Shown: in pieces, positions 1-64,000 of the stretch
Layout: each line of letters opens with the position of its first letter
How positions within the stretch are numbered: the stretch's first letter is position 1
NCBI GenBank assembly: GCA_945787655.1
Contig: CALZIJ010000002.1
Span: 44,576-108,575, forward strand
Direction: 5' to 3'
Source of the DNA: Nitrospiria bacterium
GTDB lineage: Bacteria; Nitrospirota; Nitrospiria; SBBL01; JAADHI01
Length of the DNA: 64,000 bases
Notes under the pieces: model-generated
Seen by the model: the letters and a program-made list of their open reading frames with translations, nothing else
Told to the model about the DNA's origin: nothing
The model's database searches: none
Translations under genes and position numbers: made by a program

Positions 1-611
1 CGTTCTTTCTTCTGACTAAGCCGGGCCTCGATCGTTCGACTGGGGTCCGGGCTCTCCGGGGTAGTACTCTCTTCGGCTTCTTTAATTTCAACCGGCGTAA
101 GTGATACCCCGTTTTTCACAACAGATTGAGCCTTTTTAATCAACAGGGCTTCCCGTTGTTTTTCTTCAAAGAGCTTGGGGGTAAATTGTTCTCGCGACAA
201 AATTTGCTGGTACCGCACCGGGTCAAATTGACCATCAGACTGGAATGCGGCCAAAGCCGTTACCGAATCTCTCAACGCCGCATCACTGATCGAAAGCTGC
301 ATACGGCGGGCTTCTTGCAGCCAAAGTTTTTGTTCGACCAAAGCCTCGATCACCCGCTGCCGCAAGGCCTCATCATCGTATTCATCTTGAAAGAGTTCCC
401 GGTAAAACCTAGATTCATTCCGGTATGCCCGCTTGTATTCATCTATCGTAACGACTTCTTCCCCGATTTGAGCCAGGGCGTTGTCCACACGTTCATCACT
501 TCCAAAACCCCACCAGCCCATTGAAACCGCAAAAACAGCGGCAATCCCCAGCATAATCAGCCGGAAAAACCAGGGATTTTCTATTGCCCCTTCTCTAATA
601 TTTTTTAGCAC
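1..611 (-). CDS. SurA N-terminal domain / PpiD-like membrane-anchored periplasmic chaperone (3' end runs off window)
   Basis: Manual translation from GTG at 611 (GGAGGCGG RBS): MLKNIREGAIENPWFFRLIMLGIAAVFAVSMGWWGFG..LAQIGEEVVTIDEYKRAY..VIEALVEQKLWLQEARRMQLSISDAAL..FQSDGQFDPVRYQQIL, typical of PpiD N-terminus; missing from ORF track because it has no stop in the window. Confidence 0.75.
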   Translation of the reverse strand, partial: MLKNIREGAIENPWFFRLIMLGIAAVFAVSMGWWGFGSDERVDNALAQIGEEVVTIDEYKRAYRNESRFYRELFQDEYDDEALRQRVIEALVEQKLWLQEARRMQLSISDAALRDSVTALAAFQSDGQFDPVRYQQILSREQFTPKLFEEKQREALLIKKAQSVVKNGVSLTPVEIKEAEESTTPESPDPSRTIEARLSQKKE

Positions 612-710
612 AACCGCCTCCTGAAAACTGAATTTCAGGGTACCATCTGATCCTTTAAAAATCAAACGGGACCATCAACAGGAATCACCCTTTGTGATCA
701 TTATTTCATT

Positions 711-1307
711 CTATTTCACTCTGGTCAGCCTGTTTTTATCAGTATGGTGAAAAAGATCCTCTTTTCCAAAAACTTTTAAAACCGTGTCTTCTGCATAACT
801 GAAACTCCCATCTTCATGCAAGGTTATCCTTAGGTCATACCTCATCGTTTTAAAGGCCTCATCCAAAAAAGGATTGGAAAGAATACCGTAAATTTCAGAT
901 CCCGCTTCCGCCGACATTTCCAAAATGGTTGAATGCACATCGGCATGGCCTCCCGCATTCACGGTCACACCGCGCGGTACAATAAAGCAGCGCATAATTT
1001 GTTGTTCCTTGGCATCCCACAACCAATACCCCACTTCTTCGTGAAACGGTTTCTCTTGCCCCAAAGGCCAAGCTGTCGTGGCATATTTCAAGCCGTAAAG
1101 CACCTGCGGCCCGTTCACCACCGGCCCCAATGGGTCAAGGGTCATCCGTTCACGAAAAGACGTTTCTACGGGACCATTTCTTGAAAGACTCACATCAATC
1201 CCCTGGTCTCCCTCCCATGTCCCCGCCAAGGGTGAAAACGGGCCCAGATTTTTTAAAATATCTTCATCAATAACGGCTGGTTTTTCAAATACGTCCACTA
1301 TAGGCAC
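711..1307 (-). CDS. Nitrobindin/THAP4-like heme-binding beta-barrel (DUF1794/FABP-like)
   Basis: LGPFSPLAGTWEG, FHEEVGYWLWD and C-terminal HTDKNRL motifs. Confidence 0.8.
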   Translation of the reverse strand: MPIVDVFEKPAVIDEDILKNLGPFSPLAGTWEGDQGIDVSLSRNGPVETSFRERMTLDPLGPVVNGPQVLYGLKYATTAWPLGQEKPFHEEVGYWLWDAKEQQIMRCFIVPRGVTVNAGGHADVHSTILEMSAEAGSEIYGILSNPFLDEAFKTMRYDLRITLHEDGSFSYAEDTVLKVFGKEDLFHHTDKNRLTRVK

Positions 1308-1331
1308 CTCCTTTGATTTAAGGCACAGGCT

Positions 1332-2219
1332 TCATCCGGATTTTCGGGGATGGGCTTGGTCGTACACCTCCATCAAGTGATCTATTTGCAAATGGGTATA
1401 TCGTTGTGTGGTCGACAAACTGACATGCCCCAACAATTCCTGAACGGCTCTGAGGTCAGCACCGCCTTCAAGCAAATGTGTCGCAAAGCTATGGCGCAAG
1501 GTATGAGGGCTTGCTCCGGGTCGATCAATTTGGTTTAAATACTGTTTGACAATACGTCTCACACTACGGTCCGTGAGCCTTTTACCACGGTAATTTAAAA
1601 ACACGCCTTTTCCGGAAACCGGCCGGACTTTCAGATAAGACTGAATCGCCTCAATCGCCCGGCTTCCGATCGGAACGATCCTTTCTTTTCTGCCTTTTCC
1701 GAATACGCGCAGGACGCCTGAATTAAGGTGAAGATCCGCATCGTCCAAGCCCACCAGCTCCGAAAGGCGAATACCCGTTGAATAAAAGGTTTCCAAAATC
1801 GCCAGATCTCTTAAACCACGCCATTGTTCCGCTTTGGGGAGGTGCATAAGCGCGCAGGCTTGATCCACGGTTAAGCAGCCAGGAAGCGGCTTTTCCAGTT
1901 TAGGGCTCGCCACCTGTTTTGCCGGGTTGAGCGTAATACGCCCGTTTTGAAGTAAAAATTCAAAATAGGAACGCAGCACAGTCAACTTCCGCGCGATGGT
2001 TACTTTCCGCAAGCCTTTCTGTCGGAGCGCCGCCAAAAACCCCCGAATCGCGAGATAATCAATCTTTTCGGGATCATAACTTTCAAGAGAGCAGATCGAT
2101 TTTGAAACCAGGTACACCCGAAAATGGGACAAATCGGAGAGGTAGTTACGGAGTGTGTGGGGAGAGACATTTCGCTCTACCGTGAGATGTCTTCCAAAAT
2201 CCTGTATTGAATCATCCAT
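1332..2219 (-). CDS. xerC: Tyrosine recombinase XerC
   Basis: SPHTLRNY, GIRLSEL, GKGRKER, HTLRHSFATHLL, LLGHVSLSTTQRYTH catalytic residues; follows trmFO. Confidence 0.92.
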   Translation of the reverse strand: MDDSIQDFGRHLTVERNVSPHTLRNYLSDLSHFRVYLVSKSICSLESYDPEKIDYLAIRGFLAALRQKGLRKVTIARKLTVLRSYFEFLLQNGRITLNPAKQVASPKLEKPLPGCLTVDQACALMHLPKAEQWRGLRDLAILETFYSTGIRLSELVGLDDADLHLNSGVLRVFGKGRKERIVPIGSRAIEAIQSYLKVRPVSGKGVFLNYRGKRLTDRSVRRIVKQYLNQIDRPGASPHTLRHSFATHLLEGGADLRAVQELLGHVSLSTTQRYTHLQIDHLMEVYDQAHPRKSG

Positions 2220-3556
2220 TTCGAAAGGTCTTCCAGTGCACGATTTACAATTTTTTGATACCGGTCGGCCTTCTTCATTTTTCGACGGCCTTTTTGGAGC
2301 GTTTCAACCGGGGGGAACAACCCAAAATTTGTGTTAATGGGTTGAAAAAAGGACGGGTCGCTTTTTGTAATATATTGAATTAATGCGCCGTGAGCCGTTG
2401 TTTCCGGCGGAACCACCGCATCTTCCCCGGACAATATTCTCGCCGCGTTCAGGCCCGCAAGTCCGCCCATCGCAGAAGACTCAACATACCCTTCCACACC
2501 CACAATCTGCCCGGCCAAAAAGAGGCCCGGCTGTGTCCGCAGCTGCAATGTCTCGGATAGAAGACGTGGTGAATTGAGAAAGGTATTGCGATGTAAACTG
2601 CCCAGCCTCAAGAAAGAAACATCTTCCAGCCCGGGAATGAGTTTAAAAACCCGCCGTTGTTCCGGCCAGGTCAGCTTGGTTTGAAATCCGACCAGACTAT
2701 ATGCTGTACCGTAAGCATTTTCCGCGCGAAGCTGCACCACAGCAAAAGGTTGTTTCCCCGTGCGCGGGTCCACCAGCCCAACAGGTTTCATGGGGCCAAA
2801 CAAGGGGGTTTTTTTACCGCGTTCTGCAAGCACCTCAATGGGCAGGCACCCTTCAAAATAATTAATCTTTTCAAAAGACTTGGCCTTCACCCGCTCCCCG
2901 GCCATCAGTGCATCGTAAAACCGGTCATACTGTGCCTCATCCATCGGGCAGTTTAAATAATCATCACCTCCCTTGCCGTAACGGGAAGCTCGGAAAACAA
3001 CGTCCATATTGATGCTGTCCGCTTCCACAATAGGTGAGATGGCATCATAAAAATAAAGGTGTTCTTCATTGGCGGCCGCTTTTAGTGAGGCGGTCAAGGC
3101 TTCCGATGTCAGCGGTCCTGAAGAAACCACCGCGGTTTGTTCAGAGGACGGAATCTCCTTCACCTCTTCATGTAATACAGTGATATTCGGGTGATTCTTA
3201 ATCGCATCGGAAATGGCTTTTGAAAACTGGTCCCGATCCACGGCCAGAGCGCCGCCCGCGGGGACTGCCGCGGCCTCCGCTTTTTCAATAATCAGTGATC
3301 CAAGACGCCGTAATTCTTCTTTTAAAAGGCCGGGACCGCTGATGGGATTTAACGATCCCAGAGAATTACTGCAGACCAGTTCCGCAAGATGACCTGTTTC
3401 ATGTGCGGGTGTCAGTTTCACCGGCCGCATTTCATACAGTGTCACTTCAATCCCGCGTGAGGCCGCCTGCCAGGCCGCTTCGGAACCGGCGAGTCCACCT
3501 CCAATAACAATCAATTTTTTCCCGGAATATTGATCAGGGTTCGTCATCTGGTCCAT
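2177..3556 (-). CDS. trmFO: Methylenetetrahydrofolate-tRNA-(uracil-5)-methyltransferase TrmFO
   Basis: IGGGLAGSEAAWQ, AELVCSNS, FEGCLPIE, FGPMKPVGL, GVEGYVES. Confidence 0.96.
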   Translation of the reverse strand: MDQMTNPDQYSGKKLIVIGGGLAGSEAAWQAASRGIEVTLYEMRPVKLTPAHETGHLAELVCSNSLGSLNPISGPGLLKEELRRLGSLIIEKAEAAAVPAGGALAVDRDQFSKAISDAIKNHPNITVLHEEVKEIPSSEQTAVVSSGPLTSEALTASLKAAANEEHLYFYDAISPIVEADSINMDVVFRASRYGKGGDDYLNCPMDEAQYDRFYDALMAGERVKAKSFEKINYFEGCLPIEVLAERGKKTPLFGPMKPVGLVDPRTGKQPFAVVQLRAENAYGTAYSLVGFQTKLTWPEQRRVFKLIPGLEDVSFLRLGSLHRNTFLNSPRLLSETLQLRTQPGLFLAGQIVGVEGYVESSAMGGLAGLNAARILSGEDAVVPPETTAHGALIQYITKSDPSFFQPINTNFGLFPPVETLQKGRRKMKKADRYQKIVNRALEDLSKWMIQYRILEDISR

Positions 3557-3558
3557 TC

Positions 3559-4365
3559 CTATTCATAGCCTTCGGCTTCCGTCGGAAATTTCCCCGAAAG
3601 CACGTCGGATTTGTATCGGGCAAAAGCATCGGAAGCGATGGCCGTCAAATCTGCATATCGGCGGACAAACTTGGGGTGAAAACGGGTAAACAATCCCAGC
3701 AAATCATGCATAACCAATACCTGTCCATCACAATGCGGTCCGGCGCCAATACCAATTGTTGGGATTTTAAGGGTCTGTGTAATTTTTTCCGCAAGGCGAT
3801 TAGGTATCCCTTCCAAAACAATAGAAAAAGCCCCTGAAGATTCAAGCCGTTTCGCATCATCCAAGAGTGCTTTCGCGGCACGGTTCTCCCTGCCCTGGAC
3901 CTTGTACCCCCCCATGCGATGAACGGACTGGGGGGTAAGGCCGATATGTGCCATCACGGGAATATCATAACGGCTCAGGGCCTCCACCCGATCCGCCACA
4001 TTATCCCCGCCTTCAAATTTCACAGCGGCAGCGCGGCCTTCCTGGATCAATCGACCCGCGTTTTTAATCGTTTCTTCCACACTGCATTGATACGACATAA
4101 AAGGCATATCTGCCACAAGCAATGCCTGCTTTGCCGCTCGGCTCACCATTTGGGTGTGATACACCATTTGATCCATCGTGACCGGCAATGTGCTTTCTTC
4201 TCCTTGCACGACAATACCCAGCGTATCTCCAACCAGTATGATGTCTATGCCTGCTTCATCAATCAATTTTGCGAAAGGGTAGTCATACGCAGTCAATGCA
4301 GTTATTTTTTCGCCCCGCACTTTTTTGTTTAATAATTCCGGCACCGTAGCGGCTTTGCTTCCCAT
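3559..4365 (-). CDS. panB: 3-methyl-2-oxobutanoate hydroxymethyltransferase
   Basis: LTAYD, ILVGD, ADMPF, HIGLTPQ, GIGAG..CDGQVLV. Confidence 0.97.
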
Positions 4366-5315
4366 TATAGGCCTCCTTCAGCGGCTTGGGCGACATTCAC
4401 GCTGTACGGGAATAAGTCGGCGCGGTCGAGAATCACAGGCACCTGGCTTTCCGCGCCGATGGCCATAATATGCACTCCATCGCACAAAGGCCGAATCGCT
4501 TCAATGGTCGAAACGGCTATTTCTAATCCCGCTTCAAGCCCGCCTTCTTTTCCGGCCTTGGCTAATTTGCGAATTAATGGATCGGGCACACGAATACCCG
4601 GAATATGACGCGTGACATATGCGGCCATTTTGTCCGACCGCAAGAGTAAAATGCCGGCAATGATTTTCACATCAAACTGTCGTGCAAAATCCATAAAATG
4701 CTTAAACTGATCGGGGTTGAATACTGCCTGGGTCTGGAAAAATTTGGCACCCGCCATCACCTTTTTTTGAAATTTCACCAACAAGGCGTCAAGTGAATCA
4801 CTCTCAGGAATAGCCACTGCCCCGGGGAAAAGGTCTGTCCCGCCCTTCAATTCATGATTCACCATGTCCCGTCCCCGGTTGAGATCACCAAGAACATTCA
4901 GGATTTGTACAGATTCCAAATCAAATACCGGTTTGGTTTCAACCTGGTTGCCCACAGTCACATAATCCCCGGTGAGGCACAGCACATTCCGGATTCCTAA
5001 AATATGCGCACCCAGCAAATCAGACTGGATCGCCAATCGGTTTCTGTCCCGACCGGTGACCTGAAAAACAGGGTCATGCCCCAAATCGAGTAAAACTTTA
5101 CTCATCGCCAAAGAACTTGCTCGCATGATTGCCGCCTGGTTATCTGTGACATTCAAGGCGTGCACCCGGCCAAGCAATTTTTTCGCACGGTCGCAAAAAA
5201 GGCTGGTATCGCTTCCTTTCGGCGGCGCGGCCTCGGCGGTAATAATGAATTCCCCGGCTTCGCATGCCGCTTTCAACGTTTTTATCGGCGTTTTGTTTTT
5301 ACGTCTTGTGGACAT
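4365..5315 (-). CDS. metF: Methylenetetrahydrofolate reductase
   Basis: [44 protein letters not shown]. Confidence 0.9.
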
Positions 5316-5318
5316 ATT

Positions 5319-5600
5319 TTATGACGGTTCATCCCGATTTTTAATCAAGTCCGCGTAAAAATTCGTACTGCGGGGAGGCTGGATTTTCAACAATTTTTCG
5401 ACGGCATCTTTTTTCTTCATTTCATTGTATATAGTCACCCAAACACAATCAAAGGCTTCTATCACTTCACATTTTCCGCCATCCCGCACCCCCCCGCAGG
5501 GACCGTTGACCAATTCTTTTGGACACCCGACGATGGGGCAGATTCCTCCGGTTTCTTCACAAAGATGATTGTGGGTGCAATTGGGATACTGATAGGTCAT
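5319..5600 (-). CDS. MTHFR C-terminal (MetV-like) Cys-rich domain protein
   Basis: GGICP..CPK..NGPCGG...KCEV...CVW motif immediately upstream of metF. Confidence 0.85.
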   Translation of the reverse strand: MTYQYPNCTHNHLCEETGGICPIVGCPKELVNGPCGGVRDGGKCEVIEAFDCVWVTIYNEMKKKDAVEKLLKIQPPRSTNFYADLIKNRDEPS

Positions 5601-5612
5601 AGCGGTGAGACC

Positions 5613-6467
5613 CTATATGCTTTCTTCATTGTATTTTAAGGACTGGACTGTGTTTGAAAGTAACATGGCGATGGTCATTGGGCCGACACCACCGGGCACA
5701 GGGGTAATTGCCCCGGCCACTTCACTGACACCATCGAAATCAACATCACCGACCAATTTCCCATCGGGCAAACGGTTAATGCCAACATCAATCACAACCG
5801 CTCCCGGCTTGACCATGTCCTGCGTAATAAATTGTGGTTTTCCAATTGCAGCGATGAGGATATCGGCCTCGCGGCAAACAGCCCCCAAATCCCGTGTCCT
5901 GGAGTGGCAGAGGGTTACGGTCGCATTCCGGTGAAGCAAGAGGAGAGCGGCTGGCTTTCCTACGATATCACTCCGACCCACGACAACTGCATTCGCTCCC
6001 TCGATTTGAACTTTGGAACGGTCAAGCAACTCAATAATACCCAGAGGCGTGCAAGAAACAAAACCAGGCTGATTGGCCACCAGTTTACCGACATTTAAAT
6101 AATGAAAACCATCGACATCCTTTGCGGGACTCACGGCATCAAGCACCCGCCGTGCGTTAATCCCTTTTGGTAAAGGCAATTGAACTAAAATACCATGGAT
6201 TTTCGGAATCTGGTTCAGGTCTTCAATCAACGACATAATTTCCGGTTCCGTGGCGGTTTGGGGCAAACGATATTCTTCAGAATAAATGCCGACTTCACTA
6301 CACATCTTCCGCTTGTTTCGAACATAAATTTGAGAAGCGGGGTCCTCTCCAACCAGTACAACGGCAAGACCAGGCACTTCACTGCCCGTTCGTGATTGAA
6401 TCTCACGCTGGAGATCCTCACGTACTTCCTTCGCAACTTTTTTTCCGTCAATTATTTTAGCTGTCAC
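5613..6467 (-). CDS. folD: Bifunctional methylene-THF dehydrogenase/cyclohydrolase
   Basis: [40 protein letters not shown]. Confidence 0.97.
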
Positions 6468-7056
6468 ACGCTTCCTCCCTGCAATAAATTGTCCTGTATT
6501 CCGTTACGATCATATCCACGGGGACATCCGTGGATTCGGCTGGTAATTGCGCTACAAGCTGTGTTTCAAATGCCAATCCAAGGACGGGCTTTTCATTTTG
6601 AGACAGAGCCCGATCATAATAGCCGCCCCCATATCCCAAACGGTTTCCATTTTCGTCAAAAGCAATTCCCGGAACCACCCATAGTTCAATCTCGCCAGCA
6701 TCCACTTTTTTTAAAAATTGCGGCTTTGGCTGCAAGGTTAAAAACGGACCATATTCCAACTTTTCGGGCTCACCTGGAATATATTCCGAAAAAAAAAGCG
6801 TCTTGTTTAGAGCATCAACCACTGGGATCACAATCTGTTTCTTAAGGTTTTTCGCCGCCTCAACAAGATATTGCGTGCTAACTTCTTCCCGGACCGACAA
6901 ATAGATATGCACTGACATTGCCTCTTGAAACGGTTTTAAATGGATCAAGCGATCCGCTATGTCCCGGCTTTTTTTCAGACGTTCAGCGGCACTGATCTGC
7001 TTTCGAAGAAGCACTTGTTCCGTCCGGATTAATTGTTTCCTGGCAAGTAAGCTCAT
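6457..7056 (-). CDS. ygfA: 5-formyltetrahydrofolate cyclo-ligase
   Basis: [20 protein letters not shown] signature. Confidence 0.93.
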
Positions 7057-7205
7057 AGAAATTCGCCAATTTTTTCAGATTAACAACCCCTTAAATCACT
7101 TGTCAAGGAACCAGAACCTTTGCAGACCCGCCTGTCATCACCCCCCTCTTTTGGGGGGATTGTATCAACAAGGCCGTTTGGTTACAATTTTTGTTTGATT
7201 GTTGT

Positions 7206-7234
7206 TTGACATTATAAAGTCTGGTTTTTATTTT
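7206..7234 (+). promoter_or_regulatory. Possible sigma70 promoter for exosortase-prsK
   Basis: TTGACA-N17-TATTTT in AT-rich divergent intergenic; a TATAAT also at 7240-7245. Confidence 0.4.
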
Positions 7235-7318
7235 TAGAGTATAATGATGATTCAAATGTATGTGTTATCTTTATTTTTATTGTAATCATCTTTTGTAAAA
7301 ATGTAAAAAGGAATACTG

Positions 7319-8902
7319 GTGATACCCATGCGATTTGGACCATTCAAAACATATCAAATCGGCTTGTTTAGTTTTCTGGCCGGGATTGTCTTTTACTTGT
7401 ACTACCCTGTCCTTCTGGGTTTGGCCGACGATTGGTGGAATGACCCCGATTATTCCCACGGCCTGCTGGTTCCAATCATCAGCTTGTATTTTATTTGGGA
7501 AAAAAGAGAAGCGCTGAAAAACCTCTCCTTTCGTCCGGATTATCGCGGCCTAATCATTTTATTGGGCAGCGTCAGCCTGCTGACATTAGGGAATGCGGGG
7601 TCTGAACTTTTTTTAATGCGGATCTCTCTCATCATCACCATTGCGGGGCTCATTATTTTCTTACTTGGATTTGACACCTTAAAAGTCATTCTTTTTCCGA
7701 TTGGCTTTTTATTTTTTATGATTCCCCTTCCGGCCATTGTTTTTAATGCAGTGGCTTTTCCCTTACAACTTTTTGCAGCTCAAACGGCTGCATTTTGCCT
7801 GCAAGTCGTTAAAATTCCTGTCCTTCGGGAAGGAAACCTGATTTATCTCGCATCCTCAATCATGGATGTCACCGAAGCCTGCAGCGGAATCCGGTCATTG
7901 ATGACGCTTTCCGCATTGGGAACCCTTTTTGCCTACATTACTCAAAAAACCAATTTAAAACGCGGGCTAATGATGGCCTCCACCATTCCGATCGCTATTT
8001 TTTCCAATGCCTTCCGTGTCACCGGGACCGGATTATTAGCTCAGTTTGTGGGAGAAGAAGCGGCTCAGGGATTCTATCATACCTTTACAGGATGGCTTGT
8101 TTTCATTGTCGCTTTTATTTTGTTATTGCTTGTTGGTTATATTTTTTCCAAGTTTCCTGACAAACCCGTGATTGCAAAACCCGCCAGCCCGCCAGCCCGC
8201 CAGCCTTCTCAAAAACCCAGACCCACATGGATTCCATTAACACTTTCCTTGATGGTTTTAGGAAGCGGCATTTATATTAATCAAAACATTCTGCTTCACG
8301 GCCAGCCGGTCATGCTGGAGCAATCATTATCCGGCATGCCCCTTCATCTTGACCAGGGGCGCGGAGACGACCACCCCTTCGAGGAAAAAACAGTCCGTGT
8401 TCTCGGGGTAACGGATTATATTAACCGGCTGTATGTTTCTGAACCCGATAACTCAGGTCTTTCTGAATCAGTCTGGTTTTATGCCGGATATTACGCAACA
8501 CAAAGGACCGGGGCGACTTACCACAGCCCTAAAAATTGTCTGCCTGGCAGCGGTTGGGAAATTGTTTCCATAGAAGATCACCCGGTATCCATGGTTTCTG
8601 CAGGCGGGACAGCCTCAACAGAAATCATTAACAAGGTCATTGTTCAAAAAGGGCTGGACCGCCAGCTCATCCTTTATTGGTATCAGGACCGGGGGAGAAT
8701 CATCACCAGTGAGTATTGGGCAAAGATTTACTTAATTTGGGATTCCATTACAAAAGGGCGGACGGATGGCTCAATGATTCGGGTTTCCATCCCGATTCCT
8801 CGGGGGGATTCCCCGGATAACGCCTTGGAACTAGGCCTAAAATATATCCAGAAAGTCTCTCCATATCTCGTAGAATACCTGCCAGGCCCGAACATCGCCT
8901 AG
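7319..8902 (+). CDS. Exosortase (EpsH) fused to EpsI domain
   Basis: DYSHG, EACSGIRS (Cys), NAFRV (Arg), FYH (His) catalytic residues; C-terminal EpsI HSPKNCLPGSGW and YWYQ. Confidence 0.9.
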   Translation: MIPMRFGPFKTYQIGLFSFLAGIVFYLYYPVLLGLADDWWNDPDYSHGLLVPIISLYFIWEKREALKNLSFRPDYRGLIILLGSVSLLTLGNAGSELFLMRISLIITIAGLIIFLLGFDTLKVILFPIGFLFFMIPLPAIVFNAVAFPLQLFAAQTAAFCLQVVKIPVLREGNLIYLASSIMDVTEACSGIRSLMTLSALGTLFAYITQKTNLKRGLMMASTIPIAIFSNAFRVTGTGLLAQFVGEEAAQGFYHTFTGWLVFIVAFILLLLVGYIFSKFPDKPVIAKPASPPARQPSQKPRPTWIPLTLSLMVLGSGIYINQNILLHGQPVMLEQSLSGMPLHLDQGRGDDHPFEEKTVRVLGVTDYINRLYVSEPDNSGLSESVWFYAGYYATQRTGATYHSPKNCLPGSGWEIVSIEDHPVSMVSAGGTASTEIINKVIVQKGLDRQLILYWYQDRGRIITSEYWAKIYLIWDSITKGRTDGSMIRVSIPIPRGDSPDNALELGLKYIQKVSPYLVEYLPGPNIA

Positions 8903-8962
8903 CCAGAATTTCATTCAACTGCTATTATTCCATAGACCATTAACAACTAGAAGGTCCGTAGA

Positions 8963-11053
8963 ATGGGTTTTTCACCGGCTGCCTTTCCCTTATTGACCAA
9001 TATTATATTCTCTCTCGGTTTTGCCATTTTAATCGGAATAAAGGGGGTCCGCCATCCAGCAAATTTGGGCTTCGCTCTGGCCATGCTGGGACAGGCGCTA
9101 CAGGAAGTCAGTACGTTTTTTATCACCACAGCCACACATTCTAATCCAGTGTTTTTTTTAGGAAAGTTTACCCTGCTCTCCTCAGTCATGATGAGTGGGG
9201 GATGGTTGATTTTTTCAATCACCTTTGCCCGGCCAGACCCGGCTGAAGTACTCAAAAGAAAAGTCCCTTTTATCGGATTTTACCTCTCTCTTCTTCTCTT
9301 TCTCTTTTTCCCTGTGTTTGAAAAAAACCTGTCTGTTGACGGCTTTATACGGACATTATATGTCAGTAACACTGGTTTCGTTTTTTTTATTCTTTACCTG
9401 ATTCTATTGGTTTCAATACTTATGAACCTTGAGCAGACCTTTCGAGAGTCCTCCGGGCTGACACGTTACCGCATCAAGTACATGCTCCTCGGCGCCGGCG
9501 CCATTCTCGCTTTAGAAATCTATAAAGCCGCTCAAGTGCTTCTTTTTTCTGTTTTTTCACTGGATATTCTTCCTATTTATTCAATCGCCTTGATAATGTC
9601 AAACCTGTTGCTCCTTTTTGCGGTTGTCCGGCACAGGCTGTTAAATGTCGAGGTCTTTGTTTCCCGTTATGTGGTGTATAAGTCCGTGACCCTGCTTGCT
9701 GTGGGGGTATATCTGGGTACTGTCGGTTTAATCATCACAGGGATACAACGTTTTGGAGGAGGGACCTATATTCGACTGGTGCCCATTGTGGTTTTTGCTG
9801 CACTTCTGGCCATGATCATTCTTCTGCTTTCCGACGAATTACGACGAAAAATGCAGACCTTCATCAACGTCCATTTTTACCGGAATAAACATGATTACCG
9901 GAATAAATGGCAAGAATTTACTTCCTCGGTAGGGTCCAAACTGGCTTTACCTGAATTGCTGCCTTCACTCGTGACCTGGATGTGCGAAACAATGGGCACA
10001 AACGACTGCGCCATTTGGTTGTTAGATAAGGAGCGAAACCGGTATTACCTTGCAAGTCGGCGCGGATTTTCTTCCGCACCTCCCATTTGGTCAGACCAAA
10101 GCCAATTAATCGAAACCATTAAAAAAGGCGGCGGGCCACTAGAATTAACGGATAATAATCTGCGCTTTGAAACGCTTAGCCAGGAAGCGGTTTCATTTTT
10201 TGAAGCCAGCCCCGTCACGGCATGGATTCCACTTTATTCCAACGAAGAAATGATCGGCGTTTTCTCCCTTGGGAAAAAAATTACCGAAGAGGGCTATGAT
10301 TACCACGACCTCGAATTATTAATGACCATTGCCGACCAGGCGGCCGGTCAAATTGACCGGGTGCGCTTGATTGAAGAGTTAGGCGTCGTTCGTGAACTGA
10401 AAGCCATCCATACGCTCTCCTCTTTTTTTCTGCATGATTTAAAAAACTACACCTCAACCCTGTCTCTTTTAGCTCAAAATGTCACCAAACATGGATCAAA
10501 TCCCGACTTTCAGAAAGACGCTTTTAAGACCATTCAAGGCACGGTGGACAAAATGAATCAACTGATCAAACACATCACAGTTGTCGCCAAAGGGCTGGTA
10601 TTATCCCGATCCGAGGTCGATCTGAATGCCCTCATTGAAAGGACGCTTTCAGGCTTGGATGGTGCACTCGGCTTAAAAGGCCGTATTTGTTACCTTTTCG
10701 GTGACTTGCCCGTACTTTCAGCAGATCCCGAACAGCTCGCCAATGTCCTCCGAAACCTGACCATCAACGCCAGTAATGCCAATAAAGAAGGCGGCGTTGT
10801 TACTATTGAAACCCGTTTTGAAAATGAACAGATCTTTTTATCTGTCAGTGACGAAGGGAGCGGGATGACCGAAGAATTTATCTCAACCAAGCTGTTTAAA
10901 CCCTTACGTACTTCACGGGCAGCGGGTTGGGGGATCGGACTATTTCAATGCCAACAAATCGTCAAAGCGCATGGCGGGAATATCCTGGTTGAAAGCGAGG
11001 TCGGGGTGGGCAGTACTTTTACTGTTAAACTGCCCATTGGCGGAGAAAAATAA
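8963..11053 (+). CDS. prsK: PEP-CTERM system histidine kinase PrsK (multi-TM, GAF, HisKA, HATPase)
   Basis: NLEQTFR, VFVSRYVVY, HFYRNKHDYR..W, FFLHDLKN H-box, DEGSGM, GWGIGL; adjacent to exosortase. Confidence 0.85.
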   Translation: MGFSPAAFPLLTNIIFSLGFAILIGIKGVRHPANLGFALAMLGQALQEVSTFFITTATHSNPVFFLGKFTLLSSVMMSGGWLIFSITFARPDPAEVLKRKVPFIGFYLSLLLFLFFPVFEKNLSVDGFIRTLYVSNTGFVFFILYLILLVSILMNLEQTFRESSGLTRYRIKYMLLGAGAILALEIYKAAQVLLFSVFSLDILPIYSIALIMSNLLLLFAVVRHRLLNVEVFVSRYVVYKSVTLLAVGVYLGTVGLIITGIQRFGGGTYIRLVPIVVFAALLAMIILLLSDELRRKMQTFINVHFYRNKHDYRNKWQEFTSSVGSKLALPELLPSLVTWMCETMGTNDCAIWLLDKERNRYYLASRRGFSSAPPIWSDQSQLIETIKKGGGPLELTDNNLRFETLSQEAVSFFEASPVTAWIPLYSNEEMIGVFSLGKKITEEGYDYHDLELLMTIADQAAGQIDRVRLIEELGVVRELKAIHTLSSFFLHDLKNYTSTLSLLAQNVTKHGSNPDFQKDAFKTIQGTVDKMNQLIKHITVVAKGLVLSRSEVDLNALIERTLSGLDGALGLKGRICYLFGDLPVLSADPEQLANVLRNLTINASNANKEGGVVTIETRFENEQIFLSVSDEGSGMTEEFISTKLFKPLRTSRAAGWGIGLFQCQQIVKAHGGNILVESEVGVGSTFTVKLPIGGEK

Positions 11054-11059
11054 CCGGAA

Positions 11060-11560
11060 TCAATGCCCGCCTTTTTTTAACTGGTATTCCCAGGGCGGGA
11101 CCGGATCCTTTGTTTTCCATAACCCGATTTTCATTTGCCGTGCAGCGTCTTCCAAATCGCCATAGGACATATCATCGGAGCGCTTCCAGGCCCACCAAGC
11201 CAGGCCTGCCTTGATCAATTCCCGGTTGAGGTTGAGACTCTTATCCAACAAAATCACTTCAGCAACCGCCTGTCCCCGTCGATCAAGCTCTTTCACATTG
11301 ACCTGGACCGGACCGGCAAAAACCAGCATGGCGCTAAATTCCTTCGCTTCATTAGAAAATGCTTGACCGGTTTCGGGACAGTCCACATCGGCTAAACGCA
11401 CCCGAACCAATTTCCCTTTGTGAAGAATACTGAGTAAATCCCCTTCAATCACATCCATCACCGTGCCATTGAAGGAATACGAAAATGTGGGTCCCGCACC
11501 CACGCTCGTAGTTACGAAAAAAAGAGAAAAAACCAGGACAAAAAGAGGTGTTATTTTCAT
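11060..11560 (-). CDS. Thermonuclease (SNase) family secreted protein
   Basis: Signal peptide; VIEGD, VRLADVDCPE, LNRELIKAGLAW, GLW..PVPPWEY. Confidence 0.88.
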   Translation of the reverse strand: MKITPLFVLVFSLFFVTTSVGAGPTFSYSFNGTVMDVIEGDLLSILHKGKLVRVRLADVDCPETGQAFSNEAKEFSAMLVFAGPVQVNVKELDRRGQAVAEVILLDKSLNLNRELIKAGLAWWAWKRSDDMSYGDLEDAARQMKIGLWKTKDPVPPWEYQLKKGGH

Positions 11561-11574
11561 TGGCCTAAAACCAA

Positions 11575-12144
11575 TTATTGCGTTTTGATTGAAGCGAGGT
11601 GCCCGTCTTTAAAAAAGAGGACTTTACGTTTTGTAAAATAATACCACCGCTCAGTCTTCATAAACGTTCCGATCGCGGGTTTGACTTCCTCAGGTTTTCC
11701 CAAACTGGCCTGAACATTTTCCTGGGTCATGCCGACCAAAACATGACCCCGCCGGATGGCCTCCCGGGTTTCATTATCCAGACCGGGATGTGTTTCAAGA
11801 TATTGATCTTTTCGTTGTTGTTCAAAAACACGGTAAGCTTCATTGTACAAGGTATTTTTTTCAGACTTGGAAAGATCCCACCCGGAGATGTAAACAAGAT
11901 AACCCATCTCTCTCTTTTTCTTCATATGCGTTAACGTTTCATCACCCGCAACAGGAACAAGCATGGCGATCAATTCTTCCCGCGTTGCTTTTCTACCGGC
12001 TTCAAAAAGCCGGTTCAGCAATGAAAGAGAGGTCTCATTCAGGGCGTAGGCGGTTGAAGTAACAAAGAAAAAAAACAGGCTATAACATACAATTCGTTTC
12101 AAAATGATATCCAGAGGTGAATAGATGAGGAACCCCTGATTCAA
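11575..12144 (-). CDS. Hypothetical exported protein with SmpA/OmlA-like C-terminal domain (start uncertain)
   Basis: Hydrophobic N-terminus; GMTQENVQASLGKP..ERWYY..LFFKDG. Confidence 0.55.
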   Translation of the reverse strand: MNQGFLIYSPLDIILKRIVCYSLFFFFVTSTAYALNETSLSLLNRLFEAGRKATREELIAMLVPVAGDETLTHMKKKREMGYLVYISGWDLSKSEKNTLYNEAYRVFEQQRKDQYLETHPGLDNETREAIRRGHVLVGMTQENVQASLGKPEEVKPAIGTFMKTERWYYFTKRKVLFFKDGHLASIKTQ

Positions 12145-12289
12145 TCTCGAATGTCAATCAAGCAGTTGACGCCGTCAACTTTTCCGCATTCAAGCCAGAC
12201 TGAATCAGAGGTTCCTCATCTAAAAATTTTATCACAAGCACTGGACAAAATGTCAATATCTCGACAATGAAATGACCCTGATTTTACTT

Positions 12290-12553
12290 TCATCCTGCCA
12301 CCTGAGTCTTGTCCTGGACTTGGGGTTCCGCCTGGGTCAGAACAGGTTCTCCCGAAAACGGGGTATCGAGCCTTTTGTAGTCCATCGGGACAGGAATGCC
12401 TCTTTTCATAAAGACAAGCAGTTCACGCGTCACTTCCTTAAAAAGTATACTCAGCTCCGGTCTCAGTTTTTTAAACGCGACAAAAGTCGTTAATGCCAGC
12501 AAAAACACAGTTGCAGGGACGCCTAAACTCACCGCTAAAAATTGGTTAATCAT
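12290..12553 (-). CDS. Small hypothetical membrane protein
   Basis: 87 aa, N-terminal TM helix, strong AGGAGG RBS, sigma54 promoter upstream. Confidence 0.7.
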   Translation of the reverse strand: MINQFLAVSLGVPATVFLLALTTFVAFKKLRPELSILFKEVTRELLVFMKRGIPVPMDYKRLDTPFSGEPVLTQAEPQVQDKTQVAG

Positions 12554-12622
12554 TTTTTTTCCTCCTTTTATAATCTGTTTTCAGTGATAAACCATGTTGC
12601 TCTTATTTATGCCCCAAGATAT

Positions 12623-12638
12623 AGCAATTGCTGTGCCA
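12623..12638 (-). promoter_or_regulatory. Sigma54 (-24/-12) promoter
   Basis: Minus strand TGGCACAGCAATTGCT = TGGCAC-N5-TTGC(T) consensus. Confidence 0.85.
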
Positions 12639-12656
12639 AAAAATTTTACCTTTTTA

Positions 12657-12669
12657 AATCAGGTACTTA
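12657..12669 (+). promoter_or_regulatory. IHF-binding site candidate
   Basis: AATCAGGTACTTA fits WATCARNNNNTTR, with A/T tract upstream, located between sigma54 site and UAS. Confidence 0.6.
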
Positions 12670-12698
12670 CAGAATCTTACTGCCTTCCACCCCATAAT

Positions 12699-12742
12699 AA
12701 TGTTTCAAATAGAAACAAATATGCGTTTCTATTTGAAACATT
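12699..12742. promoter_or_regulatory. Tandem enhancer (bEBP upstream activator) sites forming an 18-bp inverted repeat
   Basis: AATGTTTCAAATAGAAAC-aaatatgc-GTTTCTATTTGAAACATT; contains TGTTTC-N5-GAAACA and CGTTTC-N5-GAAACA. Confidence 0.7.
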
Positions 12743-12787
12743 CAATAAAATGAAACACCGCTTTTAATGGCTTGGTGAAATGAGGCC

Positions 12788-14809
12788 TTATTCGCCAGAA
12801 TAGAGGAAACAGCTTGTTTCGTGGGATGGGCTTAAAACCGAGAGATCAGGGTACTCTTCCCGGCAAACCGGCATGGACTTCGGACAACGAGGGTGGAAAT
12901 AACACCCCTTTGGTGGATTGATGGGAGACGGGAGATCCCCTTCTACCCGAATAATCATGCGTTTCTTTTTGGGGTCCACTTGCGGAACCGCGGAGAGCAG
13001 GGCTTGTGTGTAAGGATGTTTTGGGTTTCCTAAAACCGACTCGACAGAGCCATATTCGACAATGCGGCCCAAATACATGACCGCGACCTCATCGGCAAAA
13101 TAGTCTACAACTGATAGATCATGCGTGATAAATAAATAGGCGAGGCGGTATGTTGACTGTAACTGTTTTAACAAATTCAAAACCTGTGCCTGCACTGAAA
13201 CATCGAGCGCGCTCGTCGGTTCATCGCAGATAATCACTTTCGGCTGGACGGCTAAAACGCGAGCGATGCAGATCCGTTGACGCTGACCGCCCGAAAATTC
13301 ATGCGGGTAACGATCCTTCGCATCCGGGGTCAACCCCACCTGGTCCAACAACTCATCCATCCATGTGTCATCATCTTGCGCCTGTTCGACCTTTAGGGCC
13401 TTCACCCCTTCCTTTAAAATATCTCCCACCAACATTCGGGGATTCAGGGAAGAATAGGGGTCTTGAAAAATGATTTGAAAATCGCTCCGTCTTTGTCGAA
13501 GCGCCTCCCTTGAAAGCGTGGATAAATCGGTATTTTCCAAAACCACAGCGCCTTCCGTTTGAGGGATTAATTGAAGAATTGCCTTCCCCACAGTGGTCTT
13601 TCCACAGCCGGATTCCCCAACAAGGGCAACGGTCTTCCCCGGATCGATTTTTAATGACACCCCGTCGACCGCCTTCACATGGCCGACGACCCGCTTAAAC
13701 AGGCCTTTTTGAACCGGGAAATGCACTTTCAAATTCGAAACCTGGAGCAATGTGGACTTTTCATGATCCATACCCGAAACACCCACATCCCCTGTTTTCG
13801 AGATATTTTCTTGTAATTTTTCGGCTTCACGCGCCATTTCCGGCGCATCAACCAGATGACATCGAACCCCGCCCGTTTCAAGGGAGTGCCATTGAGGCAC
13901 TTCTTTTTCACACCGCTCCCACGCATTGTCACAGCGGTTTGAAAAACGGCAGCCCAGAAAAACCTGATTCAGGGCCGGCACCGTGCCCCGGATAATTTCC
14001 AGGGCTTCTCCACGCTGTTTGTTTCCGGGAAGTGAACTGAGCAACTTTTGTGAATAGGGATGGCGTGGATTTTCAAAAAAGGCCTGGCGTTCCGCCATTT
14101 CAACAATTTCTCCGGCATACATCACCGCCACATGGTCCGCCATTTCTGACACCACTCCAAGGTCATGTGTAATTAACAAAATCGCCATGCCCTTGTCTTT
14201 TTGAAGGCGGCGGAGCAAGTCCAGAATTTGGGCCTGAATCGTTACATCCAAAGCCGTCGTCGGCTCATCGGCGATCAACAAATCAGGTTCTCCCGAAAGT
14301 GCAATGGCAATCATCACACGTTGTTTCATCCCGCCTGAAATTTGATGCGGATACTCATCATAACGCCGGTTTGGATCTGGGATGCCAACCAGATCCAGCA
14401 AATCAACGGCACGCGCTCTAGCCATTTTCGCATCCAGTTTTAAATGATATTCAAGCGTTTCCCGAATCTGCTCCCCGATGCTAATGACCGGATTAAGGCT
14501 GGTCATTGGCTCCTGGAATATCATCGACATCCGGTTTCCCCGCAAACCCCGCATGGCCACTTCAGGAAGGCCGCATAAATCTTCTCCTTCCAATAAAATC
14601 TGTCCCGATTCAATTCGCCCGGCAGGTTGGGGAACCAGTTTCATAATGGAAAGCGCCGTCATTGATTTCCCGCTACCGGATTCACCCACTAATGCAAAGG
14701 TTTCTCCGCGCTGTATATCAAAAGACACACCATCCACGGCACGGACGATCCCGCCCTCGGTTGAAAACCATGTTTTAAGGCCCTGAATGGATAACAAACT
14801 TTGACTCAT
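12788..14809 (-). CDS. Oligopeptide/dipeptide ABC transporter ATP-binding protein, two fused NBDs
   Basis: Two Walker A ([16 protein letters not shown]), SGGMKQR/SGGQRQR, DEPT, two oligo_HPY C-terminal domains. Confidence 0.93.
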
Positions 14810-14878
14810 GAGCTACGCTTATTTTTCACTGAGATAAATACCGGTTAAAGAGAATGAAATAATGATGGTCTTCAAGGC

Positions 14879-16300
14879 TCATCTTCCCCTCAAACGAGGG
14901 TCAAACGCATCCCGCACCGCATCGGAAAATACATTGGCCGCCAACACCAATACAAACATAAAGATAAAAGCCGCCGTAAGCGACCACCATACAACGGGTT
15001 CCCTGGCCAGCTCAAGCCGGGCGCTGTTAATCATATTGCCCCAGGAAATCATGGCCGGGTCCACCCCCACACCCACATAGGATAATATTGCTTCAGCCAA
15101 AACCAATCCGCTGAAATCCAGTACGACCGCGATCAAAACCAGGTGCATCACATTCGGTAGAATATAATGTGTCATAATCCGTTGGTTTCCAACGCCCAGT
15201 GCTTTCGCCGCCTGCACATACTCCATTTCCCGGAGCTTCAGGGTTTCTCCACGCAACATTCGGCAAAGACCAATCCAGCTCGTTACACCTAAAATCAGAC
15301 AAAGAAATAACAGCCGGATATCCGCACGTTCTGTGATACTCGCAAAGGCGTCTGCATTTTTGTCCATATAAACCTGTAAAATCAACACGGCCGCCGCGAT
15401 CAGCAGCACACCAGGAATAGAACTTAAGGTCGTATACAAGTACTGGATCGCATCGTCTATTTTCCCGCGAAAATAACCGGCGGATATCCCCAGGAAAATA
15501 GCGAAAGGCAGCATCACTAAAGTCGTCAAGGTCCCGATTACCAGTCCGGTGCGTACCCCCTTGAGCGCCAAATACAAAACATCTTGCCCGACTTTGTCCG
15601 TTCCAAAAAGATGATACTTGGTACTGAGCGGTCCGGCAATCCCCACCACGATAAACACTAACCCCGCTGTGAGCAGAATCGCACGCCATGCCGTTTCTGT
15701 TTCACCGCGAATCATTTTTCGTGTCATTTCTTTTGGCGGAATCTGGTGTTTTTGACTTAAAACCAACATCACCCAGATATAAAACAACACGATAATGCCA
15801 ATGCCAAAAACAGCACGTTCACCCACCCGGGATAAAAGGTCGGGCCACCGATCCGTTTCAGGGTTCACCAAATGCGCCCCGCCATATTTCAATCGCGGGT
15901 AAATCCGTTGCTTTGTTCCGTCCGGGCCTTCAAGCATCTGCTTGTTAAAGGCATGGGTTGCCAATGGCGCAGAATAGGTTTTCTCTACATTATTTTTCAA
16001 ACCTTCAAGCAGTACATCCAACAAGGAAAGGACTTCAGGGTCATATTGCAGGGCCTTGCTTGTGTCAGTCATCGGCAACTGCTTCCTGAAATGCACGGAG
16101 TCCATCAGGCCGATTGAAAGATAAAAAAGAAGCAGGACCAAGGCGGACATCGCAAAAGGTCGGCGGCGGATCTGCCGCCAGGGGGCAAGCAGGTGCTCCT
16201 TTCTCGAAACATAAAACCCAAACCCTACGACCAGCACAAGCAGCAGGTAAATCATGCGGTCCGTCCAGAGCAAAGTCCATTGAAAAGGGAACTCCATCAC
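14879..16300 (-). CDS. Peptide ABC transporter permease (DppC/OppC-like)
   Basis: FGTDKVGQD, EYVQAAKALG EAA loop, HYILPN, RDAFDPR. Confidence 0.9.
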   Translation of the reverse strand: MMEFPFQWTLLWTDRMIYLLLVLVVGFGFYVSRKEHLLAPWRQIRRRPFAMSALVLLLFYLSIGLMDSVHFRKQLPMTDTSKALQYDPEVLSLLDVLLEGLKNNVEKTYSAPLATHAFNKQMLEGPDGTKQRIYPRLKYGGAHLVNPETDRWPDLLSRVGERAVFGIGIIVLFYIWVMLVLSQKHQIPPKEMTRKMIRGETETAWRAILLTAGLVFIVVGIAGPLSTKYHLFGTDKVGQDVLYLALKGVRTGLVIGTLTTLVMLPFAIFLGISAGYFRGKIDDAIQYLYTTLSSIPGVLLIAAAVLILQVYMDKNADAFASITERADIRLLFLCLILGVTSWIGLCRMLRGETLKLREMEYVQAAKALGVGNQRIMTHYILPNVMHLVLIAVVLDFSGLVLAEAILSYVGVGVDPAMISWGNMINSARLELAREPVVWWSLTAAFIFMFVLVLAANVFSDAVRDAFDPRLRGR

Positions 16301-16335
16301 TCAGGCCCCCTGCTTTGCCGTCATCAGCTTACCGC

Positions 16336-17313
16336 TCATCGCAATCGCACTCTCGGATCAACCCAGGTATAAGATATGTCAGTGAGAATCAATCCGACAA
16401 TATACAAGACCGACCCCAGGAACACCATAGCCCGAACGATGCCAAAATCCTGACTGTTAATGGCGTCAATGGTATAACTGCCCAAACCGGGGATACTGAA
16501 AAAAGATTCGGTCACCAAACTACCCATAAACAAAAGCGGGATGACAACCACCACCCCTGTTAAAATCGGAACCAGGGCATTTCGAAGAACATGACGAAAC
16601 AACACCGTCAGTTCTGCCAGCCCTTTGGCCCGTGCTGTACGGACATAGTCCTTTCCGATCTCTTCCAGAAAGATACTTCGGTACCATCGTGTTCCGCTGC
16701 CAATGCCCCCCACCAGAGCCACCAATACAGGTAAAACCAAAAACTTGACGGCATTGATCCCCTCATCGTAACCCGAAATCGGCACCAGCCGAAACATTTT
16801 ACTTAAAAGAAATTGACCGCCAATAATATAGAACAAAGAGGAAATCGACATCATACCAACGGCCACAATAATGCCCCAGGTGTCAATATAGCTTGCACGA
16901 AAAAAAGCAATCAGCATCGCGACAGTAATATTGACCAACAGACCAACAATTAAACTGGGCATGGCAATCGCCAAACTGGGCCACATCCGCTCCCGGATAT
17001 CCGCACCAATGTTCCTTCCGTCATCTGCGAAGCCAAAGTCAAAAACAAAAAGGCGGACGGACTTCTTAAAAAAGATGGTTTCGCTGATTTTTTGAATCCC
17101 TTCAGCGGATGCGTTCCACGCAACCGGAATATCGTAACCATGATCCGCTTTCCATTTTTCTATCGCTTCCGGGGTCACGCGCTTCATCCCCAAATGAAGG
17201 CGGGCCATGTCGTCCGGCGTATTCACCACAAAAAACAAAATGAAAGTCAGCAGGTTAACCCCGACTAAAATCGGAATCGCATACAGCACTCGGCGAATAA
17301 TATAAGTAATCAC
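16336..17313 (-). CDS. Peptide ABC transporter permease (DppB/OppB-like)
   Basis: YIIRR, DYVRTARAKGL, HVLRNAL, DPRVR. Confidence 0.92.
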   Translation of the reverse strand: MITYIIRRVLYAIPILVGVNLLTFILFFVVNTPDDMARLHLGMKRVTPEAIEKWKADHGYDIPVAWNASAEGIQKISETIFFKKSVRLFVFDFGFADDGRNIGADIRERMWPSLAIAMPSLIVGLLVNITVAMLIAFFRASYIDTWGIIVAVGMMSISSLFYIIGGQFLLSKMFRLVPISGYDEGINAVKFLVLPVLVALVGGIGSGTRWYRSIFLEEIGKDYVRTARAKGLAELTVLFRHVLRNALVPILTGVVVVIPLLFMGSLVTESFFSIPGLGSYTIDAINSQDFGIVRAMVFLGSVLYIVGLILTDISYTWVDPRVRLR

Positions 17314-17316
17314 AGT

Positions 17317-19461
17317 TTAAGTCTCCCGCTCTTTTTTGCGGTAAGTCAACACTGCGGGCAAAGTTCCGGCGAAAATGAGTCCCGCGATTACTAATAAGGG
17401 CCACACACGGGGCTTGTTCCATTCTTGACGTTTTTGTGTTCGAAGCACAGGGTCTACTTTTGCATACTTTAAGGTGTTATTGGCCATTAAATTGGGTTTT
17501 ATATTGCCGTACCAGACATGATAAAGCCCAAACTGCTTCGGGTGAAACCCTGAAGCCCAGGGCACGTCGTGACGAAAAAGATCAACCATTTCATTAATAA
17601 TCGCCTGCCGCTCCGGGCTGTTTTCCATGTTTTTCATCTGTTCAAAAAGGGCATCAAAGCGGTCATTGGCATAATTGGCGGCGTTCTCCCCATTCTTCCC
17701 CGCTTTTGCATTCGGCCCATATAACAAAAAGAAAAAGTTTTCCGGATCGGGATAATCTGCGTTCCATCCCCACTGAAACATCTGTGCCGTGCCTTTGAGC
17801 ATTTTGTCCTGAAACCGGTTGTAATCCGTGTTTCGGATAACCAGCTGGACTTGAATTTTGTCAAATTGTTTGCGTATCCAGTCGAAGCGCGCCTTGACTT
17901 CAGGCCCGGACCCGGTCGCATCAAAATGCAGTATGAGGGGTTTCCCTGTTTCAGCATCGCGTCCGTTTGGGTATCCTGCTTCAGTCAGCAACCGGCGCGC
18001 TTCCGCGATGGGTTTTCTTTTAGGCCGCCCATTGACATTGTCGTAGACATAAGGGTTGATCCCGGCTTCTCCTTCAAGGTAACCGAAAATCCCCGGTGGA
18101 AGCGGACCTTGCATGGCGATCCCCCGGCCGTTCTGGAAAATTCCGATCGCCTCTTCCTGGTCAATGGCAATGGCAATGGCCTGCCGGATTTTACGAGCCG
18201 ATTCACTCTGTCCACCCACAACTGAATCCAGCATGTTAAAGGCAATATAATACGTCGACGCCGCAGTACTGGTTAAAAGACGGATTCCTTTTTCCGCCAT
18301 TTCGTCCGTCAAAGCCGTATCGCCGTTTCCTGTCATGCGGACAGCCTGATCAAAACTATCGGAAGAAATTCCGGAACTGTCATAATATCCCTGTAGAAAT
18401 TTGTTCCAGATCGGAATCCCTTCTTTTTCCAGGCTAAACACCACTTTCTCAATAAAAGGCAGGGGTTTTCCGGCATCGGCCAGTAATCCCGCCATTTCGT
18501 CTTCGGGCGCCCCTTCTCTCGGGTAGGTTTCCCGGTGAAAATTCGGATTTTTTTCCAAAACCATCTGGCGGTTCGGATTATTGATGGTCAGCATATAAGG
18601 CCCGGTGCCAACGGGATACCAATCGAGTGTAATATTTTTTTCCACCAACCCAGGCTGTGCATAAAATTGGTCCGCTTCATAGGGGATGGGAGCAAAAAAA
18701 GGCATGGCCAGCCAATAAAGAAACTGCGGATATTTTCCTTTCACCTTTATGCGATACCTGTAGCGGTCGAGAACCTCCACTCCTTCAAGCGGATAATCCC
18801 GAAGGTCAAGAAAACCCTGTTCTTTGGAAACAACCGACTGAAGCGTTTGACTCAGTTCTTTCAAGCCTGCGATATATTCAGACATAAAACCAAAAATTGG
18901 AGAATGAATTTTAGGGTGCGCGAGCCGCTTGATTTGATAAACATAATCTTCCGCCGTCAGCTCCCTGGATCCTGTCTCTTCAAAATCGCCAAGTTTTTGA
19001 ATGCCCTCCAGCGCTTCTGTAGCCAGGTTCAAATAGAGCGGCTCGCCTGAACCCGCTTTGGCAAAAGCAGGATGGGGTTGGTATTGAATGCCGGGTTTAA
19101 TCTGAATTTCATAGATACTCCAGGCCACCTCTTCTGAAGAAGAGGCTTCACCCAGTACTTCTCCGACCGCATTTAAATAGATCGGATGTGGCATTTCTTC
19201 CGCCGTCAGCGGAACCAACTGATAGGGACGTTTTAAATAATGATATTGAAACGGAGGTTCGTAGATCTGTCCCGTAAAAACAATCTCGTTTGATGAGTAG
19301 GATTGCGCGGGATCAAGATGTTTTGGGCGAGCACTAAATGAACTGTAGAGAACATTTTTTTCTTGCTCTTCCGCCGGGTAGGGATTGTTCAGCGGCGTAC
19401 TAGTACACGCAGTCAGAATAAAAACCAGAATGAGCCCTAATCTCGCGAAAGACCGATTCAC
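17317..19461 (-). CDS. Peptide ABC transporter substrate-binding lipoprotein (family 5)
   Basis: GTG start at 19461 with GAGGAG RBS; lipobox LTAC; LDPA, PVGTGPY, GWNADYPDPENF; C-terminal TM. Confidence 0.88.
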   Translation of the reverse strand: MNRSFARLGLILVFILTACTSTPLNNPYPAEEQEKNVLYSSFSARPKHLDPAQSYSSNEIVFTGQIYEPPFQYHYLKRPYQLVPLTAEEMPHPIYLNAVGEVLGEASSSEEVAWSIYEIQIKPGIQYQPHPAFAKAGSGEPLYLNLATEALEGIQKLGDFEETGSRELTAEDYVYQIKRLAHPKIHSPIFGFMSEYIAGLKELSQTLQSVVSKEQGFLDLRDYPLEGVEVLDRYRYRIKVKGKYPQFLYWLAMPFFAPIPYEADQFYAQPGLVEKNITLDWYPVGTGPYMLTINNPNRQMVLEKNPNFHRETYPREGAPEDEMAGLLADAGKPLPFIEKVVFSLEKEGIPIWNKFLQGYYDSSGISSDSFDQAVRMTGNGDTALTDEMAEKGIRLLTSTAASTYYIAFNMLDSVVGGQSESARKIRQAIAIAIDQEEAIGIFQNGRGIAMQGPLPPGIFGYLEGEAGINPYVYDNVNGRPKRKPIAEARRLLTEAGYPNGRDAETGKPLILHFDATGSGPEVKARFDWIRKQFDKIQVQLVIRNTDYNRFQDKMLKGTAQMFQWGWNADYPDPENFFFLLYGPNAKAGKNGENAANYANDRFDALFEQMKNMENSPERQAIINEMVDLFRHDVPWASGFHPKQFGLYHVWYGNIKPNLMANNTLKYAKVDPVLRTQKRQEWNKPRVWPLLVIAGLIFAGTLPAVLTYRKKERET

Positions 19462-19477
19462 AGACTCACTCCTCGGC

Positions 19478-19813
19478 CTAATCGGAAGCGGCATCCTCTG
19501 GGGTTTCAACCGGTGTCGGGATTTCAGTGCTGCCTGAGGGGGTTCCTTCATTTCCGCTCATATCAATGACGGAAGATCCCAAACCGCCGCCGCCTTTTAA
19601 AACAGAGAGAGAAAGCGATGTCAGCATAAAAACAACCGCTGCACCCACGGTCAGTTTGCTCAAAAACGTGGCGGCGCCGCGGCTGCCAAATATCGTCTGG
19701 CTTGATCCGCCAAACGCCGCGCCCATTTCGGCGCCCTTACCGGCCTGGAGCAGCACCACACAGATTAAAATTATACATACAATCACATGAACAACCAAAA
19801 TAAAGGTATACAT
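19478..19813 (-). CDS. secG: Preprotein translocase subunit SecG
   Basis: VLLQAGKGAEMGAAFGGSSQTIFGSRGA; downstream of tpiA. Confidence 0.95.
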   Translation of the reverse strand: MYTFILVVHVIVCIILICVVLLQAGKGAEMGAAFGGSSQTIFGSRGAATFLSKLTVGAAVVFMLTSLSLSVLKGGGGLGSSVIDMSGNEGTPSGSTEIPTPVETPEDAASD

Positions 19814-19830
19814 TGTTCTCCTTAAAATCC

Positions 19831-20631
19831 CTATAAAGCCGGGTTTTCTTCTTTTTCGCCCAGTTCTATCAGTTTAAAAAAAGTTTCGTGCGAAAGACTT
19901 GCCCCGCCGACCAACACCCCGTCGATGGCAGACGCTTTTAAAAATTCAGCGATATTCTTCTCTGACACACTGCCTCCATAAAGGGTTCGGGGAGTCCCTT
20001 TTCCAACCTGATCTGCAATAAACGTCCTGATCTGTTGATGCACATCCGTAACTTCTTTAGGTGTCGGGGTTTCTCCTGTTCCGATCGCCCAAACAGGTTC
20101 ATAGGCGATCACCCAATCCAGTATATTGTCCGTCAGGCCAGTTTTTATAAGGTCATCTGTCAAGACAGCGGACAGCTGTCCCTGCAACCGATCCCAGGTT
20201 TTCCCTGTCCGGCGATCCTTTAGCGTCTCCCCGATGCAAAGCACCGGCAATACGCCAGCTTTTCGCACAGCAAACACCTTTCGCCGCACAAGATCATCGG
20301 TTTCCCCAAACAATGTCCGCCGTTCCGAATGCCCGATAATAACGTATTTACATCCTATTTCGCAAAGCATTCCACTTGAAATTTCTCCGGTATACGCACC
20401 CGAAATGTCATAATGAACATTTTGAGCCGCAAGGCCAATGTCAATGCCTGACTGTTTTATCGCTTTTGAAACGGCTTGAAGCGCTGTAAAAGGGGGCGCA
20501 AGAATCACTTCCCTTGGGGAAGGAAAAGGAGCAGCTTTGTAGCGTGCCACCAAATCGGCGACATAAGATTCCGCCTCCTGGATACCCTTGTTCATCTTCC
20601 AGTTGGCAATAAAACAGGGCGGACGGGCCAT
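19831..20631 (-). CDS. tpiA: Triosephosphate isomerase
   Basis: ANWKMN, GHSERR, AYEPVWAIGTG, YGGSV, LVGGASL. Confidence 0.97.
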   Translation of the reverse strand: MARPPCFIANWKMNKGIQEAESYVADLVARYKAAPFPSPREVILAPPFTALQAVSKAIKQSGIDIGLAAQNVHYDISGAYTGEISSGMLCEIGCKYVIIGHSERRTLFGETDDLVRRKVFAVRKAGVLPVLCIGETLKDRRTGKTWDRLQGQLSAVLTDDLIKTGLTDNILDWVIAYEPVWAIGTGETPTPKEVTDVHQQIRTFIADQVGKGTPRTLYGGSVSEKNIAEFLKASAIDGVLVGGASLSHETFFKLIELGEKEENPAL

Positions 20632-21836
20632 TAAAATAACCGTTCCTTATCCGGCAAAACCGAAAGTCCCGGCAGGGCTTTACCTTCCAGCAATTGAAGG
20701 GCCGCTCCGCCGCCAGTTGAAATAAACGAAATATTTTCAGACTCGTTGGCCTTGTGGACCGCGAGGGATGTTTCACCGCCACCCACAATCGTCATGGCAT
20801 ATGCATTGGCAACAGCATGTGCAATGGCTGATGTTCCGCGCGAGTATGCATCAATTTCAAACAAGCCCATCGGGCCATTCCAGAGGATCGTTTTAGCATC
20901 TTGCAGGGCTTCAGTAAAAAGATGAACCGAGGCTCTGCCAATATCCAGCCCCATCCATCCGGCGGGAATCTCCTGCACCGGAACGGACTTCGCTTCGGCG
21001 GAAAGTTCCTTGCCCGTCGCAACAATGCAATCCACCGGAAGATAGAACTTGACCCCGCGGGCAATGGCATTTTGCATAATTTCCCGTGCAAATGAAAGCA
21101 TGGATGTCTCCACCAGCGAATTGCCAACATCAATTCCAGACGCCTTTAAAAAAGTAAAGGCCATGCCGCCGCCGACGATCACCTTGTCTACCTTTTTCCC
21201 AAGATTTTCAATGACCCCAATTTTCCCCGAAACCTTCGCACCGCCCAACAGGGCCACAAACGGACGCGCCGGATTGGAGACTGCCCCAACCAGGTAGGTG
21301 ATCTCCTTTTTCATGAGAAATCCGCAGGCCTTGGTTTTGATCAATTTAGCAAGATGAAAAGTTGAAGCGTGTTCACGATGGGCTGTTCCAAAGGCGTCAT
21401 TGATGTAAACATCAATCCGCAATTTAGCCAGGGCGCTGGCAAAATCTTCGTTATTGTCTTGCTCGCCCTGGTGAAAGCGCAAGTTCTCAAGTAGAAGAAT
21501 CTCTCCTTTTTTGAGATTCTTGGCCATTTTTTCTGTTTGCGCACCAATACAATCTGATGCGAACAAGACTTTTTTGCCCAAAAGCCTTTGAAGCCGTTTG
21601 GCAACCGGCGCAAGTGAAAATCGCGGATCAACACCTTCCGGCCGCCCCAAATGTGACGCCAGTATGACAGACGCCCCTTCATCGATGGCATAATTAATGG
21701 TCAGCAGCGCAGACCGAATGCGGGTGTCGTCCGTAATATTCAGATCATGGTCCAGCGGGACGTTAAAATCGACACGGATAAAAAGCTGCTTCCCTCGAAT
21801 ATCGATGTCTTCAATCGTGACTTTGTTGGTGTTCAT
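20631..21836 (-). CDS. pgk: Phosphoglycerate kinase
   Basis: RVDFNVP, SHLGRP, LLENLRF, NDAFGTAHR, WNGPMG, STGGGA. Confidence 0.97.
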   Translation of the reverse strand: MNTNKVTIEDIDIRGKQLFIRVDFNVPLDHDLNITDDTRIRSALLTINYAIDEGASVILASHLGRPEGVDPRFSLAPVAKRLQRLLGKKVLFASDCIGAQTEKMAKNLKKGEILLLENLRFHQGEQDNNEDFASALAKLRIDVYINDAFGTAHREHASTFHLAKLIKTKACGFLMKKEITYLVGAVSNPARPFVALLGGAKVSGKIGVIENLGKKVDKVIVGGGMAFTFLKASGIDVGNSLVETSMLSFAREIMQNAIARGVKFYLPVDCIVATGKELSAEAKSVPVQEIPAGWMGLDIGRASVHLFTEALQDAKTILWNGPMGLFEIDAYSRGTSAIAHAVANAYAMTIVGGGETSLAVHKANESENISFISTGGGAALQLLEGKALPGLSVLPDKERLF

Positions 21837-21848
21837 ATCCTGCTCAAT

Positions 21849-22853
21849 TTACAAACGTTGACCTAAATATACGACCAGGTCTCGGACGCGCGTTGAATAT
21901 CCCCACTCGTTATCATACCAGGAGATGACCTTGGCCAAGCGACCGCCCATGACTTTTGTGAGCGTCCCATCCACTATCGAAGAGTGCGGATTGCCATTAA
22001 AATCAATAGAAACCAGCGGTTCTTCAGTATAATCCAATATGCCTTTAAGCGGTCCTTGAGCTGCCGCCTTCAAGGCGGTTTTGACCGCATGATCATCCGT
22101 GTCCGTTTCAAGAGTCACGACGAGATCAATCACCGAAACATTGGGCGTCGGCACCCGAATCGCCATGCCGTCCAGTTTACCGGACAGGTTCGGTAACACG
22201 GCTGAAATGGCTTTGGCTGCACCGGTTGTCGTCGGCGCCATGGAATGCGCGGCGGCCCGCGCCCGTCTCAAGTCCTTATGCGGTGCATCCAGCAACTGCT
22301 GGTCACGTGTATAAGAATGCACGGTGGTCATAAGACCACATTGTATGCCAAATGTTTCATCCAGTACCTTGGCCACCGGAGCGAGGCAATTGGTTGTGCA
22401 AGAGGCGTTGGATACAATATGGTGGTTTTCTGGCTGATACTCTTGCTCATTTACCCCCAAAACCAGCGTCACATCAGGATCTTTGGAAGGGGCGGAAACA
22501 ATCACTTTTTTAGCGCCTGCGCTCAAATGTTTCCCCGCAGAAACCCGGTCTGTAAAAAACCCGGTGGATTCAACCGCAATATCCACAGCCAGCTCCTTCC
22601 AGGGTAATGCCTCAGGATCTTTCTCTCTGGTCACCCGGACCGGCTTTCCATCTACGATTAAATGGGTGTCTTTCACTTCAACGGTGTGCGTAAACTGGCC
22701 ATGCACTGAATCGTATTTAAGCAAATGGGCCAGGGAGTTGAGGTCGCCAATATCATTGATGGCGACAAGGTCTAATTCGGGATGCGTTATGGCTGTTCGA
22801 AATAAATTCCTGCCGATCCGGCCAAACCCATTGATCCCCACACGTATTCCCAT
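21849..22853 (-). CDS. gap: Type I glyceraldehyde-3-phosphate dehydrogenase
   Basis: GINGFGRIGR, SNASCTTNCLAP, WYDNEWGY. Confidence 0.97.
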   Translation of the reverse strand: MGIRVGINGFGRIGRNLFRTAITHPELDLVAINDIGDLNSLAHLLKYDSVHGQFTHTVEVKDTHLIVDGKPVRVTREKDPEALPWKELAVDIAVESTGFFTDRVSAGKHLSAGAKKVIVSAPSKDPDVTLVLGVNEQEYQPENHHIVSNASCTTNCLAPVAKVLDETFGIQCGLMTTVHSYTRDQQLLDAPHKDLRRARAAAHSMAPTTTGAAKAISAVLPNLSGKLDGMAIRVPTPNVSVIDLVVTLETDTDDHAVKTALKAAAQGPLKGILDYTEEPLVSIDFNGNPHSSIVDGTLTKVMGGRLAKVISWYDNEWGYSTRVRDLVVYLGQRL

Positions 22854-22941
22854 CTTACTGCTGCTCCTTTATTGTCGGTTGTTATTAGAAAAAATGGCGC
22901 TGTTGCCGAGTTTAAAATTTTTAACCTGTTGAGTCAACGAC

Positions 22942-25377
22942 CTAAAACGCGTCAACGTCCTGGTCCAGGCGGAAAAAATCCATGGGGGAAGTTAATGTTT
23001 TTTTCTCGTGCTTCGGTTCAGTCCCTTTCACAAAAATTTCCATCTCCCCGCTTTCTCCTTCTTCGGACAAGTATCCCGTCGTGCGGTTGATCTTAGCATA
23101 GATAATATCATCCGGGATAGAAAAAGGGACAACAGGAAGCAGGGACAGGGCCTGGTCCATAAAAGACACCCAAATCGGCAATGCCGCCCGTCCGCCCGCC
23201 TCTCTATGGCCTAAAGATCGATTATCATCAAAACCCACCCAGACGCCGGCGGCCAGATTAGGCGTATATCCGACAAACCAGGCATCGGTGTATTCATTGG
23301 TCGTCCCGGTTTTTCCGGCCACCGGCCGCCCCAAAACACGGGCCCGTTTTGCCGTGCCGCGCTGGACGACATCCTCAAGTATATTCGTGACCACATAGGC
23401 TGTTTCTTTAGAAAGGACTTTTTGAGGATCAATGTTTCGTGATTCCAGAACACGGCCATTTTTGTCTGTGACCGACAAAATAAAAGCCGGGTTCACCCGA
23501 ACCCCCTCATTGGCATAGACACCGAAGGCCGAGGTCAATTCCAGCAGGCTGATCCCGGAAGAGCCCAGCGCCAGTGAAAGATCCTGGGTGAGCGTGCTTT
23601 CAATCCCCATCCGGTGTGCATAGGACACCACGTTTCGAATGCCGATCTGACGCAATAATTTCACCGTGGCGAGGTTTCTTGAGTGTGTCAGGGCATCCCG
23701 CAGTGTCGTCGGGCCGTAAAAACGTTTTTCATAGTTTTCCGGTTTCCAGACTTTTTGGGTTTCTTCATCCTTAAAAATAACAGGATTATCAATCAAAATG
23801 CTTGCGGGGGTGAATCCACGCTCAATAGCCGTACCGTAAATAATCGGCTTAAAAACAGAACCCGGCTGCCGCTTGGCCATGACGGCCCGATTATATTCAC
23901 TGCGTTTAAAATCATATCCGCCCACCATTGCACTGACCGTCCCTGTAACCGGGTCAAGCGCGATAAACGCCCCTTCCACAATGGGTTCCTGCTCTAACTG
24001 AAACAAAAGCCCTTCTTCCGGCACCATCTCCGTATTTTCCGTATCATGGGATTCAGGAGCGCCAGCCGCTCCGTTTGCTGCCTGCTTGACTTGAACCTGG
24101 ACAATATCATCCAGATTTAAAATATCGTGTGGCCGCGGATGATCAATGGTTGTTCTGTCTTTTCGAATATCAGGTCCGCTTAACTGGCGCGCGGCCCAAA
24201 GCATGTCTTCCATTAATATTTTGCCCACATGCCCTTCAACCTCGACGACGGCATACTCTTCTTTCCGGGCGAGGACACGGGCTTCGTGAAAATCGCCGAG
24301 CTTAAACGGTTTTTGACGGATGGAGGTTTCTTCTCCGGATTCATCAATCTGGTATTTGCGTATTGGACCACGATAGCCCTGACGTTTATCCAGTTTGCGT
24401 AATCCCTCCCGCATGGCCACTTCAGCCATTTCCTGCATTTCTTCATTAAGTGTGGTGTAGACGTTCAGGCCGCCCTTGTACACCACATCATCCCCATAAC
24501 GGCTAATCAGGTATTGCCGCACATATTCCTTAAAATACTGTGCCGATTTCTCACCGGGATGAAGTTTTTGGAACACCAGATCTTTTTCATAAGCCTTCCG
24601 ATAGGTTTGATCCGAGATGTAGTTTTCAACCGCCATACGTTTTAAAACCACACGTTGACGTAGTTTTGATCTTTCGGGATCCCGATAAGGAGAGTAATTA
24701 TTCGGGGCCTTTGGCAATCCGGCAAGAAAGGCCGCCTCTTCCAATGTAATCTCCGAAACATTTTTCCCGAAATAGGTTTTGCTCGCGATCTGAACCCCGT
24801 ACGCCCCGTGTCCGAAATAAATTTGATTCAGGTAGATTTCCAGAATTTCATCCTTGGTGAGCATTAATTCCATTTTCCGGGATAAAATGATTTCCTTGAT
24901 TTTACGCTGTATTGTTCTTTCCGGCGTCAGGAAAAGAGACCGGGTCACTTGCTGGGTAATGGTGCTGGCCCCTTGCCGGATTTGACCGCTTTCAATATTT
25001 TTTAAAAAGGCCCGGACGATACGAATCGGGTCAAACCCTCTGTGGTCATAAAAACGGGCATCCTCAACGGCCAAAATGGCTTGAATTAAGTGTTCCGGCA
25101 TTTCTTCAATGGGAACAAAAACCCGCTTTTCGATGAAATATTGTCCAATAATTTCATTTTTATCGGAATAAATACGCGTGGCCTGACTGGGAACGTAGCT
25201 GCCTGCAGGGTCTAGCGGGGGCAGATCCTGTGAAAAATAATAGATCACCCCCCCTGCGGTCGCAATGCCAATGACAAGAAAAACCAAGGAGATCCAAATC
25301 CCGATTTTAAGCCATCTCAGAAAGGTTCCTTTTGGTTTCTGGGCAGGAATTTCACCTGAAAAACTCTTTACTTCCAA
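22942..25377 (-). CDS. mrcA: Penicillin-binding protein 1A (class A PBP)
   Basis: EDARF, GASTITQQ, RKIKE transglycosylase motifs; SVFK, SRN, KTGT transpeptidase motifs. Confidence 0.93.
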   Translation of the reverse strand: MEVKSFSGEIPAQKPKGTFLRWLKIGIWISLVFLVIGIATAGGVIYYFSQDLPPLDPAGSYVPSQATRIYSDKNEIIGQYFIEKRVFVPIEEMPEHLIQAILAVEDARFYDHRGFDPIRIVRAFLKNIESGQIRQGASTITQQVTRSLFLTPERTIQRKIKEIILSRKMELMLTKDEILEIYLNQIYFGHGAYGVQIASKTYFGKNVSEITLEEAAFLAGLPKAPNNYSPYRDPERSKLRQRVVLKRMAVENYISDQTYRKAYEKDLVFQKLHPGEKSAQYFKEYVRQYLISRYGDDVVYKGGLNVYTTLNEEMQEMAEVAMREGLRKLDKRQGYRGPIRKYQIDESGEETSIRQKPFKLGDFHEARVLARKEEYAVVEVEGHVGKILMEDMLWAARQLSGPDIRKDRTTIDHPRPHDILNLDDIVQVQVKQAANGAAGAPESHDTENTEMVPEEGLLFQLEQEPIVEGAFIALDPVTGTVSAMVGGYDFKRSEYNRAVMAKRQPGSVFKPIIYGTAIERGFTPASILIDNPVIFKDEETQKVWKPENYEKRFYGPTTLRDALTHSRNLATVKLLRQIGIRNVVSYAHRMGIESTLTQDLSLALGSSGISLLELTSAFGVYANEGVRVNPAFILSVTDKNGRVLESRNIDPQKVLSKETAYVVTNILEDVVQRGTAKRARVLGRPVAGKTGTTNEYTDAWFVGYTPNLAAGVWVGFDDNRSLGHREAGGRAALPIWVSFMDQALSLLPVVPFSIPDDIIYAKINRTTGYLSEEGESGEMEIFVKGTEPKHEKKTLTSPMDFFRLDQDVDAF

Positions 25378-25648
25378 TGTATTACCTTGATATTAAACCA
25401 ATGAGTAGCCTACCGGGTTCCCTTGTTAAAAGTCAATCTGAATCAGTGGATTATCAGGCCTCTGTTACCCATTATAAACGATATCCCCTGATGTCGGTAA
25501 TCCTATTGAACACGGCCACCATAAGAAAACCTGGGATACTCCCTTAAAACGCTAAAATATGGTGATGAACCCCAACGCCCCTTAGGCTATAATATTCCAA
25601 ACACCGGATATTGAGAAGCACACGCGCCATCATCCGTTCACAGACATC

Positions 25649-25677
25649 TTGACATCCTGGGGGAGTTCGACAATAAT
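25649..25677 (+). promoter_or_regulatory. Sigma70 promoter candidate upstream of PDZ gene
   Basis: TTGACA-N17-AATAAT. Confidence 0.5.
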
Positions 25678-25706
25678 ATTTTCCTTCAAAATGATTTGGG
25701 AGACAG

Positions 25707-26072
25707 ATGAAAATTATCCCCGCCTTGTTGATTACCGGGTTCGTTAGTTTTCAATCCCTGGTCGGTGCCGGATGGCTGGGCATTATGGTGCAAGACCTCA
25801 CCCCCCGGCTTGCCATACAGTATGGTATTTTAACGACTGAAGGAGTTGTTGTCGTCCGGGTCCAGTTTAACAGTCCTGCAATGGACGGCGGGCTGGAAGA
25901 AGGAGACGTTATTTTGGCCTTAAATGGAAAGAAAATTGTGAATGCGGCGGCCCTGAAAGACAGTGTCTTAAATCATCCCTCCGGTCAGGATATCTCGCTC
26001 CTTGTCCTGCGTGACCGGAATGAAATGACGCTGACAATCACATTGGGTTCAGGTCCAATGGATGCGGTATGA
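25707..26072 (+). CDS. Stand-alone PDZ domain protein (HtrA-type PDZ) with signal peptide
   Basis: GWLGIMVQDLT, SPA..GGLEEGDVILALNG. Confidence 0.85.
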   Translation: MKIIPALLITGFVSFQSLVGAGWLGIMVQDLTPRLAIQYGILTTEGVVVVRVQFNSPAMDGGLEEGDVILALNGKKIVNAAALKDSVLNHPSGQDISLLVLRDRNEMTLTITLGSGPMDAV

Positions 26073-26114
26073 CACGCGTATTATCGAAAACCTCAAGACG
26101 TTCTGGTAAAATGA

Positions 26115-26249
26115 TTGGCAAAATTTAAAAAAAGAAGAAAAGAATTTGAAAAAAGTGTCGTCACCACTAATCGCTGGGGCTGTACAGTGGTGATCCTCCT
26201 GTTTGTCGGTATGATTGTCGCAATGATCTTCGCGGGTGCCATGCAATAA
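26115..26249 (+). CDS. Putative 44-aa small membrane protein
   Basis: TTG-start ORF MAKFKKRRKEFEKSVVTTNRWGCTVVILLFVGMIVAMIFAGAMQ filling the PDZ-comEC gap. Confidence 0.45.
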   Translation: MAKFKKRRKEFEKSVVTTNRWGCTVVILLFVGMIVAMIFAGAMQ

Positions 26250-26285
26250 ACTCGACCTTCCCGGCCTAACCTCTCTCAGGCTTAT

Positions 26286-28808
26286 GTGATATTGGAGGGA
26301 CCATTGAGGGGAAAACCCTTGTTAGCGGGAGCCCTGGCCTTGATTTTCGGGCTCCTTTTTGGTGAAGCCTTTACTTACTTTCCCGTATCACTTTCTCTCC
26401 TGGTATTCTTCTTTCTATTTTTAGACAGCCGTTTTTTTAACGGCCACTATAGCTCAATCCCGCTTCTTCTAATTTGGGGGATCGGATTTGCCCTGTATCA
26501 TGTGAGCTCAAACCCGCCTTCGCCCAACAATCTACATCAATACATGAACCAAGGTTCTGTCAGAATACAAGCCCAAATCATCGAAGCCCCTAGATATGCA
26601 TCAAACTATGTCGCCCTTCAAATGCAGGGGCTTTCCGTGATCAATGGAAAGACACCAAACCCCGTGACAGGTGAATTCCGGCTTTTTATCGCGCAGGATG
26701 AAATTCCTTTTGGTTACGGAGACCAGCTTGAAATGACCCTTCGACTGCGCGAGCCCCGTCAATATGAAAACCCCGGAACTTTTTTATATGCCGACTATCA
26801 AGCTCGGATTGGGGTACAAGGAATGGCCTGGCTTTCGAATACCGATTCAATCAAAAAAATAGGGGAAAGCGGGAATCCGTTGATAAAAAGAATCACCCAG
26901 ACCCGCGCGACGCTGCGGGAAAAAATAAAGAAAAACATTCATTCCCCTGCCGCCCCGCTAATGCTGTCAATGCTGATAGGAGAATCCGGTTACATTGATG
27001 ATGAAGTGCGAGCGGTTTTTACCCACGCAGGGCTTGCACACCTTCTGGCCGTTTCAGGCACCCACCTCGCTTTTGTGGCCCTTCTCATTTTTTCAGGAAG
27101 CAGGTGGTTACTTTTACGGCTTCCTGAATCCGCCCTGCTAAGGCTTTCGATTGGAAAACACCCCACACAGTGGGCGGTCATTCCCACGGCCATCGGGGTC
27201 ATTTTTTATACATTTTTGGCTGGAGGAAAAATCAGTACCATTCGCGCCCTCATCATGATCCTGGTCTATCTCTTTTCCATTTGGGTCGGCCGTCAACGAG
27301 ACCTAAAGGTCAGCCTGGCGTTCGCTGCGTTAATCATTATCATATTCGACCCCCGATCCGTTTTTGAAATCTCTTTTATATTGTCTTTTACCGCGGTGCT
27401 GTCCATCCTGCTCTTTATTGAATGGTGGCAAGCCGCCAACAACACACCTGTCCATCTTGCGGAAACCCTTCCAAACCCCAAACCGACTTGGCGAGAACGG
27501 TATTTTGATAAACCGGTCTTCCTCTTATTGCTGACCAGTTTAAGTGCATCCATCGGCACAGCGCCTCTCACGCTTTATTTCTTTCATCAATTCAGTTGGG
27601 CAGGGTGGATTTCAAACCTCATTTTAACGCCGTTGGCCGGATGGTTCTTAATCCCGTTTTCGCTCGCTTTCTCGGTCCTCAGCCTGCTTTCCGAATCTTT
27701 TCTTTTTTCCGGGGGACTCGAAGGGCTTTGGTCTCTATTTTTTTACTTTGTGCGCTTTTTTTCAGATCTTCCGGGTGCAGGCTTTCATTTGGCCGCGCCA
27801 CCCTTGATCCTTGTTTTTCTTTTTTACGGTACGCTATTTTTCATGCTGGGCACACACCAACCCAAAAAATTATTCCTGATCACTCTCTTTTCCTTTTTTG
27901 TGGTGTTTCTCGGTTGGGGGATACTTCGTATTCCACCTGACCACGTTCAGGTCACCTTTCTGGATGTCGGTCAGGGGGATGCCGCTTTTATTGAATTTCC
28001 GACAGGGGAAACGGTCCTGGTAGACGGCGGCAGACAGCGGGCCGGCAAATTTGGCGTGGCCCCTTTTCTATGGCAGCGACGCGTCCGACAAATTGACCTG
28101 CTCATTACAACACATCCTCAATTCGATCATATTGGCGGCCTGCCTTTTATTCTCAGAAACTTCAAGGTTAAAGCGGTATGGAGTAACGGATTGAAACAAC
28201 AGAACAAGACCTATGAGGCTTTTCTAAAAGCGATAGACCATACAAAGGCCACACATTACACCCTCCCCGCAAAATCTCCCGGTTTTGTTATCCCCCCGTG
28301 TACCTTTTCCTTTTTACATCCATCAGAACAATGGAATCTGACCAGTGAAAACGCCAACAACACCTCTATCGTCTTTTCCATGACTTGTGCTGACCCAGAA
28401 AGGGACCCCGTTTCCCTGCTTTTTACAGGAGACATCGAACAACATGCCGAACGCTTGATCCTGGAGAATAGGTCTCACTTGAAAAGTACCATTATAAAAG
28501 TGCCGCATCATGGCAGTAGAAGCTCTTCAACCGAACCTTTTGTTTCCGCCGTTTCTCCAAAAATTGCCCTGATTTCTTCCGGGAGAAATAACCCCTACCG
28601 GCATCCCCACCCTGAAACCCTGGCCCGTTACAAAACCCATGGCGCAACAATTTACCGCACAGATCAGGAAGGGGCAATCACCCTTAAAATCGGGAAAACG
28701 CTTTCTATCAAAACATATCGAAACACACGACTCCTCCCAATACAATGGGCGAACCTTCTTTTTCCACAGGAATGGCAGAACCTTAAAAAAACCTTCACTG
28801 TCTTCTAA
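26286..28808 (+). CDS. comEC: DNA internalization competence protein ComEC/Rec2
   Basis: HLLAVSGTH competence domain; DVGQGD, THPQFDHIGG, KVPHHGS, YRHP, RTD..G metallo-beta-lactamase domain. Confidence 0.93.
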   Translation: MILEGPLRGKPLLAGALALIFGLLFGEAFTYFPVSLSLLVFFFLFLDSRFFNGHYSSIPLLLIWGIGFALYHVSSNPPSPNNLHQYMNQGSVRIQAQIIEAPRYASNYVALQMQGLSVINGKTPNPVTGEFRLFIAQDEIPFGYGDQLEMTLRLREPRQYENPGTFLYADYQARIGVQGMAWLSNTDSIKKIGESGNPLIKRITQTRATLREKIKKNIHSPAAPLMLSMLIGESGYIDDEVRAVFTHAGLAHLLAVSGTHLAFVALLIFSGSRWLLLRLPESALLRLSIGKHPTQWAVIPTAIGVIFYTFLAGGKISTIRALIMILVYLFSIWVGRQRDLKVSLAFAALIIIIFDPRSVFEISFILSFTAVLSILLFIEWWQAANNTPVHLAETLPNPKPTWRERYFDKPVFLLLLTSLSASIGTAPLTLYFFHQFSWAGWISNLILTPLAGWFLIPFSLAFSVLSLLSESFLFSGGLEGLWSLFFYFVRFFSDLPGAGFHLAAPPLILVFLFYGTLFFMLGTHQPKKLFLITLFSFFVVFLGWGILRIPPDHVQVTFLDVGQGDAAFIEFPTGETVLVDGGRQRAGKFGVAPFLWQRRVRQIDLLITTHPQFDHIGGLPFILRNFKVKAVWSNGLKQQNKTYEAFLKAIDHTKATHYTLPAKSPGFVIPPCTFSFLHPSEQWNLTSENANNTSIVFSMTCADPERDPVSLLFTGDIEQHAERLILENRSHLKSTIIKVPHHGSRSSSTEPFVSAVSPKIALISSGRNNPYRHPHPETLARYKTHGATIYRTDQEGAITLKIGKTLSIKTYRNTRLLPIQWANLLFPQEWQNLKKTFTVF

Positions 28809-28838
28809 ATCTCTCTTAAAACACCGTTCTCCTACAAA

Positions 28839-28867
28839 TTGACAGTCTTAAAAGCATCCCCTAAGAT
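28839..28867 (+). promoter_or_regulatory. Sigma70 promoter, probably producing a leaderless mRNA
   Basis: TTGACA-N17-TAAGAT; ATG at 28874 begins 7 nt after the -10. Confidence 0.7.
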
Positions 28868-28873
28868 ATGCTT

Positions 28874-29320
28874 ATGAATCGTGCCAAGCTCATCGGCCTC
28901 ATCTGTTTCGTACTGCTCCTGTTTTCGATCGCAGCGTATTCCATGCTGGATTCCGGGGAGCGGCCTGTGACCTTTCCCAGCGGCACCATTCTGGGTGCGG
29001 AAGTGGCCGATACGCCGGAAACACGTGAACGCGGTTTAATGTTTCGCGACCACCTGCCCAAAGGCGGGGCCTTACTTTTTATTTTTGAAAAAGCCGGACC
29101 ATATACTTTCTGGATGAAAAACTGTAAATTCCCGATTGATATTATCTGGATGGATGAAAACAAAAAAATTATCCACATCGCAAAAGACACACCTCCCTGC
29201 ACATCGGACCCTTGCCCGACCTACGGTCCGAAGCAAAAAAAAGCCCTCTACGTGCTTGAAGTTGCGGCAGGCTTTTCAAAAAAAGAAAACTTAAGGCTCG
29301 GCCAGCCGGTCCGGTTTTGA
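28874..29320 (+). CDS. DUF192 family protein
   Basis: EVADT..RERGLMFR, FWMKN..FPIDII, YVLEV.AG. Confidence 0.9.
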   Translation: MNRAKLIGLICFVLLLFSIAAYSMLDSGERPVTFPSGTILGAEVADTPETRERGLMFRDHLPKGGALLFIFEKAGPYTFWMKNCKFPIDIIWMDENKKIIHIAKDTPPCTSDPCPTYGPKQKKALYVLEVAAGFSKKENLRLGQPVRF

Positions 29321-29386
29321 TTGAAAATGAATCAGACAAACCGTTATAACTAAACATACCAATTATAAATCACGGGAGGAAATCAA

Positions 29387-29971
29387 ATGTTCAAACCACA
29401 ATGGTTGGTTGCAATAATATTCATGCTGGCCCCACAAACTGGGTTTTCCGAAGTCTACGAAATTGACCCGGATCATACGCACATTGGCTTTTCCATTAAG
29501 CACATGGTCATTTCAAACGTTAAAGGGAAATTCAATACCTTTTCCGGAACCGTTGAGGTGGATGCCAAAGACAAGATCAAAAAAGGGATGGTCGTCATTG
29601 ATGCCGCAAGCATTGACACCAATCACCTAAAAAGGGACAAACATTTGCGTTCCCCCGATTTTTTGGACGTCGAGAAATTCCCTAAAATTACCTTTAAATA
29701 CAAAGCAACAAAATCTCAAAGTGGGAATCGCTATGTTATCATCGGGGATTTGACCCTGCACGGGGTCACCAAAGAAGTTGAACTCGAGATGGAACTGCTC
29801 GGAAAAGTGAAGGATCCCTGGGGCAACCATCGGGCAGGCGTGACCGGAACCACAGAAATTGACAGAAAGGATTTCGGCATCGTCTGGAACAAATTGCTTG
29901 AAACCGGTGGGTTTGTGGTCGGAGAAAAAGTCAAAATTGGCCTGGAAGTCGAGGGTATTTTAAAGAAATGA
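29387..29971 (+). CDS. YceI family periplasmic polyisoprenoid-binding protein
   Basis: IDPDHT, SIDT..RDKHLRSPDF, GDLTLHGVTK, DPWGN.RAG, RKDFG. Confidence 0.92.
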   Translation: MFKPQWLVAIIFMLAPQTGFSEVYEIDPDHTHIGFSIKHMVISNVKGKFNTFSGTVEVDAKDKIKKGMVVIDAASIDTNHLKRDKHLRSPDFLDVEKFPKITFKYKATKSQSGNRYVIIGDLTLHGVTKEVELEMELLGKVKDPWGNHRAGVTGTTEIDRKDFGIVWNKLLETGGFVVGEKVKIGLEVEGILKK

Positions 29972-29975
29972 TCTT

Positions 29976-30016
29976 TTCGGGCTTCCCGGAGTCCACCTTA
30001 GGAAACCCGAAGCCCG
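29976..30016. terminator. GC-rich hairpin after yceI
   Basis: CGGGCTTC(29978-85) pairs with GAAGCCCG(30009-16); alternative TTCGGG/CCCGAA pairing. Confidence 0.5.
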
Positions 30017-30150
30017 CCTTAAAACATCTATAGCCCATGGTGTCGGTTGGCCATCACGCTTCGGACCTTAAGACCGCTTCCCCTAAAGACTGAAAAACAG
30101 TCTTTAATCTTTCTTAATTTCTCCTGCAATATCTGATATTTTCAAGGAAA

Positions 30151-30178
30151 TTGACGGTTTAAAAATGCCCGCTATACT
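30151..30178 (+). promoter_or_regulatory. Sigma70 promoter candidate for porin/PBP/GGDEF-EAL operon
   Basis: TTGACG-N16-TATACT. Confidence 0.55.
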
Positions 30179-30231
30179 TGAGCATTAAGAGGATGCCTGC
30201 CTTTTTACTGCTTCTTTTATAAAGGGACACC

Positions 30232-31377
30232 GTGAATTTTCGCCATCCGTTTCAGGTCGGAATTTTAATTTGGATTCTTTGCCTCGGCTTTGTTACACCT
30301 GCCCAGGCGGTCCGACTGGATACCAGCACCCAAAATAGTAACTTTTCTTTTGGAGTCAATGCCTTCCTCGGATTTGAATATGCATATATGAGCAAGATGC
30401 CGATGGTCATGGAAACACCCGGCGGAGGAATGATGATCGGGTCCATGCCGGGCATTTCCTATATTAAACTCCAGCATCTCAACCTGCTCTTTTCTGCAGA
30501 GAAAGAAAACCTCCGGGTATTAATCAATTTCCACTCACACAATGTCGGATCAAACGAGCCTAAACATGAAAAGTCACACGGTACTCCTGAAATCCAGGAA
30601 GCATACGGGGAATATATTTTTAGCGATCACCTGAAAATACGAGCGGGTGCTTTTCTCTCCCCTTTTGGGTTTTACAATGATGTCCGTTATATCCTGCCTG
30701 TCTTCTCCAGCGTGGTATTGCCCCAAATATATGACCCGCCGATGAATTATGGTCATATGATGGTTGGAGGTGAAAGCATCGAACCCGTCGGCTCCTTTTC
30801 TCCCGAAAATGCAAACCTCATGCTTTGGGGAACGGCATTCAGAAACTCCATTGAAATTCGATACCACCTTTACCTGTCTAATGGGACCAACTCCTCAGAA
30901 GGAGGTCGTGAGGATAAAGATTTAGGGTGGGGCGGACGATTTTTACTCAGTGTTCAGGACCGCCTTAAAATAGGGGGATCGGGTTACACCGTCCATAATA
31001 ATAATGCCCCCGAAGGAAGAGCCCGGTTTTATGGCGCGGATATCACGGTCGTCCTCTTCCCGCCCTGGATTATTCAAAGCGAGTATGTCATCAACCGGTA
31101 TGCAAATCAGGCGTCCCGATATTCCTATTATTTCTATACCGGGTTTCCCTATCGATTGTGGCTTGAATTTCTTCGTTACGTTTTTTTAAAAGACCCTGAG
31201 CACCTGCTCATGAAAAGGGAACAAGTCCGTTATACCCTGGGTTTGGGTTACCAATTCAAACCGAATATTCAAATCAAGGGGGAATACCACATTCACCGCA
31301 TCCTGGATCACGCCGGACTTTCCAATGACCTATCCGAGTTTAACATGATCCGACTTGCTTTAATCACGATGTTTTAG
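30232..31377 (+). CDS. Outer-membrane beta-barrel (porin-like) protein with Met/His-rich segments
   Basis: Signal peptide AQA; EAYGEY..LKIRAG.F..PFGFYN; alternating beta strands; C-terminal Phe. Confidence 0.7.
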   Translation: MNFRHPFQVGILIWILCLGFVTPAQAVRLDTSTQNSNFSFGVNAFLGFEYAYMSKMPMVMETPGGGMMIGSMPGISYIKLQHLNLLFSAEKENLRVLINFHSHNVGSNEPKHEKSHGTPEIQEAYGEYIFSDHLKIRAGAFLSPFGFYNDVRYILPVFSSVVLPQIYDPPMNYGHMMVGGESIEPVGSFSPENANLMLWGTAFRNSIEIRYHLYLSNGTNSSEGGREDKDLGWGGRFLLSVQDRLKIGGSGYTVHNNNAPEGRARFYGADITVVLFPPWIIQSEYVINRYANQASRYSYYFYTGFPYRLWLEFLRYVFLKDPEHLLMKREQVRYTLGLGYQFKPNIQIKGEYHIHRILDHAGLSNDLSEFNMIRLALITMF

Positions 31378-31388
31378 GGGCTTTTGAA

Positions 31389-31826
31389 TTGATCAGACGG
31401 GTTGTTCTTATATGCTGTTTTATTGCTTTTTTCCCCTTTCCTGGAAGCGCGGAAGTGATCATTATTGTTCATCCTTCCAATCCGGTTAACCAACTCCGCA
31501 GTCGGGATATCGAATCTATTTATCTATTCAAAAAATCCACTTGGGGGAACAGAGTCCGTATCTTCCCGATTAACCTTCCCCCTCGTGACCCGCTGCGAGA
31601 AGAATTATCAAAAAAATGGATCGATAGAAGTTCGGGAGAAATAGAAAACTTTTATCTCATGCGGGCCTTGTCTGGACAGGGGCAACCTCCCATCATTGTC
31701 GGAACGCCTGAAGAAGTCAAAACCTATATCAAAAACAACCGGGGCGCGATCGGATATATTCATAAAAAAGACCTCGATGATTCCGTCAAAGTCATTCCCA
31801 TTCTCGAAAAGGAACCAGGACAGTGA
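31389..31826 (+). CDS. Small periplasmic PBP-like protein (phosphate-ABC-substrate-binding-like family)
   Basis: Signal peptide; IIVHPSNP..L....I..IY, GQPP, GAIGYI. Confidence 0.75.
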   Translation: MIRRVVLICCFIAFFPFPGSAEVIIIVHPSNPVNQLRSRDIESIYLFKKSTWGNRVRIFPINLPPRDPLREELSKKWIDRSSGEIENFYLMRALSGQGQPPIIVGTPEEVKTYIKNNRGAIGYIHKKDLDDSVKVIPILEKEPGQ

Positions 31827-33763
31827 AAAACATTGGGGCTTTCAGTCTCCGGACCAAATTCCTGCTTGCCTCATTTATCCCGACACTGGTCGTGCTCACA
31901 CTGATTGTGAGTCTCTTCAGCATGCAGTTCAATCGTCTGGCCATCCAGAACCAGGTCGATGATTTATTAAACATCCCCGCCATGCTGGAAAATACTATTA
32001 GCTCTCCCGATGTGCTGAATTATCGGCATTTGCTCCAAAATGGAATATTTTTACTGGACACCCTCAGAAGTGAAGTGACCGGGATAGCGGTATATGCCGA
32101 AAAGGAAGGGCAATTCCAGGTGATCGTCTCGACCCAACCGGAAGACGTCGGGAAAGGCGCCCGGCCAAATCAATTAAAACCGCTGCGCACGGGTCGGTAC
32201 GAAACCTACCAGGACATGGGCTCCGGGCAAAAAATACTCAGAATTGACGCCCCGCTTTTTTTAAATAAAACCCCTGTGGCCGTCGTTTCAATCTTCTCCA
32301 CATTGCTTGTACAAGATGCCATGATGGCCTATCTCAAGAACCTGATTCTAGTGATCGGCCCCCTTGGCGGGGCCCTGCTCTGGGCCTTTATTTATCTTTC
32401 CTTTAAAAAGATCTTTTTATCCCGTCTGGCCAATCTTTCGGCCGCCTCACGGGAAATTTCCGCAGGGCAATGGCCGATGCGCATCCCCGTAAAATGGAAA
32501 GATGAAATGGGAGAACTTGAAGCCACATTTAACCAAATGAGTCTTTCCCGGCAACGGGCAGAAGAAGCCCTTGAAGAACAAGCCATCCGGGACACCCTGA
32601 CCAAACTCTATAACCGCCGGTATTTCAATACCCGCATCGAGGAGGAGATTGAACGGGCATCACGAAACCAGACCCCCTTTGCCGTTCTCATTTGCGACCT
32701 GGATTTTTTTAAGCACATCAATGACAGCTTCGGACACCAGACAGGAGATGAAGTTTTAAAACAAGTGGCTAGAAATCTTGGAGACTCAACACGAGGCAGT
32801 GACCTGATTTTCAGATGGGGAGGAGACGAATTTGTCGTCATTCTGGGTGAACCCTTAAAAGGGGATCCTCTGGTTGCGGCCAATCGGATTCGGGAAGGAA
32901 TTCACCAGATAAGAGATAGAGAAGACAAAAAGATTGATCTCAGTATCGGGATTGCCCTTTTTCCAAGGCATGCCCAAGACGCGGAAAACCTGATCCGGGT
33001 GGCGGATCGCGCCTTGTATATTGCCAAAAAAGGCGGCGGAAAGATTCATGTGGGAGAAGAGGAATTTCATTTAAATGAAGAGGCCATCGTCTCGGTCTTT
33101 CAGCCCATCATGGACATTCAGACACAGGCCCCTTATGCCTACGAAGCCCTTAGCCGTGATCCTCAGGGGAAAAACTCGATTCTGAACCTCTTTAAAAAAT
33201 ATCAAGCCATCGGCCAGCTTCTAGAACTCAAAATGCTCTGTTTCAAGGGCCAAATCCGGGACGCCGTCCAAGGAAAATTCAAACGCATCTTTATTAACGT
33301 CGACTTTGAGTTACTCAGCCATCTGGATGTGATCCCCATCCCGGATAACATCGAAATTATTCTGGAGATCTCGGAGCTTGAAGCCCTTGAAGATATAGAA
33401 AAACATCTCATAGAAGCTAAACGCTGGCGCCAGGAAGGCTATCAATTCGCCGTCGATGACTTCGGTGCGGGCTTTATCTCTCTCCCTTTTCTTTCTCATT
33501 TGGTTCCCGAATACATTAAAATCGACCGTTCTGCCATTTTAAGGGCCGAATCGTCCGCAAAATTCAAACAGTTTTTATCCGACCTCGTGCTGACACTAAG
33601 AAACTATACCCAGAAACATATTATTGCAGAGGGCATAGAAACAGAAGCCCAGCTTAAAGTGCTTGAAGAGATCGGCATCCACTTGATCCAGGGTTTTTTG
33701 TTGGGGAAACCGATCCCCCTGGAAGAAGTGATGACAACACATGACATGGAGCACAGGCTCTGA
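31823..33763 (+). CDS. Membrane HAMP-GGDEF-EAL diguanylate cyclase/phosphodiesterase
   Basis: Two TMs, HAMP (DEMGEL..FNQM), RGSD I-site + GGDEF, EAL, DDFGAG, KID, EGIE, QGF. Confidence 0.92.
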   Translation: MKNIGAFSLRTKFLLASFIPTLVVLTLIVSLFSMQFNRLAIQNQVDDLLNIPAMLENTISSPDVLNYRHLLQNGIFLLDTLRSEVTGIAVYAEKEGQFQVIVSTQPEDVGKGARPNQLKPLRTGRYETYQDMGSGQKILRIDAPLFLNKTPVAVVSIFSTLLVQDAMMAYLKNLILVIGPLGGALLWAFIYLSFKKIFLSRLANLSAASREISAGQWPMRIPVKWKDEMGELEATFNQMSLSRQRAEEALEEQAIRDTLTKLYNRRYFNTRIEEEIERASRNQTPFAVLICDLDFFKHINDSFGHQTGDEVLKQVARNLGDSTRGSDLIFRWGGDEFVVILGEPLKGDPLVAANRIREGIHQIRDREDKKIDLSIGIALFPRHAQDAENLIRVADRALYIAKKGGGKIHVGEEEFHLNEEAIVSVFQPIMDIQTQAPYAYEALSRDPQGKNSILNLFKKYQAIGQLLELKMLCFKGQIRDAVQGKFKRIFINVDFELLSHLDVIPIPDNIEIILEISELEALEDIEKHLIEAKRWRQEGYQFAVDDFGAGFISLPFLSHLVPEYIKIDRSAILRAESSAKFKQFLSDLVLTLRNYTQKHIIAEGIETEAQLKVLEEIGIHLIQGFLLGKPIPLEEVMTTHDMEHRL

Positions 33764-33908
33764 ACGGTTTCTATTTAATTTCCATTTTAAGCCATGACCT
33801 GGTTATAATGCACCCGATTTCAAACAAACCATTATAAGCCCCGGATTTAAATGGGTTCGACTTTAAACCATAGGGGAAACCCGTCTTTTTATCTCAGAAT
33901 TTGATCTT

Positions 33909-35207
33909 ATGAACCGCGTCTTTTTTTCCCTAATTTTCATCGCTTTTACTTATACCGGCGCGCAACAGGTTTTTTGGAGTCCCGAAATATCCGGGGCAGC
34001 AGGCCCAATGCAGCAGCTCAGCGAAGGCATGATCATTTCCGCCAAAAGTGCCGTGGAACTGGCACTGGGACTGATTGGCGTCATGGCTTTTTTTCTCGGC
34101 CTTATGAAAGTCGCCGAAAAAGGCGGTCTGCTTCAGATCATTGCCGGCCTATTGCGGCCTTTAATGATCCGGCTTTTCCCGGATATCCCGCCCAACCACC
34201 CCGCGATGGGAGCCATGATAATGAATATATCAGCCAATGCACTCGGTCTCGGAAACGCGGCAACGCCGTTCGGCATCCGGGCCATGCAGGCGCTCAATAC
34301 GCTCAATCCAGTTAAAGGCACCGCGACCAATGCGATGGTGTTGTTTTTAGCCATCAATACCTCCAGTGTCACATTATTACCCACCGGAGTGATTGCACTT
34401 CGAGCAGCAGCGGGCTCAAATAATGCGGCCGGTATTCTTGCCACAACACTTTTTGCCACGCTCTGCTCCACGGCGGCCGCCATTTTCGCCGCGAAAACCT
34501 ATCCCCGGTTTTTTCCGTTATCTGACGCAGAAACACCTCCTCCTGAACCTGAAAACCCGCATAACACCATGGCCACCGACAGTCCCTTTCCGTCTCACAC
34601 CGAAAAAACCTATTCGGACAAGACTTCCTATATCGCGCTTGCGACTCTGATTTTATTGATTCCGATCGTCACGATATATGGCAATGCCATCGGTCCCTGG
34701 GTGATTCCCGGCCTGACCGTAACCTTATTGGGCTTTGGTTTGGTGCGCGGGGTTAAAATATATGAAACCTTTGTGGAAGGCGCCAAAGAAGGTTTTCAAG
34801 TGGCCATGAAAATCATTCCCTTCCTGGTGGCCATTTTGGTTGCAGTGGGAATGTTTCGAAACAGCGGCGTTTTGGATCAACTCATCAACGTACTCAGCCC
34901 GGTCACTTCATGGGTTGGTTTGCCCGCTGAAGCCCTGCCCATGGCGTTAATTCGTCCGCTTTCCGGCTCCGGGGCATATGGTCTTTTGGCAGAAACCCTC
35001 AACAATGCCGCCATTGGTCCGGACAGTTATGTGGGATATCTGGTGAGCACCTTTCAGGGGTCGACCGAAACCACTTTTTATGTTCTGGCTGTTTATTTCG
35101 GCGCCGTCCAAGTGCGGAAATCCCGTCATGCCCTGGCCGCAGGACTGACCGCAGATCTGGTTGGTATTCTTGCCGCAATCGCGGCTTGCCAGTACTTATT
35201 CAACTAA
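33909..35207 (+). CDS. Fused SpmA/SpmB (nucleoside recognition Gate domain) membrane protein
   Basis: ANALGLGNAATPFG, FVEGAKEG, RPLSGSG, STETTFYV..VYFG. Confidence 0.9.
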   Translation: MNRVFFSLIFIAFTYTGAQQVFWSPEISGAAGPMQQLSEGMIISAKSAVELALGLIGVMAFFLGLMKVAEKGGLLQIIAGLLRPLMIRLFPDIPPNHPAMGAMIMNISANALGLGNAATPFGIRAMQALNTLNPVKGTATNAMVLFLAINTSSVTLLPTGVIALRAAAGSNNAAGILATTLFATLCSTAAAIFAAKTYPRFFPLSDAETPPPEPENPHNTMATDSPFPSHTEKTYSDKTSYIALATLILLIPIVTIYGNAIGPWVIPGLTVTLLGFGLVRGVKIYETFVEGAKEGFQVAMKIIPFLVAILVAVGMFRNSGVLDQLINVLSPVTSWVGLPAEALPMALIRPLSGSGAYGLLAETLNNAAIGPDSYVGYLVSTFQGSTETTFYVLAVYFGAVQVRKSRHALAAGLTADLVGILAAIAACQYLFN

Positions 35208-35260
35208 TTTAAAACATCGAAACACATTGTTGTTGTTTTAAATTTTCGACAAACCCACAT

Positions 35261-36046
35261 TTACGTTGCAGCCGCAATGCGATGGCAGCGTACAATCATA
35301 AACAACCCCAGGAGAATCATTGGGACACTTAACAGTTGGCCCATCGAAAATAACCCGACAAGAAAACCCAGGTGTGCATCCGGCTCACGGGCAAATTCAA
35401 CGATAAAGCGAAACACGCCATATCCCAAAATCATTGACCAAAAGACAATGCCCGGCGCAAGATTCTTTTTCGAGAGAACCCATAGAATAACAAATAACAC
35501 CCCGCCTTCCAGGGTGGCTTCATACAATTGGGAAGGATGACGGCAAACATCCCCGCCTGCCGGAAAAACCATACACCAGGGCACATCCGTCTCCCTCCCG
35601 AAAAGCTCGCCGTTCATGAAATTTCCAATCCGGCCCAGTCCAAGACCGATGGGTGCAGCCACAATGGCCACATCCGCCACGGAATACACAGGAAGTTTAA
35701 ACTTTCGACAGAAATAAATTCCACCTAAAACCGCCCCGATCAATCCGCCATGAAAGGACATCCCGCCTTCCCACACCGCAATGATTTTAGAGGGGTTTGA
35801 AAAGTAATATCCGGGATTATAAAAAAGAACATAGCCCAGCCGCCCTCCAAAAATCACCCCAACCGCTCCGTAAAGCATGAGATCGGATATCTGCTCTTGT
35901 GTGATCGCTAATTTTTTCTTAAGCGCAATATAACGGATGATAAAAATGGCAGAAATAAACGAAACCGCATACATCATGCCATACCAGCGAAACGCCAGGG
36001 GACCGATGCGAAAGATCACCGGATCGATATTCGGGTAAGGAATCAT
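35261..36046 (-). CDS. lgt: Prolipoprotein diacylglyceryl transferase
   Basis: RWYG, GGRLGY, GGMSFHGG, GRIGNF.NGEL.GR, HPSQLYE. Confidence 0.96.
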   Translation of the reverse strand: MIPYPNIDPVIFRIGPLAFRWYGMMYAVSFISAIFIIRYIALKKKLAITQEQISDLMLYGAVGVIFGGRLGYVLFYNPGYYFSNPSKIIAVWEGGMSFHGGLIGAVLGGIYFCRKFKLPVYSVADVAIVAAPIGLGLGRIGNFMNGELFGRETDVPWCMVFPAGGDVCRHPSQLYEATLEGGVLFVILWVLSKKNLAPGIVFWSMILGYGVFRFIVEFAREPDAHLGFLVGLFSMGQLLSVPMILLGLFMIVRCHRIAAAT

Positions 36047-36130
36047 TGCAGAGTGCGCCTCCGGGTTGCAAACGGGAGCCAATATAACACAGGGAGAAAA
36101 TGAAAAGGAAGAAACCGCTTTATCTCTGTT

Positions 36131-36661
36131 TTACCAAGGCACAGCCGCTTTTTGCACTTCCTGATTTTTGTCTGTGTAATACACAAAGTGGTTTTGCTGG
36201 CCAAAAAGGTGTACATCGCGCGTAATCCGAACATCTTCTTTACAGTACAATGCGATTTTTGCAAATGCCCCTTCCTCAAACCACTTCAGCGCCAAAAGCC
36301 CGTCCGCAGATTTGCCAAGATTTAAGGTCGTCTGTGCCACATTGTCCAGTTTAATTCTCCGCCCTGTACTGTTTTTAATATCCACCATCAAATCACAAGT
36401 GGGCAATCCCGAAAAATCAAAAGCAGAATAATATGACAAAACAGGATAATCAAAACCGACAATATTATATCCCACAACAAGGTCTGCCTCTTTAAGATCG
36501 GAGATCAAGGCCGACATATCCTCTTCTTCAAAAACCTTGAATTGTTTTGTCGACGAAGAATAGGTGACCCCGATAGAAACCCGCATTAAATGCTTGTTCC
36601 CCCACCCTCCTACTTCGTCCGCCCCTTTTTGTGTTTCTAAATCAAAGTAAACAATATTCAT
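36131..36661 (-). CDS. RNase H-like / DEDD exonuclease (RNase_H_2, YprB-like) stand-alone domain
   Basis: FDLET, GYN..GFD, LDNVA, YC.EDV. Confidence 0.8.
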   Translation of the reverse strand: MNIVYFDLETQKGADEVGGWGNKHLMRVSIGVTYSSSTKQFKVFEEEDMSALISDLKEADLVVGYNIVGFDYPVLSYYSAFDFSGLPTCDLMVDIKNSTGRRIKLDNVAQTTLNLGKSADGLLALKWFEEGAFAKIALYCKEDVRITRDVHLFGQQNHFVYYTDKNQEVQKAAVPW

Positions 36662-36998
36662 GCAACTTTATTTCCTGATCCAACAAGCGTCATGCTAGGC
36701 GACACAGATCAAGGCTGTCAAGCCAGATAAAAACAGTTACGAACTACCTGGATCAAAACTTTCGGCACCAGAAATTAATAAACAAAGAGCCAATAAATGG
36801 ATATACATAGAAACTATATAAATAATATGGATTATTTATATCAAAAAATATAGACAAATTTATTTACTCTTTACCAACGATTGGCGTATGTTTAATTTTA
36901 GAAGGTATGCAGTACCCACCCCGTATCATCAGCCAAACCTTCTAAGCGTTTTCATGATGTTTGTTCGTATAAATTTATTGAAAAAGGGAGGATCTGTC

Positions 36999-37238
36999 AT
37001 GCCTGTAGAGATTAGAAACCTGACCCATAGACCCGTGTTGATGCGCTTAAACAGCGGCACATCCCTGCATCTTTCGCCAGGGGCCCTGTCAGCCGCCATC
37101 GGAGACCACGAAATCATCAATAACATGAAGGTCAAGAAGCTTCAGGGCAGACATGTGATCGCCTTGGAACCCGTGCAAAAAAAGTCACAAAAAACAGCCA
37201 CCCCAAAAAAAACCAACAAACCGGGAAAAAGAAAATAA
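36999..37238 (+). CDS. Small basic hypothetical protein, first gene of eCIS operon
   Basis: GGGAGGA RBS; MPVEIRNLTHRPVLMRLNSG..; Lys-rich tail. Confidence 0.65.
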   Translation: MPVEIRNLTHRPVLMRLNSGTSLHLSPGALSAAIGDHEIINNMKVKKLQGRHVIALEPVQKKSQKTATPKKTNKPGKRK

Positions 37239-37270
37239 TAAACCTCAAATTGTGAAAGGAGGGGGATCTC

Positions 37271-39205
37271 ATGGCAATTTTGTCTTACCCAGGCGTTTAT
37301 GTTGAAGAAGTGTCCAGCGGTATCCGACCGATTGAATCAGCCAGCACCTCTACCGCAGCCTTTGTTGGCCTTGCGGAAATGGGGCCCGATGACGAGGCCT
37401 TAAGAATCACCAGTTGGACCGAGTTCCAGCGCTTTTATGGAACATATATCAGCGACGGGTACCTGGCGCATTCGGTCTTTCAATTTTTTAATAACGGTGG
37501 ACGGCAATGTTACATTGTTCGTATTACACGATCCGATGCCGCGACCGCAAGCGTCACCGTGCAAAACCGTGCTTCTGCGCCAGTCAACGGCTTGACTTTT
37601 TCCGCAAAAAACAAGGGCGCCTGGGGGAATTTTCTCTATCTGCAAATCGAAGACGGTTCCAGCGACAGCGGCAATACTTTTAAAATCAGCATCCGCAAGC
37701 AAGACGAGGTCGATCTGGTCCCTTCGGATTTTCTCAACATCGCGCCTTTGGAAACCCATGATGATTTGAGCATGGACCCGGATTCACCCAACTACATTGT
37801 CGATGCCCTGAGCCAAAACTCCACTCTGATCGACGCCGCCGTCGATGCCGCCAATACCAGCGTACAGAGCGGATTTCATCAGGGGGGTGAAGGGCCTTCA
37901 ATTCCCTCCGCGCCCAACCTGAATTTTCAAATTAATCTCGACGGCGACGGTTATCAGCAAGTATCCATTGCAGATGGCTTGGGCACTATGGCTGCTGTCG
38001 CGAGCGCAATCCAAACCGCTGTGACCGGGCTGACCCGATTGAAAACCAGCACACCCACCACCGCGTTCACCGGTTTTACGTGCACCGTCGAAGATGCCGG
38101 TTTGGCGACAGAACACCTGTTATTGACTTCGGGCACCAGCGCAGCCACTTCTTCCGTCCGCGTGCAAAATGCCTCGTCAAACAATGCCGCCGTCAGCCTT
38201 AAACTGGGCGAAGGCAACGGTGGGTATTCTGAAAACGGCATCGCCGTCCGGCGTCCGGCCAATGCCTCAGCCATTCAGGTGGGGGATGCCGCCGTCGCCG
38301 CACCGGTCGCCGCCGTCACCCTGGGGGCCGACGGCATCGCCGCCTTAACCGAACTCAGCTATAGTACGGGTTTTGATCTATTGGACAACAAAACGGATTT
38401 TAGTCTGTTGGCGGTGCCAGGCGTGGGCACCACCACCATGGTAGACGAAGGCATGGCCTATTGCCAAAACCGGCCGCTTCAAGATGTCTTCTACATCGGA
38501 GAAATGACCGAAGACGACGACAGCGCCGCAGAAGCGGAGTCCTTTCGCAACGCCTTGACCACACCCAATTCCTACGGCGCAGTCTATTTTCCCTGGATCA
38601 AGGCGCTCGATCCGACCGGCGTGTCGTCCGAACCGGTTTCGCTGCCCCCCGCAGGCTACATCGCCGGATTGTATGCGCGGATTGACGGCAAACGCGGCGT
38701 GTGGAAAGCGCCCGCAGGCACCGAGGCCACGATCAACGGCGCGGTCGGTCTCGACATCAATCTGACGGACACCGAACAGGGTAACCTGAACAAGATCAAC
38801 GTCAACTGCCTGCGGCGATTCGCATCGGCAGGCATCGTGTCCTGGGGAAGCCGAACCATCAGCTCCGATCCCGAATACAAATACGTGCCCGTGCGGCGTA
38901 TGGCGATTATGCTGCGGGTCAGCATTTACAACGGCATTCAATGGGCCGTCTTTGAACCCAATGACGAAGATCTCTGGGCCGCGTTGCGCTTGAACATCGG
39001 ATCGTTTATGACCGTTCTGTTCCGGCAGGGCGCGTTTCAGGGGAGTTCGCCCGCAAAGGCCTTTTTTGTGAAATGCGACGGTGAAACAACCACGCAGGCC
39101 GACATCGATCTCGGCATCGTGAACGTGCTTGTGGGCTTCGCGCCGCTGAAACCGGCCGAATTCGTTGTGGTCAAGATCAGCCAGAAAGCGGGCGAGTCAT
39201 CCTAA
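37271..39205 (+). CDS. Contractile tail sheath protein (Afp2/3/4-like)
   Basis: YPGVYVEE, FFNNGG, YFPW, RGVWKAPAG, WGSRT, YVPVRR, WAVFEPN, APLKPAEFV. Confidence 0.96.
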   Translation: MAILSYPGVYVEEVSSGIRPIESASTSTAAFVGLAEMGPDDEALRITSWTEFQRFYGTYISDGYLAHSVFQFFNNGGRQCYIVRITRSDAATASVTVQNRASAPVNGLTFSAKNKGAWGNFLYLQIEDGSSDSGNTFKISIRKQDEVDLVPSDFLNIAPLETHDDLSMDPDSPNYIVDALSQNSTLIDAAVDAANTSVQSGFHQGGEGPSIPSAPNLNFQINLDGDGYQQVSIADGLGTMAAVASAIQTAVTGLTRLKTSTPTTAFTGFTCTVEDAGLATEHLLLTSGTSAATSSVRVQNASSNNAAVSLKLGEGNGGYSENGIAVRRPANASAIQVGDAAVAAPVAAVTLGADGIAALTELSYSTGFDLLDNKTDFSLLAVPGVGTTTMVDEGMAYCQNRPLQDVFYIGEMTEDDDSAAEAESFRNALTTPNSYGAVYFPWIKALDPTGVSSEPVSLPPAGYIAGLYARIDGKRGVWKAPAGTEATINGAVGLDINLTDTEQGNLNKINVNCLRRFASAGIVSWGSRTISSDPEYKYVPVRRMAIMLRVSIYNGIQWAVFEPNDEDLWAALRLNIGSFMTVLFRQGAFQGSSPAKAFFVKCDGETTTQADIDLGIVNVLVGFAPLKPAEFVVVKISQKAGESS

Positions 39206-39240
39206 TCGAAATTGATCCGATCTGTTAAGGAGGAGCCATC

Positions 39241-39741
39241 ATGGCAAAATTTGCAGTCAATTCCCATCGTTTCGACCCCTACCGGAATTTCAAGTTCAAA
39301 ATCAAGTGGGACGGTCAATATGTTGCGGGCCTTTCAAAATGCAGCGCGCTGAAAAAAACAACCGAATCGTCCGATTGGCGCGAAGGCGGCGATCCCAGCA
39401 CCGGCCGGAAGGTGCCAGGCAAGACCTCCTACGATGCCGTCAGTCTCGAAGCGGGCGTGACCCATGACACGACTTTTGAGGAATGGGCCAACCTGGTCAA
39501 TAATTTTCAGGGCGACTCAGCGATGTCCTTAAAAAATTTCCGAAAGGACGTCACGATTGACGTCTTCAATCTCGGTGGACAAAAGGTACTCTCTTATAAT
39601 GTCTTCCGGTGCTGGGTCTCGGAATATCAGGCTCTGCCGGAGCTTGACGCCAGCGGAAACGCCATCATGATCCAAACGATCAAACTTGAAAACGAGGGAT
39701 GGGAGCGCGACACCTCCGTCGCAGAACCAAGCGAAACCTAG
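39241..39741 (+). CDS. Tail tube protein (T4 gp19 / Afp1-5-like)
   Basis: DPYRNFKF, REGG, KVPG, W, RKDVTI, LDA..N. Confidence 0.95.
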   Translation: MAKFAVNSHRFDPYRNFKFKIKWDGQYVAGLSKCSALKKTTESSDWREGGDPSTGRKVPGKTSYDAVSLEAGVTHDTTFEEWANLVNNFQGDSAMSLKNFRKDVTIDVFNLGGQKVLSYNVFRCWVSEYQALPELDASGNAIMIQTIKLENEGWERDTSVAEPSET

Positions 39742-39770
39742 GCGGGACGGAGGCAGAGAGAGACCCGCCT
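39740..39770 (+). terminator. Hairpin directly after tube gene (partial terminator or stabiliser)
   Basis: AGGCGGG...CCCGCCT 7-bp stem followed by TATT. Confidence 0.4.
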
Positions 39771-39827
39771 TATTCCACCATGCCGGGTCTTGGGTTTTCC
39801 ATCTTTAAACGTTTCAGGAATGATCTT

Positions 39828-40724
39828 ATGGAAGAGCGAAGCTGTATCCTCCCGGGCGGCTGGGCGGATGCACAAGGGGAAATTCATAATAGGGTCGTCT
39901 TCTCCGCCCTCACAGGCCGGGAAGAGGCCCTGCTTGCCGATACCCAAGGAAACGGCCCGGCGAAAGTGACCGCCGTACTTAGCCGTTGCCTTAAGCAAAT
40001 CGGGTCAATCCGTCCCATCTCCGAATCCATCGCGCGCGAGCTCTTGATCGTCGACCGGGATTTTCTCTTGCTCAAGCTGCACGAGGCGACCTTTGGTTCG
40101 CGGGTGCAGGCGACCTTGCCTTGCCCCTGGCCCGACTGCGGCGAAAAAGTCGATATCGATTTTACCACCGAGGACATTCCCGTCAGCCCTTCGCAAGAGA
40201 AAGGCCCGCGGTTCACGGTCGTCCTCTCGCCAGAGGCCGCCTTCGTCAAAAATGGAAAGGCCCATCGGGAAGTCACTTTCCGGCTCCCGACCGGCGCGGA
40301 CCAGGAACGCCTCTCTTCCCGGCTTGCCGAGAACGAAGCCCAGGCCCTGAGCGAATTGCTCGCCCGCTGTATCCGGTCCATCGGCCCGCATGAGATGACA
40401 TCCGCCGAACAGATTGAGGCCCTTTCGCCCCTGGCCCGCATGGAGATTGAGCGGGAGATGCTTCGCATCGCCCCGAAGATCGAATTGAATATGGAAGTCA
40501 ACTGCCCCGAATGCGCGCGCTTGTTCACCGTGCCTTTTGATCTTCAGGATTTCTTTTTCGGAGAGATGCGCACCAGCCGGGATCTGCTCTACCGCGAGGT
40601 CCACTACCTCGCCTATCACTACCATTGGAGCGAAAAGGAAATCATGGAAATGCCGAAAGACCAGCGGCGCAACTACATTGAAGTCCTGGCCGATGAAATC
40701 GAAAGGCTGAACAATGCCGTCTGA
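39828..40724 (+). CDS. eCIS baseplate/tail assembly chaperone-like protein with two Cys-pair repeats and C-terminal DUF6760-like segment
   Basis: LPGG, LTGREE, DRDFLLL, CPWPDC, FRLPTGADQ, CPEC; LYREVHYLAYHYHWSE..I. Confidence 0.65.
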   Translation: MEERSCILPGGWADAQGEIHNRVVFSALTGREEALLADTQGNGPAKVTAVLSRCLKQIGSIRPISESIARELLIVDRDFLLLKLHEATFGSRVQATLPCPWPDCGEKVDIDFTTEDIPVSPSQEKGPRFTVVLSPEAAFVKNGKAHREVTFRLPTGADQERLSSRLAENEAQALSELLARCIRSIGPHEMTSAEQIEALSPLARMEIEREMLRIAPKIELNMEVNCPECARLFTVPFDLQDFFFGEMRTSRDLLYREVHYLAYHYHWSEKEIMEMPKDQRRNYIEVLADEIERLNNAV

Positions 40725-41895
40725 ACAAAGGCCGCAGCCACAAGCTTATCTTTACAAGGCGCTCGCCGACGGAGCAAAACCCTTTCGTTACCGAAGCGGT
40801 ATTCGCACTTTGCTGGGCCAGCCTGAAAACCCCGATACGCAGGTGTCGCATCCGCTCCCTCTCCCGCCCGCAGGCTTTCACTATTTGCGGCAGGCATCTT
40901 TTGACGAACCGGCACATGCACCGCGTCAGAGACCTGAAAAAGAGGATTTTCTTACCGAAATACCCGAAAGACACACCGCGCAAGGGCTTCAGGCACCCGA
41001 ATCCGCTCATGGCTTTGATGCCCCCCAGGCACAACAAAAGCCGGATACGCCGCGAAATACGCCCATTGCCCCGTATTCGTTTAAGTCAGCTCCTGGTTCA
41101 CAACACCTCCCGCACCGGGAAAGCGGGACCGAAGGGGAGACAGGCCCGATTCAAAAAACCATGGAAAGTGCCTCCACACAAATACAAATCGACATCCCCG
41201 GGTTCTCGGAAAAAGTACGCCGCTTTTCCGCGCTGACGCCCCGAAAAAAAGAGGACACACCACAGACACAGAAAGATGCGCCGGAGACGCGAACAACAGG
41301 AACCGCCCCCCTCACTCAAAACGTCCGCACGGAAATAATAGATCGATTAAACGTTCCTCAAACAGCGGTATCTGCTTCGCGTCAGCCACCACAAAAAACA
41401 CATCCTGCAATAGGGAAGATGCAGAATGTCCGCGAGACACAAAAAGAGGAAACAAAAACCATCAACCGCGCGACGACGCCTTCTTTGCATCATCTACACA
41501 AAGTCAACGCCGGGGACCAACAGGCCCTTCGAAAAATGGAGACCTGGACTGAAAATACGGTTTATAAAAATCAACTGCCTTCAAACACACCAAGGGAAAC
41601 GAACCCGCATGATCCACTTCCAATCCGGCGCACACAGCAAGCCGCGGAATCCCGGATTGAACAGCTCAGGCAGTCCCTTCAGACCTTGAAACAAAAAACA
41701 TCCACGCGTGAATCCGATGCTGAAAAACCGCCGGAAACACCACGGCATGAAACGGTCGATCACCATCGGCCTCCCGATCTCACGCCACAGCCAGTGGTGA
41801 TCGTCAAACGCGCCCCTGTCCGAAGGCAGTCGCCCGCCGCCTTTTGGGAACGCAACTATATGAGCCACCTTTTTCGTGTGAGGCCCTTGCGATGA
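40714..41895 (+). CDS. Low-complexity Pro/Gln/Thr-rich, probably disordered eCIS protein (tape-measure candidate)
   Basis: 393 aa, overlaps both neighbours, hydrophobic only at termini (FRYRSGIRTLLG; AFWERNY). Confidence 0.55.
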   Translation: MPSEQRPQPQAYLYKALADGAKPFRYRSGIRTLLGQPENPDTQVSHPLPLPPAGFHYLRQASFDEPAHAPRQRPEKEDFLTEIPERHTAQGLQAPESAHGFDAPQAQQKPDTPRNTPIAPYSFKSAPGSQHLPHRESGTEGETGPIQKTMESASTQIQIDIPGFSEKVRRFSALTPRKKEDTPQTQKDAPETRTTGTAPLTQNVRTEIIDRLNVPQTAVSASRQPPQKTHPAIGKMQNVRETQKEETKTINRATTPSLHHLHKVNAGDQQALRKMETWTENTVYKNQLPSNTPRETNPHDPLPIRRTQQAAESRIEQLRQSLQTLKQKTSTRESDAEKPPETPRHETVDHHRPPDLTPQPVVIVKRAPVRRQSPAAFWERNYMSHLFRVRPLR

Positions 41896-42734
41896 GTGCA
41901 TCGACCGCCATCGGCATGGTCAGTGAATCCCTGCGCAACCTGCTGGTCGGGGAAATGACGATCACACCCGCGCCGAATGTCACGGTGCTTGCCCCGGACG
42001 AATCGGGCGGCGGCAGCCGGCGCGTAAACCTTTTTTTATACAAGGCGCAGGAAAACCCGTCCTTGAAAAATTTGGACTGGCAACCCAAGACAGGCGACAG
42101 CAGTCAATTGGTCCCGCCGCCCCTGTCCTTGAACCTCTTTTATCTGATCACCCCCTATGCCCCGAACGACCCACAATCGGGCAACAGCGCGGCACATGAA
42201 ATCCTAGGCGAGGCCATGCGCGTTTTTTACGAGAACCCCATCGTCTCGCAGGAATATCTCGTCGAGGGACTGTCGGACGCACGGCATCAGATCAAAATCA
42301 TGCTCAATACCCTTGATCTCGAAGAGCTCAGCCGGGTCTGGAACACCTTCACGCAGCCCTTCCGCCTTTCTGTTTTATATGAAGTCTCCGTCGTGCAGAT
42401 CGACATGCTCACGGAAAGCGAGCGCGCGATGGCCGCGCGCGTACGGACCGTCGGCGTGCCGGATGTCCGGGCGCCCTACAAACCGCCCGTGGTCAGCTCC
42501 CTCAGTCCAGAAAGCGGCACGGCGGGCACGACCGTGACCTTCAGCGGGGAACATCTGGAAGGGTGGTCGGCCTATGTCACCCTCATGCGCAACCGCATCC
42601 TCGACGGCGTCGAAATCACGGGCGACAGTTTCGACGTGACCCTGCCGGGCGATCTCGATGCGGGATTTCATGAAATCCGCGTGGATGTCTCCCATCTTTT
42701 CCGGAAAACCTTTTTCTTCGAGGTCACGCCGTGA
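41892..42734 (+). CDS. DUF4255/Pvc16/Afp16-like cap protein with C-terminal IPT/TIG-like domain
   Basis: VNLFLY..ENP, PPLSLNLFYL, LSRVW, LSVLYEVSVV; PVVSSLSP.SG..G..VT..G..L. Confidence 0.88.
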   Translation: MSASTAIGMVSESLRNLLVGEMTITPAPNVTVLAPDESGGGSRRVNLFLYKAQENPSLKNLDWQPKTGDSSQLVPPPLSLNLFYLITPYAPNDPQSGNSAAHEILGEAMRVFYENPIVSQEYLVEGLSDARHQIKIMLNTLDLEELSRVWNTFTQPFRLSVLYEVSVVQIDMLTESERAMAARVRTVGVPDVRAPYKPPVVSSLSPESGTAGTTVTFSGEHLEGWSAYVTLMRNRILDGVEITGDSFDVTLPGDLDAGFHEIRVDVSHLFRKTFFFEVTP

Positions 42735-44968
42735 CGGTAAAGCGCTTGCAGAATTCCCCCGATACCGTGCCCGCCTACAGGGACAATCTCGATCAACTTC
42801 GGGATGCGCTGCGCCGGCTCGACCTCTTGATCCAGCGCCGGACAGTGGCATTCCGTGAGGCCGCGCCCGACCCCTTGCGCACGGATCTCACCCATGTCTA
42901 CATCTCGCACGAGGAAGTCGATCATTTGCTCAGATCCCCCGGCACCGTGAAGGTGGTTCACCCGGAGGGCCGGGGCATCGAGAAGGCCCTCGAATCACTG
43001 GGAAAGGAGATCCACGCCAAGGTCACGCAAAGCCTGCGGCAGGGGGTATTTCTCGCGTTGCCGCAATTGGCCCACATCTTTTCACTGTCCCCCTTTGAAT
43101 GCGACGTCCTCATCATCTGCCTCGCGCCTGAACTCGACCGGAAGTACGACAAACTTTATGCTTATCTCCAAGACGACATCACCCGCAAGAAACCCAGCGT
43201 GGATCTCGCACTGGATTTGCTTTGCGCGTCGGAGACCGCACGCTGGCAAGGCCGAAACTACTTCTCTTCACAAGCGCCGCTGTTCCGTACCGGACTTCTG
43301 CAATTCGTCGAGGACATGCAAAGCCCTTCAGGCTCGAGCGATTTGTCGCGGTTTTTAAAACTCGATCCACGGATCCTCAGTGCCTTGCTGGGTTCCAATC
43401 ACATAGATGCCGCATTATCAGATGTATCCAGACTGATTTTGCCGCAACCCGATCCGGAACCGGTTTTTATCGATCCCGCCATCCATAAAAACCTTCTGCG
43501 GTTCATGCAACGGCATTTATCGGATCAATCGAAGGACCGTAAAAAACTTGCTTTTCATTTTCACGGCCCCTACGGCGTGGGGAAAAAAGAATTGGCGGCC
43601 ACCCTCTGCGGCGCACTGAACATCCCGCTCCTGATCATCGACACCCCCCTGCTTTTGAAAGATTCCCGGGACATCGAAACCCCATTGCGCAATGCCTTCC
43701 GCGAGGGTTTGCTGCAACAGGCGGCACTGTTTCTGGAAGGCATCGACATCTTCAATACGGACAACACACCCCGTTTTTTTAAAACACTCCATCAGGCCAT
43801 CGCTCAATACGGCTGGCTGTGCTTTCTGGCCGGAGAAGCGGCCTGGACGCAACAACCGGGCCTGTTTCAAGACATGCTTTTTCAATCGGTGCACCTCCCG
43901 GTTCCGGCCGACCCCTTGCAACGGGCGGCCTGGGATTATCACTTGAGCGCGCTCGACGCCGCCAAGGCCGATCACGCCAAAGATTGGCCGGCGGCACTGG
44001 CAGGCCAATTCCGTCTCAGCCCCGGTCAAATGCGTGACGCCGTGCAATCCGCTCTCGCCCGGCGCGCCCTGGACGGCGGCGAATCCGGCATCACGCTCGG
44101 CGACCTGTTCTCCGCGTGCCGGGAACAGTCCAATCAAAAGCTGCATGAAATGGCCCGAAAAATCAACCCGCGCGCGGATTGGGGCGACATTATCCTGCCC
44201 GAATCCCATATCGGCCAGTTAAAGGAAATCTGCGCGCAAGTTAAACACCGGACGCGGGTCTTCGGCGATTGGGGCTTCGACCGGAAACTGTCCTACGGCA
44301 AGGGGCTGTCCGTGCTGTTCTCCGGCCCCCCCGGCACCGGCAAAACATTGGCGGCCGAAGTCATTGCCCATGCACTTGGACTCGATTGTTACAAAATCGA
44401 CCTCTCCGGCCTCGTCAGCAAGTACATCGGTGAAACGGAAAAAAACCTCGCCAAGGTGTTTCGGGAAGCCGAGACGAGCAACGCCATTTTATTTTTCGAC
44501 GAGGCGGACGCGCTGTTCGGAAAACGCACCGAGGTCAGCGACGCCCACGACCGCTACGCCAACATCGAAACAAGTTATCTGCTGCAAAAGATGGAAGAAT
44601 ACGAAGGCATTGTCATCCTCGCCACCAACCTGCGCGACAATATGGATGAAGCCTTCACCCGGCGCATCCGCTTCATTGTCGAGTTTCCTTTTCCGGACGC
44701 TGCGCACCGGCTGGCCATTTGGAAACGGCATTTTCCCAAGGAAGCACCGGTTGACGAAGCGATGGATTATGAATGGCTGTCCAAAAAGGTGCAGGTCGCG
44801 GGCGGCAATATTAAAAACATCGTGCTCAACGCCGCCTTTCTCGCCGCCGAAAACGGACAGGTCATTGGCATGGACCATCTCATTCAGGGCACGAGACGAG
44901 AATACGAAAAGATCGGCAAACTTTGGGATGACAACCGGCTGGATCCGGCGAAAGAGAAGGCCCGCTAA
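42731..44968 (+). CDS. AAA+ ATPase (Afp15/Pvc15-like)
   Basis: LAPELD..Y..LYAYLQDD N-domain; GPPGTGKT, SKYIGETEKNL, FFDEADALFGKR, DRYAN, DEAFTRR. Confidence 0.95.
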   Translation: MTVKRLQNSPDTVPAYRDNLDQLRDALRRLDLLIQRRTVAFREAAPDPLRTDLTHVYISHEEVDHLLRSPGTVKVVHPEGRGIEKALESLGKEIHAKVTQSLRQGVFLALPQLAHIFSLSPFECDVLIICLAPELDRKYDKLYAYLQDDITRKKPSVDLALDLLCASETARWQGRNYFSSQAPLFRTGLLQFVEDMQSPSGSSDLSRFLKLDPRILSALLGSNHIDAALSDVSRLILPQPDPEPVFIDPAIHKNLLRFMQRHLSDQSKDRKKLAFHFHGPYGVGKKELAATLCGALNIPLLIIDTPLLLKDSRDIETPLRNAFREGLLQQAALFLEGIDIFNTDNTPRFFKTLHQAIAQYGWLCFLAGEAAWTQQPGLFQDMLFQSVHLPVPADPLQRAAWDYHLSALDAAKADHAKDWPAALAGQFRLSPGQMRDAVQSALARRALDGGESGITLGDLFSACREQSNQKLHEMARKINPRADWGDIILPESHIGQLKEICAQVKHRTRVFGDWGFDRKLSYGKGLSVLFSGPPGTGKTLAAEVIAHALGLDCYKIDLSGLVSKYIGETEKNLAKVFREAETSNAILFFDEADALFGKRTEVSDAHDRYANIETSYLLQKMEEYEGIVILATNLRDNMDEAFTRRIRFIVEFPFPDAAHRLAIWKRHFPKEAPVDEAMDYEWLSKKVQVAGGNIKNIVLNAAFLAAENGQVIGMDHLIQGTRREYEKIGKLWDDNRLDPAKEKAR

Positions 44969-46245
44969 TGTTTGCAGTTGAACAGACAAAAAAGACCGGC
45001 AGTGTCCATCCCGGAAGTGTTTTGAAAAAGACGGGTACTCCGGCTTTTGGGAAATCGCAGCCGCTGCAAAGGGCGGTCGGGAACAGCTTACTTCAGTCAT
45101 CGGCAACAGGGAAGCATATTCAGCGGAAATGCGCCTGCGGCGGCAGTTGTTCAGCGTGTGGGGTAAAAGACGAGACAAAGCGGATACAAACCAAGTTGAG
45201 GGTCGGTCTGGCCCACGATGCCTATGAGCAGGAAGCCGACCGGGTCGCCGACTCGATCATGCGAATGCCTGAAACTTCGATTAAAAAGGAAACGCAAAGC
45301 CTCGCCTCATCGATACAGCGCATCGCAGACGGCGACGGCGGCGGATTCGACCCCGGCCCGGATTTTCAGGCGCAACAAAACGGCGGGCAGCCGCTTTCCG
45401 CTTCCACACGAAATTTTATGGAGCCCCGTTTCGGTACGGATTTCAGTCAGGTGCGCGTCCATACGGATTCGGGCGCGCAAGCTTCTGCGAATCAAATTCA
45501 GGCGCGCGCCTACACCTTTGGAAACCACATTACTCTGGGCAATGATGCGTCAGAAAACGATAAGCACTTGATGGCGCACGAACTGACACATGTCGTGCAA
45601 CAAGGGGGTGCGGAAGAGTCGGCGCAACGGACGCCTTTATCGCCTCGTATTCAGCGGGATCCGCCGCCTGCCGCCGATCCCTGTCCGGACGGCGTGAAAA
45701 CCATTACGGTCGATCTGGTCTCTTTGCGGGGTTCCAACCGGGACCCCAACCATGATCTCACTTTTGCCAATACGGTTTTTCGTTCTTGTTGTGTCCAGTT
45801 TCAATTAGGCACAGGCTTGACGGTTCATCCGGACGATTCCGACCGCTGGCTCGGGGGCGATACCGTGCTCGACCGTCTGACGGCCTGCGGCACAATCAGT
45901 ACCGAAGAACAAACCATGTACGACGAAGCCGCCGCCAATTACGGGATCACCAGTCCTTTTCGGGCTTTTTATGTGGCCTCGATGAATCCCGGCGCGCGAG
46001 GGGCCAGCAAGCCGCCTTATTGCGCCACAGGTGTTGCAGCACCCTACGTCAACACGGCGCGCATTTCGAACACGGCGCAAGACCGGTCATTGGCCCACGA
46101 GTTTGGACATATTTTGTTAAACAGCGGCGCGCACACCGGCATCGACAACCCGGCGGATACCGCAAATTTAATGATCCCGACCAACAATGCAACGGGTTCT
46201 ACCTTGGATGCGACGCAGTGCGCGACCATTTTCGGCAATGCCTAA
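44968..46245 (+). CDS. Putative eCIS cargo 1: DUF4157 + C-terminal HExxH metalloprotease-like domain
   Basis: MEPRFG.DFS.VRVH..ARAYT.GNHI..MAHELTHVVQQ; C-terminal LAHEFGHILLNSGAH..NLM. Confidence 0.85.
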   Translation: MFAVEQTKKTGSVHPGSVLKKTGTPAFGKSQPLQRAVGNSLLQSSATGKHIQRKCACGGSCSACGVKDETKRIQTKLRVGLAHDAYEQEADRVADSIMRMPETSIKKETQSLASSIQRIADGDGGGFDPGPDFQAQQNGGQPLSASTRNFMEPRFGTDFSQVRVHTDSGAQASANQIQARAYTFGNHITLGNDASENDKHLMAHELTHVVQQGGAEESAQRTPLSPRIQRDPPPAADPCPDGVKTITVDLVSLRGSNRDPNHDLTFANTVFRSCCVQFQLGTGLTVHPDDSDRWLGGDTVLDRLTACGTISTEEQTMYDEAAANYGITSPFRAFYVASMNPGARGASKPPYCATGVAAPYVNTARISNTAQDRSLAHEFGHILLNSGAHTGIDNPADTANLMIPTNNATGSTLDATQCATIFGNA

Positions 46246-46260
46246 GCCTGGATTTATAAA

Positions 46261-47544
46261 ATGACGGGAATCAAAACACAGCAACATCAATCAAATGACC
46301 GGGTCAAGGTTTCGTCGCAGCAAAAACCGCAGGCGGCACCCTTGCACATTAGCCCCGGTTTGATGTTGCAACGCAGCCTTGGAAACCAGCTCATGCCCAG
46401 ACACACGGCGAAGCCGATAATTCAAAGGCAATGCGCATGCGGCGGCGCTTGTTCCAATTGCGCATTGAAAAAAGACGTCCAACGAAAAGTGCAGGCCAAG
46501 CTCACGGTCGGCCCGGCGCATGACGCCTATGAGCAGGAAGCCGACCGCGTGGCCGATTCGATTATGCGGATGCCCGCAGCTTCGATTGAAACCGGGGATC
46601 AAGGCATCGCGCCCTCGATCCAGCGCGTCACAGGCAGCGACGGCGGCGGATTCGACCCCGGCCCGGATTTTCAGGCGCAACAAAACGGCGGCCAGCCGCT
46701 TTCGTCATCCATACGCAATTTTATGGAACCCCGCTTCGGCGCGGATTTCAGTGCGGTGCGCGTACACACGGGTGCGGATGCGGAACAGTCTGCGTCCCAA
46801 ATTCAGGCCCGGGCCTATACGCGCGGCAATCACATCACCTTGGGAAAGGGTGCCTCCGAAAAGGATCAACGCTTGATGGCCCATGAGTTGACACACGTGG
46901 TGCAGCAGGGCGGCGCGGAAAACGCAACGCAGCGGACGCCGATTGCGCCCCGCATCCAGCGCGATCCGCCGCAAAACCAATGTCCGGACGGCGTGAAAAC
47001 CGTCAATGTGGACCTCATCTCGTTACGCGGGTCAAGCCGCAACCCGCCCGCCGAACTCGATTTTGCCAACACGGTCTATGCGCCCTGCTGCGTGCAATTT
47101 CAAATGAGCCACGGGGTCAGCGTCATCGGGAGCTTGTCCGACACCTGGCTGGGCGGCGATACGGCGATGAGCCGGGGAACGACGCGCGGGGCGATCGATC
47201 CGGAACAGACCGCCGCCTATGACGGGGCAACTGCGACCTTTGGCCTGAGGGGTCGAATACGTGCATTTTATGTCGAAAGCCTGGTGGGCGGGTCGCGAGC
47301 CACGAGCTTTCCAAAAAACTGGGCCACGGGGACTGCCGCACCCTATGAAGGCATGGTCATTGTCACCAACAGTGCCGGCACGCGGACCCTGGCCCACGAA
47401 ATCGGCCACATCCTGCTCGACGCGGACGGGACGGTACACACCACCCATCCGGGCGGGACGGACAATATCATGCAGCCGACGAGCAGCGCCACCGGGTCCA
47501 CGGTGCACCAAACGCAATGTCCAACAATTTTTGGCAATGCATAA
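46261..47544 (+). CDS. Putative eCIS cargo 2: DUF4157 + C-terminal HExxH metalloprotease-like domain
   Basis: Same DUF4157 block; LAHEIGHILLDADGTVH..NIM. Confidence 0.85.
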   Translation: MTGIKTQQHQSNDRVKVSSQQKPQAAPLHISPGLMLQRSLGNQLMPRHTAKPIIQRQCACGGACSNCALKKDVQRKVQAKLTVGPAHDAYEQEADRVADSIMRMPAASIETGDQGIAPSIQRVTGSDGGGFDPGPDFQAQQNGGQPLSSSIRNFMEPRFGADFSAVRVHTGADAEQSASQIQARAYTRGNHITLGKGASEKDQRLMAHELTHVVQQGGAENATQRTPIAPRIQRDPPQNQCPDGVKTVNVDLISLRGSSRNPPAELDFANTVYAPCCVQFQMSHGVSVIGSLSDTWLGGDTAMSRGTTRGAIDPEQTAAYDGATATFGLRGRIRAFYVESLVGGSRATSFPKNWATGTAAPYEGMVIVTNSAGTRTLAHEIGHILLDADGTVHTTHPGGTDNIMQPTSSATGSTVHQTQCPTIFGNA

Positions 47545-47568
47545 AGGAAAGGGTCACTAAAACAAAAC

Positions 47569-48816
47569 ATGTTTGCATTACCTGAAAAAAAACAAAGCAC
47601 CGGCACCCTTGCACGCCCGGCCAAAAAGACACAGCGAAAAACCAATCCCGGGGGGGTGAATAGTCCTCAGATGTTTACGCGCCATAGGGGTAATCAGGCA
47701 ATAGGCACGGCATTCGGTAAACCAATACCAATTCAACGGCAATGCGCTTGCGGCGGGAGTTGTCCGACCTGCGCCTCGAAAATGGATAACCAGCAGGTGC
47801 AGCCAAAACTCACGGTCGGCCCGGCGCACGACATTTACGAACAAGAAGCCGACCGTGTGGCCGATGCCGTCATGCGCATGCCGTCGGCATCCACTGAAAC
47901 AGAGTCACAAAAGACAGGCCTATCCATCCAACGCATTGCATCGGACGATGGAGGCGGCTTCGACCCCGGTCCTGATTTCAAGACGGCGCAAGACGGCGGG
48001 CAGCCGCTTTCGGCCGCGACACGAACCTACATGGAGCCCCGCTTCGGTGTCGATTTCAGCACGGTGCGCGTGCACACCGGTGCGGATGCGGCGCGATCCG
48101 CGTCTCAGATTCAGGCCCGGGCCTATACGCACGGCAATCACATCACCCTGGGCCAAGGCGCCTCCGAAAACGACACGCACTTGATGGCCCACGAGTTGAC
48201 ACACGTCGTGCAACAAGGCGGCACGCAAGACGCGGCGCAGCGCACATCGATATCCCCGCGCATCCAGCGCGATCCGCCGCCCGCGCCCGACCCCTGTCCG
48301 GGCGGTGTGCGGCAGATTGATCTCTTCGCGGTAAATTTGCCCGGTTCGACCCGGACGATTTATGATGACCAGGCCAAGGCCGATGCGGTGCTGGCCCAGT
48401 GTTGCGCAAAAATCAACATCACCGGCGGGGAAAGCTGGGACACCAATTTGATGGATACCGATGCCCCTCACGGCGTGCTGAATCACAGCACGGCCACGGC
48501 GACCACGGAAGTGCAGGACATGACGGCGCACCGCCCCGGCGGCAATGTGTTGCACGCCTACTACGTACCCTCGATTTCGATTGGCTCGCGAGGCTCGTCG
48601 TTTTACGCGAGCCGTTACGGCGGGGCCTTTCCCGGCACGGCCAATGCGATTCAGGTCGCCAATTCCGCCGCAGTCGATACGATGGTGCACGAATTGGTGC
48701 ATGTTTTACTCGACGACGGCGGCCACCACGCCGACCCGGATAATCTCATGGCTTCCGGGAGCACGCGGAATGTGGGCGTGGACAATATGGATGCCGCGCA
48801 ATGCGCGGGGATTTAA
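47569..48816 (+). CDS. Putative eCIS cargo 3: DUF4157 + C-terminal HExxH metalloprotease-like domain
   Basis: Same DUF4157 block; VHELVHVLLDDGGHH..NLM. Confidence 0.85.
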   Translation: MFALPEKKQSTGTLARPAKKTQRKTNPGGVNSPQMFTRHRGNQAIGTAFGKPIPIQRQCACGGSCPTCASKMDNQQVQPKLTVGPAHDIYEQEADRVADAVMRMPSASTETESQKTGLSIQRIASDDGGGFDPGPDFKTAQDGGQPLSAATRTYMEPRFGVDFSTVRVHTGADAARSASQIQARAYTHGNHITLGQGASENDTHLMAHELTHVVQQGGTQDAAQRTSISPRIQRDPPPAPDPCPGGVRQIDLFAVNLPGSTRTIYDDQAKADAVLAQCCAKINITGGESWDTNLMDTDAPHGVLNHSTATATTEVQDMTAHRPGGNVLHAYYVPSISIGSRGSSFYASRYGGAFPGTANAIQVANSAAVDTMVHELVHVLLDDGGHHADPDNLMASGSTRNVGVDNMDAAQCAGI

Positions 48817-48842
48817 ACGATTTCAGGAAAGGGAAATGCGTC

Positions 48843-49574
48843 GTGCGTATTAGTTCTATTGATCAAAAAAAACCGGGTGCCGTGCAAGGGAAGACGCGTG
48901 GACTTTCTGCGTCTCCGGTTTGTTCCCGGAAAAGCACCGTACGGGATAAACATTCCCTCGACCGCAACCTGGGGAACCAGCGCGTGATGCGGATGACGGC
49001 GCAGCGCACACCGATATCGCCCCGCATTCAGCGGGATCCGCCGCCCGCGCCAAACCCCTGTCCGGACGGGATCAAAAAATTTGATGTCTTTGGGGTAAAT
49101 CTGCCGGGTTCAACCCGGAACCTTTATAACGATGAGGCCAAAGCCAATACAGTCTTGGCCCAATGTTGTGCAGGAATCAACATTGTCGGCGGGGAGTCCT
49201 GGGATACGACGCTATTGGACCTGCAAGCGCCGCATGGTTCATTGAACGAATTTAAGTCAATGGCCAGTCCCACGGCGGAGGAGACGACAATGCTGGCGCA
49301 CGCGCCGGGCGGGAGTGTGATTCATGCCTATTATGTGCCCAAGATGTCGGATCGCTCCCGGGGTGAAAATTTTCGTCCGAGCGTCAACCCCGCCGTACCG
49401 AAAGCAGTCGTGGTTTCGGATACCGCCGCCGTGGACACCTTCGTTCACGAACTGGGCCATATTCTTTTTGATGTGTCGGCTCATCATGCGAACCCCGATA
49501 ATCTCATGGCCTCCGGAAGCATTCGAAACGAAGGGGTCGACAATATTACGGCGACACAATGTGGACGGATTTAA
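48843..49574 (+). CDS. Putative eCIS cargo 4: short leader + HExxH metalloprotease-like domain, no DUF4157
   Basis: GTG start with AGGAAAGGGA RBS; LDRNLGNQ, AQRTPISPRIQRDPPP; VHELGHILFDVSAHH..NLM. Confidence 0.82.
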   Translation: MRISSIDQKKPGAVQGKTRGLSASPVCSRKSTVRDKHSLDRNLGNQRVMRMTAQRTPISPRIQRDPPPAPNPCPDGIKKFDVFGVNLPGSTRNLYNDEAKANTVLAQCCAGINIVGGESWDTTLLDLQAPHGSLNEFKSMASPTAEETTMLAHAPGGSVIHAYYVPKMSDRSRGENFRPSVNPAVPKAVVVSDTAAVDTFVHELGHILFDVSAHHANPDNLMASGSIRNEGVDNITATQCGRI

Positions 49575-49577
49575 GGA

Positions 49578-50483
49578 GTGCCTGTGAACGGATTTAAGAA
49601 AATCAATCAGCCCGCTTCCCGGCTTCAAAGAAGCCCGATGCATGCCGGGACTTCGGGAAAAACAAACGCGGGGATAAAACCGGGGGCCGCGTCTTCCGGA
49701 AAAGAACTCGGCCGGGCCTTGGGTAATCAAAAAATGGCTCAGCTTTTGACCCAAGGGAAAGCCGCGCCGCGCCGCATTCAGCGGCGCTGGGACGCAGCGA
49801 CAAGCGAGTGCGCGGGGCAGCCGACGGACAAGTGGGTCGAACGGATTGTCGTGCAGCAGGAAAGCCCACAAAGTACGACAATTCATTGGAGCGACGGGAC
49901 GACGGAATTGGGCCAATGTTCCTCAGGAAAAGGCCACTGCTGCGTCGATCCGGCCCATCCCGACGGCGTGGCCTGTACGGCGACGGGCTCCAAAAGGAAT
50001 GGCAGCAACTGCACGCCCATTACTTCTCGAAACGGGTACCTGGTGAAAAACCGGGACCTTGATCACAACGGGGTGCTGTGGTGGACGGAGTTCGTGCCGA
50101 GCCGGGGCATCGCCTTGCATGAGTACCGCCCGGTCGATGGCACGCCGCTGTCGCACGGTTGCGTGCGCCTCAATCACGACTTCGCGGTAAAAACCTTTTG
50201 CGGCGTGCGGCAAAACCAGACCTGGGTGCAGGTGCAGGGCTTCGCGCGGCCGATGTGCGACAACAGCAATTTACAAAGCGCCTGGCTGGGTGATTTCGCC
50301 ATGGGCGGCCGAAACCTGAGCGATTACGACGGGGACCGCGATACGCAGGCCTCCATCCGTGAAGCAAGACGGATGATCAATGCGGCCTTTGGGCGCACGG
50401 TCACCCCTGAGGAGATGCGGGGCTTCGACGCCTCCGACATCCCGCGCTGTAGCAGTACCGTTGCGCGCCCGGAGGGGGATTAA
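49578..50483 (+). CDS. Putative eCIS cargo 5: short leader + Cys-rich L,D-transpeptidase (YkuD)-fold domain
   Basis: LGRALGNQ, RRIQR; CSSG, TP, GIALH..SHGCVRL catalytic motif; no signal peptide. Confidence 0.82.
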   Translation: MPVNGFKKINQPASRLQRSPMHAGTSGKTNAGIKPGAASSGKELGRALGNQKMAQLLTQGKAAPRRIQRRWDAATSECAGQPTDKWVERIVVQQESPQSTTIHWSDGTTELGQCSSGKGHCCVDPAHPDGVACTATGSKRNGSNCTPITSRNGYLVKNRDLDHNGVLWWTEFVPSRGIALHEYRPVDGTPLSHGCVRLNHDFAVKTFCGVRQNQTWVQVQGFARPMCDNSNLQSAWLGDFAMGGRNLSDYDGDRDTQASIREARRMINAAFGRTVTPEEMRGFDASDIPRCSSTVARPEGD

Positions 50484-50523
50484 CCAAAGTTGATTCTATT
50501 GAAAAAAAGAGGAGCATCGACTG

Positions 50524-51249
50524 ATGTCGGGATTCAGTAACAAACCTAAAATTTTGCGGGGGGCCTTTGTGGAATACGGCTTGAGTATTCCGCCGCTCTT
50601 TGTCGTGTTTCAATTCAACCCCGTGCAGCTTTCGCGCAGCCGGACGCAGTCTTTCTCCGTGCCCGGCAGTGTGCAGCAGGCCGAGTACGAAGCGGCGCGC
50701 GAGGAAGGACGGTCGGCCCAGTACATTTCCTTGAGGGATTACCACCAGCGCTTTGATGACCTCTCCGAAATCCGCGACGCCCAGCAGGTGCGCATTCAGG
50801 AGGAATCCATCAACTTCGAAATCCGTTTGGACGCGACGGACGATTTGAACGACGGCGACACGATCACGGAGCAATTCGGCATCGCGCCGCAACTCTCGAC
50901 GCTTGAACTCATGGTGCATCCGAAGGAAGAGTCCCTTTTGGGACAAGCTTTGGGCGCGCTCCTCGGCTCGCCCGGCGGTTTTAGTTTCACGCGCAAGGAA
51001 AATCCGCCGATGATTCTCTTTATCTGGGGGCGGAAGCGGGTGCTGCCGGTGAACATCAACAGCCTGAGCATCACCGAGTCGGAATTCAGCACGGACCTGA
51101 ATCCGATCCGCGCGTCCGTTAACGTCAACCTGACTGTTATCGAAGGAAAAAACCTGGCCTATATGTACACCAAGGCGATGAAGGAAGTGATGTCGGTGCT
51201 GAATCTGGCGAATATCGCGGACATCGCCGATGTCGTCATTCCGGGGTAG
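50524..51249 (+). CDS. CIS tube-initiator-like protein (Afp7 N-part-like)
   Basis: FQFNP..LSR, E.I.F...LDATD, PP.ILFIWG..R.LPV.I.SLSITE..F...LNPIRA.V. Confidence 0.8.
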   Translation: MSGFSNKPKILRGAFVEYGLSIPPLFVVFQFNPVQLSRSRTQSFSVPGSVQQAEYEAAREEGRSAQYISLRDYHQRFDDLSEIRDAQQVRIQEESINFEIRLDATDDLNDGDTITEQFGIAPQLSTLELMVHPKEESLLGQALGALLGSPGGFSFTRKENPPMILFIWGRKRVLPVNINSLSITESEFSTDLNPIRASVNVNLTVIEGKNLAYMYTKAMKEVMSVLNLANIADIADVVIPG

Positions 51250-51255
51250 AAAAAA

Positions 51256-51849
51256 ATGTTTTCAAAAAATTCGCGTTACAAAAAACTGGAAGACGTGGTC
51301 GTCAGCGACAGCGAAGGGAAGCAGGCGGCCTCCAAGGCCCTGCGGCGCATTCCCGAAGTTTCAGGTGAATTCCTGCACACGGTCGAAGAAAACGATCGGC
51401 TGGATCATCTGGCCTTCAAGTACTACAAACAGCCCAAGAAGTGGTGGCGGATTTGCGACGCCAATCCCGGCCATCCTTTCCCGCCCGCGCTTTTAGGGAA
51501 AGATACGATGGTGATTGAACATTTTCCGCTCATCATCGACAGCGAAGCAGACGAACCGCTTTGGTCCGAGGTGCTTGCGGATTTGAGGGCCGAGGTCGGG
51601 GTGGAGCAGGTTCAACTGATAAAAGAAGAGACCGCCTTGGTGGAGCGGATCGAAACCGTGGGTTCAGAAACGGTCACACTGATCGTGCCGGAGTACGCCT
51701 ACAGACTCGTCGTGCGTTACAACGGCATGAATCTCGACACGACGGCGCTGGTCACACGCATGACCGGCCTCGATTTGGAAGTCGGGCCGCCGAAGCCGGT
51801 CGGACGGATTGGCAAGGCAATCATCATTCCACCCAATACGGTGAAATAG
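51256..51849 (+). CDS. LysM-like baseplate glue protein
   Basis: MF...SRY; HTV.ENDRLDHLA.KYY..P.KWWRICDANP. Confidence 0.8.
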   Translation: MFSKNSRYKKLEDVVVSDSEGKQAASKALRRIPEVSGEFLHTVEENDRLDHLAFKYYKQPKKWWRICDANPGHPFPPALLGKDTMVIEHFPLIIDSEADEPLWSEVLADLRAEVGVEQVQLIKEETALVERIETVGSETVTLIVPEYAYRLVVRYNGMNLDTTALVTRMTGLDLEVGPPKPVGRIGKAIIIPPNTVK

Positions 51850-51856
51850 GACAGTC

Positions 51857-52975
51857 ATGGAAGCGGAAAATTTTTCAATCACAATTGACGGCGAAGCGGC
51901 GGAGGATCTTTATCCCGACTTGATGGGGTTCGAGGTCGAACTGGATGAGGCCCTTGCCGGCATGTTCCGGCTGCGGCTCACGCTTTCGCAAGATACGGAC
52001 GGGATCTGGGGCTACCTCGATGACGAACGCCTGCAGCTTTGGAAAGAAGTCACCATTTCCGCGGGCTTCGAGGATGAGCTGGACGACTTGATCACGGGCT
52101 ATATCACGCACCTCAAACCCCATTTCGCGCCGGAGCGCACCGAGTGTGCTCTAGAAATTTGGGGGATGGACGGCAGCGTGCTGATGGATCGGGAAGAAAA
52201 ATTGAAGGACTGGCCCGATAAAAAAGACAGCGACATCGCCTCCGAAATTTTCAGCCTGTACGGGTTTTCGGCCGAAACCGAGGACAGCGCCGTGATCCAT
52301 GACGAGGCCGTCTCCACGATCATTCAACGGGAAACCGACATCCAGTTTTTAAAACGCCTGGCCCTGCGAAACGGCTACGAATGTTATGTGGAGGGCACGA
52401 CCGGCTACTTCCGTCCGCCGCAAATCGATGAAGATCCGCAACCCATCCTGGCCGTTCATTTCGGAGACGAAACCAACGTGTCCTCGTTTTCCATCGCGGT
52501 CAACGCGCTGACACCGGCCAATGTCGCCATGTATCAAATCGACCGGAGCAGCAAGGAAGTGCTGGAGTCCGTCGTGGAATCCAGCCTGCAAACGCCCCTG
52601 GGAAACACGAACGGCGCGGGGTACCTGGGTCCAGGCATGTCGCCGGGCCGGGCCGTGATCGGCATGAACGCCGCGACGGGCAACCCGGAGATGACGGCCC
52701 TCTGCCAGGGCCTGTTTCACGAGGGCGAATGGTTTGTGACGGGGGAAGGGGAAATCGCCGCCAACGAATACGGCCATATTTTGAAACCCCGGCGCACTGT
52801 CACGATCAAGGGCCTGGGAGAAACCCACAGCGGGATCTACTATGTGTGCCGTGTCACCCACGCCTTTACTTCCGAGGGCTATACACAAACCTTCAAGGTC
52901 AAGCGAAACGGGCTTGAGCCGACCGGCGCGGAGGATTTTTCCGGGGAATCCGGCGGTTTGGGAGGATTGTTATGA
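51857..52975 (+). CDS. Phage late control D / gp27-like hub (VgrG N-part, Afp8-like)
   Basis: DSDIA..I...YG, QRETDIQFLKRLA.RNG, G.YYV..VTH. Confidence 0.88.
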   Translation: MEAENFSITIDGEAAEDLYPDLMGFEVELDEALAGMFRLRLTLSQDTDGIWGYLDDERLQLWKEVTISAGFEDELDDLITGYITHLKPHFAPERTECALEIWGMDGSVLMDREEKLKDWPDKKDSDIASEIFSLYGFSAETEDSAVIHDEAVSTIIQRETDIQFLKRLALRNGYECYVEGTTGYFRPPQIDEDPQPILAVHFGDETNVSSFSIAVNALTPANVAMYQIDRSSKEVLESVVESSLQTPLGNTNGAGYLGPGMSPGRAVIGMNAATGNPEMTALCQGLFHEGEWFVTGEGEIAANEYGHILKPRRTVTIKGLGETHSGIYYVCRVTHAFTSEGYTQTFKVKRNGLEPTGAEDFSGESGGLGGLL

Positions 52976-53823
52976 GCTTGGACCAGGTGGTCGCCAACCT
53001 CATTCAAAAAGTCGAGCAGCGTTTTTATGGAAAGTATCGCGGCATCGTCGTGGACAACGCCGACCCCGAAGATCTCGGAAGACTGAAACTCAGCGTCCCC
53101 AGCGTGCTGGGTAGTGAAGTGGTCACCGGCTGGGCGACGCCTTGCGTGCCATACGGCGGCATGGAAAATCAGGGTTTTTTGTTTATTCCGGAAGTCGATG
53201 CGGGTATCTGGGTGGAATTCGAGGAAGGCGATCTGGAATTTCCCATTTGGGTCGGCACCTATTGGAGCAAGCCGGGCGGCGAGAGCGAGCTGCCGAAACC
53301 CAATGACGATACCGGCGCGGAAGAAGGCAGCGTTCAAAGTCCTCCGACACGAAAAATCATTAAAACGGTTCAAGGTCATACGCTTCAGTTTGAAGATGCG
53401 GGCGAAGACCTTCGTATCCTCATCACGGACGGCGAGAACGAAAACCGGGTCCTTCTCAGCGGCGGCGGCATTCAAATCGTCAATAAAAACAACACGATTG
53501 AATTGTCCGACCAGGGCATTACGATACAGGACGGCAACGGCAACATCGTCACGCAGGATGCCAACGGCACGACGCTGACAGACAGCAACGGCAATGAGAT
53601 GGTCATGGACGCCCTCAGCGGGTTTCCCGCGGGGCCGGGCATCAAAATGAACGCGGGCACGGGCCGGGTTTGCATGGAAGATCTGGTGACCTGGCTTTTA
53701 AGTCATCAGCATGTCGGAAATATGGGCGCACCGACACCGCTTTTCCCCGCGAATATGCCCGACTTGATCGCGGCCATGGCGGGCGGCAACAATATACTTT
53801 CAAAAAAACTTAAAGTGGAATAG
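52972..53823 (+). CDS. Baseplate assembly protein V / gp5 OB-fold spike
   Basis: YGKYRGIV.DN.DP..LGRL, WATPCVP, P.V..G.WVEFEEGD..PIW.G; beta-repeat region; HQH tip motif. Confidence 0.9.
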   Translation: MSLDQVVANLIQKVEQRFYGKYRGIVVDNADPEDLGRLKLSVPSVLGSEVVTGWATPCVPYGGMENQGFLFIPEVDAGIWVEFEEGDLEFPIWVGTYWSKPGGESELPKPNDDTGAEEGSVQSPPTRKIIKTVQGHTLQFEDAGEDLRILITDGENENRVLLSGGGIQIVNKNNTIELSDQGITIQDGNGNIVTQDANGTTLTDSNGNEMVMDALSGFPAGPGIKMNAGTGRVCMEDLVTWLLSHQHVGNMGAPTPLFPANMPDLIAAMAGGNNILSKKLKVE

Positions 53824-53831
53824 GGCAGATC

Positions 53832-54137
53832 ATGGCACTGACAATTGGAAGTACCAGCGCAACAAGCGGCATGACGAAGGCGATTTACGACACGATCCAA
53901 TCGGTCATGGAGCCGATTGAAGGGGTTGAGGGCGACGCTTTGGAAGACATCCGCACGAGTTGGAAAAAACTGTCTTACGCCATCTCGAAAGGCGTTATCG
54001 ACCACATTACGGCGAACATGGAAATCAAGGGCGTGGAAACCACGGGAAATATCAACGCCGCAGTCTCCGGAAGCGCAGCGACGCAGAGCAATGTGGTTTT
54101 TACGCAAAGCAACGACGGCACAGGCCGGGTGACCTAA
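53832..54137 (+). CDS. Small hypothetical protein at the PAAR position
   Basis: 101 aa between spike and gp25; AI..GVIDHI..N..; ends GTGRV. Confidence 0.7.
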   Translation: MALTIGSTSATSGMTKAIYDTIQSVMEPIEGVEGDALEDIRTSWKKLSYAISKGVIDHITANMEIKGVETTGNINAAVSGSAATQSNVVFTQSNDGTGRVT

Positions 54138-54152
54138 ACAGAGAGGCGGATC

Positions 54153-54521
54153 ATGCAGGTCGAAAAAGACAGTTTCGGATTTCCCTTCGCCGCCGACACG
54201 GCGGGACACATCAGCGCGAGCGGCGGCGACGAGGCCATCCGGGGACGCATTATTCAGGTGCTCTTCACGGCACCGGGTGAGCGCGTGAACATGCCGACCT
54301 TCGGCTGCGGACTGTTTAACCTGGTGTTCGAGCCCAATAACAGCATACTGGCCTCCGCAATGGAATTTACCGTGGGTCAGGCCCTCACCCGCTGGCTGGC
54401 CGATGACATTATTGTGGACGGCGTGGATGTCAAGTCGGAAGAAGAGACGATCACGATCGAAATCGCCTATACGAAAAAAACGGACCTGTCTAAAAAGTTG
54501 GTGCGCATTCACTTTAAATAG
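54153..54521 (+). CDS. GPW/gp25 family baseplate protein (Afp9-like)
   Basis: LFTAPGERVNMPTFGCGL..LVFEPN. Confidence 0.93.
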   Translation: MQVEKDSFGFPFAADTAGHISASGGDEAIRGRIIQVLFTAPGERVNMPTFGCGLFNLVFEPNNSILASAMEFTVGQALTRWLADDIIVDGVDVKSEEETITIEIAYTKKTDLSKKLVRIHFK

Positions 54522-54527
54522 GGTTCT

Positions 54528-54630
54528 ACCCCCCTTAGAAAAAGGGGGGTTAAGGGGGGATTAAACAGGTCAAAAAATAAAACGAGGCAAAAGAAAAATC
54601 CCCCTCAATCCCCCTTTGTCAAAGGGGGAA
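54528..54630. repeat. Inverted pair of G/C-tract palindromic (REP-like) repeats
   Basis: ACCCCCCTTAGAAAAAGGGGGGTTAAGGGGGGATT (54528-62) and AATCCCCCTCAATCCCCCTTTGTCAAAGGGGGAA (54597-630) flanking an A-rich spacer. Confidence 0.8.
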
Positions 54631-54671
54631 ATAAGAGATGAAACTGATTTTTTAAATAAAAGGATAGAACG

Positions 54672-56149
54672 ATGGCGGAAATTAAAAAAACAAACGTGCA
54701 GTTGGCAGTCGATGTGATGGCACGCGATTACGACAGCCTGCTGCAATCCATGCGCGCGCTGATCCCCACCAAACTGCCTGAGTGGAAAGAATACGAAAAC
54801 GAAGCCGACTTCGGGAACGTGCTGCTGGAATTGTTCGCCCACATGGGCGACATCCTGAGTTATTATCAGGATCGCGCTGTCAACGAAAGTTTTTTAAGCA
54901 CGGCGCAAACGCGAAGAAGCATCATTCAACACCTGCGCCTCATCGGCTACAAACTGTCCACGGCGGCACCGGCCTCCGCCGCGCTCACCCTCACCGTGCC
55001 TGAGACCTGCAACGAGGTCATCACCCTTCAAAAAGGAGATGCCTTCGCCACAAAAAGCCAAGAAAACAGCCCCAGTATTCGCTTTGAATACACCCGCGAA
55101 GTGGCCATGGAAATCGATTGCAGTACCCTGAGTGCGAGCGGTGGAAAAAAGACCATCGAAAACATTCCCATCGAAGAAGGACGCTTGGTGGAAGAAGAAA
55201 TTCTGGGCGTCTCGGACGGCAGCACGAATCAACAGTACCCCTTGACCCATGCAGGTCTGATTTTACGGTCACTGGGGCAGGGGCAACAGATTCAGAAGGA
55301 CATCATTGTATTAACCGAACTGGGCGAGACCATCGAGGAATGGCGGCTTCAGGACAGCCTGGCCTTCAGCCGCGAGGGACAAAAGGACTACATCGTCGAG
55401 ATTGACGAAAACGATCAGGCCATGATCATCTTCGGCGACGGGGCCTTCGGCGCCATTCCACCATTGTGGATGCCCCCCAACTCACCTTGGCCGGGGCGCA
55501 GGTCACGAACCCCGCCGCGGCCACGGGCGGAGCGGAGCGGGAAACCATAGAAAACGCCGTCCGGCACGCGCCGAATGTTTTTCGTTCTTTGAAGCGCGCC
55601 GTAACGCAGGACGACTACGAGGCGCTCGCGCTGGAATTCACCGGCGTCGGCAAGGTCCGCGCCGAGGGGACGAACTGGAACACCGTGACCCTCTTCATCG
55701 CACCTCAGGGCGGCGGGCATGTCAGCGACGTGCTTGAGGCCAACCTGTTGGCCTATTTTGAAGACAAGCGCCCCGTCTCGACACTCATCGAAATTCAGGA
55801 CGTCGATTATGTGCAAATCTATGTCACGGCGGAAGTCGATGTGGAAAGCTATTATTCCGCCGATGAAATCAGGGAAAAGGTGCAGGATGCCGTTGAGGGC
55901 CTGCTCGCCTTCGATGCGGTCGACTTCGCGCAAATCCTTTATCTCAGCAAGTTTTACGAGGCCATCGAGGCCATCGACGGCGTCAAGGGCGTCAACATTT
56001 CGGAGTTCCGGCGATATGACGAAGCCGCCGCCACCATTCATGTGGATGGCAAAATCGTCCTGGGCTCCAATGAAATTCCTGAAATCCCCGCCGGGGAAAC
56101 GGACTACGCCAAGGGTGCGAAAGTGACCACTTCCGGAGGCAGCCAGTGA
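54672..56149 (+). pseudogene. Baseplate J / Afp11-like gene split by frameshift or deletion near 55460
   Basis: N-part: RDYDS, DFG..LLELFAHMGDILSYYQD, FGDG.FG.IP; C-part in another frame: VTNP.AATGG...E, RAVT..DY; junction GCCATTCCACCATTGTG. Confidence 0.75.
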
Positions 56150-58647
56150 GTTTTCGTCTGACACACATCACCGCCGAGGCCCGGCCCGAGGGCAACCGGA
56201 TCGATCTTGTCTGGGAAAATCCGGAAGCGGCACACTATCCGGGCATGCGCATTATGCGCCGCACGCGGACCTTCCCGACCTCGCCCGAAGACGGCGACCT
56301 TGTCGCGGACGGGACAGGCTTCAACCGGGTCGAGGACACGGCCCTCAAGGCCGAGACGGTTTATTATTACGCCCTTTTCCCGTACCGAAATGATCCGCCC
56401 GAATACGAGATTGACAAGCACAACCGCGTGTCCGCGATGGCGACCGGCCCCTACAACATGGCCGGACAGATGGCGGATTTATTGCCGGGAATCTATCATC
56501 GTTACGACACGAAGTTGCCTCTGACCGTCCCGCCGGGCATGACGGCGGCGGACCAGGAACGGGGCCAGCTCCGGCGCTTTCTCGACCTGCCGGGCGCGCA
56601 GCTCGACCAGTTTCGAAGCCTGGCCAGGGTCATCCCCGATCTCGCCGACATCCAAAACCTCGACGGGGCGCTCTTGCCCTTGCTGGCGAAGTGGATCGCC
56701 TGGCGGACCGATCACCGGCTGGAATTCGACGGACAGCGCAACGAGCTGCGGGACGCCGTTTCCGTTTATCAAACCATCGGCCTCATTCCGTCCGTCGAGG
56801 CGACGGTCAAGCGCATCCTGGGTTGGGAGAGCCGGGCGAAGGAATTCGTGCACAACGTGGCACGCAGCAATCAGGCGGAGCGGCTCAATATCTGGGTGCG
56901 GCGGGAACGCGGCCCCGGCGACTGGTCCAGGGCTAGGGAACCTTTTTCCCTGGGCTTCGCCTATGACGGCCGGCCTTCCACCGTCGTGGATCAGGCGGGG
57001 ACGCGGTGGTTTTTCTTTCACACGCTCCGCAACGGCCGCTGGGATATTTGGACCAAGACCTTGGTCACTTTTGAATTATTGGAAAGCTTTGAAGAGACGC
57101 TTGACGAAGAGACCATGAGCTTCGCGCTTCAGCAAGCCTTTGAAGATGCGGGCCATCCCTTGTCCCTCAATGCACTCATCATCAAAAACGAAGACGAATG
57201 GCTTGTAAGGGACCGTGAAAATCACCAGCGCTATACGATTCTACCGGGCGCGGGGCAACTGGATGTCTATCGCTGGGCCCCCAGCCAACGGCTCACCAAC
57301 GGCCCGCGCATCGACAAACACCCCTCCGCCGTGGTCAAGGGCGATACGCTGTGGGTCTATTGGGACAGTTACGACGCCAAAACGGAAAGCCACCAAGTCC
57401 ACTATCAAAGTGTTCAAGCGGGAATCTGGTCCGAACCTCAGGTGTTCGGCGATGCGGCGACGGCGCGCAAACGGCCCTTCGCGATCATCGATCACACAAA
57501 TCATCTCTGGTTGTTCTGGCTCGAAAAAACGGCGGAGAAGTGGGAACTGAAGTTTCTTCGGGAAGAGAACAATGCATGGAACATCCCGGCCGCGCACACC
57601 TTTCCTTTGGACGACGAGGACGATCCGGTCGTGCAAACCGACCTCTTCGTTTTTTTTCAGCCGGGCGCGTCGGCCACAAACGGCATCCCCAAGATTTGGG
57701 TCTTCTGGAGCCGCAAGGTGCCGACCGGCACGCCCGGACAAAGCCGCTGGGAAATTGCCTATCGCTTCGCCGAAAATATCGATCCGGACGAATTTACGTG
57801 GTTCCATTCCTGGAGTTTGGCCTTCCCCGATCATTTCAGCATCGACACTTCCGTGCTTCCGGTTTCGCTGGACTTGCTCACATGGCATGTGAACCGGCCG
57901 CCGGACTGGAGCCCGGTTTTCACCGTGCCGAAACCCACGCTCGACGATCAGGACCGCGAACCGGCCCTCTTTTTGAACGCTGCAGGCGACATCGAATTCT
58001 ACTGGAGTTCCAACCGGAATCAAAGCTGGTCGATCTGGCGGGCCGTCCTGCGGGACACGCCTGTTCCCATGCTGGACAACGTGATGCAGATTACGGACAA
58101 TCCCTTTTCTCAGCGCGACCCCCTGCCTTTTTTAATCGACGGCGTCACCCGGCTGTCGTACCACGGTAATGCGCCCGTCGGATACACAAGCGAGATCTAC
58201 GGCGCAACAGAAACGGTTGACTTGCGTTATTCCGGAACGACCTCGGTCGATACCAAGAACCTCGCGAAAATCGCGCAGCGCGGCACCTATGACGATTTTC
58301 AAACCTACAGCTATGACACCGGCCCGGCCGGGACACCGGGGCCGGAGACCTGGTACGCCCGGGACACCATCGGGCTTTATTTGACACCCGACACGGAAGA
58401 TACCTCAAAAATTGCACAAAACCAGACCATGATCGAGCGTATTTTGAGGGAATTTTTGCCGATACAGATCCGCGCGGTGTTTATTTTCGAACCGGCGATT
58501 TATAAAGAGATGATCTACACCACTGACTTCCCGGCCGTTTTTCCACAGAAAGTACTCGGCGATTTGATCTTCGACGGCACCATACCGGAGATGGTTTCCG
58601 GGCCGGGAGATACCATTCATGACGCAGAACCCGAAGGAGGAGAATAA
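56146..58647 (+). CDS. eCIS phage tail protein (P2 gpI/Afp12-like) with N-terminal FN3-like and internal beta-propeller-like region
   Basis: LLPGIYHRYD, GQLRRFL, LLPLLA.WI, repeated DxxPS/W.FW/S.RNG.W.IW blades, LREFLP. Confidence 0.7.
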   Translation: MSFRLTHITAEARPEGNRIDLVWENPEAAHYPGMRIMRRTRTFPTSPEDGDLVADGTGFNRVEDTALKAETVYYYALFPYRNDPPEYEIDKHNRVSAMATGPYNMAGQMADLLPGIYHRYDTKLPLTVPPGMTAADQERGQLRRFLDLPGAQLDQFRSLARVIPDLADIQNLDGALLPLLAKWIAWRTDHRLEFDGQRNELRDAVSVYQTIGLIPSVEATVKRILGWESRAKEFVHNVARSNQAERLNIWVRRERGPGDWSRAREPFSLGFAYDGRPSTVVDQAGTRWFFFHTLRNGRWDIWTKTLVTFELLESFEETLDEETMSFALQQAFEDAGHPLSLNALIIKNEDEWLVRDRENHQRYTILPGAGQLDVYRWAPSQRLTNGPRIDKHPSAVVKGDTLWVYWDSYDAKTESHQVHYQSVQAGIWSEPQVFGDAATARKRPFAIIDHTNHLWLFWLEKTAEKWELKFLREENNAWNIPAAHTFPLDDEDDPVVQTDLFVFFQPGASATNGIPKIWVFWSRKVPTGTPGQSRWEIAYRFAENIDPDEFTWFHSWSLAFPDHFSIDTSVLPVSLDLLTWHVNRPPDWSPVFTVPKPTLDDQDREPALFLNAAGDIEFYWSSNRNQSWSIWRAVLRDTPVPMLDNVMQITDNPFSQRDPLPFLIDGVTRLSYHGNAPVGYTSEIYGATETVDLRYSGTTSVDTKNLAKIAQRGTYDDFQTYSYDTGPAGTPGPETWYARDTIGLYLTPDTEDTSKIAQNQTMIERILREFLPIQIRAVFIFEPAIYKEMIYTTDFPAVFPQKVLGDLIFDGTIPEMVSGPGDTIHDAEPEGGE

Positions 58648-58650
58648 CCG

Positions 58651-59181
58651 ATGGAAAAAATCGGTTCAGGCATCAAGGGGATTTACCGCGATATTTTGCA
58701 CGACGCCCACGGCCGCGTGCTGGAAGACCGCGGCTGGCGGCATAACACCATTTTAGACGGCTGCCGGTCTTTGCTGGCGGGATTTATGATGAATGAAACC
58801 GCGGGCGGTATCGTCGCTCTGGCGGTGGGACAGGGCAATCCCGACTGGGACGGTGACGGCGCGCCGACGCCGGACCCCGTGACCACCACCGGGCTTGTGA
58901 ATCGCTACAATCCGGCGATTCCCTTTTCCGAGCTGGATGTGGTGTATCTGGATCAAAACGATCACGTCATTACCGGGCCGAGCACGCGCCTGCAAATTAC
59001 CGCCACGATGGACCCCGGATATCCGGCGCCCATTGGACCATCCACCACATTTCCCTTAAGGGAGTTTGGGCTTTTTGGACTTTTAAACAGCACGGAAATC
59101 ATGATTAACACCATTCGGCATCCCGTGCTCCACAAGGATGTCACATCGACACTGATTCGAGTGATCCGGCTCTATTTTTAG
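58651..59181 (+). CDS. Tail fibre collar/adaptor-like protein
   Basis: N.I...CR.LLA, AVGQG, LREFGLFG, HP.LHK. Confidence 0.6.
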   Translation: MEKIGSGIKGIYRDILHDAHGRVLEDRGWRHNTILDGCRSLLAGFMMNETAGGIVALAVGQGNPDWDGDGAPTPDPVTTTGLVNRYNPAIPFSELDVVYLDQNDHVITGPSTRLQITATMDPGYPAPIGPSTTFPLREFGLFGLLNSTEIMINTIRHPVLHKDVTSTLIRVIRLYF

Positions 59182-59211
59182 CGCGATACAGGAGAGAAAA
59201 GAGGAGGCAAT

Positions 59212-60420
59212 ATGGGTAATTTTTCCAGAGACACATTTGACCGGCTAAAACACTATGTCGGCGTCCGTCTCCAGCAGGGCGTGCCCATCGTGGACGCAGA
59301 CTGGAACGAACTTGAAGACATTCGCAGATACGAACTCCAGGCTTTTTTACGATGGTTTATCGGCAACGGCGTGCCGAACGGCAACAACGGTTTTCTCATC
59401 GAAGCCGTGGCCGACCCGAATGACTTGACCATCCGGGGCGGGGACGGCACGCCGGAGGGAACGGGGCGCGTCATCGTGGAGGGCATGGATGTCCTTAATG
59501 AAAGCGATCTACGCTATACGGCCCAGCCCTTGTACAACAACGCCGCGCTGGGCGCGGAATGGGGTGTCGATCCCATCCCCCCGCTGACCACTCCCGCAGG
59601 CAACCGGACGGACACGATGTATATCGACGTATGGGAACGGGAAGTCGATTCCACCGAAGACGCCGACTTGGTCAATCCCGCCATCGGCGTGGAGACCTGC
59701 GTCCGCACTAAAAGGGAATGGGCCGTGCGCGTGGTCGAAGGCTCCGCGGCGGTTCCGGCACCGACGGCGGGGCATACCTTTTACGGCCTCGCACGCCTGG
59801 AACGGGTCGGCGGCGCGGCGGTTATCGCGGCCGGAGACATCACCGACCTGCGTGAGACCATTCTCTCTCTAAACGACGCGTTGGCGCATCTTTCCCGGAC
59901 GGACAACCCTCACAACGTCACCCGGGCCCAATTGGGGGCCTTTGCGGCGGCCGATTACGAATTCAACAACCGTTCCGTCATCCTCGTGTCCTTCACGCAA
60001 TCGGACGCCCACAATGCGCTTCGCACCACCGACCTGGGCTTTACACCCAAATTCGTGTGGGCGGTCGCCACTTTAACCGGACGACTGGGGGGACAGGATT
60101 ACGGCATCAATGCCTCCGGTCTTGCGGACCTTCGCGGGTCAACCATTCAACGCGGCCATTACGGGCAAGTGTACCGCACAGGCACTGCACCATTTTACCG
60201 GCAAGACACGTCCATTACTTCACGGCTTTGCCTCGGGCACTTTTCCGACGCGACCGTGACGCCAAACCGTACCATCACCATCGGCGCATCCGTCAGCGCG
60301 GTGAGCGGGACGAATTTGTCGGTTCAGTTTTACCGGGTCGGCCCGACGGGCACGGGCACGGGCGGCGCCCTGTCTCTGGTGGTGTTTAATGTCAGCCTGT
60401 ATTTGTACTGTCTGGGATAA
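59212..60420 (+). CDS. DUF6519-like tail fibre protein
   Basis: MGNFSR.TF...KHY.GVRLQQG.P..DADWNE, YIDVWEREV, D.R; fibre motif HLSRTDNPHNVTRAQLG. Confidence 0.75.
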   Translation: MGNFSRDTFDRLKHYVGVRLQQGVPIVDADWNELEDIRRYELQAFLRWFIGNGVPNGNNGFLIEAVADPNDLTIRGGDGTPEGTGRVIVEGMDVLNESDLRYTAQPLYNNAALGAEWGVDPIPPLTTPAGNRTDTMYIDVWEREVDSTEDADLVNPAIGVETCVRTKREWAVRVVEGSAAVPAPTAGHTFYGLARLERVGGAAVIAAGDITDLRETILSLNDALAHLSRTDNPHNVTRAQLGAFAAADYEFNNRSVILVSFTQSDAHNALRTTDLGFTPKFVWAVATLTGRLGGQDYGINASGLADLRGSTIQRGHYGQVYRTGTAPFYRQDTSITSRLCLGHFSDATVTPNRTITIGASVSAVSGTNLSVQFYRVGPTGTGTGGALSLVVFNVSLYLYCLG

Positions 60421-60465
60421 CCGACGGCTTTTATTATTTTTTAGATTGCGTTTGGAGGAATCAAT

Positions 60466-61065
60466 ATGTGGGTCATTTATAAAAAATCAGATCGCACGAT
60501 TATCGGTGTGACGGCACTCGGCGCAAAGGATCCTGAAAAGGATGCGGCCTTAAAAGAAGTGGTGGCGGGTTCGATCAAACCCGGCAAACGCTCGGAATAC
60601 GACGCCCTTCAGGTGAGCGACCGGATTTTGGCGCAACAATACATGGACGCGTTTCCCCAGCGTCTGGTGGTGACCGGACCGGCAAGCAAGCCCAAGCTGG
60701 TGATTCGCGACCCGGAATCTTTTTCCCTGTTTATCGAATGCGACGCGGAAGACAAGCATCCCGTGGACGGTATTCCTGAAATCCCGGCGGACGGATCCTC
60801 ATCCGCTCTGATCACCATCACGAAGATCGACGAACGCTTCAAACCCCAAAAGGGCGCCACCGATAATGAAACGCTTTATCTTCGCACCGATCACGGCATT
60901 ATCCGGGACGAAAAGGGAAAAGAGGATCTCAACAAGATCCAACTCAAAAAAGGTCAGGCCAAAATCCGGCTATTTTCCGAAAAGTTGAAGCGGGTCGCGA
61001 CGCTTCAACTCATCAGTACTGAACAATATTTAGAGGACACCGTCTTCCGCGTGGAGTTTATTTGA
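60466..61065 (+). CDS. Hypothetical protein, Ig-like C-terminus (IPADG.S)
   Basis: GGAGG RBS, co-directional after fibre. Confidence 0.65.
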   Translation: MWVIYKKSDRTIIGVTALGAKDPEKDAALKEVVAGSIKPGKRSEYDALQVSDRILAQQYMDAFPQRLVVTGPASKPKLVIRDPESFSLFIECDAEDKHPVDGIPEIPADGSSSALITITKIDERFKPQKGATDNETLYLRTDHGIIRDEKGKEDLNKIQLKKGQAKIRLFSEKLKRVATLQLISTEQYLEDTVFRVEFI

Positions 61066-61826
61066 GCCAGGTCACCAAAAACTCACCGCTGGAGCAAGCG
61101 GATTTTAAAGAGAAAAGCGTGGCCATGTTGCGGGAAGTCGCGGAAGCCATGGGACCTGCCCGTGAATCCGTCGTTTTTCTGGGCGGCGGGGTCCTTCCGT
61201 TTTTATTGACGGACACGCTTTCTCATTACGTGCGCTACGCCAAGGACATCGATTTTATTATCGATTTTGACGAGAAGGAAGACCTCTTTCTTTTTGAAGA
61301 CGCACTTTGGGAAGGCGGCTTCAAAAAAGTCAGTAACGGCGCGGTCACCCAATGGCTTTTGGGGCGCATTAAGGTAGACGCCCTGCCGGCCGACCCGGAG
61401 GTCCTGACCTTCAATAACCAGTGGTGCGCCGAGGCCATGCGGTACGCGCAACGGATCGACATCGGCGGCGGTCTGCGCGTCAATACGATTTCCGCCCCGT
61501 ATTATCTGGGCACAAAGCTCAACGCCTTTGACCGGCGCGGCTACGGGCGCTTTGCCACCAGCAAGGACATTTATGACCTCTTGTTGATTTTCGCCGGGCA
61601 TGAGGCTGTCGAAGGCGAGATCGAAAAACAAACCAGTACGGTTTTTAAGGCCTTTTTGTGGGAGAAACTCCGGAAACTGGAAGACGAAAGCGCGCATTTT
61701 TCAAACATCGCCGCGCGCGGCTTTTTACATGACACCGTGCTGAAACGGCATTTGCCTGAGGCCGTTTCCCGCATCAAAAATGTCATCAGCCTGTGCGCAC
61801 CCAAACAAACATCGGATAAAATATGA
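61062..61826 (+). CDS. Nucleotidyltransferase-fold protein (AbiEii/COG4849-like)
   Basis: FLGG, R..KDID, VD.LP, KL.AF..RG, S.D..D. Confidence 0.75.
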   Translation: MSQVTKNSPLEQADFKEKSVAMLREVAEAMGPARESVVFLGGGVLPFLLTDTLSHYVRYAKDIDFIIDFDEKEDLFLFEDALWEGGFKKVSNGAVTQWLLGRIKVDALPADPEVLTFNNQWCAEAMRYAQRIDIGGGLRVNTISAPYYLGTKLNAFDRRGYGRFATSKDIYDLLLIFAGHEAVEGEIEKQTSTVFKAFLWEKLRKLEDESAHFSNIAARGFLHDTVLKRHLPEAVSRIKNVISLCAPKQTSDKI

Positions 61827-62827
61827 CACGTAAACACCCAAAATCCAGTCCAATCATTTCACCATCGAAAACCACGCATCGGCCATTTTTAAGGGGCATT
61901 TACAAGGACTGCCTGACGGACCCGCAGGGAAAACACATCTGGGAAAGCGGGTGGCGGAACAACCGCGTGGTTCAACGGTGTCACCTGCTGTTGGCCGCGC
62001 TGATGAAACGCGAGCCGGGATTTTCCGGCATCCTGTATTGGGCCGTGGGGGAAGGGGCGGCATCCTGGGACCGCCTGATTCCCAGCCCGAATGGCGATGA
62101 GCAACAACTGGCCAACGAGGTTTCCCGCAAGACCCTGGCCGCCGGAGACATCCGCTATCTCGATGAACGCCATAATGTCGTCGAGACGCCGACGGCGCGC
62201 CTTCAAATCAGCGCGACCTTTGCACGGGAAGAACTCGGCGGGGAAGGCGTCCAAGTGCTCCGGGAATTCGGGCTTTTTGGGGGTGACGCGACGGGAACCC
62301 TCGACAGCGGGTGGATGATCGACTACATTATCCATCCCGGTATTCCCCTCTCGGCAGGCATGACCTTGACTCGTAATCTTCACCTGAGTTTTGGCTCCGG
62401 CACAGATTTGGGAGAAAGCATGGGCGGGTTCGGGGGCGCTTTGCCCGTCATCTCCATCGATGGCATCGGTGAAGAATTTTCAGGACTTCTTAACCGCACC
62501 GGGATTAATACGCTGAGCAATTTGGTCGCCATCGATCCACTTCAATCCATTGAAAACATTCCCGGTGTCAAACTCCGGGAGTTTCGCGCGAAGGCCCGCA
62601 TGGTGTTGAACCTGAACGCGGATCTCCTGGCCTTCGTCCCCCTTTCAGAACGCAACATCAGTGACTTGTTAAAAGCTGACCCCCAGACTCTAGCAGGGGA
62701 AGTCGGGTCACCTTTGGTGACAGACAGCCACATTATCCAAATGCAAGAGCAATTGGCCATTTTACAGGTTGCCCTAGACGATACCACCTTACGGGAGATT
62801 TCCTTGGGTGATTTACTCAACACATGA
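61823..62827 (+). CDS. Paralog of 58651 gene fused to helix-hairpin-helix-like C-terminal domain
   Basis: GIYKD.L.D..G, GWRNN, AVGEG, LREFGLFG; IDGIG..F...L...GI.T...L. Confidence 0.65.
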   Translation: MTRKHPKSSPIISPSKTTHRPFLRGIYKDCLTDPQGKHIWESGWRNNRVVQRCHLLLAALMKREPGFSGILYWAVGEGAASWDRLIPSPNGDEQQLANEVSRKTLAAGDIRYLDERHNVVETPTARLQISATFAREELGGEGVQVLREFGLFGGDATGTLDSGWMIDYIIHPGIPLSAGMTLTRNLHLSFGSGTDLGESMGGFGGALPVISIDGIGEEFSGLLNRTGINTLSNLVAIDPLQSIENIPGVKLREFRAKARMVLNLNADLLAFVPLSERNISDLLKADPQTLAGEVGSPLVTDSHIIQMQEQLAILQVALDDTTLREISLGDLLNT

Positions 62828-63812
62828 CCTTACCGCCCCTTACGCCAGAAAAAACCACAACCGTCCCGGCATATCCAATGGGGGAAATTTTTTAAAACTT
62901 AAAACACCTCAACACCCTGATCCACCCGCAAACACCCTACAACGGGCCTTGGGAAATGCGGCCATTCAGCCGTTGCTTCAAACCGTCTCCGTAAGAACAA
63001 AATGGAAACAACAACGCGATGTTGATCAACACGAGCGAGATGCGGAATACACCGCCAATCATGTCATGCGCATAATCAACGATTCTCTGTCAGCCATTTC
63101 AAAAAATACATCAGAAATCCCCCAAGAAGATGTCCTTAATGAGGGAAACGGCCGTTTACAACACACTCAGCGGCCAGGCGCTTGCTCCTCATCTGCGCAC
63201 TTTTTTCGAGCCGCGCTTCGGGCGGGATTTCAGTGGCGTCCGGATTCACAATGATAACCCGGCCGTGGAAGCAGCGCGGGGGGTAAACGCCAAGGCATTC
63301 ACATTGGGTAATCATGTGGCCTTCGGTGAATGGGAGTATGCACCGGAGACGCACACCGGCCGCCTATTATTCCTGAAAATTATCTGGACCCAGACCATGA
63401 TGAGACTGAGGATGAAGACCCCTGCGATGATCCCAACATTAATTTCCATAAATGTGAGGAATTAGAAAATCGTGGATATGAAAACAGGGGTGTGGAAGAC
63501 TTGCTTGAAGAAGAAGTCCAGACCAAACCGGTGCACGCCCCGTATCAAGATAAAACAATTTGGAGCTGGACCAGCTCAGGCCGACAACAAATCCGGCAGG
63601 ATATTTTATGCAGCCGAACCGGCTTTTTGACAGAGATCGAACGGTGCCGCACCGTTCACACCACCTATAACCCAAAACGAAAGAACAGCAAAGACCCGGT
63701 GAAAAACACTCAAATTACAATTGTCTGCTGTCCATGCTGTGTGCCAAATCCAGTGACCGACACTTGGTCATTGCCTAATCTCGATCCGGTGTATTGTAAG
63801 GTTAATAATTAA
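62808..63812 (+). pseudogene. Decayed DUF4157 cargo gene (two frame changes, HELTH lost) with Cys-rich C-terminal domain
   Basis: LQRALGN..D.HERDA..AN.VMR in one frame; FFEPRFGRDFSGVRIH..AFTLGNH..TGRLL in a second; acidic/Cys-rich domain (CCPCC) in a third. Confidence 0.7.
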
Positions 63813-64000
63813 AAAGCGGATTCTTGATATTATAGGGCCCTCAACCGTAAAGGATATCCTGGCTGCTCTTCTCAAACTCGAGTCCCATGCCCAATGCCTG
63901 ATGTATTTTACTGAACCCGACCCACCGGACTCTTGTGGAAAAAACATAGTCTTTTTCGTTCACGCTTAAAACAATGGTGACGGAATCATCGTACAGAATC

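Follow-up and report, generated by a model that had tools for sequence, protein, structure and literature searches.

Two DUF4157-less cargo genes with a short basic leader in the eCIS operon of a Nitrospiria bacterium

Introduction

The field has yet to settle how an extracellular contractile injection system (eCIS), a phage-tail-like machine, selects what it carries. In PVC, the roughly 50 N-terminal residues of the effectors Pnf and Pdp1 act as a signal, for which the AAA ATPase Pvc15 is needed (PMC9054023). In AlgoCIS, the NTD of the cargo is required for loading, DUF4157 is dispensable and loading depends on the ATPase Alg15, the construct that loads foreign reporters contains the NTD together with DUF4157, and the loading sequences are described as not conserved between systems (10.64898/2026.05.27.728243). 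According to these two sources, the loading leaders of eCIS cargo share disorder and no sequence (10.64898/2026.05.27.728243, PMC9054023). DUF4157, now listed in Pfam as eCIS_core (PF13699), is found on only 36% of the known eCIS toxins, and the surveys that describe them use physico-chemical scores of the N-terminus, with no use of a sequence motif found in their accessible text (PMC8213781, PMC11297309). Both a cis and a trans mode of action have been suggested for the domain (PMC11297309; 10.1101/2025.11.06.686954).

Herein we analyze two cargo genes without DUF4157 in an eCIS operon of a Nitrospiria bacterium. A sequence-only reading of the same DNA had proposed that a basic leader containing RxLGNQ and RIQR is the minimal signal for packaging, and we examine which parts of that proposal hold and how the two genes relate to the DUF4157-containing cargo beside them.

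Results

The cargo slot of the eCIS operon

The window, by which we mean the whole stretch of 64,000 nucleotides that was analyzed, contains the eCIS operon at 36.9-64 kb. By Pfam it brings together a sheath, a tube, a gp25-like and Baseplate_J wedge, a spike, a Pvc16-type terminator and an AAA+ ATPase, the set of parts of an Afp/PVC-like eCIS operon, and genes for a phage head, for phage replication or for a T6SS membrane complex did not turn up in an unsystematic scan of the ORFs at 30-64 kb. Five cargo genes are located between the AAA+ ATPase gene and the tube-initiator gene (Table 1), flanked by genes with matches to sheath, tube, Pvc16_N, AAA ATPase, CIS_tube, GPD, spike, gp25 and Baseplate_J, and the stop codon of the ATPase gene overlaps the start of the cargo 1 gene. 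All five share operon position and toxin families with the DUF4157-fused eCIS toxins, of which cargo 1-3 are ordinary members (PMC8213781, PMC11297309), whereas cargo 4 and 5 lack the Pfam match that defines that class. An NCBIfam scan of the cargo proteins gave nothing above any cut-off.

Table 1. Positions in the window of the cargo genes, their parts and neighboring features.
Feature	Position	Strand	Basis
Afp15/Pvc15-like AAA+ ATPase	42731..44968	+	Pfam WHD variant E 2.6e-58 and AAA E 9.6e-36
Cargo 1: leader (LQRAVGNS), Cys motif, EQEAD helix, DUF4157, RIQR junction, metzincin-like toxin	44968..46245	+	PF13699 E 2.6e-29
Cargo 2, architecture as cargo 1	46261..47544	+	PF13699 E 3.6e-31
Cargo 3, architecture as cargo 1; toxin domain paralogous to that of cargo 4	47569..48816	+	PF13699 E 6.9e-28
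Cargo 4 gene, 243 aa: leader and toxin, without DUF4157	48843..49574	+	GTG start 48843
Cargo 4 leader core LDRNLGNQ	48957..48980	+	Sequence reading
Cargo 4 junction AQRTPISPRIQRDPPP	48999..49046	+	DNA homology with cargo 3 begins here
Cargo 4 toxin domain, metzincin-like (HELGH..H..NLM)	49062..49571	+	AF2, Foldseek, invariant residues
Cargo 5 gene, 299 aa: leader and YkuD-like toxin, without DUF4157	49584..50483	+	GTG start; alternative GTG 49578
Cargo 5 leader core RALGNQ	49713..49730	+	Sequence reading
Cargo 5 RRIQR bordering the toxin fold	49770..49784	+	AF2 pLDDT rises from ~50 to 94 just after RRIQR
Cargo 5 toxin domain, L,D-transpeptidase (YkuD)-like	49785..50480	+	PF03734 24.3 bits
Tube-initiator-like gene closing the cargo slot	50524..51249	+	PF19266 CIS_tube; same position in related loci
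Sixth DUF4157 gene, LQRALGNA leader, broken into three overlapping frames	62808..63812	+	Leader HMM rank 2

Cargo 4 and cargo 5

In the cargo 4 protein, ..HSLDRNLGNQRVMRMT runs straight into AQRTPISPRIQRDPPPAPNPCPDG, and the frame is open to its stop codon. The distance from GN to AQR is about 182 residues in cargo 3 versus 7 in cargo 4, so that about 175 residues, comprising the Cys motif, the EQEAD helix and DUF4157, are absent from cargo 4, just as the sequence-only reading had it. The linker at the cargo 4 junction is the one that stands after DUF4157 in cargo 1-3, at the DNA level cargo 4 becomes homologous to cargo 3 abruptly at the AQRT codons, and from that junction onward the two proteins have 64% amino-acid identity. 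Judging from these alignments, the junction is a probable recombination point. A start at GTG 48843 is plausible; the Shine-Dalgarno-like run AGGAAAGGGA lies 8 nt upstream, and this start gives the leader motif the distance from the N-terminus that is usual in the family. An alternative in-frame ATG at 48801 would give a protein of 257 aa.

No Pfam family was found in cargo 4, and this includes PF13699 at more than 22 bits with an HExxH. The toxin domain is predicted by AF2 with a pLDDT of 97-98 from residue 88 of the 257-aa form, and its best Foldseek matches are fragilysin and the adamalysins (E 2.3e-7, TM up to 0.58 on the target). Residues H216, E217, H220 and H228 are invariant in 57 sequences, and M236 nearly so. 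The HExxH, the further His, the downstream Met and the modeled fold together indicate a metzincin-like zinc metallopeptidase, although the spacing to the third His, which is 7 residues, is unlike that of the classical metzincin consensus, HExxHxxGxxH.

The cargo 5 protein contains ..KELGRALGNQKMAQLLTQGKAAPRRIQRRWD, and its frame is likewise open to the stop codon. The start is probably GTG 49584, with AAGGAG located 5 nt upstream and a database gene call (P0064) of the same 299 aa. The only Pfam match is to YkuD, just above the cut-off of 23.4 bits, with no PF13699 match by the measure used for cargo 4. This match, the catalytic His and the [S/T]HGC motif place the toxin domain in the YkuD fold, and H179, S190, H191, G192, C193 and R195 are invariant in 44 sequences. 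Foldseek matches L,D-transpeptidases at E 1.6e-4 with a low TM of 0.27-0.41. Compared with its orthologue in the congener, the toxin domain has 90% identity and a dN/dS of 0.05 and is under purifying selection; the leader has just 32% identity, yet GN and IQR are kept. Two further statements of the sequence-only reading, that both frames are intact and that RRIQR in cargo 5 stands before an unrelated enzyme, are borne out by these data.

The leader and its motif

Cargo 4 has a leader of 64 residues and cargo 5 one of 67. Both leaders contain RxLGNQ and, directly before the toxin fold, RIQR. They are strongly basic (K+R/D+E of 15/3 and 13/1, pI of about 12) with a GRAVY of -0.8 to -0.9, and AF2 predicts them to be disordered, with a pLDDT of about 50 over residues 1-85 of cargo 4 and 1-67 of cargo 5. 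They therefore have, inside the operon, the disordered and hydrophilic N-terminal 50-70 residues by which eCIS cargo leaders are recognized.

The leader motifs of the five cargo proteins were read by eye and with a regular expression, and their specificity is seen with a leader HMM that was trained only on sequences of other assemblies. Among the 10,340 stop-to-stop ORFs of this genome, the HMM placed cargo 4 at the top, followed by the frameshifted sixth cargo, cargo 5 and cargo 2, in that order. The six cargo genes of this genome take ranks 1-4, 6 and 12, and rank 5 is an orphan gene on another contig (C4), the seventh leader gene. A control with reversed sequences gave 0 matches out of 2,802. 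The only invariant residues of the leader are G and N, in 10/10 aligned DUF4157-less homologues. More widely, the GN motif belongs to a consensus with a fixed place (median residue 30), hxLQRThGNQAVQRLh, of which it is the local version. This consensus matches 2,412 protein cluster representatives from bacteria and archaea (E <= 0.001), and of the 150 best of these, 132 have the beginning of the profile at residue 20-40. PF13699 is absent from 31 of the same best 150, and 30 of the 31 are without any Pfam domain; these and the orphan gene support the expectation that searches relying on DUF4157 would miss such genes. The GN motif is found in only 14 of 136 diverse DUF4157 ORFs, the other 122 often having LLQRxCxCGG instead, and on this comparison it is one leader type among several.

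The leader is linked to eCIS genomes. In a sample of the phylum, matches occur in 14 of 39 other genomes with an eCIS ATPase versus 3 of 361 without one, and the latter three look non-genic on inspection. A match lies on the same contig as the ATPase and within 25 kb of it in 10 of the 13 genomes with credible matches.

DUF4157-less architecture in related proteins

According to HMM searches, DUF4157 is present in 38 of 62 homologues of cargo 4 and in 63 of 92 homologues of cargo 5. Among the DUF4157-less homologues, the GN motif is absent from 15/24 and 15/29, many of them short or on small contigs. The ten closest DUF4157-less homologues of cargo 5 (P0065-P0073, P0075) include eight that have GN and then IQR, and the same cargo slot contains two DUF4157-less GN-leader genes in the congener (G315) and one in another genome (G144). 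Four toxin families that are not related to one another have natural DUF4157-less members in which the GN motif survives. In comparisons with leaders of DUF4157-less cargo, the cargo 4 leader scores 76 with P0003, a protein from another assembly that is built like cargo 4, 63 with the YkuD gene of the congener and 60 with P0069, compared with 24-41 for cargo 1-3, all of these being low scores. The five closest orthologues of the orphan gene all have a GN leader and an I/V-QRQE junction, while PF13699 is found in 4 of 10 of its homologues.

DUF4157 proteins whose genes contain an in-frame TGA were a side observation; five loci with such a codon were scanned with Rfam, which returned no SECIS family and only two matches, weak and unrelated. 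A literature search at the level of text, figures and supplements lying outside it, found neither selenocysteine together with DUF4157 nor the leader motif strings in print.

The h-Q-R junction

In this genome and the congener, [RF]IQR stands directly before the toxin domain in 9/9 cargo genes, whatever the toxin type, and an h-Q-R junction is also present in the orthologues of the orphan gene. RIQR is absent, however, from 7/9 of the DUF4157-less, GN-bearing homologues of cargo 4, and 5/14 homologues of cargo 5 have I/V-M-R in place of IQR. Across the N-terminal regions of 129 diverse DUF4157 proteins, h-Q-R was observed 215 times versus 20.8 in shuffles, an approximately tenfold enrichment. 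An excess was also seen in the 40 residues after DUF4157 (64 observed versus 4.8 in shuffles); we set this aside because 47 of the 64 are within 8 residues of the domain end and may reflect variation in the HxxxHVVQQ with which the domain itself ends. On the sequences compared, RIQR is conserved in this lineage only and is no general part of the leader signal. Of the minimal signal proposed by the sequence-only reading, the RxxGN half is real and linked to eCIS genomes, albeit as one leader type among several, while the RIQR half is lineage-limited.

Discussion

Based on these data we put forward a mechanism in which cargo 4 and 5 are working eCIS payloads that consist of a loading leader and a toxin only. 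We consider this the best explanation and give it somewhat better than even standing. The part recognized for loading would be the leader of about 65 residues, very basic and disordered, with h-x-R-x-h-G-N-Q at a fixed distance from the N-terminus, accompanied in this lineage by h-Q-R at the border of the toxin. The leader would most likely be read by the AAA+ ATPase whose gene lies directly upstream; this enzyme would unfold the cargo and feed it into the lumen of the tube. A complex prediction with the whole ATPase and cargo 4 residues 15-90, both supplied as alignments, gave a score of 0.01 (mark 0.32), which weighs neither for nor against binding. The Cys motif, the EQEAD helix and DUF4157 would together form an accessory cassette that cargo 4 lost, or never gained, through recombination at the conserved linker AQRTPxxPRIQRDPP, by which a leader of the DUF4157-less type may have been joined to a metzincin domain of the cargo 3 type. 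The short leader rather than DUF4157 is then probably the real address label.

Any such mechanism must be weighed against the proposal that DUF4157 is needed after all and acts in trans, with cargo 4 and 5 relying on the modules of cargo 1-3. These would serve as an adaptor to the spike or baseplate, as a chaperone, or as a zinc protease with h-Q-R as its cleavage site, and RIQR would be the docking or processing site. The arrangement of the genes is compatible with this, in that the leader genes without DUF4157 always adjoin DUF4157 genes in the three related cargo slots, the HExxH is retained in cargo 1-3, and both the uniform [RF]IQR before the toxins and the N-terminal enrichment of h-Q-R would suit a processing site. 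A role as a chaperone in cis or trans has been proposed (PMC11297309), and the accessible text of a study of Streptomyces describes a DUF4157 protein that binds proteins of the spike complex as well as a DUF4157-less effector (10.1101/2025.11.06.686954). Yet the orphan leader gene has no DUF4157 neighbor within the 12 kb read, the junction is missing from distant DUF4157-less homologues, no report of cleavage by DUF4157 was found in the literature accessible to the search, and AlgoCIS cargo from which DUF4157 had been deleted was still present in particles, even though the other cargo was absent (double-knockout background), according to the available part of the preprint (10.64898/2026.05.27.728243). 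We therefore regard action in trans as unlikely, though it is the most serious of the competing explanations.

A different possibility is that neither cargo 4 nor cargo 5 is ever loaded. The two would be remnants that cassette shuffling left behind as the locus decays, or toxins that exit by lysis or another route, with the leader kept by descent only. In this assembly the Baseplate_J-like gene at 54672-56149 is about 26 codons short and shifts frame where the congener has a single 518-aa ORF, and the sixth cargo is frameshifted; therefore, the machine may be defective, or the assembly may be wrong there. Moreover, no immunity-like genes were found between the cargo genes among the ORFs of the locus. 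The congener, however, has the same architectures with a whole baseplate gene, the toxin domain of cargo 5 is under strong purifying selection, and G and N are invariant, and the motif fixed in position, while the remaining leader diverges, and we consider this possibility quite improbable. The suspicious deletion in the baseplate gene, a draft genome of 168 contigs and the near identity of cargo 1-4 over about 50 nt at the junction might instead suggest that the DUF4157-less form of cargo 4 is an artefact, produced when tandem paralogues were collapsed over their shared linker. That would have to be reconciled with the exact 257-aa protein being recorded on 2 contigs, with P0003 of another assembly being built in the same way, with a leader that is unique to cargo 4 and with a gene that follows the cargo 3 stop codon and has its own ribosome-binding site; nor is there a spare copy of DUF4157, since the five PF13699 matches in the whole genome are all accounted for. 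We judge an artefact to be very improbable.

The proposed mechanism is partly anticipated, because the AlgoCIS preprint shows that DUF4157 is dispensable for loading. The resemblance extends to cargo encoded in the eCIS operon, to disordered N-terminal regions and to one cargo with a metalloprotease-like C-terminal domain. However, Cgo1 and Cgo2 of AlgoCIS both contain DUF4157, which was removed by engineering (PMC8894135; 10.64898/2026.05.27.728243), whereas here its absence is natural and recurs in several toxin families, so that the DUF4157-less cargo is evidence for an optional cassette that is independent of the engineered deletions. In addition, the loading sequences reported for AlgoCIS are unconserved between systems, while the motif described here has a fixed position and is common to 2,412 clusters. 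The PVC effectors also have no DUF4157 and are loaded through an N-terminal leader with the help of the AAA ATPase of their operon; in the available account their leaders have rare conserved residues and tolerate single alanine changes without effect, in contrast to the invariant G-N and clear consensus found here (PMC9054023). Sle1 of Streptomyces is, like cargo 4 and 5, a DUF4157-less effector beside DUF4157 genes for which action in trans has been proposed, but it has a long tape-measure-like coiled coil in place of a short GN leader, is accompanied by a small, separate DUF4157 protein and belongs to a cytoplasmic system (10.1101/2025.11.06.686954).

We also put forward, more tentatively and as a possibility that we would not yet favor, that h-x-L-Q-R-T-h-G-N-Q-A-V-x-R-L-h, about 30 residues from the N-terminus, is an address tag shared by a large class of bacterial and archaeal contractile injection systems, that it defines loading instead of DUF4157, and that the repeated h-Q-R bounding the modules would be sites of recognition or processing. 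If the motif and not DUF4157 defines loading, then a catalog of payloads independent of DUF4157 follows. Markers of type VI effectors such as MIX are short conserved N-terminal motifs that occur across unrelated toxins and can be used as a search handle; the secretion machine and the motif are different there, and the comparison is by analogy only. GN and h-Q-R provide a hypothesis at the level of residues for the choice of cargo, and in practice would allow better annotation of eCIS effectors and a defined minimal candidate leader for studies of reporter loading. As a search handle for hidden payloads, the leader motif has already led to the orphan gene of this genome.

Architecture and integrity of the cargo genes

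[quoted passage not shown] Cargo 1-3 share a plan in which a basic leader with R-x-x-G-N is followed by IQR and CACGGxCxxC, the helix hQxKLxVGxAHDxYEQEADRVAD with SIQR after it, DUF4157 (PF13699, present name eCIS_core; E 2.6e-29 to 3.6e-31), the linker AQRTPxxPRIQRDPP, and a toxin domain of ~190 residues. In cargo 4, LDRNLGNQRVMRMT runs directly into AQRTPISPRIQRDPPP and then into a toxin domain paralogous to that of cargo 3, with ~175 residues absent relative to the DUF4157 cargo; a Pfam scan of cargo 4 gave no family, and its DNA-level likeness to cargo 3 has a sharp onset at the AQRT codons. Cargo 5 runs from GRALGNQKMAQLL through RRIQR to an unrelated YkuD-like domain. Both reading frames are open. 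Cargo 4 likely starts at GTG 48843, with the run AGGAAAGGGA 8 nt upstream of it; for cargo 5 the likely start is GTG 49584, preceded at 5 nt by AAGGAG. The leaders have 64 (cargo 4) and 67 (cargo 5) residues and a pI of ~12. The sequence-only reading of both genes as intact, leader-bearing and free of DUF4157 is thus borne out.

Features of the eCIS operon in window coordinates
Feature	Position	Basis or build
Sheath	37271-39205	Pfam
gp19-type tube	39241-39741	Pfam
T4_baseplate-like protein	39699-40724	Pfam
Pvc16_N terminator	41844-42734	Pfam
AAA+ ATPase, winged-helix domain N-terminal	42731-44968	Pfam
Cargo 1	44968-46245	DUF4157 plan
Cargo 2	46261-47544	DUF4157 plan
Cargo 3	47569-48816	DUF4157 plan
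Cargo 4	48843-49574	DUF4157-less
Cargo 5	49584-50483	DUF4157-less
CIS_tube-like tube initiator, downstream of cargo genes	50524-51249	Pfam
GPD hub, spike, gp25, Baseplate_J	past cargo genes	Pfam
Baseplate_J-like gene, two overlapping ORFs	54672-56149 (54672-55550 and 55466-56149)	
Sixth DUF4157 gene, far end of operon	62808-63812	LQRALGNA leader; frameshifted into three overlapping reading frames

G+C content steps from ~0.45-0.50 to 0.55-0.59 at ~38 kb, where the operon starts, which suggests that it was acquired horizontally. In the congener G315 the Baseplate_J-like gene is one ORF of 518 aa; by comparison, the split gene lacks ~26 codons and shifts frame near 55460, so that either the machine is defective or the assembly is wrong at this point.

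Cargo 4 and cargo 5 themselves look functional, as judged from conservation and from structure models. AlphaFold2 gives the leaders a pLDDT of ~50 (for cargo 4 over residues 1-85, numbered on its 257-aa form; for cargo 5 over residues 1-67) and the toxin domains 97-98 and 91-98, respectively. The predicted toxin fold of cargo 4 best matches fragilysin and adamalysin-type metzincins (E 2.3e-7) and that of cargo 5 matches L,D-transpeptidases (E 1.6e-4, with a low TM score), while the catalytic residues H216, E217, H220 and H228 of cargo 4 are invariant in 57 sequences and H179 and S190-H191-G192-C193 of cargo 5 in 44. The cargo 5 toxin domain is 90% identical to that of its G315 orthologue (dN/dS 0.05), whereas the leaders share just 32% identity and nonetheless keep GN and IQR.

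Both toxin families exist in DUF4157-bearing and DUF4157-less forms. By HMM search, the domain is present in 38 and absent from 24 of 62 non-self homologues of cargo 4, and present in 63 and absent from 29 of 92 for cargo 5. The GN leader, the short basic N-terminal stretch with an RxLGNQ-type motif, occurs in 14/29 of the DUF4157-less homologues of cargo 5 and in 9/24 of those of cargo 4; several of the other 15 begin with V or sit on 1-2 kb contigs. One homologue, P0003, on a 174-kb contig of a different assembly, has a build identical to cargo 4. The corresponding slot of G315 holds four genes, two with DUF4157 and two without, the latter being a 244-aa gene with LQRAIGN, FIQR and a different HELGH domain, and a fourth gene of YkuD type (292 aa). 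In another genome, G144, the slot contains a gene that has no DUF4157 and in which a Cys motif comes after LERSLGNS.

Specificity and breadth of the GN leader

The GN motif is specific and tied to eCIS genomes. When a 30-column leader HMM trained on 43 leaders, all from other assemblies, was run against the 10,340 stop-to-stop ORFs (≥80 aa) of the window's own genome, ranks 1-4 were cargo 4, the frameshifted sixth DUF4157 gene, cargo 5 and cargo 2, with cargo 1 at rank 6 and cargo 3 at rank 12. Rank 5 is an orphan ORF of 374 aa (contig C4, L056:5417-6541) in a housekeeping neighborhood of FtsK, LolA and FliK-like genes; it carries LQRMIGN, ILQRQE downstream and a below-threshold match to Aspzincin_M35, and the database gene call (P0307) begins within its leader. 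The GN leader and an I/V-QRQE junction are shared by every one of its five closest orthologues, which come from five other assemblies; PF13699 is found in 4/10 homologues, the DUF4157 fusions being more distant relatives.

In a phylum sample of 401 genomes, an ATPase match (E ≤ 1e-60, a list that takes in short orphan ATPases too) was found in 40 and a leader match (E ≤ 0.01) in 18. With the window's genome excluded, the leader was matched in 14/39 ATPase-bearing genomes vs 3/361 without, ratios that overstate significance in that related genomes are not independent. The matches in those three, and two further weak ones (G303; contig C107 of G315), are in short or odd-composition frames and look non-genic. 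Of the 13 genomes with credible matches, 10 have one ≤25 kb from the ATPase, on the contig that carries it.

In 80 diverse loci from many phyla, retrieved by the DUF4157 pattern AHEL[TA]H[VT][VL]Q, the leader scores at least 10 bits in 14/136 DUF4157 ORFs and in 2/2,666 other ORFs, one apparently spurious, and in 0/2,802 reversed ORFs. Carriers are both archaeal (Methanosarcina, Methanosarcinales, ANME-1) and bacterial (Nitrospirota, Acidobacteriota, Verrucomicrobiota, Chloroflexota, Desulfobacter, Nitrosomonas, Alphaproteobacteria), with the consensus hxLQRThGNQAVQRLh. Searched against 1.84 billion proteins, profile A7 (36 columns) matched 2,412 cluster representatives (clustering at 50% identity) with E ≤ 0.001, 18 of them with E ≤ 1e-10. 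Among the best 150, its first column falls at residue 20-40 in 132 (median 30), and HMM search finds DUF4157 in 91 and none in 31 despite at least 110 residues past the leader, 28 being short. Pfam confirms that PF13699 is absent from these 31, with YkuD in 1 and no family in 30, although some may be truncated gene calls. Many DUF4157 proteins have another N-terminus, LLQRxCxCGG, without GN. Judged by this distribution, the GN motif is old and widespread, yet one leader type of several. Tandem copies of the motif (at least two) occur in 14 of the best 150 (including P0165, P0213, P0232, P0258 and P0292).

The RIQR element

Directly ahead of the toxin domain, [RF]IQR is present in 9/9 cargo genes of the window's genome and G315, whichever of four toxin types follows and regardless of DUF4157; the toxin-border element of the orphan family is I/V-QRQE. 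Further afield, an h-Q-R of any kind follows GN in only 2/9 GN-bearing DUF4157-less homologues of cargo 4, and 14 homologues of cargo 5 have IQR (8), I/V-M-R (5) or neither (1). A set of 129 diverse DUF4157 proteins shows [LIVMF]QR enriched about tenfold in the N-terminal region (215 vs 20.8 ± 4.6 in shuffles), with at least one copy in 108, and the leader motif's own first residues are LQR. RIQR is local and fades with distance, and h-Q-R is a recurring element. From this enrichment and the toxin-border positions, we read h-Q-R as a putative short linear element that recurs at the borders of modules, with docking, processing or none as its candidate roles. The minimal packaging signal suggested from the sequence alone, RxLGNQ plus RIQR in a basic leader of ~60-70 aa, is partly supported: the leader holds up as specific and eCIS-linked and would be a candidate for a signal sufficient for packaging; RIQR holds only locally.

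Origin of cargo 4 and proposed loading

Since cargo 4 keeps the linker that follows DUF4157 in cargo 1-3, its 3' half is, judged by this junction, derived from a DUF4157-type gene. The best-scoring partners of its leader are those of DUF4157-less cargo, namely P0003 (score 76), the G315 YkuD gene (63) and the homologue P0069 (60), vs 24-41 for cargo 1-3. Cargo 4 may have arisen by cassette exchange at the linker, a tentative reading because these leader scores are low.

We propose, by analogy, that cargo 4 and 5 would have their leaders read by the upstream ATPase. PVC effectors are reported to be loaded via N-terminal signals, with Pvc15 required (PMC9054023), and AlgoCIS cargo is described as needing a disordered NTD and the ATPase Alg15 (preprint 10.64898/2026.05.27.728243). 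Alternatively, DUF4157 could act in trans on cargo 4 and 5, as the sequence-only reading allowed, with cargo 1-3 as its source; this alternative builds on a proposal in PMC11297309 and on reported Streptomyces binding data. The same AlgoCIS preprint describes cargo still detected in particles after deletion of DUF4157, and to that extent partly anticipates the dispensability of the domain. What appears to be new is the GN leader, conserved and fixed in position, as a marker that does not depend on DUF4157; the motif was not found in the running text of the literature searched.

Other DUF4157 loci

At five loci in four other genomes of the phylum (L137, G374:C75; L141, G346:C33; L157, G308:C31; L164, G308:C11; L161, G306:C53), an ORF of ~100 aa with the GN leader and EQEAD helix stops at an in-frame TGA after ..hxhKP[GT], and the same frame continues beyond it as PF[AS]KGxSCG.. 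into DUF4157. The DNA right after the TGA is highly conserved, and ~16 nt beyond the TGA it forms a hairpin of 14 predicted pairs, of which just one is compensatory. SelB (PF09107, E ~1e-19) is encoded in each of the four genomes, as is a tRNA-Sec that passes the Rfam cut-off; the window's genome lacks both. No literature joining 'selenocysteine' and 'DUF4157' was found. These loci probably represent a selenocysteine-containing eCIS cargo family. The window's genome also encodes, outside any eCIS operon, a second DUF4157 protein, GN-less and 396 aa long (contig C31, L005:700-3037, minus strand), beside a short stand-alone AAA ATPase of a type found again in other genomes of the phylum.
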